Shown here one piece after another: positions 1 through 34,509 of a stretch of 34,509 bases of DNA (position 1 is the first letter of the stretch; each line of letters starts with the position of its first letter). The notes beneath the pieces are model-generated. The model searched no databases and had not been told where the DNA came from. It worked only from the letters and a program-made list of their open reading frames with translations. Location of the stretch: positions 1 to 34,509 of the IMG/VR virus record IMGVR_UViG_3300045988_143498; one strand, written 5' to 3'. The stretch comes from a virus. The translations under genes were made by a program, and so were the position numbers.

Positions 1-55
1 AAAGAGCACACAAATACAACGGTGAATGGTTGTATTGTAGCTGGTATGCTTAAAT
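1..55 (+). repeat. Terminal overlap copy 1 (identical to 34455..34509)
   Basis: AAAGAGCACACAAATACAACGGTGAATGGTTGTATTGTAGCTGGTATGCTTAAAT is present at both window ends. It is the 3' end of CDS 33959..34507. Confidence 0.95.
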
Positions 56-78
56 GAAAAAGAAGTTATTGAAAATAG

Positions 79-103
79 GGGCTATATTGTTTATAGCCCT
101 TTA
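79..103 (+). terminator. Hairpin terminator candidate downstream of CDS 33959..34507 (across the circle junction)
   Basis: GGGCTATA (79-86), 5-nt loop, TATAGCCC (92-99), followed by TTTAAAC. The T tract is weak. Confidence 0.45.
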
Positions 104-378
104 AACGTAAAATAAAGGGCAATACAAAGCCTTTTTTATTTTGGCTTAAGGGGTAAGCCTGTTTATAAGTTCGTACGTGTACGAAGGTTTTAAGTGATAA
201 TTTAATAGTGTATAAGGCTATCGTTTGATAGCTTTTATTATTATCTTATGTATCTATGCCCTTAAAAGCTATTTTAAAGCCTTTTAAGAGACTTTTATTA
301 TTTACCTTATAACACTACTTAAATAAACTAAACAACGCAACAGGGGGCTAGAAATAGCTTTAAATGTGTTTTTAAAAA

Positions 379-433
379 GACCCCCCCGAGGGGTGAGGGC
401 AGTATGTGCCACTGGGGGAACGGGGTGGGGGAC
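379..433. other. Candidate cos (cohesive-end) site region
   Basis: An isolated GC-rich block (GACCCCCCCGAGGGGTGAGGGC...GGGGGAACGGGGTGGGGGAC) in an otherwise AT-rich genome, ~100 nt upstream of terS. An HNH endonuclease gene lies next to terL. Confidence 0.5.
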
Positions 434-468
434 TTAGTATCTGTTAGAGATTTCGCACGTAAGGGGGC

Positions 469-504
469 ATACGACAGTTCAAACCGACAACAGTATACGA
501 CAGT
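469..504 (+). repeat. Direct repeats ATACGACAGT x2 plus a CGACAACAGT variant, between the GC-rich block and terS
   Basis: ATACGACAGT occurs at 469-478 and 495-504, with the related CCGACAACAGT at 484-494. These are possible small-terminase binding sites. Confidence 0.4.
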
Positions 505-530
505 AAATAGACAAAATAGAAAGGAGTTTT

Positions 531-1040
531 ATGGCTGATAAAATCGTTTTAAATAAAACCAAACTAGCAAGGAATTATGGATTAAATCGTGAAACAGTCA
601 TTAAATATGCTAAAAAGTGTATTAAAGACGAGAAAAACATTTCCAAGAAAGAATATGACGCTTTATTAGAAATGTGTACGAAGCTCAAACAGTCTAAAGA
701 GAACAAACTAAACTTTGAAGAACAAGTTCAAGAAATTCACAGCGACGCTAAAATTGAATTTTCCAACGATAAATCGTCCATATCAGAGTTGTTGGCTCAA
801 GAAAGGACTGATTATAATTATTTTCTTAAATGTTTGGAAGTTGACAAAAAAAAGGTTGAAATGGCTAACAAACTTGATTGGGATAATGACAACAGCAAAG
901 ATACCGCCCTAATTATCTCGACTTATAAGAGAGAATTAAGAGAAGATAAAAAAACACTACTTAATATAGGCGCTAGAATTAATGAGTATGAAGAAAAGTT
1001 GGCTTTAGTCGGTGAAGAAGAAGACAACCCGTTCGACTAA
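531..1040 (+). CDS. terS: Putative terminase small subunit
   Basis: 169 aa, immediately upstream of and overlapping terL. It has an N-terminal HTH-like segment (KTKLARNYGLNRETVIKYAKK), a coiled-coil-like centre, and the RBS AAAGGAG. Confidence 0.55.
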   Translation: MADKIVLNKTKLARNYGLNRETVIKYAKKCIKDEKNISKKEYDALLEMCTKLKQSKENKLNFEEQVQEIHSDAKIEFSNDKSSISELLAQERTDYNYFLKCLEVDKKKVEMANKLDWDNDNSKDTALIISTYKRELREDKKTLLNIGARINEYEEKLALVGEEEDNPFD

Positions 1041-2970
1041 TGACTTTTTTAAGTTCATTGAAGATGTTGAAAAGCGCCCAGATGAGTATTCAGATAAAAT
1101 CGTTAAACAAGTAGCACTTCAAAGGAAGATGTTAAAAAAATATGATTTTATCGAAGAAAAAGGTAAAAAGTGTGTTGATTGGATAGAAAAATACTGTTAT
1201 TTGACCGAGGGTGAAAAGGCAGGAAGTCGAGTAAAACTCATGTTATGGCAAAAGTGGATAATTTATTCCATTTTTTGTTTTTATGGTGATATCGAAACCG
1301 AGATTTTTGATGAGAATGGCGAATATTTGGGAATTGGCAAGAAATATCAAAGAATTGTCAATGATGTATTAATCGTTATCGGTAGTGGTAATTCAAAAAC
1401 TACTTTTATAGCCTTTGTGGTTGCTTATGTAATGTATAGCAACTGTTTACCAAGCCCAAAGGTGTATATAGGTTCAAATGCCTACAAGCAATCTAAAATT
1501 TGCTTTGATGTAGTCAAAAAAGTAATTGAACGTAGCCCTGTTTTGTCTCAATATGCAAAGATTAGACAAACAATCGGTGAAATCGAGATACCACAAACAA
1601 ATGCCAAAGTAATTGCAATGTCTTCTCAAGGCGATAATTACGAAGGTATTATTCCAGCTTTGCTTATTATTGATGAAATCCACGCAATGCCTACAAACAC
1701 TTATGCAAGCAATTTGAGAAAGTCTACAAAAAGAAGTGACAAGCTGATTATTGAATTAACCACACAGGGAATTTGTAGAGGTGGGTATTTAGATGAGCGA
1801 TTAGAACTAGCCAACAGCTTATTAAATGAAGAAAGCCCACAAAGTGATGATAAAAAGTTCTTTGCAATATTTGAACAAAAGAACGAGGAAGAAGTCTTTA
1901 AAGCGTTTGAAACAAACAACATAAAGATTTTACGAAAAGCTAACCCAAGTTTAGGTGTTGCAGTTAGTGTCGAAGAATTAAAAGACAAAATAAAGGCTAT
2001 GATTAATGACCCTAAACAAAAGGTCACCACGCTTACTAAAAACTTCAATATCCCACAAAACCCTGTTACTTCTTACTTTAGTGAGATTGAATGTAGAACA
2101 AAGCCATTTAATGAAGATATCTTCTATGGAGCGCCTATATTTTTAGGGCTTGATATGGCTTATACAAGAAATCCTAGTAATGACCTTACTTGTTTGAAAA
2201 TGCTTATGGTCAATCCTTTTACTGGAGAAGAATATAGCAAAGATTTTTACTTTTTACCTAGATGGTATGAAGAAGAAACCAAAAACAAGGATGAGATTGA
2301 AATTATTAAAAAAGATATGCTTATCGAAAAGTCAAAAGTTGATACAAACATCCTTTATAACAAAAGACAAAAAAAATATGGCTATGAAATGTACGCTAAA
2401 AGAGGTGATTTAGTTGTTTTAGATGAAGACTTAAGGCAAGAAATGAGCAAATGTTTTGGTCAAGAAGTATTTTTTGATATGACAGGCATAACAGAAGATT
2501 TTATACTTTTATTCATTACCTATTTGGAAAAAAAGTACAAATGGATATTGTGTAAGTTTGGTTTAGACCCAAACAAGGCTTCTAAAATTAGTTCAGTTAG
2601 TGAAAGGGCAATACGTTCACTTGATACTAAAAATCCTGTTATTCAATTTAGAATGGAAAATAAAAAGATAAGTAACCCTATTATCGTAGCTACAAAGGAT
2701 ATAAGAAGTCAAAGAAAGGTTTATAACAATAACCGTTTGACCGAGTTACATTTTGCAAATGCACAAGCAAAGGAAGACCAATTTGGAAGTATTACCTTTG
2801 TAAATCCTAAATATGCTAGAAAAGATGGGGTTATAGCGGAACTATCTGCAAGAAGTGCTTACAATGTCTTTACAACTAACAAAGACACAGGAGAAGCAAA
2901 CACAGAGTTTCTTAAGAATTGGTGGAAAGCAAATGAGGTGAGAATTAATGGGTTACTCGAAAGAACTTAA
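1012..2970 (+). CDS. terL: Terminase large subunit
   Basis: 652 aa with a Walker A-like motif (VIGSGNSKT) and a Walker B-like motif (LLIIDEIH). It sits upstream of the portal gene. Confidence 0.9.
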   Translation: MKKKTTRSTNDFFKFIEDVEKRPDEYSDKIVKQVALQRKMLKKYDFIEEKGKKCVDWIEKYCYLTEGEKAGSRVKLMLWQKWIIYSIFCFYGDIETEIFDENGEYLGIGKKYQRIVNDVLIVIGSGNSKTTFIAFVVAYVMYSNCLPSPKVYIGSNAYKQSKICFDVVKKVIERSPVLSQYAKIRQTIGEIEIPQTNAKVIAMSSQGDNYEGIIPALLIIDEIHAMPTNTYASNLRKSTKRSDKLIIELTTQGICRGGYLDERLELANSLLNEESPQSDDKKFFAIFEQKNEEEVFKAFETNNIKILRKANPSLGVAVSVEELKDKIKAMINDPKQKVTTLTKNFNIPQNPVTSYFSEIECRTKPFNEDIFYGAPIFLGLDMAYTRNPSNDLTCLKMLMVNPFTGEEYSKDFYFLPRWYEEETKNKDEIEIIKKDMLIEKSKVDTNILYNKRQKKYGYEMYAKRGDLVVLDEDLRQEMSKCFGQEVFFDMTGITEDFILLFITYLEKKYKWILCKFGLDPNKASKISSVSERAIRSLDTKNPVIQFRMENKKISNPIIVATKDIRSQRKVYNNNRLTELHFANAQAKEDQFGSITFVNPKYARKDGVIAELSARSAYNVFTTNKDTGEANTEFLKNWWKANEVRINGLLERT

Positions 2971-3265
2971 ACCTTATCAAAAAGCAGTCTATAAATGCCC
3001 CAACTGGAAAGGTGTTAGGGAGCAAGTAATTGCTAGAGATAAGGGTATATGTTATTTTTGTGGAAAACTTGTCACAAGAAGACAAACAATCCACCACAAG
3101 AAGGAAATAAACGAAGAGAATTTTAGCGACTTTAATGTCGCTTTTAATTTAGACAATTTAGTTTTATGTCATGCTGATTGCCATGATATGCACCACCGTA
3201 GGTTTGGTTATAAAAGCTCAATTGTAAATGATGATTTAAGTATTGATTATAAGAAAAGAGAGTAA
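2948..3265 (+). CDS. HNH endonuclease (packaging-associated)
   Basis: CYFCG ... IHHKKE ... NLVLCHADCHDMHH matches the HNH / zinc-finger signature. The gene lies between terL and portal. Confidence 0.85.
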   Translation: MGYSKELKPYQKAVYKCPNWKGVREQVIARDKGICYFCGKLVTRRQTIHHKKEINEENFSDFNVAFNLDNLVLCHADCHDMHHRRFGYKSSIVNDDLSIDYKKRE

Positions 3266-3267
3266 GG

Positions 3268-4494
3268 ATGAGATTTAATGTACCATTAACAAATTACACG
3301 GTGAATATCACAAAAAGGGGCTTTAATTTTGTCAAAAATGGTCAATTAGTTAGTTTTACAGATTGGTTAGGTAATGCGAAATTTGTTACAAGTACACCAA
3401 TTATGGAAGAAATATATTCAACCATTGCCAACGAGTTTGCAAAACTAGATTTAGGACACGTTGTTTTTAAAGATGGTAAATACAGAAAATTAGATGATGA
3501 CCTAGATTATATCGTTAGGGAAAGACCTAACCAATTTATGACAGCGTTTGATTTTAAATTTATTATGATTTATCAACTTTTAAAATATGGCAATGCGATA
3601 GCCTTTATTAACCGTGACAAAAAAGGAAATGTGATTAGTATTGACCCTGTTGATGTTTTAGATTTTGAATTTGGTTCAGGCTTTCAAATAGCTGATGACT
3701 TAATAGTTTATAAATACAAAGACAAGAAAACAAAGAATATTTTGTTAGTCGATTATAGAAATCTAATACATTTAAGGCTAAACCCCAACAATATTTTCAA
3801 TGGTGATTTATTTACAGGAATTAGCAACAACAAGGTTATTACCGACTTAATTGATAACTCATTAGCTAGTGCTATTAGAGAGTTAGAAGATAACGGAACT
3901 GTTAGAGGTGTTATCTCAATAGGTAAATCAGGGTTCTATGGTTCAGGCTTTGTCAATGCTACATTAGCAGGCAAAGATGAAAAGATGAGCAAGCAACAAG
4001 AAATCATTGAACGTATCAAGTCTACAAAGGGCGGAATTTTGGTATTGGACGCAGGAGAAGAATGGCAATCATTATCAAGCCCATTTTCAACTACTTCAAG
4101 TGAAGAAATAGACCGTTATATTGATATGCTTTTACAGTTCAACGGTATTTCTAAAAAGGTTGTGAATGGTGAAGCGACAACCGAGCAAATGGAAGTGTTT
4201 TTTAATAAAACAATCGTGCCACGAATTGAGCAGTTTATAAGTGAAATCAATTACAAGGTTTTTACAAAAACAGCACGTTCACAAGGTCATAGGATTGAAT
4301 ATTATCGTAACCCATTTGAGTATTTGCCAATTGATAAGGCTATTGATGTCGCTTATAAGAGTATTCAAGATTTAACTACAAATGAGCGCAGAAGATGGAT
4401 TTACAAGGCACCGCCTATTAAGGGTGGGGATGTACTTTTCTCTAATAAAAACTTTATGCCTATAAGTGAGTTAGGAAAGGAAAACAATGAATAA
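3268..4494 (+). CDS. Portal protein (HK97-family-like)
   Basis: 408 aa, located between the terminase/HNH genes and the prohead protease. Size and position fit a portal protein. Confidence 0.85.
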   Translation: MRFNVPLTNYTVNITKRGFNFVKNGQLVSFTDWLGNAKFVTSTPIMEEIYSTIANEFAKLDLGHVVFKDGKYRKLDDDLDYIVRERPNQFMTAFDFKFIMIYQLLKYGNAIAFINRDKKGNVISIDPVDVLDFEFGSGFQIADDLIVYKYKDKKTKNILLVDYRNLIHLRLNPNNIFNGDLFTGISNNKVITDLIDNSLASAIRELEDNGTVRGVISIGKSGFYGSGFVNATLAGKDEKMSKQQEIIERIKSTKGGILVLDAGEEWQSLSSPFSTTSSEEIDRYIDMLLQFNGISKKVVNGEATTEQMEVFFNKTIVPRIEQFISEINYKVFTKTARSQGHRIEYYRNPFEYLPIDKAIDVAYKSIQDLTTNERRRWIYKAPPIKGGDVLFSNKNFMPISELGKENNE

Positions 4495-5062
4495 CATTAC
4501 AAGAATTTTTGATGTTGAATTAAGAGCAAAACAAGGAGACAGCCGAGAAGTCGAAGGCTATGCGGTAGTGTTTAATGCTAGCACTGATTTAGGTTATTTT
4601 ACAGAAGAAATCGATAAACACGCTTTTGACAATTGCGATATGTCTGATGTTTACCTTTTATTCAACCATGATGAAAATCAAATTTTAGCTGGAACTGCAA
4701 ATAATAGCTTGCAGTTGAAGATAGACGAAAGGGGCTTATTTCAGACTTCACAAATCATTGATACAAGCATTGGCGAAGATATTTTTAAATTAGTAAAAAA
4801 TGGGCTAATAAAGAAAATGTCATTTGGCTTTAGCATTGACAAAGATGGTGGCGAAGAATGGATAAGTCACGAAGACAAAGACCATAGAATTATCAAAAAA
4901 ATTAACAAGCTTTATGATGTTTCGCTTGTTACTTATCCAGCGTATGAGCAAACATCAGCGTATGCCCGTTGCCAAAGTGATGAAATGGCAAACGAGTATT
5001 TAAGAAGAAAAGAACAAAGTAAAAAAATGGAGGAATTAATCAATGGAAAAAATCTTAAATAG
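4487..5062 (+). CDS. Prohead maturation protease (HK97 / S78 family-like)
   Basis: Motifs LLFNHD, MSFGFS and LYDVSLVTYPAYEQT. It lies directly upstream of the capsid gene. Confidence 0.85.
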   Translation: MNNITRIFDVELRAKQGDSREVEGYAVVFNASTDLGYFTEEIDKHAFDNCDMSDVYLLFNHDENQILAGTANNSLQLKIDERGLFQTSQIIDTSIGEDIFKLVKNGLIKKMSFGFSIDKDGGEEWISHEDKDHRIIKKINKLYDVSLVTYPAYEQTSAYARCQSDEMANEYLRRKEQSKKMEELINGKNLK

Positions 5063-6305
5063 TGCAATGGCTATTGCCGAGATTGAAAAGCTTACTACTA
5101 GAAAAAGTGAAATCGCTAAAACAGTAGAAGAAAAAAGAAGTGCATTTGAAACTGCTGATGTTGAAACTAGAGACGCTTTAGTTAAGGAAGTTGAAAATCT
5201 AGTAAACGAAGGCAATTCAATTGATGAACAAATTACACAATTAGAAGAATTAAGAGCAAAATATGAGGAGCAAGAAAGAGCAATGGGAGCAGTCGGAAAT
5301 CTAACAGATAAGAATATTCAAATTAGAAAAGAAGCTAGAAAACAAGATGAAAACCCACTAGCAAGTAAGGAATACAACAAGGTATATGCCGACTACTTAA
5401 GAAGTGGTAATAAAGACAATTTAAACGTTTATTTAAGAACTGCAAATCTAGCTACTACAACAGACAATGTACCTATTCCAACAATTATGCAAGGCTTTGT
5501 AGAAACTGCATGGGAAAAGTATGGTAAGTTCTCAAGAATTGTAAGAGAAACATTTATTAAGGGTATTATCAATGTGCCTGTTGAAAAATCAGCTGATGAC
5601 GCAGTATGGCATGATGAAAACACAGCAGAACCAACTCAAGAAACTATTACATTAGATTCAATCATGTTAAAGCCTAAAATGATTAAAAAGTGGATTGCAC
5701 TTACTGATGAATTAATGGCAATGGCACCAGAGGAATTTTTGCAATATGTAGCTGATGAGCTTGTTTATAAGGTTGTATTAGCACTTGACCATGCAATTAT
5801 TTCAAGAACTGATGTAGGTGGTAACGGTGTTATCGGTATTGTTGGTAACGCAAATACTGCAACAGTAACAAAGGCTTTAAGCTTTAATGTAGTTAACGAA
5901 GCAATTGTCGAGATTGAAAGTGAAAACAACTTACTTGTTGCTATGAACAAGAAGACTTTCTTTCAAAACTTCATGGGCTTAACCGATACTACTGGTAGAC
6001 CAATTTATCAAATTATCGGTGAAAATACTGAAAAGGCTAGATATTTCTTAAATGGTATCCCTGTTGAATTTACAAACGCTATTCAAGCATATGACACAGT
6101 TGAAAACGGCGGTGTATATGCGGTAGTTGGTGACTTTGCAAGAGGTTATCGTTTGAATTACCCTAACGGTAGAGAAGTTTCAACATTAATCGACCCTTAT
6201 ACTGGTGCTACTGAAGATGTCGTTAAGATGCTAGGCAAGTTATTTGTGGCTGGTAATGTTGTTAAGTTAAAGCACTTTGTACAATTAAAGAAGCCTACTG
6301 AATAA
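5043..6305 (+). CDS. Major capsid protein (HK97 fold family)
   Basis: 420 aa with an N-terminal coiled-coil delta-domain-like region, positioned after the protease. Confidence 0.85.
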   Translation: MEKILNSAMAIAEIEKLTTRKSEIAKTVEEKRSAFETADVETRDALVKEVENLVNEGNSIDEQITQLEELRAKYEEQERAMGAVGNLTDKNIQIRKEARKQDENPLASKEYNKVYADYLRSGNKDNLNVYLRTANLATTTDNVPIPTIMQGFVETAWEKYGKFSRIVRETFIKGIINVPVEKSADDAVWHDENTAEPTQETITLDSIMLKPKMIKKWIALTDELMAMAPEEFLQYVADELVYKVVLALDHAIISRTDVGGNGVIGIVGNANTATVTKALSFNVVNEAIVEIESENNLLVAMNKKTFFQNFMGLTDTTGRPIYQIIGENTEKARYFLNGIPVEFTNAIQAYDTVENGGVYAVVGDFARGYRLNYPNGREVSTLIDPYTGATEDVVKMLGKLFVAGNVVKLKHFVQLKKPTE

Positions 6306-6316
6306 GGAGCTTTCTT

Positions 6317-6532
6317 ATGAAAAAGTGTGAAGTTTTAAAGGATTGCGCCCTTGCCATTGGTAAGGGTTCAATCGTTTTTGTTAGTGATGTGCAATATAAC
6401 ATTGCTAGTGAACTTTTAAAGCCTATTACAGAAGAAGTTAACGAAGAACCAATTGAAGAGGTAATCGAAGAACCAATTGAAGAGGTTAATGAAAAGCCAG
6501 TTAAGGAAGAAAAAAAGAATAAAAAGAAATAA
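6317..6532 (+). CDS. Small acidic protein with EEPIEEV repeats (head decoration or scaffold-like, unknown)
   Basis: 71 aa, RBS AAGGAG, and an internal 24-bp tandem duplication. Confidence 0.5.
   Translation: MKKCEVLKDCALAIGKGSIVFVSDVQYNIASELLKPITEEVNEEPIEEVIEEPIEEVNEKPVKEEKKNKKK
6443..6490 (+). repeat. 24-bp tandem duplication (2 copies)
   Basis: GAAGAACCAATTGAAGAGGTAATC followed by GAAGAACCAATTGAAGAGGTTAAT, 22/24 identical. It encodes the EEPIEEV(I/N) repeat. Confidence 0.9.
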
Positions 6533-6544
6533 AGGGGGTAGGTT

Positions 6545-6838
6545 ATGGCAATTGCCACAATAGAACAAATTAGAGATGATATCAAAAAAGTACTACCCAT
6601 TGCCGATACGGATGTCTATGATGAAGAACTATTGATTTTAACATCAGGCGCTATTCATAAATTAGAAAAAGAGGGTGTGCCTAACTCATTTGATTATGGT
6701 ACACCCCCTTATCATGATTATCTATGTTGTTTAAGATATCAAGTCGCTTCTGATATGGATTTGGATATTGATGTAGAAAGGTTGCGTATTCAATATCTAG
6801 CCCGTGTTAACACTTTAAGATGTACATTAAATCGATAG
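6545..6838 (+). CDS. Head-tail connector (gp6-like) protein
   Basis: 97 aa. The N-terminus (IEQIRDDIKK..DTDVYDEELLIL) resembles phage head-tail connector proteins, and the position after the capsid gene fits. Confidence 0.55.
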   Translation: MAIATIEQIRDDIKKVLPIADTDVYDEELLILTSGAIHKLEKEGVPNSFDYGTPPYHDYLCCLRYQVASDMDLDIDVERLRIQYLARVNTLRCTLNR

Positions 6839-7152
6839 CCGACCTTATCTATACTAGTCAAAGCAAAACTGAAAATGGTTCACCCGTTGAGCTTGAAATT
6901 GTCAAAGAAAAAGTCAAAGTAAACGAAACTGAAACATTTAGTAGTCGTTATTATGATGATGAACAGCGTTTAATGCGACTTTCAAGAAATCTAATAGTAC
7001 CAACCTATTATGTCAAAGATATTCAAGAGAACGGTTTAAATTACGAATTAAGCTATGTCAACTATGAGGGAAAAAAATACAAAGTAAGAAATATATTAAA
7101 AGTCAAGCATACACGATTAAATATGTTGCTTGATATACAGGAGTTAAGATGA
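6820..7152 (+). CDS. Putative head-closure / head-tail adaptor protein
   Basis: 110 aa, called by synteny in the head-tail joining block. Confidence 0.45.
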   Translation: MYIKSIADLIYTSQSKTENGSPVELEIVKEKVKVNETETFSSRYYDDEQRLMRLSRNLIVPTYYVKDIQENGLNYELSYVNYEGKKYKVRNILKVKHTRLNMLLDIQELR

Positions 7153-7478
7153 AAAGAAGTTTTACTCAAAAAGAATTATATGAATTACTTTGCACTAACC
7201 CCCTTAATGTTGATGTACACATTGGTGATTTAGATGATATGCAAGGAAAAGATTATATTTTCCTTGATTTTATTAATGATGTAGCTATTGGCTATGATGA
7301 TAACGGAGACTATCAAACAATTATTCAAATATCTGTTGCAACCAAAGATTTTGAAAAAAGGATAACTCTAACGGAGTTTATTAAAAAATATTTCTTTGCT
7401 CCAGCCACATATTCAAAAGATAGTGAAAGTGAATACTATATAGCTCAATTTACTTTAGGAGTGTTTATACACAAATGA
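7149..7478 (+). CDS. Putative head-tail joining / tail completion protein
   Basis: 109 aa, translationally coupled to its neighbours. The call rests on synteny only. Confidence 0.4.
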   Translation: MKRSFTQKELYELLCTNPLNVDVHIGDLDDMQGKDYIFLDFINDVAIGYDDNGDYQTIIQISVATKDFEKRITLTEFIKKYFFAPATYSKDSESEYYIAQFTLGVFIHK

Positions 7479-7861
7479 AGTATGTAGATATTGAGAAATT
7501 TGATAGGTTAGATATTAAACTAGACTACAAAGATATTGTTAGGTCATATGCAAAGAAAGCTCAAGACAAGTTAAAAGCCAATTCGCCTGATGATAAAAGA
7601 ATACAAGACCGCAAGAACGGTAAGTACAAAGATACATGGGCTATTCAAGAAAAAGATGGCAAATCATACTTTGAATGCAAGGTATGGAATGCTACAAATT
7701 GGCAATTAACACATTTATTAGAAAACGGTCATGTCATTGTTAACAAAAAAAATGGTGTTGGTTGGGCTAGCGCTAAACCACATATTAAACCTACTTATGA
7801 TAGTTTAAAACCAAAATTTGTAACAGCAATGACAACTGAAACAGAAATTAAAATCAAATAG
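7475..7861 (+). CDS. HK97 gp10-like tail-component protein
   Basis: 128 aa. The AKKAQDKLKANSPDD motif resembles the HK97 gp10 family, and the gene precedes the major tail protein. Confidence 0.5.
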   Translation: MKYVDIEKFDRLDIKLDYKDIVRSYAKKAQDKLKANSPDDKRIQDRKNGKYKDTWAIQEKDGKSYFECKVWNATNWQLTHLLENGHVIVNKKNGVGWASAKPHIKPTYDSLKPKFVTAMTTETEIKIK

Positions 7862-7874
7862 AAAGGATTTAAAG

Positions 7875-8471
7875 ATGGGAAGAATTATCCACGGTAATCA
7901 AAGTTTTGGTTATGCGCCTATTGTTACGGGTGAAAGTGATAGCCCTAAATTTGGTACACCAGTAATGCTTGCTGGTATGGTCAGCTCAACAATCGAAGTT
8001 GAACAAGACACAACATCAATTTATGCTGATAACGAGGTATATTGCAAGGTTAAGGGTGCTAAAGTTAGAACCGCTGAAGTTGCTTTTAGATATATCTCAA
8101 AAGAATATGCCGAGTTTTTAGGTTTTAAACTTAATCAAAACGGTATGCTTACAGATACAGGCGACTTTGCAAATCACTGTTTCTTTTTTGAGACAGTTGA
8201 AGAAGATTGCACAACTGGAACTGAAACTAGAACATTACATTACTTATACAATGTTAAGGGTGCAGAACCTACAAAGGAAACAAGCACTGATGAAGAAGAA
8301 GTTGAAGCAATGGAATTATCAGTTGAGTATACAGCTAGTGAAAGTGATTTTGTAGTTGATGATAATGGCAAGAAATGTCAATATGGCTACATTACAAGAA
8401 CCGAACAAAACGCTACTGTTTACGATACATTTAAACAAAAGGTATTATTACCAACAACAGCAATTAGTTAA
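7875..8471 (+). CDS. Major tail protein
   Basis: 198 aa with a strong RBS, directly upstream of the chaperone and tape measure genes, and followed by an attenuating hairpin. Confidence 0.75.
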   Translation: MGRIIHGNQSFGYAPIVTGESDSPKFGTPVMLAGMVSSTIEVEQDTTSIYADNEVYCKVKGAKVRTAEVAFRYISKEYAEFLGFKLNQNGMLTDTGDFANHCFFFETVEEDCTTGTETRTLHYLYNVKGAEPTKETSTDEEEVEAMELSVEYTASESDFVVDDNGKKCQYGYITRTEQNATVYDTFKQKVLLPTTAIS

Positions 8472-8483
8472 AAAAGAAAGGGT

Positions 8484-8512
8484 GGGGCAATATAAGGTTG
8501 CCCCTTATTTTT
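8484..8512 (+). terminator. Stem-loop with T tract after the major tail gene (attenuator candidate)
   Basis: GGGGCAA (8484-8490), 7-nt loop, TTGCCCC (8498-8504), then TTATTTTT. It overlaps the TTG start proposed by the ORF track; an alternative ATG lies at 8516. Confidence 0.55.
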
Positions 8513-8950
8513 GAAATGAAAATAATTAAACATACATTTACTGTTCCAAGTTTACAAGTTGTTAATGGGGAACTTAAAGAAGTTGGCTCAAAAACAGAAA
8601 CTTGTACTTTTACATTATTAAGCAAAGGCATTGGGCTATATGAAGAATTGGCGGATGAGCCTTTAATGGCTTCTTTATTAAAGTTTAATAAAGACAGTGA
8701 ACAAGATAGCGTTGGACAATTGCTTGATAAGAATTTTATTAAAAACCTAGCTTGTGCTTCTTATGTGAAAATCGAAGGTAACGCATTTCACAATAATAGA
8801 AAAACTTGTGAGGAATTTAAGAAGAAACAATTTTATGAAAAAATCAATGAAGATTTAGACTTTATAGGTGAGCTAATTGAAATGGCTTCTGATTGCATTA
8901 ACGACAAAAAGATTGCAAACAAAGCCAAAAATTCAAAAAAAAAGAGATAG
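8498..8950 (+). CDS. Tail assembly chaperone (G-like product)
   Basis: Located between the major tail and tape measure genes, and ends just after an A9 slippery run. The start is uncertain (TTG 8498 or ATG 8516). Confidence 0.7.
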   Translation: MPLIFEMKIIKHTFTVPSLQVVNGELKEVGSKTETCTFTLLSKGIGLYEELADEPLMASLLKFNKDSEQDSVGQLLDKNFIKNLACASYVKIEGNAFHNNRKTCEEFKKKQFYEKINEDLDFIGELIEMASDCINDKKIANKAKNSKKKR

Positions 8951-9123
8951 TTAGCTACCCTAAAATGTGTGCGTTGCTAGTAGCTTCTAAAATACCGCTA
9001 GAATGGGCGGATAATCAATATTGGTGTACATTGAGCCAAGTTGTTAGTGAACTTGTTAAATACACTACCCCAAAAAAGAAGGAAAAAGTAAGCGCTAGTG
9101 AAATGCAAAACTTCATTCAATAA
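8498..9123 (+). CDS. Tail assembly chaperone -1 frameshift product (GT-like)
   Basis: The -1 frame is open from the A run (8935-8943) to TAA at 9121-9123. By my translation it reads ...KKEIVSYPKMCALLVASKIPLEWADNQYWCTLSQVVSELVKYTTPKKKEKVSASEMQNFIQ. Confidence 0.65.
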
Positions 9124-9135
9124 AGGAGAATTATA

Positions 9136-11193
9136 ATGGCTAATTCAGAAACAGGCATTACGATTAATTTTAGGGGCAATACAGCCGAGTTTGCGAGTGA
9201 TGTTGATGGTATTAATAAAGCTTTAAAACTATTGAGTAAGGATATCAAAGCGCTTAATAAAGAGCTTAAGCTAGACCCTACAAATGTAGAAACATTAAAT
9301 AATAAGTTTGATGAGCTTAAACAGAAACAAGAATTATTAACAAAACAAGCTAAAAACTATAGAGAAGCTATAGAAAACATGGGTACTATTGCTAACAATG
9401 AAGACCTTAATAAATTAGCCGACTTTCAAGGCAAATTAGCTGATGTTGAGGTTCAATTAAGAAAAGTCAATGAGGAAATGAACCTTGTCAATGTTGAAAG
9501 CATTAAAAACTTTTCATATAACCTAGATAAAGCTTGCAAGGTGCTTGATAATGTAGGTAATGCTCTTGATAGAGTAGGCAAAGCCTTATTACCTTTAAGT
9601 ACTGCAAGTGGTTTGGCTTTAGGAACGGGCATTAAATATAATCTTGAATTAGAAAAAACTCAAGTAGCATTAGAGAGAATTTTAGGCACTCAAGAAGAAG
9701 CTAATAAAGTCATGCAAGAGTTTATTAGCTTTAGTGATAAAACACCATTTAGCCCTAAAGAAATAACTCGTTGGGCGCAAATGATGATGGCTGGTGGTGC
9801 AAGTGTTGAAGAAGCAAGAAAAACCATTGAAGCATTAGGCAATGCAGTATCAGCCACAGGCGGTGGCACTGATGAAATGAATAGAATGATACAAAACCTT
9901 CTACAATTTAGAGGTGCTTCACCAGAACAAAGAGACTTAAAGCAATTCCAATATGCTTATATCGATATATACGGTGCTTTGAGCGACTATATGGGTGAAA
10001 ACGCAAGATTATTAAAGTCTAGTGAAATATCTTATGAGGATGTTATAGGAGCTTTAATTAAGGCTAGTGAAGAGGGCGGAAGATATGCAAATGGTATGGC
10101 TAGTGCCAGTGAAACAACCGCCGTTAAAATGGAGAAATTGCGCTATCAATTACAACAATTGGCTGGAGATTTAGCGGAAAGCTTAATGCCTACAGTTCAA
10201 GCAATGGTTGATAAGTTAAAAGAATTGATTGATAGATTTAAAGCATTAGACCCACAAACAAAGGAAATGATAACTAAAGCCTTATTACTTACTACAGCAT
10301 TAGCGCCTACTGTACTACTGTTATCCAAGCTCATATTAGGATTTAGTGGGTTAGGCAAGGCATTTAATGCAATTATAAAAAATAAAGATATTTTAATGTT
10401 TCTAGCAAATCTAACAACAAAATTTAAAGATTTAAGTACTCTAGTGTCTACCAAGTCAGCAGGCTCAAAACTATTAAGCTTTATTCCAAAATTAATATCT
10501 CTAACGGGTGGTTTGTTGCCCGTTATTGCGTTGGTTATTGGTGCATTGGTTTTGATGTATAAAAAGAGTGAAGCATTTAGATTTGCAATCAATAATCTTG
10601 TTAACGCAATAATGAATATATTAAAGCCTGTTTTCAATGTATTAGTAGGAATTATTAATAATATTGTCGTGCCAGCGTTTAAATGGCTATGGGATATCGT
10701 TGGCAAAGTGGCTAGTGTTTTAGGTAGTGTATTAGCACCTTTTATTGATTTGGTAACACTTGCTATTGGACTTTTGAACATAACTATCAATACGTGTATT
10801 GAGGTTTTTAAAGCCTTATGGGAAAAGATATCAGAAACCACAGCGTTTCAAGCGTTAATGATAACATTTAAAGACATTGGGGAAGCAATCAATTCGGTAA
10901 TTGAAAAGGTTAAAGCATTATTTGGCTGGTTTGGTAATTTAATCGATAGAGCAAAAGAGTTTTTAGGCTTGAATGACAAGATAAGCACTCATGATTACAA
11001 CGGTGTAACACATGGCGGAGGTGGTGGTCATGCGTGGAGCGGTGGCTTTGACAAGTACAATAGTGGTGGCTTTGCAGTTAATACAACAATCAATGTTAAT
11101 AACAATGGTTCACAAATTACTCGTAGTGAAGTCAACAGATGGGCTGATGTAATGGTTGATAGAGTGAATGAAAGATTAGGAAGGTTGGTGTAG
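9136..11193 (+). CDS. Tail tape measure protein
   Basis: 685 aa, the largest tail gene. It has a coiled-coil N-terminal half, hydrophobic segments and a glycine-rich C-terminus. Confidence 0.9.
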   Translation: MANSETGITINFRGNTAEFASDVDGINKALKLLSKDIKALNKELKLDPTNVETLNNKFDELKQKQELLTKQAKNYREAIENMGTIANNEDLNKLADFQGKLADVEVQLRKVNEEMNLVNVESIKNFSYNLDKACKVLDNVGNALDRVGKALLPLSTASGLALGTGIKYNLELEKTQVALERILGTQEEANKVMQEFISFSDKTPFSPKEITRWAQMMMAGGASVEEARKTIEALGNAVSATGGGTDEMNRMIQNLLQFRGASPEQRDLKQFQYAYIDIYGALSDYMGENARLLKSSEISYEDVIGALIKASEEGGRYANGMASASETTAVKMEKLRYQLQQLAGDLAESLMPTVQAMVDKLKELIDRFKALDPQTKEMITKALLLTTALAPTVLLLSKLILGFSGLGKAFNAIIKNKDILMFLANLTTKFKDLSTLVSTKSAGSKLLSFIPKLISLTGGLLPVIALVIGALVLMYKKSEAFRFAINNLVNAIMNILKPVFNVLVGIINNIVVPAFKWLWDIVGKVASVLGSVLAPFIDLVTLAIGLLNITINTCIEVFKALWEKISETTAFQALMITFKDIGEAINSVIEKVKALFGWFGNLIDRAKEFLGLNDKISTHDYNGVTHGGGGGHAWSGGFDKYNSGGFAVNTTINVNNNGSQITRSEVNRWADVMVDRVNERLGRLV

Positions 11194-11194
11194 T

Positions 11195-11512
11195 ATGCTA
11201 ACAAGAGGAACAACACCCACTATTATTTTCACTTTGCATGATGATAATGATGTACCAGTTGATTTATCAAAGTATGAAGTTTTAATTGTAACAATTGAAG
11301 ATAGTAGAAAAGGGCAAATCGATATAGATAAAGAGAGAATTAAGTTTAATGATGATTTTTCTTTTGAAACAACCTTAACGCAAGAGGAAACATTAAGATT
11401 GGTTAGTGGAAGAATTAAGGTTCAATTAAGAGCAAAAATTGATGAGAACGCTATTGCAAGTTGTGAGCAATATTGCACATTAGCGGATATTATTAAACAA
11501 GGCGAAATATGA
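11195..11512 (+). CDS. Small tail/baseplate-associated protein (Ig-like, BppU-N-like guess)
   Basis: 105 aa. The pattern RGTTPTIIFTL..D..PVDLSKYEV resembles Ig-like N-domains of baseplate proteins. Weak call. Confidence 0.4.
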   Translation: MLTRGTTPTIIFTLHDDNDVPVDLSKYEVLIVTIEDSRKGQIDIDKERIKFNDDFSFETTLTQEETLRLVSGRIKVQLRAKIDENAIASCEQYCTLADIIKQGEI

Positions 11513-11679
11513 TTTTACATATTCAAACAAAAAATCAATTTACCTTAACTTTAAGAGAAGAAAAAGAATTATTTAAACTTAAACTTGATTTAGCTTATAA
11601 AGATATACACGAACATTATAAAGGAGAGTATATTATCAACCCTAAAATAGTTTCTCAAAAAAATGGAAACAAAAAATAA
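11509..11679 (+). CDS. Small ORF (56 aa), 5' part of a possibly frameshift-split gene
   Basis: ATGA overlap with the upstream gene. It ends shortly after an A7 run (11657-11663). Not in the ORF track because it is shorter than 60 aa. Confidence 0.4.
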   Translation: MILHIQTKNQFTLTLREEKELFKLKLDLAYKDIHEHYKGEYIINPKIVSQKNGNKK

Positions 11680-11773
11680 GATTATGGATGATGATGTTAC
11701 AATCAATGAAATTTATTATAACGAAACTGAAAATTTAAGTGGCGGAATGACCGCACAAATAGGAGAAATATAA
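11663..11773 (+). CDS. Small ORF (36 aa), 3' part of a possibly frameshift-split gene
   Basis: No Shine-Dalgarno sequence upstream. Its frame is open from 11651, and it ends in a TAATG overlap with the next gene. Confidence 0.35.
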   Translation: METKNKIMDDDVTINEIYYNETENLSGGMTAQIGEI

Positions 11774-12375
11774 TGGCGGGAAAACATGTAAGTAAAGTAA
11801 TTTATGGCGGTAAAACTTTAATTGACTTAACAGCAGATACTGTCGCACAAGACCAAGTTCAAAAAGGAATTACATTCCATGACAAATCAGGTGCTACTTT
11901 AGTAGGTACTTCAACTAAAGATAGTGATACAAAGGACGCTACAGGAAAAGCAGGGGAGATTTTATTAGGTAAAACCGCTTATGTAAATGGTGCTAAAGTT
12001 ACTGGTACTATGGCTAATAATGGAACACAAGACAGTACAATCACAACTAAAGCCCAAGTGGTAACAATTAAAAATGGTTTCCATGATGGAAGCGGTACTG
12101 TTCAAATTGACCCTACAGAACAAGCAAAGATTATTGGCGATAATATCCTTGAAGGTATCACCATTTTAGGTGTTCAAGGTACAAGAAAGCCAGCTAGCGG
12201 TGTTAAGATTGAGCCTAGTAAAACCGTAACACCTTATACAACAGCTCAAACGGTGCAACCGTCTAGTCAATATGATGTTATGTCAGAGGTTGTTGTAAAT
12301 GCGATTGCATATTCTGAAGTTGAAAATAGCGCAGGCGGTTTGACAGTGACAATTGGTACGGTAGCACCAGCATAA
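11773..12375 (+). CDS. Putative tail fibre / receptor-binding-like structural protein
   Basis: 200 aa. The N-terminal motif VIYGGKTLIDLTADTV..GITFHDKSG is shared with CDS 15792..16019, and the rest is G/T-rich. Confidence 0.5.
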   Translation: MAGKHVSKVIYGGKTLIDLTADTVAQDQVQKGITFHDKSGATLVGTSTKDSDTKDATGKAGEILLGKTAYVNGAKVTGTMANNGTQDSTITTKAQVVTIKNGFHDGSGTVQIDPTEQAKIIGDNILEGITILGVQGTRKPASGVKIEPSKTVTPYTTAQTVQPSSQYDVMSEVVVNAIAYSEVENSAGGLTVTIGTVAPA

Positions 12376-12391
12376 AGAAAGGGGAGCTTAA

Positions 12392-13267
12392 ATGGTTAGG
12401 CAATTTTATTTAGAAAATAGTTTAGGTAAAAGATATGAATTAACCAATAAAAATTTTAAACAATTTTTAAATGAACCCAACGGGTTAGGCTTTGTGAAGA
12501 ATTTAACTGTTTTAAGATTGGGCAATGATGAGCTTATCACGGATGAGCAATTTTCAATGCCAAGTATTAGCGGTACAATTCTTTTTTATGATGATGTAGA
12601 AAAAGCATATCAAAATTATCTTGAGTTTGTTAATTTTATTAGATATACCCCAATTAAACTATATTATCTACCGCCTAACCTATTATTCCCTTATTATATT
12701 GAATGCAGTATTACACAAGTAGATAAAAGTGAATATACAAAAGATGGTTATTTGTCATGCCCTATAACATTTTATGGTTATACCTTATGGCAAAATTCAC
12801 AAGAAAGTAGTTTGATTGTTAATAATAACGAAAATACAGATGGCAAGCATTATGAATTAATAAGACCTTACCATTATGCAGGAAATTCCTTAAGTTCAAT
12901 CATAATCAACAACACAGGTGATGTGCCTGTTGGTTTTGTGTTTGAAGTTGTAGGCAGTGTTACAAATCCACGCTTGATAGCTACACAAAATGGGGTGGCT
13001 TATGGACAATTAAAACTAAACGGTACTTTTGATTATGTGAGAGTAGACAGCAACGATTTAACCGAGAGTATTTATCTTGAGAATAACGGAGCAATTATTA
13101 CAAATCCTTTAAGTTATCAAGATTTAAGTATAGCTGATGGAATATCTACTCTTACTTTCTTTAAATTGAAAGTCGGTGAAAATAGACTATCTTTTTCATG
13201 TGACAAAATATCTTCTTTTGAAGGTAATGTTAACTTTAAATGGAAAGATAAGAAGGTATCAGTATAA
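12392..13267 (+). CDS. Distal tail protein (Dit-like)
   Basis: 291 aa. The motif IINNTGDVPVGFVFEVVGSVTNPRL is typical of siphovirus Dit proteins, and the gene precedes the Tal-like gene. Confidence 0.6.
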   Translation: MVRQFYLENSLGKRYELTNKNFKQFLNEPNGLGFVKNLTVLRLGNDELITDEQFSMPSISGTILFYDDVEKAYQNYLEFVNFIRYTPIKLYYLPPNLLFPYYIECSITQVDKSEYTKDGYLSCPITFYGYTLWQNSQESSLIVNNNENTDGKHYELIRPYHYAGNSLSSIIINNTGDVPVGFVFEVVGSVTNPRLIATQNGVAYGQLKLNGTFDYVRVDSNDLTESIYLENNGAIITNPLSYQDLSIADGISTLTFFKLKVGENRLSFSCDKISSFEGNVNFKWKDKKVSV

Positions 13268-14835
13268 TGTGGCGAGGATATGTTAAAGACCAATTAAATT
13301 TGGAGAGTGTGCCAAAGGCTTTTTTGAAGATTAAAAGTTTTAACATTAGTGAAGATTTACTTACAAGTGCTACTTCTAGTTTAGAATGTGTAGAAGTAAG
13401 TGATAATATTTCAAATGGTGATGTTTTAATCGTTGCAGATGAAAAGGGCATTACAAAGTATTTAGGTGTTATCAATTCGATTGATGAGAATACCATTAAT
13501 ACAACACAAATTCAATCTATCTATAAAGGTAATTGGTTATATGACTTACCTAACATTATAGGTGTTGGTGATGATAAATCGTGGCATTGGGATAGATACG
13601 ATTATTTAATTGACCCAACTAAAGATTATAAGCATTGGAATAATAGCGACTTGCCAAAGCTTGAAGCACTTGAAAACCTACAAATTAGAGAAAGTAGAAC
13701 TCTTTTAGATAGTTCTACTTCTTTAGTTATGAATTTAGCTGAAAAGTACACAGCGTGCGCTACTACTTATGTTTATAGTGAAACAAGAAAGAATATCACA
13801 ATGGTATTTTCATGTGACAACGGTGGTATTTTATATGTAAATGGTGCTGATGTTGGCTCATATGTTTATTATGACAGTTCTACTCAAGCTCAAAGAGTAC
13901 CTATTGAATGCCCTGTTACAATTCGTAAGGGGTGGAACAAGGTTCAAGTTGTTTATAGCAAAGAGACTGGAAATGATGGCTGGTTAGTTACTATAAATGG
14001 TTTCCATTTAAACGAATACTTTACAGAACAAACAAGTAAATATACTTCAAATGTTACTTCATTAGAAGATACTTTTGCACAAGCCTTAAGATTATATGCA
14101 AATGGCAAAATGCGAGACAGCAATTACACTGATGACTTAATCAAACAAAGATTATCTTCAATTGAAATAAAAACATCTTCTCAAACACAGGGAGCTTTTT
14201 TAACTCAAGAAGATACTTATGTATGTGATATGGAAGAGTTTATCTATTCTTTGTATAGTCGTTATCAAATCCAATTAACATTTGATATTCCTTATCAAGG
14301 CAAGTGTACTTGCACTGTTGGAAAATCCAACATTGGAGAAATCAAGATAGGCAATAACACAAACGCTATAGTCGATATATCACCTATTACAGAAGTTGAA
14401 GAAACAAATAGATTAATTATCTACAATAAGGATGGAACTTATAGAACTACTTATGTCACTAAAGCTGATGGAAGTAGGGAAAAAGAACCTATAGGCACTG
14501 CAAATAGGTTTGGAGTTGTTAAAACTGCAATTGTGTTTAGTGATGACGACGACGAGACTTTACAATGGGGATATTTACCTAAAATGTACAATCATAAGTT
14601 AACTTTTATACTTAAAATGTTTGCTAATAGCTTATATAAGTATGATGATTTTAAATTAGGTATGCCATTAGCAATATGGAAAGATACCGACTACTTTTCT
14701 ACTATCCTTACAGGAAGGCAAATGACAAAGGATGAAAATACACCTATTAATGAAGTTAGTTATACTTGTGGAACGGTTAGAACAAAGTTGACCGAAAAGC
14801 TATTAATCAAATATGGGGTGCAAAATGTTAGATAA
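13267..14835 (+). CDS. Tail-associated (Tal-like) baseplate protein with PA14-like insert
   Basis: 522 aa, positioned after Dit. Residues ~100-250 carry a PA14-like pattern (FSCDNGGILYVNGADVG ... VTIRKGWNKVQVVYSKETGNDGWLV). Confidence 0.5.
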   Translation: MWRGYVKDQLNLESVPKAFLKIKSFNISEDLLTSATSSLECVEVSDNISNGDVLIVADEKGITKYLGVINSIDENTINTTQIQSIYKGNWLYDLPNIIGVGDDKSWHWDRYDYLIDPTKDYKHWNNSDLPKLEALENLQIRESRTLLDSSTSLVMNLAEKYTACATTYVYSETRKNITMVFSCDNGGILYVNGADVGSYVYYDSSTQAQRVPIECPVTIRKGWNKVQVVYSKETGNDGWLVTINGFHLNEYFTEQTSKYTSNVTSLEDTFAQALRLYANGKMRDSNYTDDLIKQRLSSIEIKTSSQTQGAFLTQEDTYVCDMEEFIYSLYSRYQIQLTFDIPYQGKCTCTVGKSNIGEIKIGNNTNAIVDISPITEVEETNRLIIYNKDGTYRTTYVTKADGSREKEPIGTANRFGVVKTAIVFSDDDDETLQWGYLPKMYNHKLTFILKMFANSLYKYDDFKLGMPLAIWKDTDYFSTILTGRQMTKDENTPINEVSYTCGTVRTKLTEKLLIKYGVQNVR

Positions 14836-15283
14836 GAATAAATGGTCACAATTTGGAAAAGATGGGCTAGAGCCTACTTGTATCACGATACACAATACAG
14901 GCAATTATGATATGACAGCAAGGGAGTTATTTGATTATTTAAACAATGAATGTTTAACTTCTCAAGGTTGTCATTTTTTAGTTGATGATAAGGAAATAAT
15001 CGAGGTTATGCCTATTTCGTGGAAAGTATACCATACAGGCAAGGGCGAAGATTATGCTTTTAACAATTCAATTGCTATAGAAATTTGTTCAAGTCTTGAT
15101 GATGAGTTGTATCTCAAAGGGCAAGAAAAAGCAATTAGGTTAATTAAAAGTTATATGGATAAATTCAATATCCCAAAAGAAGAAATATATTTCCATATTG
15201 ACTTTAACCCCACCACATATTGCCCTTGCAATATTTTAGATTTATACAAAACAAAAGAGAATTTTTTAAATAAATTCTTTTAG
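14825..15283 (+). CDS. N-acetylmuramoyl-L-alanine amidase (Amidase_2 / PGRP-type catalytic domain only)
   Basis: CITIHNTGN, HFLVDD, YHTG, AIEIC and FHIDF..TYCPC match the Amidase_2 zinc-ligand and catalytic pattern. I chose ATG 14825; the ORF track starts at 14813. Confidence 0.8.
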   Translation: MLDKNKWSQFGKDGLEPTCITIHNTGNYDMTARELFDYLNNECLTSQGCHFLVDDKEIIEVMPISWKVYHTGKGEDYAFNNSIAIEICSSLDDELYLKGQEKAIRLIKSYMDKFNIPKEEIYFHIDFNPTTYCPCNILDLYKTKENFLNKFF

Positions 15284-15294
15284 AAAGGAATAAT

Positions 15295-15792
15295 ATGATA
15301 AGGACTTTAAAAGATACGGGCGCTGAATATCCTATTTCTTCAAATGTTGATGGTGCGGTTTATTCGGTTGCTACTCAAGATTGTGTTATTGGTAATATGG
15401 GTGATGAGTTCGCAATAACCACAAGTATAAATTCGTTAAACCTAACATTTAAAAAAGGATGTATTGCAGTACTATGTGGTAATGCTTTTTGGTTGACTGA
15501 TGATGTTGAAGTTACACTACCAGCAAATAGCACAATTTTTTTATGCTTAAGAATTGATACTTCAAAGCCTAACGGTCAAAAAGGTAGTTTTGAATGTTTA
15601 ACTGAAGCTGGTATAAAAAAAGATAACATTAACAATGAAGGTATTAGAGATTTAGTAATTTATAAAATTACAACATCATCTAATGGAGTTACTGCTAGTG
15701 AAGATAAAAGAGTTATTATGAACTCTGGTTCGTATGCAACAAAAGATTATGTTGATAATGCAATTGGAAATGCTATTAAGGGTAATTACTAA
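15295..15792 (+). CDS. Putative baseplate / receptor-binding structural protein
   Basis: 165 aa in the tail-tip gene block with an AAAGGA RBS. No firm motif. Confidence 0.4.
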   Translation: MIRTLKDTGAEYPISSNVDGAVYSVATQDCVIGNMGDEFAITTSINSLNLTFKKGCIAVLCGNAFWLTDDVEVTLPANSTIFLCLRIDTSKPNGQKGSFECLTEAGIKKDNINNEGIRDLVIYKITTSSNGVTASEDKRVIMNSGSYATKDYVDNAIGNAIKGNY

Positions 15793-16019
15793 TGGAAAAA
15801 AACAAAATAATTTATGGTGGCAAGGTTCTATTAGATTTAACTAACGATACTGTTTCATCTGACACATTAGGTTATGGAATAACCGCACATGATAAAAGCG
15901 GACGAATTATCACAGGAAATTTAGTACCAGTATTAAATCAACCGCCATTTTTAGCAACCAATAGCGGTAAAATAATCAAATTTTCTAACACAGCATTTAT
16001 ACAAGTGAAAGGAGCTTAA
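15792..16019 (+). CDS. Small fibre-like protein sharing its N-terminal motif with CDS 11773..12375
   Basis: IIYGGKVLLDLTNDTV..GITAHDKSG aligns with the N-terminus of the 200-aa protein. Confidence 0.45.
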   Translation: MEKNKIIYGGKVLLDLTNDTVSSDTLGYGITAHDKSGRIITGNLVPVLNQPPFLATNSGKIIKFSNTAFIQVKGA

Positions 16020-16021
16020 TT

Positions 16022-16180
16022 ATGGCAACAACTCAAACAAGTGTTAATGATTTACCAGAAAAGACAACGGTAACAAGCAACGATTACATTATTGTTGATA
16101 ATGGAACAACTACATACAAAGCAAAACTATCAACAGTAATTGATACGGTGATTAGTGGAGCAATTAATGCTTCATATTAG
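16022..16180 (+). CDS. Small ORF (52 aa) resembling tail-fibre N-terminal anchor motifs
   Basis: RBS GAAAGGAG. By my translation: MATTQTSVNDLPEKTTVTSNDYIIVDNGTTTYKAKLSTVIDTVISGAINASY. Not in the ORF track. Confidence 0.45.
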   Translation: MATTQTSVNDLPEKTTVTSNDYIIVDNGTTTYKAKLSTVIDTVISGAINASY

Positions 16181-16188
16181 GAGGAATT

Positions 16189-16611
16189 ATGGCATATACA
16201 ACTTTAAATAGTTTATTGACAGCTATAGCCGATGCTATAAGGTCAAAAAAAGGAACAACAGCACAAATCAATGCTCAAAATTTCCCCAGTGAGATAGCAA
16301 GCATTTCTACTTCATCAACAATAGTAGAAAAATTCTATAAAACTGTTCCTGAGACAAGCGCTGGGCAATATGCAACAGTAACAATATCAGAAGATTATGA
16401 TGTTGTAATAGTTAATATGAATTATGAAGATGGCTATGATGATAGCGGAGCAAATTACAACAGTAAAAGTAATTTTTATGGTTTTGCTTATTATTCACAA
16501 CTTTGTCGTTTCTATATATATTATGGTGTCAAAGCTAATTCGGTTTTTAAAGATAAGTGTGTCGCTGGTCAAAATGCTGGTATATCAGTATTGGCATTTA
16601 ATGTTGAATAG
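16189..16611 (+). CDS. Putative tail fibre-associated protein
   Basis: 140 aa. The N-terminal motif LLTAIADAIRSKKGT is recurrent in fibre-like proteins of Gram-positive phages, by my recollection. Confidence 0.4.
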   Translation: MAYTTLNSLLTAIADAIRSKKGTTAQINAQNFPSEIASISTSSTIVEKFYKTVPETSAGQYATVTISEDYDVVIVNMNYEDGYDDSGANYNSKSNFYGFAYYSQLCRFYIYYGVKANSVFKDKCVAGQNAGISVLAFNVE

Positions 16612-16626
16612 AAAGGAAAAACAAAA

Positions 16627-16851
16627 ATGAAATTGAACGATAAAACTTACGATATTTTATGTTGGATTGGCAGAATTGTGATGCCAAGTTTAGCGGTGCT
16701 TTATACAACATTAGGAGATATTTGGGGTTTACCTTATACTAGTGAAATCCCAGCTACTATTATGGGGTTAGATGTCTTCTTAAATGCTTTATTAGGCATT
16801 AGTGCTAATACTTACTACAAAGAAAAAGCAAATCAAAATACAGAAGTTTAG
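16627..16851 (+). CDS. Holin
   Basis: 74 aa with two hydrophobic helices (IGRIVMPSLAVLYTTLG and IPATIMGLDVFLNALLGISA) and a polar charged C-tail. It lies just upstream of the lysin gene. Confidence 0.7.
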   Translation: MKLNDKTYDILCWIGRIVMPSLAVLYTTLGDIWGLPYTSEIPATIMGLDVFLNALLGISANTYYKEKANQNTEV

Positions 16852-16876
16852 GGGTTAGAAATAACCCCTTTAATTT
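16851..16876 (+). terminator. Rho-independent terminator candidate after the holin gene
   Basis: GGGGTTA (16851-57), loop GAAA, TAACCCC (16862-68), then TTTAATTT. Confidence 0.6.
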
Positions 16877-16889
16877 GGTCAAAATTCTT

Positions 16890-16926
16890 AAAATGACTAA
16901 ATTGAATTGAAAATGACTAAATTGAA
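16890..16926 (+). repeat. Tandem 17-bp perfect direct repeat (period 20) upstream of the lysin gene
   Basis: AAAATGACTAAATTGAA occurs at 16890-16906 and again at 16910-16926. Confidence 0.9.
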
Positions 16927-16936
16927 AGGAGTTAAT

Positions 16937-18418
16937 ATGCAAAAAGCAATATTACCTTTAAGATACATAGGAATAAGTCAGCCAATGAATGGCAAGACCT
17001 CACATATAGGGCTTAAAGCCATAGATTTTGGCTGGAACTCAAATTACTATGAACAATCAACAGTATTATTAGCGCCCTTTGATGGCAAAGTTGTATGGAA
17101 AAAAGGCTCAAGCAATACAATAGCTTTTCAATCTAATGAAAAAGTTGAATATGCTGATGGCACAGTTGATTATATGACTGTTATTACTGCACATGATAAT
17201 AACGCACCTAGTGTCGGTAAAACATTTAAGCAAGGTGAAATTTATTCTCATAGTGGAACTGCAGGCGGTGTGCCTTTGCATTGCCATTTAGAAGTACAAA
17301 AAGGCAAGTTTCAATCTTATACAAGTATCAAAAACACAAGCTATGATGGAAGATATAACAGTTATATTTTTCCTAACACTTATATCCCATATGAAGCTTT
17401 GTTTATAAGAAATGATGAACTATTTACTGCTAATAAGGCTAATAACCCTTATACATGGAAGAAGGTAGGAGAGATGAGTAATTTAATTAAAATTGAAAAA
17501 GACCCCAACTATGACTACAAGTGGTCAGTTGATGGCAACCGTTATGGTGATAAGTACGATATCACAACACAAAATGGTTTTGGCGATACAAAACTTGAAA
17601 AAGAAGGTTGGGAGCTTGTTTTAAAAACTAATGCTTCATTATTCTATGGTTGGAATGACAACGGCATAATCAAACACTTTGCGTGCGGTTTAGAGAAATC
17701 CCGTGGAGTTAACAATCAAGAGTTAGAAATGGACTGCGTAAAAGACTACAACTCATGTATGGCTATTGCATGTGTTGGTGGTGAATTATATTTTGCTAGT
17801 CAAGAGTGGATAATCAATAATAAGTTAGAAGAATGTTACGGAGCAGTAACAGGATTAGGCTTAATATTAGGTGGTAAAGCACGAAATGATATGCACAAAG
17901 GTTTTGATGGTCAATTTAATCAATTGGCTGGTAGAACAATTATCGGTGAAGATAAAGATGGCAATATTATGTCTTATTCAATCAAAGGTGATGATAATAA
18001 AGGTGGTTTAACAGGCAAACAAGCTCAAGAAAAGTGCCTTGAATTAGGTTTCTACAATGCAATTATGTTAGATGGTGGTAGTAGTGTATTTAGGCAATAT
18101 GAAGGAAAGTATGATATTTCCACAGGTAGAAAAGTTAAAAACGCACTATTGCTTTACCGTAAAAAGAAAACACAAAAACCACAAGAACCAACAGAACCAA
18201 CTATTGACTATAAAACAAAGTACGAAGAACTCGAAAAAGCTTATAATGACTTAAACAGTGATTATAAGGCGCTAGAGAGCGACTACAAGGCTTTAAGCGT
18301 GGAGAACATAGAATTAACCAAGAAATTAAAAAAGCTCTCCACGGAGCTAGAATTGGTCAAAAACGATAATGCGCTTTTAAGTGACAAATTAAAGAAGATT
18401 AAGGAGATTGTTAATTAA
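16937..18418 (+). CDS. Lysin: M23 peptidase + phosphodiester-glycosidase (NAGPA)-like domain + C-terminal coiled coil
   Basis: GTAGGVPLHCHLEVQKG matches the M23 HxH motif. TNASLFYGW ... AIMLDGGSSV resembles NAGPA/DUF2233. The C-terminus has a DYKALESDYKAL repeat and heptad-like sequence. I chose the start at ATG 16937 (RBS AGGAG); the track start at 16907 lies inside the tandem repeat. Confidence 0.65.
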   Translation: MQKAILPLRYIGISQPMNGKTSHIGLKAIDFGWNSNYYEQSTVLLAPFDGKVVWKKGSSNTIAFQSNEKVEYADGTVDYMTVITAHDNNAPSVGKTFKQGEIYSHSGTAGGVPLHCHLEVQKGKFQSYTSIKNTSYDGRYNSYIFPNTYIPYEALFIRNDELFTANKANNPYTWKKVGEMSNLIKIEKDPNYDYKWSVDGNRYGDKYDITTQNGFGDTKLEKEGWELVLKTNASLFYGWNDNGIIKHFACGLEKSRGVNNQELEMDCVKDYNSCMAIACVGGELYFASQEWIINNKLEECYGAVTGLGLILGGKARNDMHKGFDGQFNQLAGRTIIGEDKDGNIMSYSIKGDDNKGGLTGKQAQEKCLELGFYNAIMLDGGSSVFRQYEGKYDISTGRKVKNALLLYRKKKTQKPQEPTEPTIDYKTKYEELEKAYNDLNSDYKALESDYKALSVENIELTKKLKKLSTELELVKNDNALLSDKLKKIKEIVN

Positions 18419-18792
18419 TGCAATTATTCATCACTTTCCTAACTTCAGTGTGCGTGCCTATTATTGTGGCTTTGATATCGAGTGGCACTTCTGCAAATAA
18501 ACTTTCAAAAAAAATCAGAGTTGATGAACTATTAGAAGAATTTAATAAACTTAATTATAAAGTCGATTGTAATAAAGCTGATAATTGTAGAGCAAGGATA
18601 TTACGATTTAATGGGGAAATCAAAAGAGGTGTACATCATGATGAAGAAGAATTTAATGATGTAATCAATTCAATTGATAATTACGAAGACTTTTGTAAAG
18701 ACCACGAAAAATACTCAAATAACAAAGCAGTATTGGCAATCGAGAACATCAAAAATGTTTATAAGAAAGCATATAGTAAGAATGATTTTTAA
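18418..18792 (+). CDS. Membrane-anchored protein of the lysis cassette (unknown function)
   Basis: 124 aa, ATGA-type coupling to the lysin gene, N-terminal TM helix (FITFLTSVCVPIIVALISSG). Confidence 0.5.
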   Translation: MQLFITFLTSVCVPIIVALISSGTSANKLSKKIRVDELLEEFNKLNYKVDCNKADNCRARILRFNGEIKRGVHHDEEEFNDVINSIDNYEDFCKDHEKYSNNKAVLAIENIKNVYKKAYSKNDF

Positions 18793-18793
18793 A

Positions 18794-18818
18794 GGGGGAT
18801 TTATTCCCCCTGTTTTTT
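18794..18818. terminator. Bidirectional terminator between the lysis genes and the minus-strand operon
   Basis: GGGGGA (18794-99), 5-nt loop, TCCCCC (18805-10), with T6 downstream and an A/T run upstream. It overlaps the 3' end of CDS 18801..18992. Confidence 0.7.
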
Positions 18819-18992
18819 AATGTCTTCTCTAATTAAATTCAAGATATAACTTGATACTGATTTTTGTTTGTTTAGGTGTTCTATTACATCTACATCACTT
18901 TTTGGTATTAATGCAGTAACACGCTTATAAGTCTTTTTCATGAAATCAGCGTTATATTTTGCAAAATCGAAGTAATCATCTTTATTAGTCAT
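18801..18992 (-). CDS. Ribbon-helix-helix (CopG/Arc-like) DNA-binding protein
   Basis: YKRVTALIPKSDVDVIEHLNKQKSVSSYILNLIREDI fits the beta-strand / helix / helix RHH pattern. It is the last gene of the operon and a paralog of CDS 32784..32954. Confidence 0.65.
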   Translation of the reverse strand: MTNKDDYFDFAKYNADFMKKTYKRVTALIPKSDVDVIEHLNKQKSVSSYILNLIREDIKKQGE

Positions 18993-18995
18993 AAT

Positions 18996-19226
18996 TTATC
19001 TTCCTACTTTATAACCATTAAACAATAAGTTAATATCTATTCTTTCTGTTTTTGGTTTTTGATAATTATCTTTATTTTCTTTAACCCAATCCATCATTGC
19101 TTTCTTTGTTTTAAATGTCTTTATATAGTCTTTATCTTTATCATATAAATCATACGTTGTGTGCTCTCTCTTTATAAGAGTATTCTTTTTGTAATACCAA
19201 TCTTTTCTTAACTTTTCTAGTTTCAT
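18996..19226 (-). CDS. Hypothetical protein (76 aa)
   Basis: I chose the start at the ATGA overlap with the upstream gene's stop (track start 19241). No recognised motif. Confidence 0.5.
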   Translation of the reverse strand: MKLEKLRKDWYYKKNTLIKREHTTYDLYDKDKDYIKTFKTKKAMMDWVKENKDNYQKPKTERIDINLLFNGYKVGR

Positions 19227-19654
19227 TTTATTTTCACCCAATAATTGCCTACTGTTTTATAGCCACAATTCCAAGTATCATACAATACACCATCAACGCA
19301 AGCTACCAAGTGGTGCGCTAATCTTAATACATAAGTACCTTGTTTATGGTTTTTTGCGAACTCATCAGCAGTATACTTTTTACCACTAGCTTTTTTAGGC
19401 TGTTTCATTTTTGTAAAGTCTTCATTATTTAAGTATGTTTCATAAGCCAAATCGCAATTAGGAACATCACCTAGTTCTTTTCCTGTATTGCATAGATTAT
19501 CATATGTTTCATACCAATCTTTATTAGTAGCTTTTGAAATTGCCCTTATAACACAATCATCAGTGAGATTGTGTTTAGGGTTAGCGTTATACCATTTAAA
19601 GGTATTAGTATCTGGAAATTTCTTTTTTCTGTTTATTTCTTTAAGTGTTAGCAT
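19223..19654 (-). CDS. Hypothetical protein with a papain-like Cys...His...Asp arrangement
   Basis: 143 aa. DDCVIRAIS is a candidate nucleophile Cys and LAHHLVACVDGVLYDTWN a candidate His/Asp. The fold assignment is inference only. Confidence 0.5.
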   Translation of the reverse strand: MLTLKEINRKKKFPDTNTFKWYNANPKHNLTDDCVIRAISKATNKDWYETYDNLCNTGKELGDVPNCDLAYETYLNNEDFTKMKQPKKASGKKYTADEFAKNHKQGTYVLRLAHHLVACVDGVLYDTWNCGYKTVGNYWVKIK

Positions 19655-19676
19655 TTGTTTATTTTCCTTTTCCTTT

Positions 19677-19910
19677 TTATTTTTTTAATTGTTCAACTAT
19701 TTTGTCAAAATCTTTATTATTTGTAGTGTGTTCATAGATATGTCTTAAGACTTCAAAGTTCTTGCCATTATCTCTAATCTCACATTCCAACAAGTCTTTG
19801 TTTACTTTAACTTCGTCAATTAGATAATTTATTATTCTATCTAATAGTTTTTGTTCTCGCAAATATTCCCGTTTAAGAAAATGTAAATAATCTTCATCAC
19901 GTTCAAGCAT
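19677..19910 (-). CDS. Hypothetical protein (77 aa), first gene of the minus-strand moron operon
   Basis: Strong RBS GGAAGGAGG, located directly downstream of a consensus promoter. Confidence 0.5.
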   Translation of the reverse strand: MLERDEDYLHFLKREYLREQKLLDRIINYLIDEVKVNKDLLECEIRDNGKNFEVLRHIYEHTTNNKDFDKIVEQLKK

Positions 19911-19937
19911 TTTGGTTACCTCCTTCCTATTACACTT

Positions 19938-19963
19938 ATTATTATAATGATTATTATAATAAT
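19938..19963. promoter_or_regulatory. 11-bp inverted repeat operator candidate overlapping the promoter spacer and -10
   Basis: ATTATTATAAT, 4-nt centre, ATTATAATAAT. The palindrome arms are perfect. Confidence 0.55.
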
Positions 19964-19969
19964 GTCAAG
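19941..19969 (-). promoter_or_regulatory. Consensus sigma-70-type promoter for operon 19910..18801
   Basis: On the minus strand: TTGACA (19969-19964), 17-nt spacer, TATAAT (19946-19941). Confidence 0.7.
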
Positions 19970-19994
19970 TCTTTTGAATAAATTTGTGTTAAAA

Positions 19995-20015
19995 TAAGGT
20001 CATTTATAAGGTCAC
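19995..20015 (+). repeat. attP arm-type repeat pair 1 (TAAGGTCA x2, 12-bp period)
   Basis: TAAGGTCAT at 19995-20003 and TAAGGTCAC at 20007-20015. Confidence 0.55.
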
Positions 20016-20177
20016 AAGATTTTAAAAGTAAAGAAAAAGCCCATAAATAGGGCATTTTAGATACTATGGTGCCGACACAACAGATTGAAGAGAATGCAAT
20101 ATTTCGTTCTATAATGTGTTAAATCATCCCATTTTATCGCATTTTGTAACATTTCATTTTATTTCGTTTTGAAAATT

Positions 20178-20198
20178 TAAGGTCACAAATAAGGTCAC
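20178..20198 (+). repeat. attP arm-type repeat pair 2 (TAAGGTCAC x2, 12-bp period)
   Basis: TAAGGTCAC at 20178-20186 and 20190-20198, in the same orientation as pair 1 and just downstream of the integrase 3' end. Confidence 0.55.
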
Positions 20199-20258
20199 GG
20201 ATATGTTAAAATAAATATGGTTAAAATTCATTTATATACCTCCCTTCTTGAACACGCA

Positions 20259-21281
20259 CTATTGCGTGTTTTTGATTTTATCTATCATATCAATAACTGT
20301 TTTTCCTTCATCATCCAGTACATGAATATAATTTTCAATTGTAGTCGATATAGAGCTATGCCCTAGCCTTTTTGATACCGTGGCTATATCAACACCCTTT
20401 GAGAGCAATAAAGACCCGTGAGAATGCCTTAAACTGTGTATAGTGATGTTTTTATTAATATTGGCTTGCTTCAAGCAGTTCTTTAAATGTCTTCTTAATG
20501 TTTCATTGCTTAAAGGAGTATCATCACCAAACAAATATACACCTTGCCTTTGAGCCAATGGAACTAACAAATTATAAGTATCATCATCAAGAGCGACTTT
20601 CTTTATAAGGCTAGAAGTTTTAGTGCCGACTTTAACAGAGCTTTCAGTTAACCTCATAGTACGCTTTATTACTAACATATGGTCGTTCAAGTCTTCTTTA
20701 TACAAAGCCCTTAATTCACCTCTTCTACATCCCGTCCAATATGCAGTATAAAAGAACGCATATATAATAGGGTTCTTCTCAAATTCAATCATCTTATTAA
20801 ACTCTTCTAATGTGATAACTTCTTTCTCTTGTTTCTCGTTTGGGTATAGTTTTATCACTGTTGAGATATTTTTGATGTCATAAACCTCATAAGCATAGTT
20901 GTAGACCGCTTTAACGTGTCCTAGTATGCGATTTTTAGTTGTGGGGTGTAAATACTCGTTTTTTTGAAATTCGTTTCTAAAATAGGTTAAATTAGCTTTG
21001 GTGATGTTTTCTAGTTTCTTATCTTTGAAAGGAATAAATCGCTCCATATAAGATAAACGATTATTTTTTTCTTCTTGTGAGCAACTTAAACCCTCCAACC
21101 ACTCTTTAAACATATCCTTAAAGGTGATAGGTGACTTTACCTTTGATACCTCTAACTCAAATCTTTTTGCACTAGCTTTATCAAGGAAACCCCTTTTGGT
21201 GGTTGATACCAACTTGCCTGCGTTATTCTTCTGATAGTACTTAACATAATAAGTACCTCTTTTCTTATCTTTGCAAATCAT
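20259..21281 (-). CDS. int: Tyrosine integrase (phage integrase family)
   Basis: 340 aa with an N-terminal SAM-like/arm-binding region. Catalytic motifs: TGCRRGEL, HSLRHSHGS, LGHSSISTTIENYIH. Confidence 0.92.
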   Translation of the reverse strand: MICKDKKRGTYYVKYYQKNNAGKLVSTTKRGFLDKASAKRFELEVSKVKSPITFKDMFKEWLEGLSCSQEEKNNRLSYMERFIPFKDKKLENITKANLTYFRNEFQKNEYLHPTTKNRILGHVKAVYNYAYEVYDIKNISTVIKLYPNEKQEKEVITLEEFNKMIEFEKNPIIYAFFYTAYWTGCRRGELRALYKEDLNDHMLVIKRTMRLTESSVKVGTKTSSLIKKVALDDDTYNLLVPLAQRQGVYLFGDDTPLSNETLRRHLKNCLKQANINKNITIHSLRHSHGSLLLSKGVDIATVSKRLGHSSISTTIENYIHVLDDEGKTVIDMIDKIKNTQ

Positions 21282-21511
21282 TTTTTATACACATACTTTC
21301 TTACTTCTTTTAAAATCTCATTAACATCAACATTGTAGATATCGCAAAGTTTGAATAAAACATTAATATCCATACCTCTATTACCTGTTTCATAATGGGC
21401 ATAACAAGAACGAGAAACACCCAATCTATCCGCTATTTCTTGTTGAGATAAGTTGCGTTCATTACGGATATTTTTTAAAACAGCACCTAGTTTTTTGTTA
21501 AACAACGTCAT
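21278..21511 (-). CDS. cI-like repressor (XRE-family HTH)
   Basis: LKNIRNERNLSQQEIADRLGVSRSCYAHYETG is an HTH_3 motif. The gene has an ATGA overlap with int and is divergent from the cro-like gene. Confidence 0.8.
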   Translation of the reverse strand: MTLFNKKLGAVLKNIRNERNLSQQEIADRLGVSRSCYAHYETGNRGMDINVLFKLCDIYNVDVNEILKEVRKYVYKK

Positions 21512-21549
21512 TTAGTTACCCTCTTTCTTTTCTCTTTTTTAGTATTTAA

Positions 21550-21578
21550 AGTATACATTTTGTAACCAAAAAAATCAA
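21550..21578 (-). promoter_or_regulatory. Promoter candidate for the repressor-integrase operon
   Basis: On the minus strand: TTGATT (21578-73), 17-nt spacer containing GGTTACAAAATG, then TATACT (21555-50). Confidence 0.55.
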
Positions 21579-21626
21579 AAATGATAGATAAAAAGTAGAA
21601 TTATATTAAAAAAAAACAAAAAATGA

Positions 21627-21655
21627 TTGTCACAAATTGGAACAAGTGATATTAT
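21627..21655 (+). promoter_or_regulatory. Promoter candidate for the early (cro-side) operon
   Basis: TTGTCA (21627-32), 17-nt spacer, TATTAT (21650-55). The spacer contains the operator-like sequence ACAAATTGGAACAAG. Confidence 0.6.
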
Positions 21656-21666
21656 GTATTTAGGGT

Positions 21667-21682
21667 GTTACAAAATGGAACA
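21667..21682 (+). promoter_or_regulatory. Operator copy GTTACAAAATGGAACA
   Basis: Perfect 16-mer, repeated at 21914-21929. A related half-site sits inverted at 21556-21567. Confidence 0.6.
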
Positions 21683-21695
21683 TCGAAAGGAGAAT

Positions 21696-21896
21696 ATGGA
21701 AAAGATAAAAAGAACAATAGCAGGCATTAGAAAAGACTTGGGATTAACCCAAAAGGAGATGGCAGAACAGTTAGGAATACCTTTAGTATCATATGCTAGA
21801 TACGAAAAAGGTGTTGTACCAACTCCAGTCGAAATCGCAGTCGCAATTGCCGATTTAGGCGGTGTTGTAGACTTGAGAGAAATTAAGTTCTATTAA
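21696..21896 (+). CDS. Cro-like XRE-family HTH regulator
   Basis: IRKDLGLTQKEMAEQLGIPLVSYARYEKG is an HTH_3 motif. The start is uncertain (ATG 21696 or 21675). The track start at 21627 is the TTG of the -35 box. Confidence 0.7.
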   Translation: MEKIKRTIAGIRKDLGLTQKEMAEQLGIPLVSYARYEKGVVPTPVEIAVAIADLGGVVDLREIKFY

Positions 21897-21913
21897 TTTT
21901 TTTAACCAAAATG

Positions 21914-21929
21914 GTTACAAAATGGAACA
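21914..21929 (+). promoter_or_regulatory. Operator copy GTTACAAAATGGAACA (second perfect copy)
   Basis: Identical 16-mer downstream of the cro-like gene, in a non-coding gap. Confidence 0.55.
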
Positions 21930-22051
21930 AAAGCGCTCTTCTAATGAGCGTGTTACAAGTCATAAAGAACTTTTTTCTCCAATTGTATCGTTTATTAGTA
22001 GGTAACTTTAACCAGCGTAACACGTTCACTAGAGGAGTGCAGGAAGGAGTT

Positions 22052-22279
22052 ATGAAAGACAGAGACAAGATAATTAATCAATATTACTTAAGCATTAATG
22101 ACATCAAGACACTACTAGGAGTTAGCCAAAGCACCGCTAAAAAAGTGTTTGATAAGGCTGATGAACTAGATGACAAAAAATTCAAAGAATTTAGAGTTGA
22201 AACAAAAAAGGTAACGATAAAGAGTGTTTTAGAGATTAACCACCTTAAATTGAAAGATTTAAAAAAAGAAGGGTGTTAG
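22052..22279 (+). CDS. Small HTH DNA-binding protein (excisionase-like guess)
   Basis: 75 aa from ATG 22052 (RBS GGAAGGAG). YYLSINDIKTLLGVSQSTAKKVF looks like an HTH. The upstream part of the track ORF (from 21911) is probably non-coding. Confidence 0.45.
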   Translation: MKDRDKIINQYYLSINDIKTLLGVSQSTAKKVFDKADELDDKKFKEFRVETKKVTIKSVLEINHLKLKDLKKEGC

Positions 22280-22325
22280 CCCTTCAGGAAAATAAACACC
22301 ATTATTTTACCTAGAAAGGAGAAAA

Positions 22326-22553
22326 ATGACAAGAGGTGAATTAACGCTAGAAATAGCTAAAAGACTGCAAGAAATTAAGGATTTATATTTAAGAGAATAC
22401 CCAGATGGAGATTGTCTTTCCCTAACAATTTTTAAAGACAGTATCAGTTTTAACAACAGATATTGGGTAGGTGGGAAAGATAAAGACTACCCAATTGACT
22501 ATTACGAAAATGAAAAGCGTATCTGTGTGAATAAAGAGTGGAAGGATAAGTAA
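22326..22553 (+). CDS. Hypothetical protein (75 aa)
   Basis: RBS AAAGGAG. No recognised motif. Confidence 0.5.
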   Translation: MTRGELTLEIAKRLQEIKDLYLREYPDGDCLSLTIFKDSISFNNRYWVGGKDKDYPIDYYENEKRICVNKEWKDK

Positions 22554-22699
22554 TGTTAGTAATTGTAATTTTAACAACATTACTAATGTATTGGGGCTTA
22601 TTTTCAGAGCCAACAGTTGTATTAGTATTTTCAATACCAACAGTCTTATGTGAATTAATAATTAACTATTTTATTGAGAAGGAGGAAAAACATGTGTAA
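22553..22699 (+). CDS. Small hydrophobic ORF (48 aa)
   Basis: TAATG coupling on both sides. By my translation: MLVIVILTTLLMYWGLFSEPTVVLVFSIPTVLCELIINYFIEKEEKHV. Not in the ORF track. Confidence 0.35.
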   Translation: MLVIVILTTLLMYWGLFSEPTVVLVFSIPTVLCELIINYFIEKEEKHV

Positions 22700-23337
22700 T
22701 GAGTAGAAGGGTTAAAACATCCGCAGACCAAAACGATAAGACTTTACCTATTAAAGATATTAAACAACAAAACAATATGTTGTACTACTGGTTAAACAAA
22801 AAGAATAAAGCCAATGGCTACAATGCGTATATTGCTGATAGAAATTACTTGTTTATCTTTTTAGGATTAAACACCGCCTTTAGAGCAGAAGACTTGTTGC
22901 AATTAAGACCCAAAGATTTAGATGGTGGCTATGTTCGTATCAAAGAAAACAAAACAGGCAAAACACAAAACTTTAAGATGAATAACCAAGTCTATAAAGA
23001 AGTACAAGAATACTGCAAAAGAAATGACATAGGTGATTATGACTATCTGTTTCAATCAAGAAGAAAGGATGGTGTTATTAGAGCAATATCAAGACAACAA
23101 GCATGGAGAATGGTTAAGAATACTGGAAAGGAGGTAGGTATCAAATATAAGTTTGGTGTTCATAGTCTTCGTAAAACATTTGGTTACAACTTTATAAGCA
23201 AAGGCGGGAACGTATTAACACTAATGAAAATGTATAATCATAGTTCACCAGCTATCACTTTACTCTATGTAATGTGGGGTACTGATGATGTAGAAAATGA
23301 ACGTAATAATGTGTTTAACGGAGTAGGCTCTTTGTGA
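22699..23337 (+). CDS. Short tyrosine recombinase (catalytic domain only, 212 aa)
   Basis: LNTAFRAEDLLQL (Arg I), VHSLRKTFG (HxxR) and YNHSSPAITLLYV (His, Tyr). It has no long N-terminal core- or arm-binding domain. Confidence 0.8.
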   Translation: MSRRVKTSADQNDKTLPIKDIKQQNNMLYYWLNKKNKANGYNAYIADRNYLFIFLGLNTAFRAEDLLQLRPKDLDGGYVRIKENKTGKTQNFKMNNQVYKEVQEYCKRNDIGDYDYLFQSRRKDGVIRAISRQQAWRMVKNTGKEVGIKYKFGVHSLRKTFGYNFISKGGNVLTLMKMYNHSSPAITLLYVMWGTDDVENERNNVFNGVGSL

Positions 23338-23484
23338 AATAAATAAACATTTTCACACAAATCACGGAAACGCTAATCCATGTTACATTCAAACATAAAA
23401 AATTGATTAAAAGCCCATGAATACTAGTGATTAGTGCATTTGGTGAATGTTACAGAATATAGTAATCGGTTGCATTCAAATTAA

Positions 23485-23495
23485 TACAAAATGGA
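23485..23495 (+). promoter_or_regulatory. Partial operator-like motif TACAAAATGGA upstream of the replication genes
   Basis: Matches the core of the 16-mer operator. Nearby are the GTTACA-containing repeats TGTTACATTCAAAC (23381-94), AATGTTACAG (23446-55) and GGTTGCATTCAAAT (23468-81). Confidence 0.35.
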
Positions 23496-23545
23496 TAGGT
23501 TTATAAGGGAGTTCATATTATGAAAGGAGAAAAAAAGATAATGAT

Positions 23546-23662
23546 ATGGTCGTAATAGAACTTATATATAGGGTGCTGATAATTTATTTCACTATCGGTA
23601 TAATTTGGGACTTTGTAGAGCTTATGTATAGGGCATTTAAAAGAAGAAAAAGAGGTAAATAA
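23546..23662 (+). CDS. Small hydrophobic ORF (38 aa)
   Basis: RBS AAAGGAG lies upstream. By my translation: MVVIELIYRVLIIYFTIGIIWDFVELMYRAFKRRKRGK. Not in the ORF track; weak call. Confidence 0.3.
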   Translation: MVVIELIYRVLIIYFTIGIIWDFVELMYRAFKRRKRGK

Positions 23663-23896
23663 ATGACACAAAAGGAATTAATCATAAACCACTTAAAAGC
23701 CAATAAAAGAGGTATTACAAGCATGGAAGCTATAGAAAAGTATGGTGCTACTAGATTATCTGGTATTATCTATGACTTAAAACATAGAGACAATCTAAAC
23801 ATCATTACCGAGAGAATAACAGTTCAAACAATATATGGTTCTACTCAAATAGCTAGATATAAGTTGATTGAAGGTAAACACCATGAAACATTTTAG
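23663..23896 (+). CDS. Winged-helix DNA-binding protein (HTH_39-like)
   Basis: ITSMEAIEKYGATRLSGIIYDLKHRDNLNI ... IARYKLI follows the pattern of small phage wHTH proteins. Confidence 0.5.
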   Translation: MTQKELIINHLKANKRGITSMEAIEKYGATRLSGIIYDLKHRDNLNIITERITVQTIYGSTQIARYKLIEGKHHETF

Positions 23897-23899
23897 GAG

Positions 23900-24559
23900 G
23901 TGGTCAAAGTGGCTAATAAACGAATGTTCACAATGAAGATAGTTGACAGTGACGCTTTTCTAGAAATGCCACTATCAACACAATGTTTATATTTTCACTT
24001 AAACATGAGGGCTGATGATGATGGCTTTATTGGAAATCCAAAACGTATATGTAAGTTAGTTGGTTGTAATGATGATGACTTAAAGTTATTAATTGCTAAA
24101 AGGTTTGTGCTTGTATTTGATAACGGAGTTATTGTTATCAAGCACTGGAGAATGCACAATACTATCCAAAAAGACAGATATGTACCAACAACATACAGTG
24201 ATGAGTTTAAGCAATTAGGCATAAAAGACAATAAATCTTACACCTTATCACCTATGGAAACAAAATGTATACAAAATGTTTCCACAGATATAGATATAGA
24301 TAAAGATATTAATAAAGATATAGAGAATAAGATTATAGATTTATTATCATCATCAAAAGATATTTTTATAAGTATCAAATTGGAAAATGAGTACGAAGAA
24401 ACTTTGAAGATGATGATTAGAGCAGGACAAATCACAAAAAAAATACCATCACAAGGAAGATTGGAAGACTTGATGAAAGAAATGATTTTTGATAGACAGA
24501 ATGTTTGTAACAAACAGGGTTATTTGATTGAATGCTTTAGAAACGAGAGAGAACAATGA
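23900..24559 (+). CDS. Putative replication initiator / replisome organizer
   Basis: The N-terminal domain (FTMKIVDSDAFLEMPLSTQCLYFHLNMRADDDGFIGNP ... IKHWRMHNTIQKDR) resembles phage replication organizer proteins. An AT-rich repeat tract lies inside the gene. Confidence 0.6.
   Translation: MVKVANKRMFTMKIVDSDAFLEMPLSTQCLYFHLNMRADDDGFIGNPKRICKLVGCNDDDLKLLIAKRFVLVFDNGVIVIKHWRMHNTIQKDRYVPTTYSDEFKQLGIKDNKSYTLSPMETKCIQNVSTDIDIDKDINKDIENKIIDLLSSSKDIFISIKLENEYEETLKMMIRAGQITKKIPSQGRLEDLMKEMIFDRQNVCNKQGYLIECFRNEREQ
24261..24340 (+). repeat. Internal direct-repeat tract (candidate origin of replication)
   Basis: CAAAATGT x2 (24261-68, 24272-79), then GATATAGATATAGATAAAGATATTAATAAAGATATAGAGAATAAGATTATAGAT (24287-24340) with AGATATAGA x3. 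Confidence 0.45.
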
Positions 24560-24909
24560 GAAACAGTGAGAAAGTCTATCAAGTAATAGAAGGTGAAAAA
24601 GTAATCTTTGAAGGAACTGCAAGGGATATATGTGTTCATTTCAAAGGCGAATACAATGCTCATGATGTAAGGAACATTTATAGAATGTGTCACGATAATG
24701 AAAAGTGGTTAAAAAAGTATCTAATTAAATTCAAAGAAAAGCATAAAGCCATTATCGAAATTAGAAACAAAAAGACAAATGAGGTATTTGTTGGAACTAC
24801 TGAACAAGTGGCTAAAAAGCTATGGTTAAGTGAGCCTTATATATTGAGAACTGCAAGAACAAATGGAAGGTTATTGTACGAATGGATTGCGAAAGTCGTA
24901 GAGAATTAG
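24556..24909 (+). CDS. Hypothetical protein with two NUMOD1/IENR-like HTH modules (guess)
   Basis: VYQVIEGEKVIFEGTARDICVHF and IEIRNKKTNEVFVGTTEQVAKKLWLSEPYILRTARTNG resemble homing-endonuclease DNA-binding modules. No nuclease domain is present. Confidence 0.4.
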   Translation: MRNSEKVYQVIEGEKVIFEGTARDICVHFKGEYNAHDVRNIYRMCHDNEKWLKKYLIKFKEKHKAIIEIRNKKTNEVFVGTTEQVAKKLWLSEPYILRTARTNGRLLYEWIAKVVEN

Positions 24910-25097
24910 CTTTAAAAGAACTTGAAAAAGCAAGAAAACATTTTGAAAAGATATTCGATATTTTAGACAGAGAAGAAGAAATATTTGAACTTGAAACTTA
25001 CTATGGAACAATTGGTTGTTATCTTGATGACTTAAAGCACGAAATTGAAGATATGCAATTGTTTGAACAAAGCAAAAGGAATAAGAAAGGAAGTTAA
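24882..25097 (+). CDS. Hypothetical acidic protein (71 aa)
   Basis: Overlaps the upstream gene by 28 nt. A GGAAGG sequence lies 11 nt upstream of the ATG. Confidence 0.4.
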   Translation: MDCESRRELALKELEKARKHFEKIFDILDREEEIFELETYYGTIGCYLDDLKHEIEDMQLFEQSKRNKKGS

Positions 25098-25131
25098 ACA
25101 ATGCTAAACATTGTAAAAAGGAGTGATAAAC

Positions 25132-25464
25132 ATGGCAACAAAAATATGTGAAAGATGTGGGAAGAATAAGTTAATGCTTTCATGGGAAAGCTTATGTTAT
25201 GAATGCCAGAAGATAGTTGAACTTGAAAAAATTCAAGCTAATATTTTGGAAGCAACAGATGATGAAGAAGTGGACACCTTTTCAAGCGATTATGTTATTT
25301 GCCCTTATTGTGGAGAAGCTATGGACAATTGTTATGGATATGAAGATTTTCCTGAACTTTATGAAGAGGGAGACCATCTCGTTACTTGTCCTAACTGCGA
25401 TAAAGAGTTTGTTCTTGAAACATCAATATCTTACTATTATGAAACGCACAAGAAAGGAGAATAA
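25132..25464 (+). CDS. Double zinc-ribbon protein
   Basis: CERCG..CYECQ and CPYCG..CPNCD give four CxxC pairs. I chose the start at ATG 25132 (RBS AAGGAG); the track has GTG 25123. Confidence 0.6.
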   Translation: MATKICERCGKNKLMLSWESLCYECQKIVELEKIQANILEATDDEEVDTFSSDYVICPYCGEAMDNCYGYEDFPELYEEGDHLVTCPNCDKEFVLETSISYYYETHKKGE

Positions 25465-25466
25465 AA

Positions 25467-25874
25467 ATGTTAAATTATGATGAACACAAAGAGGAAATTG
25501 ACAAGATATTTAAAGATGGCAAATCATTATGCGAAATAAGCCAAACAATTTTAAAAGAGCATTGTTTAGGTTGTAATTCTAATAAAGAAAAGTACGCTAA
25601 TTGCAAAATTAAAACACTTGAATGGTTATGCCAAGAGCATATAGAACCAGTATTAAGTGATGAAGCTAAAACTTATTTAAAAACAATTATAGAGCCTGTT
25701 GAAGCTGTGGCAATTCGTAAAATATCAGATTATAACATTGGAACTTATAAATTAGATTTTTTTATCAAAGATGGTTATATCACTATTAAATTCAAAACAG
25801 GCACTAAATTATATGAATATTTTGAAGACATGGAATTAAACAAAGCATATACCTTAAAGGAGTTAGGATTATGA
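25467..25874 (+). CDS. Cys-rich paralog family member P1 (135 aa)
   Basis: Shares LEWL..EHIEPVLSDEAKTYLKTIIEP and the C-terminal MELNKAYTLKELGL with P2-P5. Its N-terminus is more diverged. Confidence 0.6.
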   Translation: MLNYDEHKEEIDKIFKDGKSLCEISQTILKEHCLGCNSNKEKYANCKIKTLEWLCQEHIEPVLSDEAKTYLKTIIEPVEAVAIRKISDYNIGTYKLDFFIKDGYITIKFKTGTKLYEYFEDMELNKAYTLKELGL

Positions 25875-26275
25875 AAAATATCGAAAAATATAAAGATGAA
25901 ATAAAAAGCAAAATCAAAGAAAAAAGTACATTAGACTGTGCGATTGCAGATTTAAGGGGGAATGCTTGTGATGAATGCTTTCGATGTACCGACTGCGGTT
26001 TAAAATCGTTAGATTGGCTACTTGAAGAATATAAAAAACCCCTTTTGACTGATGAAGGCATTAAATTTTTAAAAGAACATATAAAACAAAGTGGTGCGAT
26101 AGCTGTATACATTAAAATCACAAAAAAAGTAGCTAATTATTATGAATATCGTTTGGAAATTCATTTAGAGACAGGCTTGATATCGATACCGTTTGTGGAA
26201 AAAAGCAATCTATACGAAATGTTTAAAAACATGGAAATTGGTGTAAGTTATGCACCAGAGGATTTAGGATTATGA
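25871..26275 (+). CDS. Cys-rich paralog family member P2 (134 aa)
   Basis: N-terminal MKNIEKYKDEIK, then CxxCxxCxxC, LDWLLEEYKKPLLTDEG, and a C-terminal ...EDLGL. Confidence 0.6.
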   Translation: MKNIEKYKDEIKSKIKEKSTLDCAIADLRGNACDECFRCTDCGLKSLDWLLEEYKKPLLTDEGIKFLKEHIKQSGAIAVYIKITKKVANYYEYRLEIHLETGLISIPFVEKSNLYEMFKNMEIGVSYAPEDLGL

Positions 26276-26553
26276 CATTGATTTATAAATTAATTTTATG
26301 TCATTTAGTTGGTGACCATGTACTCCAACTAGACCATATAGCAAAGTCTAAGGGTAATAACTTGTATCACTTGTTAGTTCATTGCCTGCTATATACATTG
26401 CCTTTTTACATTATGTTTGGTTACGACTGGCGTTTATCAATTATATTTTTAGCACATACAATTGTTGATTTACTAAAAGCTAAATATAAAAAGATAAGCT
26501 ATAAAACAGACCAATTAATCCATTTCGTTACACTTTTAATTTATGTTTTTTAG
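26272..26553 (+). CDS. DUF3307-like small membrane protein
   Basis: The HLVGDHVLQ motif and hydrophobic helices. The gene interrupts the paralog array exactly at a junction. Confidence 0.55.
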   Translation: MTLIYKLILCHLVGDHVLQLDHIAKSKGNNLYHLLVHCLLYTLPFYIMFGYDWRLSIIFLAHTIVDLLKAKYKKISYKTDQLIHFVTLLIYVF

Positions 26554-26568
26554 AAAGGAGTTAGGGCT

Positions 26569-26964
26569 ATGAAGAATATCGAAAAATATAAAGATGAAAT
26601 AAAAGCCGAGCTTGAAAAAGATAAGACTTTAGGATGTGTGGTTAATAAATTAATGGGGAATACATGTGATGACTATTCAAAATGTAATGATTGCTATTTA
26701 AAAGTATTAGATTGGCTATTACAAGAATGCAAAGAGCCTATATTGGATGATATAGAAAAAGAATATTTAAGTGCAGTGATTAAGCCATTTAGAAAAAGAA
26801 TTAAATCAATCAAAAAAGCTTATTATTCAGGCAATTCAGCGTACATTAGTATAGCAATGAATGAATGTGAGCATATTTTCTTACCATATTTCAATTTAAA
26901 TAGTGGAATGTATAAAAGAATGGAAATTAACAAAGATTATACTTTAAAGGAGCTAGGACTATGA
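26569..26964 (+). CDS. Cys-rich paralog family member P3 (131 aa)
   Basis: MKNIEKYKDEIK ... LDWLLQECKEPILDD ... MEINKDYTLKELGL. Confidence 0.6.
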   Translation: MKNIEKYKDEIKAELEKDKTLGCVVNKLMGNTCDDYSKCNDCYLKVLDWLLQECKEPILDDIEKEYLSAVIKPFRKRIKSIKKAYYSGNSAYISIAMNECEHIFLPYFNLNSGMYKRMEINKDYTLKELGL

Positions 26965-27389
26965 AAAATATCGAAAAATATAAAAATGAAATACTTAAAT
27001 ATGCTGGTTACCAACATTCATTAATGTGCTTAATTTATGAAAACATTATGAAAAAAAATGACTGCACTGGTTATTGTTCCAAATGTAAAAGGGAAACGAT
27101 TGAATGGTTAACTAGTGAATACAAAGAGCCTATTCTAACCGATAAAGAAAAAAGATACTTAAAGAATGTGATTGAACCTAAAAAGGATGATATTACATGG
27201 ATTAGAAAATGGTGCTTTTATAAAGGCACAGAAAGCGAATATACTACCGTTACTGTTTATGCAAAACATCCAGCCTTTACATCACCTAATTCGTTATGGG
27301 TATTACTAGATTTTATAGTAACTGAAGAAATGCCATTTAAAGGCATGGAACTAGAAAAAGCATACAGTCTTGAGGAGTTAGGGCTATGA
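26961..27389 (+). CDS. Cys-rich paralog family member P4 (142 aa)
   Basis: MKNIEKYKNEI ... IEWLTSEYKEPILTD ... MELEKAYSLEELGL. Confidence 0.6.
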   Translation: MKNIEKYKNEILKYAGYQHSLMCLIYENIMKKNDCTGYCSKCKRETIEWLTSEYKEPILTDKEKRYLKNVIEPKKDDITWIRKWCFYKGTESEYTTVTVYAKHPAFTSPNSLWVLLDFIVTEEMPFKGMELEKAYSLEELGL

Positions 27390-27796
27390 AGAATATTGAA
27401 AAATATGAAGAAGTAATTAAAAAACAAATTGCTGAATTTAGAGATATACCTTGTATAGCTAAAGAGTTAAAAGATGGCGGTTGCTGTGAATGTCGAAATT
27501 GTGTGACTTGCAGTATGGAAATGTTACATTGGCTATCACAAGAGTATAAAGCGCCTGTTTTAACCGAAGAAGGCAAAGCCTATTTATCAAACTTATTAAA
27601 GCCATATGGTTTAGGTACTTGTGCATTTCAATTCAACTTATCAGAAGTTGTTAAAAACGATACATACAAATTAACTATTGCTGATGAGTATGGAATAATC
27701 ATAAATCTAGCTATTAGACAAGATAGTGAAATGCAAGAACTATTTAGAAAAATGCAATTCAACAAGGTATATGCAGTGAAGGAGTTAGGGCTATGA
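27386..27796 (+). CDS. Cys-rich paralog family member P5 (136 aa)
   Basis: MKNIEKYEEVIK ... CCECRNCVTC ... LHWLSQEYKAPVLTEEG ... FNKVYAVKELGL. Confidence 0.6.
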   Translation: MKNIEKYEEVIKKQIAEFRDIPCIAKELKDGGCCECRNCVTCSMEMLHWLSQEYKAPVLTEEGKAYLSNLLKPYGLGTCAFQFNLSEVVKNDTYKLTIADEYGIIINLAIRQDSEMQELFRKMQFNKVYAVKELGL

Positions 27797-27996
27797 TAGA
27801 TAAACCTACAAGACTAGTACCTAACAAGCACTACAAGAAAGAGGTTCTTATGATGTGCGATAAACAAGACATAATCGATTATTGCCACGAAATGGAACAA
27901 AGGTTATTTCAAGCAATGCTGATAATCGATAAGTTAATCGAACGAAAAGAATTAAACGATAAAGACAAAGCGTTGTTAGAGGAAATCTATGGATAA
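27793..27996 (+). CDS. Hypothetical protein (67 aa)
   Basis: Starts at the last conserved junction (AAGGAGTTAGGGCTATGA) and is translationally coupled to the next gene. Confidence 0.5.
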   Translation: MIDKPTRLVPNKHYKKEVLMMCDKQDIIDYCHEMEQRLFQAMLIIDKLIERKELNDKDKALLEEIYG

Positions 27997-28894
27997 TGAA
28001 TGGCTTTTGTTTGATAGGGTAGAAAAAATCAAACAAATCATAAATCAATATGGCGAGGATAACTTCTATATATCATTCTCTGGTGGTAAAGATAGTACGA
28101 TATTACACCATTTAGTGGATATGGCATTACCCGATAACAAGATACCGAGAGTATTTAGTAATACGGGGATTGAATACAATATGATATTAGAGTTTGTAAA
28201 AGACCAAGCCATTAATGATAGTAGATTTAAGATAATATATCCTAAAAAGAATATTAAAAACATGCTTGAAAATGTTGGTTATCCATTCAAATCAAAGCAA
28301 CATTCTCATATTGTAGGAATATTCCAAAGAAGCGGTAAAAGTTTATCAGTTAGAAAATATTTAAAAGAAGTTGAAGGTAATAATGTGATATGTTGCCCTA
28401 AAAAATTGCAATATCAATTTACAGACAATTTTAATATTAAGTTAAGTGATAAATGTTGTTATGAATTAAAAAAGAAACCATTTAAACAATGGGAAAAAGA
28501 AAACAACAAAACCATTGCAATCACTGGAATGCGAACCGAAGAGGGTGGGCAAAGAATGGGGATGAATTGTATTGTTATGGATAAAGATAAAAAAATTATA
28601 AAGTTTCATCCATTATCTGTTGTTTCTAACGAATGGGAAGAATGGTTTATTAAAAAATTCAATATAGAACTATGTAAGTTATATTATCCACCCTATAACT
28701 TTGAACGCACAGGATGTAAAGGTTGCCCGTTTGCACTACAGTTACAAGAACAATTAGATTTAATGGAAAAACTTTTACCCAACGAAAGAAAACAATGTGA
28801 ATTTATATTTCAACCTGTTTACGAAGAGTATCGAAGAATAGGTTATCGACTAAAACCATATAAACAAATGAAATTATTGGAGGAGATAAGATGA
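27989..28894 (+). CDS. PAPS reductase / PP-loop ATP-pyrophosphatase family protein
   Basis: ISFSGGKDSTILHHL is an SGGxDS PP-loop. The C-terminus has the cysteine pair RTGCKGCPF. 301 aa. Confidence 0.8.
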   Translation: MDNEWLLFDRVEKIKQIINQYGEDNFYISFSGGKDSTILHHLVDMALPDNKIPRVFSNTGIEYNMILEFVKDQAINDSRFKIIYPKKNIKNMLENVGYPFKSKQHSHIVGIFQRSGKSLSVRKYLKEVEGNNVICCPKKLQYQFTDNFNIKLSDKCCYELKKKPFKQWEKENNKTIAITGMRTEEGGQRMGMNCIVMDKDKKIIKFHPLSVVSNEWEEWFIKKFNIELCKLYYPPYNFERTGCKGCPFALQLQEQLDLMEKLLPNERKQCEFIFQPVYEEYRRIGYRLKPYKQMKLLEEIR

Positions 28895-29046
28895 ATAAAT
28901 ACTTTGTAATTGGACTTATAACAGCATTTGTGGGGTTTGGAATTTACGATATCAAAAAAACAATCGAGGTTAAAAAAGAAATCGAACGTAATAAAAAGTT
29001 AAGACAAAAGAAATACGAACAAAGACTTAAGGAGTTAAGAGACTAA
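28891..29046 (+). CDS. Small membrane ORF (51 aa)
   Basis: ATGA and TAATG coupling. By my translation: MNKYFVIGLITAFVGFGIYDIKKTIEVKKEIERNKKLRQKKYEQRLKELRD. Not in the ORF track. Confidence 0.4.
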   Translation: MNKYFVIGLITAFVGFGIYDIKKTIEVKKEIERNKKLRQKKYEQRLKELRD

Positions 29047-29282
29047 TGTTAGATATCAAAAAGAAGCTAGCCGACAACGAAAGTGCTTATATTCAAGGTT
29101 TAATTAGTTCGGAAGAATACACCGCAAATCGTAAAAAGATATTAAGTCAATACAATACTGAAAATCATATGAGGGTTATGGAAACTGGAGATTGGGACTG
29201 TTCAGGCTTATGCGGAACATCTGCATTTGACCCACGTAAAACAATTTACGAATGTAAAGGAATTAAACATGATAAAGATTGA
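29046..29282 (+). CDS. Hypothetical protein (78 aa)
   Basis: Coupled start. No recognised motif. Confidence 0.5.
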   Translation: MLDIKKKLADNESAYIQGLISSEEYTANRKKILSQYNTENHMRVMETGDWDCSGLCGTSAFDPRKTIYECKGIKHDKD

Positions 29283-29553
29283 TAAAGACTTTAGCATAAT
29301 TGCTGATGATAACTGTTATATAGTTTCCAGATATTATGGCAAAGACAAGAACGGTGAAGATGTTTATAAAAACCTAACATATCATAGAACGCTAAAAGAG
29401 GCGCTTACAGCGTTAATTAGAAAAAAGCAAATAAAACTAGTAGCCGACAACGAATTAACGCTACAGGAAGCCTTAAACGAGTTTAAACGCATTGAGGAAG
29501 ATATTGAACAAGCACTCAAGGAGAATATCAAGGAAGGTGAAAAACAAGGATAG
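29269..29553 (+). CDS. Hypothetical protein (94 aa)
   Basis: I chose the start at ATG 29269 (AAAGG 8 nt upstream); the track start is 29227. Confidence 0.5.
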   Translation: MIKIDKDFSIIADDNCYIVSRYYGKDKNGEDVYKNLTYHRTLKEALTALIRKKQIKLVADNELTLQEALNEFKRIEEDIEQALKENIKEGEKQG

Positions 29554-29731
29554 ATACAATCTTAAAGACTTAAAGTTTAGAGCAACAAGAGATAGAAGAC
29601 AAGACTTTAAACTACCTTTAAGACACTGGAAGATTGAAATATTTAAAGATGGTGAACACATTGAAACAAAATATTGTGAAGGTGGTTCAATAACCGATTT
29701 AATGGCGTGGTTAGAAAGTGAGGAAGAATGA
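29492..29731 (+). CDS. Hypothetical basic protein (start uncertain)
   Basis: Overlaps the previous gene by 62 nt from ATG 29492. An alternative GTG at 29537 follows AAGGAG. Confidence 0.35.
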   Translation: MRKILNKHSRRISRKVKNKDRYNLKDLKFRATRDRRQDFKLPLRHWKIEIFKDGEHIETKYCEGGSITDLMAWLESEEE

Positions 29732-29976
29732 AATATAAAGTTCATTTTGATTTAATATTTGATGATGAGGTAGAAGCCGAGAATGAATATGAAGCATTTA
29801 AGTTAGCTTTTCATAGTGCGATTGTAGGCGGTGCATGGAACTATCGTGTTGAGGAACTTGAGGACAATGAAACTGATGATGGAATTAAATTCTATTTTGA
29901 CACCGAGAGTGAAGGATATAAAGAAATTGTTAGACAAGTGGAAAATTTGAGTGAAAGTAGAGGTTCTAAATGCTAA
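29728..29976 (+). CDS. Hypothetical acidic protein (82 aa)
   Basis: ATGA coupling. No recognised motif. Confidence 0.5.
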   Translation: MKYKVHFDLIFDDEVEAENEYEAFKLAFHSAIVGGAWNYRVEELEDNETDDGIKFYFDTESEGYKEIVRQVENLSESRGSKC

Positions 29977-30443
29977 ATAATGTAAATCTAATTGGTCGAG
30001 TGACTAAAGAAATTGAATTAAGAAAAACACAATCAAATAAAAGTGTAGTCAAGTTTACGTTGGCGGTTGATGATGGCAAGGATGGGCAAGGGAATAGTAG
30101 AACACAATTCATTGATTGCCAAGCATGGGAAGGGTTGGCTGAAACTATTCAAAAGTATGTGTTAAAAGGTGATATGGTAAACATCAACGGTAAGCTAGTC
30201 AATAACAACTATGAAAGCAACGGAGTTAAGTATTATTCTTATCTAGTATTGGCAAGTGGGATGACTTTACTACCTAACAAGAGACTTAATGAACAAAAGC
30301 CACAGCAAGTGGCTAATCAAGTAACTAATCAATACGAACCACAATACAATGAACCACAATACCAGCAACAGTCAATTAGAAGTGATGGAAGAAATGTTAC
30401 AGGCGGTGTAACCTTTGAGCCTGATGATTTACCGTTCTATTAA
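29970..30443 (+). CDS. ssb: Single-stranded DNA-binding protein
   Basis: OB-fold N-terminus (NNVNLIGRVTKEIELRKT..KFTLAV ... FIDCQAWEGLAE), a Q/P-rich linker and the acidic tip DDLPFY. Confidence 0.9.
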   Translation: MLNNVNLIGRVTKEIELRKTQSNKSVVKFTLAVDDGKDGQGNSRTQFIDCQAWEGLAETIQKYVLKGDMVNINGKLVNNNYESNGVKYYSYLVLASGMTLLPNKRLNEQKPQQVANQVTNQYEPQYNEPQYQQQSIRSDGRNVTGGVTFEPDDLPFY

Positions 30444-30456
30444 TAGGGGGGGATTT

Positions 30457-30708
30457 ATGACAAAAGAAGAAAGGGAATTGTTTTTAAACTTTGTAGATGG
30501 TAAACGAAAATATGACAGAACTAAAAATCTTGTTGTAAAAAAGGTTTCAAAGTCAAAAGGAAGATATAAAAACGCTGTCTATGTTTATTCAATGTGTGGT
30601 TTAGAAGATAAAAGGGAATTTCCATACCCCTTTATTAAAGAAATGAAAAGTAATAGATTTTATACAATTAACGAAATTATTAATTTCTATAAAGAGAATG
30701 AAAAATGA
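30457..30708 (+). CDS. Hypothetical protein (83 aa)
   Basis: I chose the start at ATG 30457 after a GGGGGGA RBS; the track start is 30415. Confidence 0.5.
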   Translation: MTKEERELFLNFVDGKRKYDRTKNLVVKKVSKSKGRYKNAVYVYSMCGLEDKREFPYPFIKEMKSNRFYTINEIINFYKENEK

Positions 30709-30726
30709 AGGGAAAGGATAAAGATA

Positions 30727-30987
30727 ATGAATATTAAAAATATTACAAAAAGTACTAACCAAGTAAATATGACACTTGAGAAAGATGAACTTGTAATGCT
30801 CTGTAATGTTATGTATCATGCCAAAATTACTATTTCGGATGAGACTAAAAGAGAGTTATTCCATAAACTATATGCTGATTTAATCATGGTAACGAATTTG
30901 TGTCAGTATGGTCATGTTGATGACTTTGCTTTCAATCTCATCATGGACGAAAGAAAATATGCTAAAGATATTAGGGAGTGCAAATAA
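30727..30987 (+). CDS. Hypothetical protein (86 aa)
   Basis: Codon-consistent ORF in the early operon. Confidence 0.5.
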   Translation: MNIKNITKSTNQVNMTLEKDELVMLCNVMYHAKITISDETKRELFHKLYADLIMVTNLCQYGHVDDFAFNLIMDERKYAKDIRECK

Positions 30988-31319
30988 TGACAAAAGAAGG
31001 AAGCCCATTAACACGTGTTGAACAAGAAGTTTTAAAAGAGTGGATGTGGGGAATATTTGATGAAATAGTTTATATCATTTTGGACTCAAAAGAAAAAATC
31101 AAACTAATAGAGGGGAAAGATGATAAGCCAGATACATATCGTTTTAGGTTTATTTTCCAAACTAAGGATGGAAAGTTGTATAAATTGATTAAGCTATTGG
31201 ATATTAATATTATGTCTAATCTTAACTATAATTTTAATCTTAACTTTAGTATGGCAATTGGAAGAAAATACACAAAAGTTGAATTGTTTGATTATGACTT
31301 GTTTAGCAGATATGAATAA
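30987..31319 (+). CDS. Hypothetical protein (110 aa)
   Basis: I chose the start at ATG 30987 (RBS AGGGAG, TAATG coupling); the track has GTG 30978. Confidence 0.5.
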   Translation: MTKEGSPLTRVEQEVLKEWMWGIFDEIVYIILDSKEKIKLIEGKDDKPDTYRFRFIFQTKDGKLYKLIKLLDINIMSNLNYNFNLNFSMAIGRKYTKVELFDYDLFSRYE

Positions 31320-31342
31320 TAGAAAGGGAGTTAAAAACTTAA

Positions 31343-31618
31343 ATGACAACAGTTGAAACAGTAATTCAAAAAGCAATTGAAAGATACGGAGCTGATTTGC
31401 AAAAGCAAGTAGCCATTGAAGAAATGGCGGAGCTTACAAAGGAAATTTGCAAGGACTTTAGAGGAAAAGGAAATAGAGAACACATTCTTGAAGAAATAGC
31501 TGATGTAAAAATCATGCTATCTCAATTATTAATTATGTATGACATAAAAGTTTGGGAATTGAATGATGTAATTGTTAGTAAATTAACTAGATTAGAAGAA
31601 AGATTGAAAGGTGAATAA
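31343..31618 (+). CDS. MazG-like nucleotide pyrophosphohydrolase
   Basis: IEEMAELTKEI and ILEEIADVKIML match the all-alpha NTP-PPase EExxE...ExxD pattern. 91 aa. Confidence 0.65.
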   Translation: MTTVETVIQKAIERYGADLQKQVAIEEMAELTKEICKDFRGKGNREHILEEIADVKIMLSQLLIMYDIKVWELNDVIVSKLTRLEERLKGE

Positions 31619-31620
31619 AC

Positions 31621-31815
31621 ATGGATATCGTAGGTATATTATTACTAGTCTTGATTGTGATTATGTTTGTTAACTTTGTTGGCACTTTAAAAGAAATGGA
31701 AGAGGTCATTGATGAAATTATTGAAAAACACAACACCACGGTTAACATGGTTAATACGTTAAATAATAGAATTAAAGATGTAGCAGAGGAGCAAAATGAA
31801 CGAAAAAGAAGTTGA
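31621..31815 (+). CDS. Small membrane-anchored protein (64 aa)
   Basis: N-terminal TM helix (IVGILLLVLIVIMFVNFVG). Confidence 0.45.
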   Translation: MDIVGILLLVLIVIMFVNFVGTLKEMEEVIDEIIEKHNTTVNMVNTLNNRIKDVAEEQNERKRS

Positions 31816-32212
31816 AGCCTTTAAAAATAGAATAAGAAATTACAACTTTCATATCGAACAAATAGAACTAATCAATGATGAAATGAACATAGTGTTCTAT
31901 GACTTAACAGGGGTTAAGGGTGCAAGCTATGACTATCACGCACCATGTACAAATCAAGCCATTAAGAACGAACATAGAACGGATTTATTGGAAAAGCTAG
32001 AAGAACTAAAGGAAAAGAAAAAAGCCCACCAAGAAGAACTAGACAAGCTCAATGCCATGTTAAATCAATTGAACAAGACCGATAGAGAATTAGTAAAAAA
32101 GAAGTTAATAAATGGCTTTACTTATGATGAATTATCTAATCAATCATACATGGCAAGAACCACTATTCAATATCGCATTGATAAAGCTATTAAAGATATC
32201 AGATACTTATAG
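31796..32212 (+). CDS. Sigma-70 region-4-like / ArpU-RinA-type late gene regulator
   Basis: The C-terminus (DRELVKKKLINGFTYDELSNQSYMARTTIQYRIDKAIKDI) resembles a sigma region-4 HTH. It is the last gene of the early region, before the packaging genes. Confidence 0.6.
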   Translation: MNEKEVEAFKNRIRNYNFHIEQIELINDEMNIVFYDLTGVKGASYDYHAPCTNQAIKNEHRTDLLEKLEELKEKKKAHQEELDKLNAMLNQLNKTDRELVKKKLINGFTYDELSNQSYMARTTIQYRIDKAIKDIRYL

Positions 32213-32241
32213 GGATGTTAAAATTTGACATCCCTTTTTTT
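32212..32241 (+). terminator. Rho-independent terminator of the early operon
   Basis: GGGATGT (32212-18) pairs with ACATCCC (32228-34) and is followed by T7. The right arm is also the first copy of the GACATCCC array. Confidence 0.7.
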
Positions 32242-32431
32242 ATAGAAAAAAAATTGACATCCCTATTTTTAAAAAAGCCATCCCTTTTTTTGACATCCCC
32301 TAAATTAAAAAGCCATCCCTAAAATTTGACATCCCTTTTTTAAGAGACATCTTTTAAAAATTTTGACATCCCCTAAAATAATTTGACATCGCTTAAAAAA
32401 ATGACATCCCTAAAAATAAAATGACATCCCC
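32225..32431 (+). repeat. Array A: ~11 same-strand copies of (TT)GACATCCC in pure A/T spacers
   Basis: By my reading, copies start near 32225, 32254, 32277, 32290, 32312, 32326, 32346, 32363, 32383, 32401 and 32421. Seven are exact GACATCCC, two are GCCATCCC and two are degenerate. Spacing is 13-29 bp, mostly ~20. Confidence 0.9.
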
Positions 32432-32487
32432 TAAAAGCATGAATTAAAACTAAAAAAAGCCAAGCAACAATGCAAGGCTTTAAAACA

Positions 32488-32517
32488 TTTAGAAACCTAA
32501 ACAATAACTTTAGAAAC
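32488..32517 (+). repeat. TTTAGAAAC x2 (21-bp period) between the two arrays
   Basis: Copies at 32488-32496 and 32509-32517. Confidence 0.8.
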
Positions 32518-32525
32518 TCAAAAAA

Positions 32526-32796
32526 GTAAATTAGTAAGTCTAGTAAGTAACTTTAGTAAGTACAGTAACTTGAAGTAACCTGAAGTAACTCATGCAGTAA
32601 GTGGTGCAGTAACTCGCAGTAACTCATGCAGTAAGTGGCAGTAAACTGCAGTAACTCAAAACTGCAGTAACTGAAAACTGCAGTAACTGCAGTAACCGAG
32701 AAAATTGCGGTAACTCAAAAAGTCTGTAACTGCAGTAACTGAAAATTGCAGTAACTCAAAAGTGCGGTAACTTAAAAAGTAACTTACTTTTGTAAG
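32526..32796 (+). repeat. Array B: ~24 same-strand copies of GTAA(C/G/A), mostly within (TGC)AGTAACT
   Basis: By my count there are 24 GTAAS/GTAAA cores in 271 bp. Six are exact TGCAGTAACT (605, 647, 663, 679, 731, 747; offsets within 32xxx). The period is 9-18 bp. The array runs into the 3' end of the RHH gene 32784..32954. Confidence 0.9.
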
Positions 32797-32954
32797 TCCT
32801 TTTTAATCAGTTCTACAATATAACCGCTTTTAGATTTAACCGTGTTCAGCTTCTCAAGTACCTTGGTATCGGTTTTTGGAACAACTACACGAATAATCGT
32901 GTAGTGTTCCTTATTAAAGTTGTTGATATAATCTTGTCTTTTTTTGTTAGTCAT
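32784..32954 (-). CDS. Ribbon-helix-helix DNA-binding protein (56 aa), paralog of CDS 18801..18992
   Basis: By my translation: MTNKKRQDYINNFNKEHYTIIRVVVPKTDTKVLEKLNTVKSKSGYIVELIKKDLQK. RBS AGGTAGGTG. Not in the ORF track. Confidence 0.55.
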   Translation of the reverse strand: MTNKKRQDYINNFNKEHYTIIRVVVPKTDTKVLEKLNTVKSKSGYIVELIKKDLQK

Positions 32955-32968
32955 TTAACACCTACCTT

Positions 32969-33163
32969 CTAGAGCGCAATCATGTTGCATTCTTTTAATA
33001 AGTCTTCTTTTCCATTTGTACAAATTCGATAGACTTTAATTGTTGCGTTCTCTATATCAACATTGTCTTTCATTTCTTTGGTGTAATATTTTAGTGCTTC
33101 TTCAAAAGAAACAAACGTTTCATAATATTTGTAATCGTTTATAGTTGTTTCAACTTTATACAT
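32969..33163 (-). CDS. Hypothetical protein (64 aa)
   Basis: I chose the start at the ATG with RBS AAGGGGG; the track start is 33193. Confidence 0.5.
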   Translation of the reverse strand: MYKVETTINDYKYYETFVSFEEALKYYTKEMKDNVDIENATIKVYRICTNGKEDLLKECNMIAL

Positions 33164-33174
33164 ATTTAGCCCCC

Positions 33175-33768
33175 TTAAAAACTTACACCGCAACCAATAG
33201 CGTATATTTGTGTGCTTTCTTCTTGTTCTTCAATTTCATCGTACTTTGCATTGCTCCACTCTTCAGCCTGTTCGTATGCATTCCATTGGCTGTTATTTGT
33301 GAACTCTTGTTCAATGTAGCTAGTTGTTACTTTGCCGTTCTCATGTTCTTCAATTTTAACCCACGCAGTATAAGTACCGATTGAACAACCTATATAATAA
33401 CCACTTTGTTCAATGTCGCAATAGTCCCAATAGTCGTTTGGGTTTGTTTTAACTTTTTTCAAGAAGTCCGCTTCATTTGTTGCTTCTTCTTCTTCTATAG
33501 CTTTTTCAACATCAAACTCATTAACTTCAATGCCAAATTCAGTCACTAACAAGTAATTAATGCCGTGGTCTGAAAGTTCCCAGTAAGTGGTTGTAAATTC
33601 TTCCAAAGCGTTTAGTGCTTCTTCTTCAGATTCAAATACTTGAAGGGTCTTTCTATCGCTATCATAATAAATAGTATCACCTTGTTTATAGGCTTCATCT
33701 GGATAGTTTAAAGAGTGCTTCACTCTTGGGTACTCGTGCGTCCCTTTGTTTAAATAATAAAGTTTCAT
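33175..33768 (-). CDS. Strongly acidic hypothetical protein (197 aa)
   Basis: By my count ~43 D/E versus ~14 K/R, including EEEEATNEAD and DEIEEQEE tracts. It is the first gene of a minus-strand operon. Confidence 0.6.
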   Translation of the reverse strand: MKLYYLNKGTHEYPRVKHSLNYPDEAYKQGDTIYYDSDRKTLQVFESEEEALNALEEFTTTYWELSDHGINYLLVTEFGIEVNEFDVEKAIEEEEATNEADFLKKVKTNPNDYWDYCDIEQSGYYIGCSIGTYTAWVKIEEHENGKVTTSYIEQEFTNNSQWNAYEQAEEWSNAKYDEIEEQEESTQIYAIGCGVSF

Positions 33769-33795
33769 TTGTTTATTTTCCTTTCCTATGGCTTA

Positions 33796-33824
33796 ATGAT
33801 ATACCTATATTAGCCAATATACAA
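33796..33824 (-). promoter_or_regulatory. Promoter candidate for operon 33768..32784, with an embedded inverted repeat
   Basis: On the minus strand: TTGTAT (33824-19), 17-nt spacer, TATCAT (33801-33796). The IR TATATT-4 nt-AATATA lies at 33806-33821. Confidence 0.45.
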
Positions 33825-33892
33825 GTACTTTTTATAACTTTCTTTATTTTTTTGCTTTTATTAAAAAAGTTTAAAATATTTGTAAATATGTA

Positions 33893-33921
33893 TTGACTAA
33901 TGCAATAGTATTTGCTAATAT
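33893..33921 (+). promoter_or_regulatory. Promoter candidate for CDS 33959..34507
   Basis: TTGACT (33893-98), 17-nt spacer, TAATAT (33916-21). The track ORF start at 33893 is the TTG of this -35 box. Confidence 0.6.
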
Positions 33922-33958
33922 CATAGTGTACAAAAGGTACAGGAGGAAAATAAACAAA

Positions 33959-34507
33959 ATGAAATTTACAAAAAACAACGAATATAATTCACTAGAAATC
34001 AGCTTTGAAGAAAAGCCAAGCGAAAAAGTAAGAGAAATATTGAAAGCTAACCATTTCAGATGGCACAGCGTTAAAAAAGTGTGGTATGGCTACAAAACCC
34101 AAGAAGAGATTGAAAAAGCTCTAAATGGCTTAGATGCAACAAAAGAAGTTAAACCAGAACAAAACAACCACAGTTTGAAAGTTGGTGATATATTAAGCAG
34201 CTCATGGGGTTATGACCAAACAAACAACGATTTTTACAAAGTTGTTAAAACCAGTAAAAGTTGCGTATGGCTTATAGAAGTATCACTTCCAGTCAAAGAG
34301 AGAAAGGGCATTTCAGGTATGTCGGAGGATAGAAAGTATGATATCGAAAATGCTAAACCTTGTAGCAACGATGAAACACCATTCAGAAGAACCGTATACA
34401 ACTACAGCGCCAACAAAGAACCTAAATGTGACTCCGTTTCAATCTCTGACTATGAAAGAGCACACAAATACAACGGTGAATGGTTGTATTGTAGCTGGTA
34501 TGCTTAA
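33959..34507 (+). CDS. Hypothetical protein (182 aa)
   Basis: Starts at ATG 33959 after the RBS AGGAGG. The N-terminal segment is LEISFEEKPSEKVREILKANHFRWHSVKKVWYGY. Its 3' end is duplicated at window positions 1-53. Confidence 0.6.
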   Translation: MKFTKNNEYNSLEISFEEKPSEKVREILKANHFRWHSVKKVWYGYKTQEEIEKALNGLDATKEVKPEQNNHSLKVGDILSSSWGYDQTNNDFYKVVKTSKSCVWLIEVSLPVKERKGISGMSEDRKYDIENAKPCSNDETPFRRTVYNYSANKEPKCDSVSISDYERAHKYNGEWLYCSWYA

Positions 34508-34509
34508 AT
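34455..34509 (+). repeat. Terminal overlap copy 2 (identical to 1..55)
   Basis: Exact 55-nt identity with the window start. Confidence 0.95.

Follow-up and report, generated by a model that had tools for sequence, protein, structure and literature searches.

A putatively autoregulated phage cassette with a candidate operator, a small probable regulator gene and a papain-like protein

Comparing a four-gene phage operon with its relatives allowed us to separate the part that stays constant from the part that is exchanged. In the window (the whole stretch of 34,509 nucleotides that was analysed), four coupled minus-strand genes of 77, 143, 76 and 63 aa (g1 to g4) lie downstream of a promoter whose hexamers match the sigma-70-type consensus at 12 of 12 positions, and end at a GC hairpin. 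Across the loci compared, the constant unit is the promoter, a palindrome that overlaps it and g4, and the cargo ahead of g4 is swapped. The reading that we favour, with somewhat better than even confidence, is that of an autoregulated accessory-gene cassette working like an acr-aca operon.

Anti-CRISPR and other anti-defence genes have been found most productively through autorepressed operons, in which a conserved regulator accompanies swappable cargo. The cassette supplies a new marker, made up of a 26-bp candidate operator and a family of 63-aa putative regulators for which Pfam has no model, and its source is a phage lineage seen repeatedly in metagenomes of the human gut, an environment from which few anti-defence genes are known. 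The 143-aa protein g2 is a concrete test case for the uncharacterised family phrog_3754, being short and confidently modelled with an obvious predicted triad, and its neighbours offer natural with/without variants. Should the cassette have no anti-defence role, it still illustrates in compact form how a regulator and its operator co-evolve.

Anatomy of the operon

A sequence-only reading had described a self-contained, tightly coupled minus-strand operon with lysis genes on one side and the att region on the other, and both the layout and the coupling were borne out, the att region being the one proximal to the integrase gene. A Shine-Dalgarno sequence, AGGAAGGAGG (19919-19928, minus strand), is placed 8 nt before the ATG of g1 (19910-19677, minus strand; 77 aa, acidic, pI 5.6), which occupies the variable first cargo slot. 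After a gap of 22 nt follows g2 (19654-19223, minus strand; 143 aa, basic, pI 9.0), a phrog_3754 member and predicted cytoplasmic papain-like hydrolase. The ATG of g3 (19226-18996, minus strand; 76 aa, very basic, pI 9.7), an optional cargo gene, overlaps the TGA of g2 in an ATGA, and 3 nt separate g3 from g4 (18992-18801, minus strand; 63 aa), which encodes a probable ribbon-helix-helix protein and candidate autorepressor. All four proteins are non-hydrophobic (GRAVY -0.76 to -1.39) and carry no signal peptide.

The hairpin, AGGGGGA-loop-TCCCCCT (18793-18811, both strands), has a 7-bp stem with 5 G-C pairs and holds the stop codon of g4 in its loop. It is located between g4 and a convergent 124-aa gene, which in turn follows the endolysin gene. 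Read on the plus strand it has the canonical form of a terminator, serving the 124-aa gene; read on the minus strand, the sequence after the stem, UUAAAAAU, makes a poor U-tract, and the terminator that had been called bidirectional is therefore only half canonical. At the other end, between the cassette promoter and the integrase gene (20259-21281), the att-type region (19987-20220, both strands) contains repeated TAAGGTCACAA / AAATAAGGTCA motifs, which may be integrase arm sites. A similar motif, TTGTGACC, is seen upstream of an orphan g4 in the locus L073.

The promoter and its palindrome

The -35 hexamer TTGACA (19968-19963, minus strand) and the -10 hexamer TATAAT (19946-19941, minus strand) are both perfect, as had been read earlier, but the spacer between them is 16 nt and not 17 nt. 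An exact TTGACA-N16-18-TATAAT occurs only here in the window, with 0.02 expected per window and one found in 2 of 100 shuffles. From the usual spacing, transcription would start near position 19934. The candidate operator, ATTATTATAAT-AATC-ATTATAATAAT (19963-19938, both strands), is the perfect 11-bp inverted repeat described earlier, with a 4-nt gap. It starts at the last base of the -35 and includes the entire -10, which lies wholly within its right arm. The window has 2 perfect 11-bp inverted repeats with gaps of 0-8 nt, where 0.2 would be expected, and the expectation for this repeat class falls to 0.006 per 348-nt intergenic stretch. No second copy of the palindrome was found elsewhere in the window when up to 3 mismatches were allowed.

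The same element was recovered in 20 related loci, all of which have TTGACA or TTTACA as the -35. The exact 26-mer is present in 16 of the 20, and the other 4 have an AAAC spacer and one changed arm base. Promoter and palindrome together (~32 nt) are near-invariant in these loci, and across three genomic contexts a core of ~45 nt is near-invariant between flanks that have both diverged.

A constant, putatively regulatory unit with exchangeable cargo

The 20 loci are found in three settings. In a lineage of tyrosine-integrase prophages, four cargo variants stand behind the near-invariant promoter and palindrome. A serine-recombinase prophage has a different first gene and retains the promoter and palindrome in near-invariant form. 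In bacterial chromosomes, a g4 of 72-74% identity stands alone behind the same promoter and palindrome; these orphan copies may derive from former prophages and have inherited the element with them, in which case they would not count as independent evidence. Outside this set, a g4 paralogue of 52% identity ends a two-gene operon, and a perfect 9-bp inverted repeat of another sequence overlaps the TTGACA-17-TAATAT promoter of that operon. A paralogue with a different palindrome at the same place in its promoter is the pattern expected of a regulator and operator that co-evolve. The g4 paralogue in L073 has its own candidate site, AATGTGTTG-N8-CAACACATT. The proposal that the palindrome belongs to the last gene thus gains comparative support, as promoter, palindrome and g4 travel together through varied cargo and contexts and the paralogue is organized alike, and we regard the regulatory part of the model as well supported by these comparisons.

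The cargo sets seen ahead of g4 are g1-g2-g3, g1-g2, g1-85aa-g2, pseudo-g1-85aa-g2, 101aa-g2 and none. The first slot varies by decay and replacement, g1 being a pseudogene in L001 and an unrelated 101-aa gene taking its place in L080, and an 85-aa gene is inserted in some variants. L001 and L003 lack g3 by a clean indel, and the variants L088-L095 lack it too; an unrelated phage (L005/L006) has a 90% identical copy next to a g2 homologue within its early region. Only 6 homologues of g1 were found, all within the same phage lineage.

Searches of Pfam, NCBIfam and PADLOC with all four proteins returned nothing above noise, and g1 had no match in PHROGs either. The sole solid PHROGs match was that of g2; g3 and g4 gave weak families of unknown function, and g3 matched no named family. 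Since none of the cargo matched a known defence or anti-defence family in Pfam, PHROGs, NCBIfam or PADLOC, an anti-defence function can only be inferred. Neither the region nor 25 kb of the window matched a GenBank phage by megablast, and tblastn searches of phages with g1, g3 and g4 were empty too.

g4 as a probable ribbon-helix-helix regulator

The last gene of every cassette seen is g4, whose family has ~140 cluster representatives; ~25 of its genomic loci were examined. A scan of IMG/VR for g4 found none, a metagenome scan added only two loci, and tblastn against plasmids gave only matches with E >= 0.1.

The product of g4 had been called a ribbon-helix-helix (RHH) DNA-binding protein, an assignment that we keep as probable. 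Arc repressor is its sole PDB match by three methods, all of them sub-threshold (profile E 0.97; hhalign P 0.064, in register; Foldseek E 2.8), and the weak Pfam matches among g4 relatives, to RHH_7 (4 of 75) and RHH_1 (1 of 75), are all below cut-off. The AF2 monomer model, with which Foldseek found only Arc, is unusable as fold evidence because it is all-helical at a pLDDT of 68. In the comparison with P22 Arc and the wider RHH class (Arc/MetJ/CopG), the strand RVTALIP of g4 stands in register with QFNLRWP and is followed by two helices, and SVSSYILNLIREDIKKQGE compares with SVNSEIYQRVMESFKKEGR. Unlike these proteins, g4 scores below significance, reaches no Pfam RHH cut-off and has an extra N-terminal segment, FDFAKYNADFMKKTYKR, which is conserved and predicted to be helical. 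The protein ends directly after helix 2, with no C-terminal extension for toxin binding. The Arc and RHH matches, together with a g4-like gene that fills the ParR slot behind an actin-like ATPase, speak for g4 as a DNA-binding protein, and it would repress the operon.

g2 as a papain-like protein by fold

The profile of PHROG 3754 matches g2 over its full length (E 1.5e-29; residues 17-139 against profile positions 6-141 of 145), which makes g2 a true member of the family that includes GBK2 gp35 and Izhevsk gp014. In the family alignment D33, R37 and D126 are invariant, and C34 and H115 are kept in at least 90% of sequences. The sequence-only reading had pointed to Cys, His and Asp motifs in a papain-like arrangement. 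These motifs are present, H115 being the second H of AHH, but the aspartate is the D of YDTW (D126) and not that of VDG. In an AF2 model with a pLDDT of 97, a helix begins with Cys34, and His115 and Asp126 lie on neighbouring strands (DSSP: helix 34-43, strands 115-120 and 123-126), which at the level of secondary structure is the papain-like layout. Family conservation, this model and papain-like structural neighbours together uphold the proposed arrangement.

The neighbours themselves are distant. Foldseek against the PDB gave Tae4, Josephin-2 and the C39 domain of PCAT1, with TM-scores of 0.30-0.46 and E-values of at least 0.2; these neighbours are all papain-like, and none is significant. 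The best PDB match, Tae4 (4j30), has E 0.23 and a TM-score of 0.30 over 89 columns. When the PDB was searched by sequence with the g2 profile and with two distant members, only chance matches came up, and neither these searches nor Foldseek against the PDB nor Pfam gave a significant match to a characterised C39, Josephin or Tae4/NlpC-P60 family. In BFVD, g2 has 22 matches at E <= 0.001, all of them phage proteins from many hosts and nearly all unnamed. Like Tae4 amidase, Josephin deubiquitinases and C39 bacteriocin-leader peptidases, g2 has its Cys at a helix N-terminus and its His and Asp on neighbouring strands; it differs in being much smaller than most and in its family motifs YNANP, DCVIRAIS, KQP+K and VGNYW. 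Longer forms and domain fusions of g2 (L056, L061, L064) contained no informative partner. We therefore file g2 as papain-like in fold only, as it has no significant match to any named peptidase family: it is confidently modelled as a predicted Cys34-His115-Asp126 hydrolase.

Clostridia and other Bacillota carry members of phrog_3754 in their prophages. Further members occur in Bacillus and Geobacillus phages and in very large phage genomes, those of Lak megaphages and of Tsamsa-like phages. Relatives recovered by tblastn are 42-47% identical (phage members such as GBK2 and Izhevsk), and 66 genome loci of g2 were compared. Most relatives in other phages belong to early or replication regions and share the strand of the early genes. 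One follows an SNF2 helicase, another follows RecA, and that of Geobacillus phage GBK2 (gp35) precedes RecE/RecT. In the Bacillus phage Izhevsk, gp014 is annotated as a 'putative peptidase', lies beside a Ser/Thr kinase and is three genes from an ocr-like gene. Unlike the cassette, the early-region copies of GBK2 and Izhevsk have no g4-type regulator and do not have this promoter. The window's close relatives aside, L009 is the only one of the 66 loci with a g4-like neighbour. Over most of its family g2 is unlinked to g4, an observation that counts against the acr-aca-like reading.

Possible roles of the cassette

In the reading that we favour, host RNA polymerase would fire the consensus promoter as soon as the DNA enters the cell, because the repressor is still absent, and a short-leader mRNA would give a burst of the cargo proteins g1, g2 and g3. 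As a small dimeric protein of the ribbon-helix-helix type, g4 would accumulate, bind the 26-bp palindrome, which covers the -10 and touches the -35, and shut the operon off. In the lysogen the same loop would keep the cassette at a low set level. The cargo is modular and exchanged between phages, with g2 as its most constant member, and g2 would be a cytoplasmic peptidase, amidase or isopeptidase from a family usually placed among early host-takeover-type genes. Its most likely action, we infer, would be to cleave a host protein or conjugate to the benefit of the infecting phage. A literature search for papain-like phage enzymes with a counter-defence role, and for phage deubiquitinases directed at Bil-type systems, returned nothing matching g2.

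The choice between an anti-CRISPR/aca operon and a moron had been left undecided, and our analysis narrows it. One possible alternative, which we think rather unlikely yet deserving of weight, is that the cassette is a lysogenic-conversion, exclusion or defence moron that is expressed from the prophage and helps the lysogen, for example by blocking superinfecting phages, with g4 merely setting the level of expression. The interval between lysis genes and att is the classic place of lysogen-expressed morons, which counts against the acr-aca-like reading. The cassette is located at this prophage-end site, between the late operon and att, on the strand opposite to the late genes, and has its own promoter and its own hairpin, which as a terminator is weak on the minus strand. 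Its composition deviates as well: no other 1-kb bin of the window is as poor in GC as that of the cassette (0.276). The cassette promoter does not depend on the CI/Cro-like switch at 21.5 kb, and cargo turnover is also typical of morons. Against this explanation, the relatives of g2 are found elsewhere in early and replication regions and not in separately transcribed cassettes at prophage ends; the four proteins, being non-hydrophobic and without signal peptides, are unlike typical Sie proteins; and PADLOC gave no matches. With the g2 family in early regions and no hydrophobic protein in the operon, a role in the infection phase is favoured over that of a membrane exclusion moron.

It could also be that g2 is a Tae4/NlpC-P60-like cell-wall amidase acting on peptidoglycan or its cytoplasmic precursors, and thus an auxiliary lysis or host-takeover factor and not an anti-immune one. 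We consider this improbable. Tae4 is the top Foldseek match of g2 in the PDB and also the best of the sub-threshold Pfam matches, being found in 1 of 36 family members (E 0.005), and the Cys-to-His and His-to-Asp spacings of g2 (81 and 11) resemble those of Tae4. The cassette abuts the lysis module, and in L009 and L010 g2 is near amidase endolysins. The structural match to Tae4 is, however, non-significant and of low TM-score over few columns, and g2 is opposite in strand to the lysis genes, lacks a wall-binding domain and is far from lysis genes in most phages. This phage, moreover, already has a 503-aa putative endolysin with a NAGPA domain and an Amidase_2 in its tail module.

A further explanation concerns the palindrome, which could be AT-rich promoter sequence kept by descent with no operator role, g4 being employed otherwise, as a ParR-like adaptor or as a regulator of other genes. 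The arms are built of TATAAT-like AT-rich sequence, so conservation of the palindrome could in part be conservation of the promoter, and a weak promoter-like match is present within the palindrome on the plus strand too. Cassettes with an ADP-ribosylglycohydrolase gene end in a g4 homologue, and upstream of them the palindrome is absent; one g4 relative occupies the ParR position after an actin-like ATPase, in a partition-type context; and the matches of g4 to RHH proteins are weak. Set against these points are the rarity of such a repeat in an intergenic stretch, a core that is near-invariant between diverged flanks in three genomic contexts, and the 52% paralogue with a different perfect palindrome at the same promoter place. 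We give this explanation little credence.

Lastly, a toxin-antitoxin-like pair, in which g2 would be a papain-like toxin and g4 an RHH antitoxin that also represses the operon, is very improbable and was rejected: the two genes are adjacent or overlap (ATGA) in variants without g3, the pair recurs in L009 at 41% g2 identity, and RHH antitoxins commonly autoregulate, but each gene occurs independently of the other, most g2 homologues being without g4 and g4 standing alone or with other cargo, while g4 lies downstream without a C-terminal toxin-binding extension and g3 can be inserted between the two.

Relation to known autorepressed operons

The acr-aca-like reading draws on resemblance to operons of the Aca1/Aca2 type and to those of AcrIIA1-NTD in Listeria phages. 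As in these systems, a strong promoter is overlapped by an inverted repeat, and small variable cargo is combined with a small, conserved and putatively DNA-binding autorepressor. Orphan copies of the regulator occur in hosts in both cases, some of them beside CRISPR-Cas. Differences are that g4 is not a helix-turn-helix protein, that no cargo gene is a known Acr, that the main cargo here is a 143-aa enzyme-like protein, and that the cassette is known from sequence alone. AcrIIA1-NTD represses the acr promoter via a palindrome, and host-encoded orphan copies of it adjoin CRISPR-Cas and act as 'anti-anti-CRISPRs' (bioRxiv 10.1101/787200). A parallel to the latter is the g4 homologue that adjoins cas1-cas2 in L076, L077 and L083; no CRISPR array was seen beside these cas1-cas2 genes in the flanking DNA examined.

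A more far-reaching hypothesis can be put forward tentatively, and as a whole we doubt it more than we believe it. g4 would be the founder of a new RHH 'Aca-like' family in Bacillota gut phages, and its palindrome would be a signature of anti-defence cassettes. In g2, phages would have a new class of counter-defence enzyme, distributed from 34-kb temperate phages to Lak megaphages, namely a small cysteine isopeptidase or protease directed against a host immune component, for instance a conjugate of ubiquitin-like type or a processing site of the Gly-Gly type, by analogy with its Josephin- and C39-like neighbours. The g1, g3, 85-aa, 101-aa and ADP-ribosylglycohydrolase genes would then encode further inhibitors, and the orphan g4 copies, the one adjoining cas1-cas2 among them, would serve the host as 'anti-anti-defence' repressors.

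The closest precedent for the regulator, compared by description only, is Aca14 of Pasteurella multocida (WP_005725436.1), an operon-encoded RHH repressor that binds an AT-rich inverted repeat; the repeat overlaps the -10 of operons predicted to be anti-defence, and the protein adds a helical extension to its RHH core (PMC13551039). In the cassette, too, an AT-rich inverted repeat lies over the -10 of the regulator's own operon, and g4 has an extra segment of predicted helical structure, at its N-terminus. Aca14 is proteobacterial, is linked to AcrIF/AcrVA genes and csx20, and controls neighbouring operons in addition to its own (PMC13551039), whereas the window contains a single candidate operator.

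Cassette promoter and genome context

The four minus-strand genes g1 to g4 (18801-19910) stand behind the only exact consensus promoter pair in the window, TTGACA-N16-TATAAT (19968-19941, minus strand; ~0.02 expected by chance). A perfect palindrome, ATTATTATAAT-AATC-ATTATAATAAT (19963-19938), begins at the final base of the -35 and contains the entire -10; its chance expectation in its intergenic stretch is ~0.006, and it has no second copy elsewhere in the window. This agrees overall with a sequence-only reading of the same DNA, which had described a perfect promoter overlapped by a perfect inverted repeat and followed by four tightly coupled genes of 77, 143, 76 and 63 aa. The sizes are as described, and the spacing is indeed tight, with gaps of 22 and 3 nt and one ATGA overlap. 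Two small corrections are needed. The promoter spacer is 16 nt rather than 17, and the hairpin read as a bidirectional terminator (18793-18811) is canonical on the plus strand but has a 7-bp stem followed by a weak U-tract on the minus strand.

Nucleotides 1-55 and 34455-34509 are identical, so the window is a circularly closed assembly that covers the whole 34,454-bp phage genome, with a GC content of 28-35% along its length. No DNA-level relative was found among GenBank phages; the lineage was found again in human gut metagenome assemblies, Hadza samples included. The cassette lies between the plus-strand structural and lysis block, with its holin (16627-16851), a 503-aa NAGPA-domain putative endolysin ending in a coiled coil (16907-18418) and a 124-aa gene starting at the endolysin stop codon (18418-18792), and a minus-strand block with a 340-aa tyrosine integrase (21281-20259) and a small HTH gene.

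Cassette forms and the conserved candidate regulatory unit

We compared the cassette with fetched loci (L numbers) encoding the same or related proteins. The order g1-g2-g3-g4 (form A) is found in the window, L002 and L004; variants are g1-g2-g4 with overlapping g2 and g4 (form B, L088-L092), g1-85aa-g2-g4 (form C, L093-L095), the same with a pseudo-g1 (form D, L001), and 101aa-g2-g4 in a different prophage with a serine recombinase (form E, L078, L080, L081). In L009 (form F), a 41%-identical g2 and then a g4-like 55-aa gene are flanked by a serine recombinase and an amidase endolysin. Lone g4 homologues (72-74% identity) occur in bacterial chromosomes (form G, L073-L075, L082). In form H (L076 3492-5216; also L077, L083, L084) a g4 homologue follows a 78-aa gene, an ADP-ribosylglycohydrolase gene (273 aa) and a 97/126-aa gene, with an ISL3 transposase and cas1-cas2 as neighbours; the 97/126-aa gene is a homologue of the 85-aa one in forms C and D. 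The sequence TT[G/T]ACATTATTATAATAA[T/A]C[A/C]TTATAATAAT is essentially invariant in 20 loci of forms A-E and G, and the DNA on either side of it has diverged. Promoter, palindrome and last gene are therefore the constant unit, and the intervening genes are exchangeable. The palindrome was absent upstream of form H cassettes, and the locus DNA examined contained no CRISPR array near their cas1-cas2.

The orphan g4 of L073 (4931-5216), like those of L074, L075 and L082, has the same promoter and palindrome upstream, and sits on a bacterial chromosome contig with a DUF234 ATPase gene on one side and a pseudouridine synthase gene on the other. At 2036-2502 of L073, a g4 paralogue (71 aa, 52% identity) ends a two-gene operon, preceded by a 40-aa ORF, whose promoter (TTGACA-17-TAATAT) overlaps a perfect 9-bp palindrome of another sequence, AATGTGTTG-N8-CAACACATT. 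A cognate repressor-operator pair predicts that regulator and operator change jointly, as they do here.

The g4 family has ~140 representatives at 50% clustering and the pattern F-D/N-x3-Y-x3-Y-x-K-x2-Y-K-R, then a short strand and two helices; no Pfam model covers g4. The P22 Arc repressor is its only PDB match by three independent comparisons, aligned in register, although the scores are all below significance (profile E 0.97, hhalign P 0.064, Foldseek E 2.8), and 5 of 75 relatives have RHH_7 or RHH_1 matches below cut-off. In L079 a g4-like gene comes after an actin-like segregation ATPase, in the place that the RHH adaptor ParR would occupy. The AF2 monomer model of g4 is poor, which is common for obligate dimers, and gives no evidence for or against the fold. 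From these comparisons, the earlier assignment of the last gene as ribbon-helix-helix (RHH) is probably right, and its product is probably the protein that binds the palindrome.

The predicted hydrolase g2 and its neighbourhoods

The g2 protein matches phrog_3754 (unknown function, E 1.5e-29) and has no sequence match in Pfam, NCBIfam or PDB. Among 36 homologues, D33, R37 and D126 are invariant and C34, H115, N23, N25, W128 and Y138 are conserved in at least 90%. In the very confident AF2 model (pLDDT 97.3), helix 34-43 begins with Cys34, and His115 and Asp126 lie on consecutive strands. As modelled, this is the papain-like arrangement that the sequence-only reading had proposed. Foldseek, which it had suggested as a check, returned only distant PDB neighbours, all of this one kind (Tae4, Josephin-2, the C39 domain of PCAT1, USP5/TssM), and sub-threshold Pfam matches in the family are limited to Tae4 and the papain-like Peptidase_C23. 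The protein is hydrophilic, basic and without a signal peptide. A BFVD search gave 22 matching proteins at E <= 0.001, most of them without a name; the hosts of their phages include Enterococcus, Pseudomonas, Acidovorax, Sinorhizobium, Sphingomonas and Cellulophaga. To these, tblastn adds Geobacillus phage GBK2, ~165-kb Tsamsa-like Bacillus phages and Lak megaphages. By its predicted fold, g2 is a widespread, uncharacterised phage cysteine hydrolase.

In L005 (5983-6649) and L006, a g2 homologue (73% identity) adjoins a g3 homologue (90%) without g4, among the early genes of an unrelated phage, downstream of an SNF2 helicase; the g2-g3 pair seems to move as a unit. Relatives of g2 also occur after RecA and, in GBK2, upstream of RecE/RecT/SSB; many Oscillospiraceae-type prophages carry one behind a metallophosphatase and a sigma-r4-like HTH gene. 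In the Izhevsk record the relative lies ~9.5 kb in from the left end, has a Ser/Thr kinase as a neighbour and is three genes away from an ocr-like anti-restriction gene. In these cases g2 belongs to an early or replication block and shares the strand of its neighbours; a g4-like neighbour is found only in L009 among genome-scan loci. The window lineage has placed g2 under a private promoter that is probably self-limiting. Some 30 loci (L018-L058; for example L038 4476-8982) from Oscillospiraceae and Acutalibacteraceae prophages share a fixed order around distant g2 homologues: metallophosphatase, DUF7768 gene, sigma-r4-like HTH gene, g2, then four conserved genes (~165, 70, 255 and 145 aa) without any family.

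Possible roles of the cassette

We suggest that the cassette is an autorepressed operon of accessory or anti-defence type, whose candidate regulator is RHH-like. As a consensus promoter needs no phage factor, it would fire once the DNA enters a g4-free cell; g4, being the last gene, would accumulate only after the cargo (g1-g3 and their substitutes) is made, and would then occlude the -10 and -35. Such burst-then-shut-off logic is known from acr-aca operons. For Aca14, an RHH regulator whose binding site is an AT-rich inverted repeat lying over the -10, it was recently shown (PMC13551039). AcrIIA1-NTD of Listeria phages acts through a palindrome to repress the acr promoter, and host-encoded orphan copies, often beside CRISPR-Cas, act as ‘anti-anti-CRISPRs’ (bioRxiv 10.1101/787200). 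Parallels here are the chromosomal g4 orphans behind the same candidate operator and the g4 homologue beside cas1-cas2. These could act in the host as ‘anti-anti-defence’ repressors, or could just as well be remnants of prophages; a TTGTGACC motif resembling the att-region repeats lies upstream of the orphan copy. Operon architecture and g2 neighbourhoods suggest that the cargo may serve in counter-defence or host takeover; the cargo genes match no known anti-defence protein in Pfam, PHROGs, NCBIfam or PADLOC.

The sequence-only reading had named both anti-CRISPR/aca operons and morons; it is partly supported, and sharpened towards acr-aca-like logic. A lysogen-expressed moron is possible given the position, independent promoter and low GC, but neither the infection-phase contexts of g2 nor the lack of membrane features in the cassette agrees well with it. 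For g2 as a Tae4-like amidase of the cell wall or its precursors, the only pointers are non-significant matches. A non-functional palindrome is unlikely because the palindrome is conserved and that of the paralogue differs. A g2/g4 toxin-antitoxin pair was rejected, since both genes occur independently. The candidate regulatory module could be used as a marker in the search for new genes of gut phages.

Other features of the window and related loci

The 124-aa gene product, with a hydrophobic N-terminus and a match to phrog_37604 (unknown function, E 4e-24), may be a lysis accessory protein; its gene is kept in the window lineage and missing from the L080-type prophage. Besides the NAGPA-domain protein, a second cell-wall-enzyme-type domain occurs in an Amidase_2 protein inside the tail module (14813-15283, plus strand). 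The early region encodes, on the plus strand, a 301-aa PAPS-reductase-domain protein (27989-28894; Pfam E 2.5e-18; phrog_424, category ‘moron, auxiliary metabolic gene and host takeover’) and a second, short (212 aa) tyrosine-recombinase-domain protein (22699-23337; phrog_216) that is kept in related phages. A second minus-strand island (32969-33768), with reversed GC skew and two ORFs (74 and 197 aa) without a match in Pfam or PHROG, may be another inserted accessory unit. In L076, a ~36-42-nt palindromic element (GATTGCAGAGGGTA...TACCCTCTGCAATC) is present in three copies (4728-4765, 8200-8241, 8608-8649), one of them inside the 97-aa ORF of the cassette. L088 and L090 carry, between tail genes and holin (8376-9410), a reverse transcriptase gene (RVT_1, 344 aa) that is not in the window and could be a diversity-generating retroelement.

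Follow-up and report, generated by a model that had tools for sequence, protein, structure and literature searches.

A tandem array of small paralogous genes in a temperate siphovirus-like phage of human-gut Bacillota is probably a variable array of two-module cassettes that diversifies at conserved joints, and whose function we infer. The window, which is the whole stretch of DNA analyzed, comprises 34,509 nt, and the array (P1 to P5; Table 1) lies inside its early operon. Comparisons strongly support homologous recombination at three short conserved joints, namely the first ~36 nt of the gene, a mid-gene linker and the junction element at the 3´ end, and the N and C modules re-assort combinatorially. 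We infer that the probable machinery is relaxed homologous recombination of the phage or the host.

The five proteins are clear paralogs. BLASTP finds each of the ten pairs significant (E values of 6e-9 to 9e-21 with a database size of 1e8; 27–37% identity), which agrees with the initial annotation of five plus-strand paralogs at 25467–27796, and the array occupies 2,330 of the 34,509 nt, or about 6.8% of the window, close to the 7% of the genome given there. The genes are not consecutive as described, for a DUF3307 ORF (26272–26553; Pfam PF11750, E 6.4e-9; phrog_2470, E 7e-15) separates P2 from P3. The related claim that each stop overlaps the next start holds for most genes, but the ATGA of P2 enters DUF3307 and not P3. 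P3 starts 16 nt past the DUF3307 stop, and this spacer holds a non-coding copy of the junction element (26556–26572). In the alignment, the proposed shared motifs were recovered, comprising the N-terminal MKNIEKY.., the Cys cluster, WL..EYKEP.LT.E and the C-terminal M-E-..-Y-..-ELGL. The nucleotide patterns were likewise reproduced. The first 36 nt of P2 and P3 differ at 1 position, the P1/P2 and P3/P4 junctions are 89% identical in the best 74-nt window, and the interiors are more diverged than the ends. Averaged over pairs, nucleotide identity in each codon column is 0.29–0.46 inside the genes, compared with 0.75–0.80 at the 5´ end, 0.60–0.67 in the mid-gene linker and about 0.60 at the 3´ end. 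The picture of conserved ends and a variable middle is therefore correct for the ends but overlooks the linker as a third conserved segment, such that the pattern reads joint-module-joint-module-joint. The 5´ joint of P1 (MLNYDEHKEEI) has diverged; its 36 nt are 61% identical to those of P2–P5, compared with 86% among P2–P5.

Table 1. Coordinates of the array genes, the junction elements, the mid-gene linkers and the adjoining genes in the window.
Feature	Position	Strand	Description	Basis
Double zinc-ribbon ORF	25123..25464	+	113 aa; directly upstream of P1	
P1	25467..25874	+	135 aa; N0/C0 type	ORF list
P1 linker	25623..25676	+	equivalent to P4 linker	
Junction element 1	25858..25874	+	AGGAGTTAGGATTATGA; P1 ELGL and stop, Shine-Dalgarno, P2 start	
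P2	25871..26275	+	134 aa; N5/C1 type	ORF list, relatives, module typing
P2 linker	26015..26068	+	equivalent to P4 linker	
Junction element 2	26259..26275	+	one mismatch; P2-to-DUF3307 boundary	
DUF3307 membrane protein	26272..26553	+	93 aa; interposed heterologous cassette	Pfam, PHROG
Junction element 3	26556..26572	+	after DUF3307 stop; P3 ribosome-binding site and start	
P3	26569..26964	+	131 aa; N1/C2 type	ORF list, module typing
P3 linker	26713..26766	+	equivalent to P4 linker	
Junction element 4	26948..26964	+	P3/P4 boundary	
P4	26961..27389	+	142 aa; chimera of F19-type N module and F42-type C module	
P4 linker	27105..27158	+	WLTSEYKEPILTDKEKRY; holds the crossover of the P4 chimera	
Junction element 5	27373..27389	+	P4/P5 boundary	
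P5	27386..27796	+	136 aa; N3/C3 type; orthologs in L045–L049	
P5 linker	27530..27583	+	equivalent to P4 linker	
Junction element 6	27780..27796	+	P5/c6 boundary	
c6	27793..27996	+	67 aa; conserved, directly 3´ of the array	

The junction element is 17–18 nt long (AGGAG-YTAGG-NYT-ATG-A). Its pattern, AGGAGYTDGRNHTATGA, occurs 6 times in the window, always within the array, versus 0.07 occurrences expected by chance. As had been proposed, a single element encodes ELGL and the stop of one gene and supplies both the Shine-Dalgarno sequence and the overlapping ATGA start of the next gene; element 3 is non-coding on its upstream side. Across the fetched loci, 89 of 110 complete family genes end in the ATGA overlap, regardless of the gene that follows. 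The same element also flanks unrelated cassettes, namely DUF3307, the 77-aa c4 family and the 67-aa c6, which suggests that a whole cassette can enter, leave or be exchanged while translational coupling stays intact. The c4 proteins, which are unrelated to the array, end in LKELGW, and it is again the junction sequence that encodes this tail. The possibility that c4 is a stand-alone C module was rejected, with an hhalign probability of 5–7% and only the ELG tail aligned. Integron-type attC sites were also rejected, as the junction element has neither dyad symmetry nor inverted repeats; the sole inverted repeat in 25400–27900 is an AT-rich palindrome at 26272–26299.

Ordinary tandem duplication and divergence might produce such an array without any recombination role for the joints, with the ends and the linker reflecting fold or function and the embedded ribosome-binding site. 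The conserved termini and linker are family-wide features at the protein level and extend to distant phages with a single-copy locus. The conserved ends are thus not a product of homogenization within the array, and, because the conservation extends to single-copy genes, the ends and linker alone require no recombination role. The 3´ conservation is also accounted for by the embedded Shine-Dalgarno sequence and the overlapping start codon. Identical synonymous codons are in modest excess at both ends (5´ end, 0.77 observed versus 0.54 expected; 3´ end, 0.68 versus 0.51), and the Shine-Dalgarno/start constraint and start-proximal codon bias account for most of this excess. Within the window, moreover, the linker DNA is only about 64% identical, with exact runs of 5–12 nt.

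The structure of P4 argues against tandem duplication alone. Alignments show P4 to be a clean chimera in which two alleles known from other genomes are joined, with the crossover in the linker. Over its N half, P4 shares 85% nucleotide identity with L038 10637–10915; its C half is 94.9% identical to L005 5601–5874, whose own N half is unrelated, and a codon-level alignment places the switch in identity within EYKEPILTDKEK. The N half of P3 and DUF3307 jointly align to L033 F75 at 84%, the C module of P3 resembles that of F75, and the N module of P5 recurs in L033 F75 joined to another C module.

The same re-assortment was observed across the family. In 634 protein pairs, the N cores share 70% identity or more and the C cores 35% or less, and 562 pairs show the reverse pattern. 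Hundreds of pairs share one module at 85–100% and the other at no more than 35%, which duplication and divergence alone does not readily explain; in the extreme, some pairs are 100% identical in one core and 17% in the other. A total of 161 N/C combinations was seen, and one N type combines with 13 C types. An unbiased change-point scan of 271 family proteins detected a sharp identity switch in 812 pairs. The change points fall in columns 46–75 (the linker) in 69% of cases and inside module bodies in <1%; those at both protein ends are expected from conservation alone. The view that the array diversifies by recombination was therefore supported with respect to the joints but had missed the main axis, which is N/C module re-assortment at the linker. 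Given the linker identity of ~64%, crossovers within one array would need very relaxed recombination, or exchange would occur mainly between similar alleles across genomes. P1 is of an unshuffled type, with N0 paired with C0 in 46 of 46 proteins. Diverged joints were considered as the reason and only half of this holds: the 5´ joint is diverged, and the linker is no more diverged than the others. A diversity-generating retroelement was rejected because the array varies by whole modules. In some relatives, a reverse-transcriptase gene sits near the tail and lysis genes; in the ORF list of the window, the corresponding region has no ORF of similar size.

Whole cassettes also turn over among relatives. 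The predicted variation in copy number and order was observed, with 2–4 members of differing types and orders in near relatives and 1 to 5 members per locus in the 53 examined loci with at least one member. Close relatives with flanking DNA 88–98% identical display seven different array architectures. The P1 type is the first family member in every close relative, the slot before DUF3307 (that of P2) holds F27 or F19 alleles, and the DUF3307 cassette including both flanking junctions is 97–99% identical to that of relatives. In L030, the DUF3307-to-c6 junction combines parts of elements 3 and 6 of the window, which identifies P3–P5 as an insertion/deletion with the 18-nt repeat AAGGAGTTAGGGCTATGA at its borders, element 3 on the left and element 6 on the right. 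BLAST alignments to relatives end at 25874/5, 26572, 26966, 27389/90 and 27779–88. The boundaries of presence and absence thus coincide with the repeated junction element, in agreement with the proposed junction-mediated cassette exchange. No N type was shared in any of 86 co-resident pairs, a test confounded by sister contigs. The location of the P3–P5 boundaries exactly in two junction copies, together with a junction element that flanks non-homologous cassettes and also exists as a non-coding copy, is hard to reconcile with joints that play no part in recombination. Tandem duplication without such a role is very improbable and, on these sequence comparisons, is already largely refuted.

That phage mosaics arise through homologous exchange at short, conserved boundaries is an old proposal (Botstein-type modular exchange; PMC3029335), although mosaic junctions seldom show a recognizable sequence of this kind (PMC3029335). 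Exchange at the short joints of the array would be feasible, since phage recombinases act on homologies that are short and diverged (PMC3945230). As with the linkers of the Botstein model, heterologous cassettes of the array share short flanking sequence where the exchange boundaries fall. Compared with them, the boundary in the array is explicit, is repeated six times in 2.3 kb and serves three roles at once, and an extra joint lies inside the genes. The array shows exchange at short conserved boundaries with unusual clarity: one boundary sequence combines the end of a protein with a Shine-Dalgarno sequence and a start codon, and a second tier of shuffling takes place inside genes. Recent and ongoing shuffling of fragments between unrelated or diverged phage proteins was reported by Smug et al. 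(2023; PMC10684548) and read as driven by an arms race; their examples are receptor-binding proteins, endolysins, DNA polymerases and replication proteins (PMC10684548). In the array, the shuffled units are instead halves of a small early protein, which is also amplified in tandem.

The organization also recalls loci outside this group, from which it differs in several respects. In polymorphic toxin loci (CdiA-CT/Rhs-CT) with orphan cassette arrays and in multigene viral families such as the bro genes of baculoviruses, variable modules are swapped against a constant part at a conserved motif, alternative cassettes lie in tandem, and recombination between repeated junctions rearranges them. In contrast, no toxin, immunity, Bro-N or KilA-N domain was detected in the array, every copy is a complete, translationally coupled gene, and both halves are variable.

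The AlphaFold2 models of P1 and P2 (pLDDT 89.5 and 87.4) suggest a common architecture. The N module is predicted to consist of three helices and a loop with a putative Cys4 metal site. A conserved linker, which reads WL.xEYKEPxLTxEE in the alignment, would join it to a C module with a predicted alpha-beta-beta-beta-alpha topology, and the protein appears to close with a conserved tail, M-E-x-x-K-x-Y-T-L-E/K-E-L-G-L. DSSP assigns the C module elements H65–78, E82–87, E93–100, E103–110 and H114–119 in the P1 model and H61–74, E78–85, E93–99, E103–108 and H113–118 in the P2 model. Among 136 representatives, the number of Cys residues in the N core is bimodal (0–2 in 35, at least 4 in 101 and never 3), and ~74% of N modules carry the Cys4 set with the majority consensus C-x9-C-x4-C-x2-C. 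WhiB-like (Wbl) proteins are small, mostly helical Cys4 iron-sulfur proteins with a CxxC pair and are found in actinobacteria and in phage early regions. The family resembles them in its small size, its mostly helical make-up, its four cysteines including a CxxC pair and its early position in the phage. However, it has no match to Pfam Whib, occurs in another host phylum, carries an extra C-terminal alpha/beta module and lacks the cysteines in about a quarter of its members.

This architecture raises the question of nucleic-acid binding, i.e. regulators or processing factors in which a zinc-binding helical domain is paired with a dsRBD-like domain that acts on phage or host RNA or DNA early in infection. 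On this view the paralogs would supply several specificities and would not be inhibitors of host defence proteins. The C module topology, shared by both models, and the frequent Cys4 site point in this direction, as do the recurrent weak Foldseek matches of both models to dsRBDs (RNase III, TRBP, ADAR2, NF90 and DHX9; E 0.19–0.73, target-normalized TM-score 0.15–0.42) and to SRP9/14, L38e and YfiA. The matches are nevertheless non-significant, since neither model has a match in the PDB with E <0.07 and the target-normalized TM-score reaches at most about 0.5; AcrF10 and AcrVIA1 appear in the PDB lists only at E 0.5–0.9, which is noise. Searches against BFVD return only uncharacterized phage proteins. 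The paralogs have a pI of 5.5–7.5, which is mildly acidic to neutral and not basic, and no HTH or known RNA-binding profile was matched. In one family variant, P0167, a NUMOD1 DNA-binding domain replaces the C module (Pfam E 2.9e-7), which favors nucleic-acid binding, but this variant may be a decayed homing-endonuclease insertion. We regard a nucleic-acid-binding role as unlikely.

Profile searches do not assign the family to a characterized housekeeping group. No Pfam-A or NCBIfam family exceeds its curated gathering threshold for P1–P5, none recurs among 140 family representatives, PADLOC defence profiles give no match for P1–P5, and sequence-profile searches of the PDB yield only noise (E at least 0.16). 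The only library match of the family is phrog_22292, to which no function is assigned. It is matched by P1 (E 2.2e-3), P2 (1.3e-5), P3 (4.5e-3), P4 (2.8e-9) and P5 (7.5e-4), in each case from residue 1 to about 72–86, and by 102 of the 140 diverse representatives (best E 3e-18). The match covers the N module and linker only (profile positions 1–89 of 155), and the profile misses the variable C modules and the array organization. At 50% identity, the family comprises 1,798 clusters (E<=1e-3), and among the 150 best of those listed nearly every one is a stand-alone protein of 125–150 aa with an end-to-end match. The family was found only in phages and prophages, and these are temperate; the plasmid collection gave no family match. 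Among the deposited phage genomes of INPHARED, the window has no DNA match in near or distant mode, and a protein search of deposited phages gave one weak match, in Solobacterium phage SMO_1P, which carries a single family copy after two orphan methyltransferases. No tRNA and no Rfam family was found in the window.

In the early operon, the array follows a cro-like gene and a DnaD-like organizer and precedes an SSB gene and an ArpU-like regulator. No internal terminator was found in the array, and promoter-like sites do not stand out from those in shuffled sequence. The neighbors include a PAPS-reductase-like protein that matches BrxP, SspD and DndC. The dN/dS of P1 is about 0.46, versus 0.04–0.18 for neighboring genes; a value <1 is compatible also with merely relaxed constraint. 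The early accessory region, the neighboring DNA-modification genes, the raised dN/dS and the restriction to phages suggest, tentatively, that each genome carries a non-redundant early set of N/C combinations that bind or inhibit variable targets of the host or of competitors and so serve counter-defence or host takeover. A stronger version, in which the array belongs to a dedicated combinatorial system of gut and oral Bacillota phages and each N/C pair neutralizes or hijacks a distinct host-defence or competitor target, is rather doubtful. Such a system would comprise a library of N and C modules linked through fixed joints, with a junction in every cassette that is at the same time coding sequence, ribosome-binding site and start codon. 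If this version were true, the array would be a counter-immunity repertoire of modular build and would exemplify Botstein linker sequences explicitly and in nature, in that recombination assembles new two-part binders and arrays without disrupting expression.

The variable, non-redundant and type-structured repertoires in temperate phages and prophages might instead serve competition among phages or mobile elements, as superinfection exclusion factors, anti-repressors, satellite de-repressors or an immunity-protein-like repertoire. In the L024–L029 lineages, family members occupy moron-like positions near lysis genes, which is consistent with such a role. The array of the window, however, lies in a lytic early operon and does not form a moron that is expressed in lysogeny and has a promoter and terminator to itself, and no partner toxin or repressor-like gene co-varies with the family in the loci examined. 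We consider competition of this kind improbable. On the preferred reading of recombining two-module cassettes with a counter-defence or host-takeover role, a family of ~1,800 clusters from human-associated phages with the hallmarks of an arms race is a candidate for counter-defence and host-takeover screens, and the natural N/C chimeras offer a built-in means to map which half sets specificity.

Both edges of the array are marked by further small genes. The c6 gene, which matches nothing in Pfam, PHROG or NCBIfam, lies after the array in the majority of the close relatives sampled, as it does in a second phage lineage. The double zinc-ribbon ORF is missing in every close relative sampled, which suggests a further accessory insertion at the array edge.

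The locus holds a variable array of cassettes that encode a family of two-module proteins, and the edges of both cassettes and modules fall at three conserved joints: the first ~36 nt of each gene, a mid-gene linker and a 17-18-nt junction element at the 3' end. The paralogy of the five Cys-rich genes (P1 to P5) proposed in the initial annotation is real, with 10/10 pairs significant in BLASTP (E 6e-9 to 9e-21; 27-37% identity). Its DNA-level observations also hold: the opening 36 nt of P2 and P3 show one difference, the P1/P2 and P3/P4 junctions are 89% identical in the best 74-nt window, and identity per codon column runs at 0.75-0.80 at the 5' end versus about 0.3-0.45 in the interiors. The array is more structured than described there. 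All five genes exist but are not consecutive, as an overlooked DUF3307 gene separates P2 from P3. A third conserved block, WL.xEYKEPxLTxE, was likewise missed in the middle of each paralog.

Features of the window, and copies of the c4 gene family in related loci
Feature	Coordinates	Strand	Remarks
Terminase genes	531-2970		from gene tables of relatives
Integrase, 340 aa	20259-21281	-	
cI-like repressor	21278-21511	-	
cro-like gene	from 21627		first of early operon
Second tyrosine-recombinase-like gene, short, 212 aa	22699-23337	+	inside early lytic operon; phrog_216, E 2e-46
DnaD-like replisome organiser	23900-24559		early operon
Double zinc-ribbon ORF, 113 aa	25123-25464	+	directly 5' of P1
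P1	25467-25874	+	inside early operon
P2	25871-26275	+	inside early operon
DUF3307 membrane-protein gene	26272-26553		between P2 and P3
P3	26569-26964	+	inside early operon
P4	26961-27389	+	inside early operon
P5	27386-27796	+	inside early operon
c6, 67 aa	27793-27996		
PAPS-reductase-like gene	27989-28894	+	Pfam PF01507, E 2.5e-18
SSB gene	29970-30443		early operon, farther downstream
MazG-like gene			early operon, farther downstream
ArpU-like late regulator	31796-32212		early operon
Strong intrinsic-terminator-like hairpin	32211-32235		ends early operon directly after ArpU-like gene
c4, locus L030	10405-10638		
c4, locus L050	5296-5517 and 6774-7007		
c4, locus L006			three copies

The family is uncharacterised. 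A profile of the five paralogs matches more than 3,255 proteins in a 90%-clustered collection, with no informative name among the best 120 listed. At 50% identity the family has 1,798 representatives (E<=1e-3). In the top 150 of the list, almost every protein has a length of 125-150 aa and is matched end to end. Members were found only in phage or prophage DNA, namely IMG/VR contigs, human-gut metagenome contigs and four MAG contigs (one a Bulleidia MAG), and plasmids gave no match. Among deposited phages, only Solobacterium phage SMO_1P carries the family, as a single copy directly after two orphan DNA methyltransferases. Pfam, NCBIfam, PADLOC and PDB-sequence searches returned no match; the sole library match, phrog_22292, has no assigned function and covers the N half only. 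In another phage lineage (L024, L025, L027 and L029, about 5860-8140), one member lies directly 5' of holin-like genes and a ~345-aa endolysin-like gene, a late, moron-like position outside the early operon.

The mid-gene linker separates an N module from a C module, and the two are exchanged within genes. P4 is a clean chimera. Codons 1 to ~60 follow the F19 allele of locus L038 with roughly a dozen differences, and from codon ~68 on P4 matches the F42 allele of L005 at 95%, although the N half of that allele is unrelated to P4. The switch point lies inside GAATACAAAGAGCCTATTCTAACCGATAAAGAAAAA, which encodes EYKEPILTDKEK. Similarly, F75 of L033 is composed of an N module like that of P5 and a C module like that of P3. 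In 634 pairs drawn from 271 full-length family proteins, identity is at least 70% in the N core and no more than 35% in the C core; in 562 pairs the reverse holds (extremes 100% vs 17%). Clustering at 60% gives 127 N types and 125 C types in 161 combinations, one N type occurring with 13 C types. An unbiased change-point scan detected 812 pairs in which identity switches sharply (from 85% or higher to 35% or lower across the change point). Of these switches, 69% map to the linker (alignment columns 46-75) and <1% to a module body. The remaining ~30% border the conserved termini, where conservation alone predicts them. The P1 type is exceptional: its N type is paired with a single C type in 46/46 proteins. 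Its 5' joint is diverged (61% vs 86% identity), and its linker is no more diverged than the others.

Single-copy genes of distant phages start with M(L/K)NIEKYK(D/E)EI and end with KGME..K.YTLEELGL. The ends are thus conserved at the protein level and not homogenised within the array. Identical synonymous codons at the ends show a modest excess (0.77 vs 0.54 expected; 0.68 vs 0.51 expected). At the 3' joint, one DNA element serves several functions and is common to heterologous cassettes. Its codons for (K/E)-E-L-G-L-stop, AGGAG-YTAGG-NYT-ATGA, supply a Shine-Dalgarno sequence and, after a spacer, an overlapping start codon, and the ATGA overlap is present in 89 of the 110 complete family genes from all fetched loci, regardless of the following gene. 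The 17-nt pattern occurs six times in the window (0.07 expected), always in the array. The copy at 26556-26572, located after the DUF3307 stop and non-coding on its 5' side, gives P3 its ribosome-binding site and start. Proteins of the c4 family have LKELGW at their C terminus, and the same AAGGAGTTAGG junction encodes it. This family (about 77 aa), absent from the window, occurs in several copies interspersed with the Cys-rich genes, both in relatives and in another phage lineage; no homology between the two families is detectable (hhalign probability 5-7%).

Human-gut metagenome contigs (Hadza, MERR22 and others) are collinear with the window in their flanks (88-98% identity) and differ from it in the array. 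Copy number in 53 loci with at least one member is one in 18, two in 18, three in 10, four in 6 and five in the window only.

Array composition in the window and related loci (F numbers, family member types from clustering at 70% identity)
Locus	Genes in order
Window	Zn-ribbon, P1, P2, DUF3307, P3, P4, P5, c6
L030	P1, c4, F27, DUF3307, c6
L033	P1, c4, F27, DUF3307, F75
L040	P1, c4, F19, DUF3307, c6, PAPS-reductase
L045	P1, c4, F19, P5-type, c6
L046	P1, c4, F42, F19, P5-type, c6
L005	P1, c4, F42, (46-aa ORF), c6
L050-L053 (second phage lineage, other terminase)	c4, F, F, F, c4, F, c6

BLAST alignments between the window and its relatives end at the junctions (25874/5, 26572, 26966, 27389/90 and 27779-88) or in the P4 linker (27117, 27244). 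The DUF3307/c6 junction of L030 is an exact hybrid, with the left flank of window junction 3 and the right flank of window junction 6, and P3-P5 (26573-27796) are therefore an insertion or deletion flanked by the 18-nt direct repeat AAGGAGTTAGGGCTATGA. Simple duplication and divergence, with no exchange at the joints, is essentially excluded. The exchanges would proceed by homologous recombination at the three joints. Phage recombinases act on short, diverged homology (PMC3945230), and boundary sequences for exchange are a long-standing proposal, rarely identifiable (PMC3029335). Diversification of this kind is a clear and unusual variation on known phage mosaicism.

AlphaFold2 models of P2 (pLDDT 87.4) and P1 (pLDDT 89.5) are mutually consistent. 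The N module comprises three helices and a lower-confidence Cys-bearing loop, and is followed by the extended, conserved linker. The C module has a helix-strand-strand-strand-helix topology and is followed by the conserved tail, which completes the protein. Isolated beta-bridge residues occur at position 2, within the linker and within the tail, and suggest that the three conserved segments pack against one another. Among 136 representatives, the N core holds 0-2 Cys in 35, at least four in 101 and three in none, the all-or-none signature of a predicted Cys4 metal site, lost in some lineages. Foldseek found nothing significant in the PDB, with recurring weak matches to dsRBD, SRP9/14 and L38e folds, whose topology is common with the C module; matches in BFVD are only to uncharacterised phage proteins. 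In the metagenomic protein P0167 (190 aa), partial HNH_3 and NUMOD1 domains (Pfam E 6.6e-4 and 2.9e-7) replace the C module ahead of a terminal KELGL; this is either the decayed remnant of an inserted homing endonuclease or a true replacement of the module. The alpha-beta3-alpha topology and this NUMOD1-bearing variant would both fit nucleic-acid-binding regulators, a role we consider unlikely for the paralogs. A copy in L016 (6396-6782) is divided into a 61-aa N-module ORF and a 63-aa C-module ORF, P0162 and P0216 consist of the N module only, and P0177 has a replaced N terminus; modules may thus exist on their own, or such split and partial copies may be pseudogenes.

P1 orthologs have a dN/dS of ~0.46, and neighbouring genes are lower (DnaD-like and Xer-like recombinase, both 0.04; PAPS-reductase, 0.06; c6, 0.07; DUF3307, 0.10; a 117-aa gene, 0.18). 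In 32 multi-copy loci, 0/86 co-resident pairs have an N type in common (at least 50% identity) and 1/86 a C type, versus ~7% between loci, a comparison confounded by sister contigs. Functional non-redundancy could account for this lack, as could instability of long direct repeats. The PAPS-reductase-like protein matches BrxP (2e-17), SspD and DndC in PADLOC, suggesting an enzyme that modifies the phage's DNA for self-protection. Early expression, restriction to phages, raised dN/dS, combinatorial non-redundant repertoires and nearby DNA-modification genes (PAPS-reductase-like here, orphan methyltransferases in SMO_1P) point tentatively to counter-defence or host-takeover proteins; a role in inter-phage competition seems more doubtful, slightly less probable even than the regulatory one.

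The size of the window (34,509 nt, 32% G+C) and its gene order are those of a complete temperate siphovirus-like genome. The second tyrosine-recombinase-like gene is present in all close relatives, and its product could serve Xer-like dimer resolution or act as an excisionase-like partner. The zinc-ribbon ORF is missing in every close relative sampled, where a 72-aa gene abuts P1. Among close relatives, the PAPS-reductase-like gene occurs in L040, L042, L045 and L047 and not in L030, L039 or L046. A 344-aa reverse transcriptase (RVT_1) resembling those of diversity-generating retroelements adjoins tail and lysis genes in the close relatives L038 (561-1595), L041, L043 and L044; for the window, the ORF list shows nothing comparable at the corresponding place. 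Repeated ACTGCAGT(T) motifs at 32661-32693 (- strand patterns), ~450 nt beyond the terminator hairpin, may serve in packaging or regulation.

Follow-up and report, generated by a model that had tools for sequence, protein, structure and literature searches.

In the characterised Ltr phages, the direct repeats recognised by the late transcription regulator lie directly past the regulator's own stop codon and on the same strand. The systems compared here are RinA (80alpha, phi29-type staphylococcal phages), LtrC (phi55), ArpU (phiFL2A), Phi13 Ltr and TP901-1 Alt. Their blocks comprise 2–4 repeats of ~7 nt within ~60 bp and occupy positions -107 to -32 relative to the terS promoter. The direct repeats are necessary and sufficient for Ltr binding (PMC3753634), and the same holds for the repeats of phage Phi13 Ltr and TP901-1 Alt (PMC13123087).

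Here we describe a 590-bp non-coding gap in an uncultured gut phage (IMG/VR record IMGVR_UViG_3300045988_143498; the window is the whole analysed stretch of 34,509 nt), which consists of two dense, one-directional short-repeat arrays and a spacer between them. It is limited by the early-operon terminator on the left and by the bidirectional terminator of a convergent accessory cassette on the right. The closest precedent appears to be the Ltr-binding repeats directly past the ltr stop codon, a comparison absent from the preliminary description of this DNA. With a probability of roughly 0.3, we read the gap as an expanded, selectively maintained and cis-acting regulator-docking platform; the main rival is a secondary origin of replication. 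The following features are relevant to this comparison:

31796..32212, + strand: late-transcription-regulator-like gene (138 aa), last gene of the early operon, with a sigma-70 region-4-type HTH
32211..32241, + strand: intrinsic terminator of the early operon found by terminator scan, with an 11-pair stem, AGGGATGT...ACATCCCT, and a T7 run
32225..32436, + strand: array A, 11 units with the consensus (T)TGACATCCC(Y), A/T-tract spacers and a period of ~18–20 bp
32437..32524, + strand: central spacer of 26% GC (taken as 32433–32524 in the GC comparison), with a hairpin and two TTTAGAAAC words
32525..32797, + strand: array B, 23–24 units with the consensus tGCAGTAACT and the cores GTAAC, GTAAG and GTAAA
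32775..32808, no strand assigned: weak bidirectional terminator-like hairpin, AAAAAGTAACTTAC-TTTT-GTAAGTCCTTTTT, from sequence and RNA folds of both strands
32784..32954, - strand: gene of a 56-aa protein compatible with a ribbon-helix-helix (RHH) fold, last gene of the variable accessory cassette
18801..18992, - strand: gene of a second RHH-like paralogue (63 aa), last gene of the integrase-side operon, found by hmmsearch with the family profile (E=3.8e-16)
about 360–440, upstream of terS: candidate cos site, 60 bp, GC-rich and conserved in the clade, with two ATACGACAGT repeats at 469–504

The preliminary description had presented the region as a non-coding gap behind a sigma-like regulator gene, with dense unidirectional arrays. 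This picture held. Coding and RNA checks found neither a conserved ORF nor a tRNA in the gap, and no Rfam family matched it at E<=1. Nor does it belong to a described RNA family or a CRISPR-like class, as its units are 9–10 nt long with A/T spacers, whereas CRISPR-like was taken to mean repeats of 24–48 nt with unique spacers between them. For array A, the word GACATCCC was found 20 times in the window when one mismatch was allowed, vs 7.9 +/- 2.7 times in shuffles, and 0 of 100 shuffles reached 20. Ten of the 20 matches are on the + strand at 32227–32430 and, together with a degenerate eleventh unit (GACATCTT at 32346), make up the approximately 11 same-strand copies reported before; besides GACATCTT, the variants are GCCATCCC (twice) and GACATCGC. 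These 11 units of 9–10 nt extend over 208 bp with 29% GC. Their spacings (29, 21, 15, 20, 16, 18, 19, 20, 18 and 20) have a mean of 19.6, and the spectral peak lies at 18–18.5 bp. The suggested period of two helical turns is therefore approached but not exactly matched, so that the sites spiral around the helix. The first unit, at 32227, begins 15 nt past the regulator stop codon (32210–32212) and doubles as the right arm of the early-operon terminator, as had been noticed from the sequence and as the terminator scan found, too. This terminator is kept in all relatives, including L260. TTGACA, which sigma region 4 recognises, forms part of the array A core.

For array B, CAGTAAC has 16 matches vs 3.8 +/- 2.1 expected, nine of them at 32563–32755 and all of these on the + strand. 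The GTAA[ACG] cores number 24 within 32526–32796, with one on the other strand, at a background of 3.1 per kb. The cores are 8–18 bp apart (in one case 4 bp), with a median near 10, and the spacing changes from 8–12 bp in the left part to 16 bp in the right part. Both the count of about 24 same-strand cores and their spacing at about one helical turn had thus been recognised correctly, as had the extension of the array into the 3′ end of a minus-strand gene: the last units extend over the stop codon of this 56-aa gene and form the bidirectional hairpin that closes the gap. Lying between a forward terminator and this weak bidirectional hairpin, the gap should see little read-through from its neighbours. 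Five CTGCAG palindromes (PstI sites) are embedded in array B and one occurs elsewhere, vs ~2.6 expected outside the array from a composition estimate, so there is no clear avoidance of this site.

The central spacer contains the hairpin AAAGCC-AA-GCA-ACAA-TGC-AA-GGCTTT at 32455–32480. This block is nearly invariant (32/32 positions identical between L250 and L260, compared with 57% identity at third codon positions of the adjoining gene). No covariation was found in the hairpin; its sole change, in L256, breaks a pair. The two TTTAGAAAC copies are at 32488 and 32509, 21 bp apart as stated originally. In relatives the word grades into AACTTTAR 9-mers, so that it resembles a degenerate left margin of array B. 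Genome-wide, TTTAGAAAC is not enriched (78 matches vs 67 expected). Two further candidate links were rejected. The word TTAGAAAC, common to the gap and the 3′ end of the organiser gene, was not significant, and the TTTTAAGAGAC- and TTAAAGCC-type words that seemed to connect array A and the hairpin with the terS-upstream region were matched or beaten by 8.7% of genome windows, such words being common in the genome (41 matches).

Sigma region 4 is the sole domain detectable in the regulator, which matched Pfam Sigma70_r4_2 at E=2.7e-4 (20.9 bits, below the cutoff of 25.7), PHROG 36 'transcriptional regulator' at E=1.6e-9 and NCBIfam sigma70-ECF at E=1e-5. Some distant members of its family, for which 131 representatives were collected, come near the cutoff of TIGR01636 phage_rinA (31.5 bits vs 31.9). 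Judged by these profile scores, the regulator is consistent with a distant member of the RinA/ArpU/LtrA superfamily, at sub-threshold similarity. Its recognition helix reads ARTTIQYR, compared with ARNTIKYR in L260. The 41%-identical homologue P0042 is encoded ~0.6 kb upstream of TerL with two small ORFs between, which is the canonical Ltr position. Several properties of the locus agree with the Ltr systems. The regulator gene closes the early operon, and array A, a series of short direct repeats on the coding strand, begins at its stop codon and terminator. The C-terminal HTH of the regulator is sigma-region-4-like, a trait shared with family II (LtrA). Others differ: array A is far larger than the known blocks and is followed by a second, unrelated array of 23–24 units. 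Furthermore, whereas the known blocks are part of the terS promoter region and precede the packaging genes, no late gene follows here; terS (+ strand, 531) is the next one, 2.8 kb downstream of the arrays and beyond the convergent cassette, with three terminator-like hairpins (114–235) between the arrays and terS.

Array B abuts the 56-aa gene, whose product had been called an RHH protein in the preliminary description. Neither Pfam nor a PDB sequence search nor Foldseek against PDB returned a match for it. AF2 modelled it with a pLDDT of 56 from a shallow alignment and of 93.9 from a deep one (48 sequences), in which a helix (2–17) is followed by an extended segment (18–29) and two more helices (30–38 and 42–55). 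The predicted topology is compatible with the ribbon-helix-helix fold. RHH dimers typically polymerise on tandem 7–11-bp subsites. The family comprises at least 136 unannotated proteins, and the position of the 56-aa gene is constant in all close relatives though other cassette genes differ. In the distant phages L268–L271, a member of this family is again convergent to an Ltr-like gene; the gap between the two genes has ~6 TGTGTC[TC]A repeats in L271 and simple bidirectional terminators in L269. This repeated convergence may point to a partner in late-gene control that has gone unrecognised. No arrays were found in four other contexts of the RHH-like family, nor beside the gene of the second paralogue (18801..18992).

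A search for the same repeats in related phages, proposed at the outset as a check, found both arrays in about 20 related gut-metagenome contigs. Copy numbers range from 6 to 13 for array A and from 15 to 24 for array B (only 6 in L260), so that all relatives retain at least six units of each, and unit variants hold their positions. Every contig with a regulator of at least 80% identity has array A directly downstream, including L260, where other DNA has taken the place of the right flank with part of array B and the RHH-like gene. The non-coding p-distance was 0.04–0.06, compared with a dS of 0.07–0.45 in the flanks, and in most comparisons substitutions in the gap were 2–8 times rarer than flanking synonymous changes, which suggests that the region is functional. 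For L260, the non-coding identity was 83–85%, vs 57% at third codon positions of the regulator gene. With caveats, these sequence comparisons are evidence of purifying selection on the 590-bp gap.

The arrays are confined to one narrow clade. A relative with 69% identity in TerL (L264) has none, and regulator homologues at 47%, 41% and 21–28% identity have no comparable array. Blastn of the region gave no match among cultured phages and plasmids, tblastn of the regulator and the second RHH-like paralogue none in cultured phages, and regulator and TerL none in GTDB genomes, while an integrase look-up returned no host flank. Loose DNA-pattern scans of IMG/VR yielded mostly chance or coding repeats, with L056 as the sole relative; a stricter array B pattern in IMG/VR and an array A pattern in JGI metagenomes recovered only unrelated coding tandem repeats.

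If the gap is a docking platform, array A would most likely be an expanded block of the short direct repeats recognised by Ltr proteins. Having 11 sites rather than 2–4, and no late gene after them, it would serve mainly as a high-capacity site linked to the regulator gene. Two consequences can be envisaged: array A may buffer free regulator and so impose a threshold or delay on the late promoter near terS, expected at about 270–310, and it may promote transcription of a short non-coding RNA through array B. A second small DNA-binding protein would dock on array B, with the 56-aa protein or its paralogue as candidate and GCAGTAACT as the candidate target word for an RHH-like dimer. Which protein binds which array, and the titration or threshold effect itself, we infer from the arrangement of genes and repeats. 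Among the functions suggested in the preliminary description, a protein-titrating sink for the adjacent regulator fits published Ltr biology best. The other cis sites of the genome (cos, attP and an AT-rich cluster) are accounted for elsewhere, which favours the docking platform. Against it speak the oversize of array A, the sub-cutoff Pfam match and the regulator homologues and RHH-like relatives that occur elsewhere without arrays. Moreover, we found no convincing conserved -10 element past array A, no + strand gene after the arrays and no GACATCC-like copy near the promoter of terS, on which the regulator has to act as well. The locus is compact and strongly conserved and offers natural copy-number alleles, hence it is easy to test.

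A primary or secondary replication origin, with an AT-rich unwinding region between two iteron-like arrays to which an initiator of the phage or the host would bind, is possible, though we consider it unlikely. SaPI origins contain short (6–8 bp) iterons flanking an AT-rich region, and P4 crr and SPP1 oriR are examples of origin repeats that occur a second time at a distance from the initiator gene. The architecture of the gap fits, with direct-repeat arrays, A/T tracts and a spacer of low GC content that holds a conserved hairpin, and it resembles SaPI/PICI ori, lambda ori, P4 ori1/crr and SPP1 oriL/oriR in its same-strand arrays, AT-rich spacer, bent A-tract DNA and location at the end of the replication or early region. 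It is also insulated from transcription by terminators on both sides, and its purifying selection combined with tolerance of copy-number change would suit an origin. However, no Rep or initiator gene is adjacent and the two arrays differ in motif, unlike in those iteron-type origins. An alternative candidate is the AT-rich cluster of six AGATAT (24286–24335) in the middle of the DnaD-like organiser gene, where the origin is located in TP901-1/r1t-type phages. The lowest-GC 100-bp windows include this part of the organiser gene (24200–24350) but not the gap, despite the 26% GC of its spacer and 29% of array A. In L056 the N-terminal 147 aa of the organiser are replaced, yet the arrays are still 94% identical, and no similar array was found on plasmids or other viral contigs. 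If the gap were an origin nevertheless, it would represent an initiator-less, two-motif type in an uncultured gut phage lineage.

The docking platform could also be taken further. The arrays might be a dedicated decoy locus of a kind not described in phages, with dozens of high-affinity sites linked to a late-regulator gene, a reading that is rather improbable and that we place behind the origin. Array A would then soak up the late regulator and array B a small RHH-like regulator, so that late transcription or lysogeny maintenance would switch only once the protein exceeds a threshold that scales with the number of array units, and the strain-to-strain variation in copy number would act as a tunable timer. 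If array A is indeed an oversize set of late-regulator sites with no promoter to serve, a viral developmental switch would here be controlled by tandem decoy sites that titrate a transcription factor, a principle demonstrated up to now mainly in synthetic arrays.

Lower still in our estimate is a roadblock or insulator, i.e., a long nucleoprotein filament between the convergent early and accessory operons, formed by the RHH-like or another array-bound protein, that blocks read-through RNA polymerase or replication forks in one or both directions. The arrays are placed exactly between two convergent 3′ ends, the RHH-like gene stays beside array B in an otherwise variable cassette, and its pairing with an Ltr-like gene recurs in L268–L271, with repeats in the gap of L271. 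But simple bidirectional terminators suffice in relatives such as L269, and terminators already flank the arrays. In addition, the RHH-like gene is missing from L260, which still has array A and some of array B, and other members of the RHH-like family occur without arrays.

It is very unlikely that the gap encodes an ncRNA of ~350 nt which starts at its own promoter past array A, ends at the bidirectional terminator and sponges up an RNA-binding factor through ~23 GCAGUAAC motifs. Terminators delimit the unit, the conserved hairpin would be located at the putative 5′ end, and a weak promoter-like ATGACA-18-TATAAA follows the last A unit in L239 and L250; its -10 region, however, is variable and lacks the invariant T6. 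The fold z-score of -3.8 also appears favourable, but the palindromic CTGCAG of the repeat units accounts for it, and the opposite strand scores similarly. Rfam gave no match, covariation is absent, and array copy number varies freely.

Even less credit can be given to a functionless slippage product, in which a terminator arm with its T-run and a second motif were amplified in an unconstrained gap. Slippage would explain why the array A unit is identical to the terminator's descending arm with an added T or A tract, why near-identical genomes differ in copy number and why the arrays occur in one narrow clade only. It conflicts with the slow evolution of the gap relative to flanking synonymous sites (by a factor of 2–8 in most comparisons, and with 83–85% identity in L260), with the fixed positions of unit variants and with the minimum of six A and six B units in every relative.

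The least probable explanation, a centromere or anchoring site for an episomal prophage that is coated by an RHH protein in the manner of omega, ParG or ParR and served by a host NTPase or none (as in the single-protein par of pSK1), can draw on the tandem short repeats beside an RHH-compatible protein and on an extra small tyrosine recombinase (22699–23337) that could resolve multimers, but PHROG and Pfam scans of the early and cassette genes detected no ParA, ParM or TubZ, the arrays adjoin the 3′ end and not the promoter of the RHH-like gene, an integrase with a candidate attP is present, no plasmid matched and RHH-like relatives elsewhere have no arrays. The absence of ParA, ParM and Rep genes nearby, pointed out in the preliminary description, thus stood up to profile scans and a Walker-A search, in which only the portal and a tail gene carried the motif, while the partition site it had considered did not. 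Similarities to omega heptads (pSM19035), ParG boxes (TP228), ParR iterons (R1/pSK41) and MetJ metboxes are nevertheless apparent in the many tandem 7–11-bp subsites and in an adjoining small protein with a predicted strand-helix-helix topology and a basic N-terminal extension. Unlike here, the sites of these RHH systems are in promoters upstream and work with an NTPase or repress initiation.

A packaging-recognition region, likewise suggested before, is contradicted by the candidate cos site beside terS, from which the arrays are separated by 2.1–2.7 kb and a variable cassette. In a lambda-like model of packaging, with polarity inferred, the same 2.1–2.7 kb (6–8% of the genome) separate the arrays from the end that would be packaged last and injected first, and the cassette in between is variable and promoter-equipped. 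In a still more exotic reading, the arrays might mark the inner boundary of the first-entering 6–8% of the genome, as a pause site like T5 iss behind a variable anti-defence-type cassette. T5 iss, too, is a large untranslated, repeat-dense region at the inner edge of the first-entering few percent of the DNA; T5 differs by its terminal repeats, its A1/A2 proteins and the DnaA boxes that lie in inverted repeats, and there is no sign of two-step injection in the present phage, a temperate siphovirus of the cos type. Chi-like protection was rejected by reasoning only: the orientation fits right-end entry, but there are two different motifs, of which one is C-rich, and the A/T spacers are regular. 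The integrase named in the preliminary description is present, and the repeat-bearing gap beside it (TRF repeats at 19936–20178) probably constitutes the attP region.

The terminal 55 bases of the window are identical (k-mer overlap; bases 1-55 = 34455-34509), so the phage assembly is circularly closed, with a genome of 34,454 bp and a GC content of 32%. No DNA-level match was found among cultured phages, and TerL reached at best 25% identity among the cultured phages compared, to Clostridioides phage terminases; judged by sequence, the phage lies far from all cultured phages. Its features are arranged as follows.

531-1040, +: terS
1012-2970, +: terL
~3.3-18.8 kb, +: structural and lysis genes
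18801-18992, -: last gene of the minus-strand lysogeny block
20259-21281, -: integrase, 340 aa
~22.7-32.2 kb, +: early operon
22699-23337, +: small tyrosine recombinase
23900-24559, +: DnaD-like replisome organiser
29970-30443, +: SSB
31343-31618, +: MazG-like gene
31796-32212, +: sigma-region-4-like protein, 138 aa (the regulator)
32212-32800: double-array non-coding gap
32784-33768, -: cassette of three genes (56, 74 and 197 aa)
33960-34507, +: gene with its own sigma-A-like promoter
wrapping round to ~60-530: 470-bp non-coding stretch ahead of terS

The gap is non-coding, as the preliminary description had it: no conserved ORF was found. In array A, GACATCCC at ≤1 mismatch is clearly over-represented (20 matches in the window vs 7.9 expected). 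Ten of the 20 lie on the plus strand inside 32227-32430, and one more, degenerate unit extends the series to 11. Neighbouring units are 15-29 bp apart, 19.6 on average, and the spectrum peaks at 18-18.5. A good intrinsic terminator indeed uses the first unit as its right arm. Array B was likewise recovered: CAGTAAC matched 16 times vs 3.8 expected, with a cluster of nine on the plus strand. For the looser core GTAA[ACG], 24 copies fall in 270 bp vs 3.1 per kb elsewhere, and just one copy is on the opposite strand. Logos from the relatives read TGACATCCC(Y) in A/T surroundings for array A (82 units) and tGCAGTAACT for array B (153 units). The central spacer (26% GC) holds the hairpin AAAGCC-AA-GCA-loop-TGC-AA-GGCTTT. 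The previously noted TTTAGAAAC pair is present, but the word itself is not enriched, and in relatives the pair grades into array-B-like 9-mers. A weak bidirectional hairpin, which overlaps the 56-aa gene's stop codon, forms the right edge of the gap.

The locus is also found on one IMG/VR contig (L056, the same as L239, L262 and L266) and on about 20 Logan/ENA contigs, of which those with a stated source (e.g., Hadza samples) are human-gut assemblies. Apart from the right flank of contig L260, all relatives share one layout, namely regulator gene, terminator, array A, hairpin spacer, array B and a convergent 56/57-aa gene, while the remaining cassette genes vary (197+64 aa, 59+78+65+97 aa, or HTH+197 aa). 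By logo count, relatives carry 6-13 A units and 15-24 B units, and the relative positions of individual unit variants are preserved. L260, the most divergent relative (regulator 80% identical), still has 10 array-A units, about 6-10 array-B units and the hairpin; its right flank is replaced, and a 76-aa HTH gene occupies the place of the 56-aa gene. Thus, the linkage of the arrays to the early-operon end is no looser than that to the 56-aa gene.

Among six close relatives, the non-coding p-distance was 0.038-0.057 (alignable columns), with dS of 0.07-0.34 in the regulator gene and 0.13-0.45 in the 56-aa gene. Array A and the hairpin block are 83-85% identical in L260, its regulator gene 77% overall and 57% at third codon positions, and the hairpin block is identical at 32/32 positions between L260 and the relative L250, bearing in mind that repeat alignment can flatter such identities. 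Recent transfer of the segment by phage mosaicism could mimic conservation. Still, the slow-change signal holds throughout the comparisons and every relative retains both arrays; the gap is taken to be functional, and the double array is a real, conserved, clade-specific cis element.

Matches of the regulator to models of sigma-70 region 4 and of ECF sigma factors were all below threshold; it also matched PHROG 36 ('transcriptional regulator'). An exhaustive HMMER search retrieved 131 family representatives of 130-145 aa, some matching the RinA model TIGR01636 at about its cutoff. One 41%-identical homologue closes an early operon, with two small ORFs and about 0.6 kb separating it from TerL and the portal gene downstream; this is the canonical position of a late transcriptional regulator. 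RinA, LtrC and ArpU were studied by Quiles-Puchalt et al. 2013, and family II (LtrA) is defined through similarity to sigma-70 region 4 (PMC3753634); Phi13 Ltr and TP901-1 Alt act likewise (PMC13123087). Array A has exactly the position and orientation of the Ltr repeat blocks of these regulators. Its core includes TTGACA, the sequence type recognised by sigma region 4. Unlike the Ltr blocks, array A has 11 copies, lacks a conserved -10 element after it and has nothing downstream for the regulator to activate. Three terminator-like hairpins (114-235) precede terS, no GACATCC-like site was found near the probable late promoter (about 270-310), and shared words gave no significant link between that region and the arrays.

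Our best reading of the double array, a tentative one (probability roughly 0.3), is a protein-docking platform. On this reading, the repeat block of the late regulator would have expanded into array A, which would work either as a sink or threshold device linked in cis or as an upstream element for a late transcript that is non-coding. A second small protein that binds DNA, with the two RHH-like paralogues as the most plausible candidates, would occupy array B.

Searches of Pfam, PDB and Foldseek with the 56-aa protein returned no match. Its AlphaFold model (48-sequence alignment, pLDDT 93.9) runs N-terminal helix, extended segment, helix, helix, a predicted fold compatible with a single chain of a ribbon-helix-helix dimer. 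The family comprises at least 136 unannotated small proteins, including a second paralogue in the window (63 aa, 18801-18992, minus strand, E=3.8e-16) that closes the integrase-side minus-strand operon and has no repeat array beside it. The stop codon of this paralogue lies 8 bp from the convergent late/lysis operon end. At four of five distant Ltr-like loci (regulator identity 21-28%), a family member lies convergent, a few hundred bp downstream, which suggests that the Ltr-like protein and the family member are functionally paired. Those on the distant IMG/VR contigs L268-L271 (GC 43-45%) are listed here.

L268:3571-3783, -: convergent family member
L269:1994-2227, -: convergent family member
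L270:3576-3773, -: convergent family member
L271:2337-2534, -: convergent family member
L269:1664-1849, +: additional paralogue
L271:1908-2129, +: additional paralogue

Large arrays are absent from the distant Ltr-like loci, L271 alone having about six TGTGTC[TC]A copies between the two genes, and likewise from four other contexts of the family.

Origin function was considered as well. The origin of TP901-1/r1t-type phages lies in the middle of the organiser gene, and here six AGATAT copies form an AT-rich cluster at that place (24286-24335), among the lowest-GC spots of the genome and a probable origin. In L056, the N-terminal 147 residues of the organiser are replaced by non-homologous sequence and the arrays are 94% identical; hence, the organiser's DNA-recognition domain and the arrays do not co-vary. 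Homology resumes exactly at the AGATAT cluster, which suggests a recombination joint there. The arrays were rejected as primary origin on account of this separate cluster and the swapped N-terminus. An origin relying on a host initiator, or a secondary one, is possible, the latter being the leading rival reading, though of rather low probability. That the arrays act as a transcriptional or replication roadblock between the convergent genes is improbable, and we give little credit to a repeat-rich ncRNA; tRNA and Rfam family searches of the gap found none. A neutral slippage product, set against the slow-change signal, is quite improbable. A centromere is very improbable: ParA and ParM, which the preliminary description had already missed near the arrays, are absent from the window, as is TubZ, Walker-A motifs there are confined to the portal and a tail protein, the arrays lie at the 3′ end of the 56-aa gene, and a search of plasmids for similar arrays found nothing.

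The packaging-recognition role once proposed for the arrays was abandoned, as a cos-like stretch sits upstream of terS, 2.1-2.7 kb from them. Just upstream of terS, in a genome of 32% GC, is a GC-rich 60-bp block (ACCCCCCCGAGGGGTGAGGGCAGTATGTGCCACTGGGGGAACGGGGTGGGGGAC, about 360-440), followed by two ATACGACAGT direct repeats (469-504); block and repeats are probably cosN and terminase-binding sites (cosB), by sequence criteria. The block and its flanking stretch are conserved in all relatives, regardless of the preceding cassette. A perfect 16-bp palindrome, TTCGTACGTGTACGAA (170-185), sits between the probable late promoter and the terminators of the cassette. Relatives retain it, the change at its centre from ACGT to CACG being compensated, and it may be an operator.

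Comparison with the equivalents in L239, L241, L243, L250, L256 and L260 marks 32955-34507, from the 56-aa gene to the cos region, as a gene-replacement hot spot with at least four gene sets among near-identical phages. Divergent sigma-A-like promoters lie around 33770-33960 within this cassette, and ORF 33893-34507 stops within the 55-base terminal overlap. Should packaging proceed from cos in the direction of terS, the variable cassette would be in the first DNA entering the cell.

Additionally, the early operon encodes, close to its start, a second tyrosine recombinase (212 aa, Xer/invertase type, 22699-23337, plus strand), on top of the 340-aa integrase. Three paralogous early ORFs of 134-142 aa (25871-26275, 26961-27389 and 27386-27796), a small tandem gene family, match PHROG 22292 (unknown function) over their N-terminal 70-80 residues. 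Adjoining the integrase 3′ end, a 600-bp non-coding stretch (19655-20258) with short tandem repeats (19936-19964 and 20126-20178) probably represents attP, arm-type sites included.
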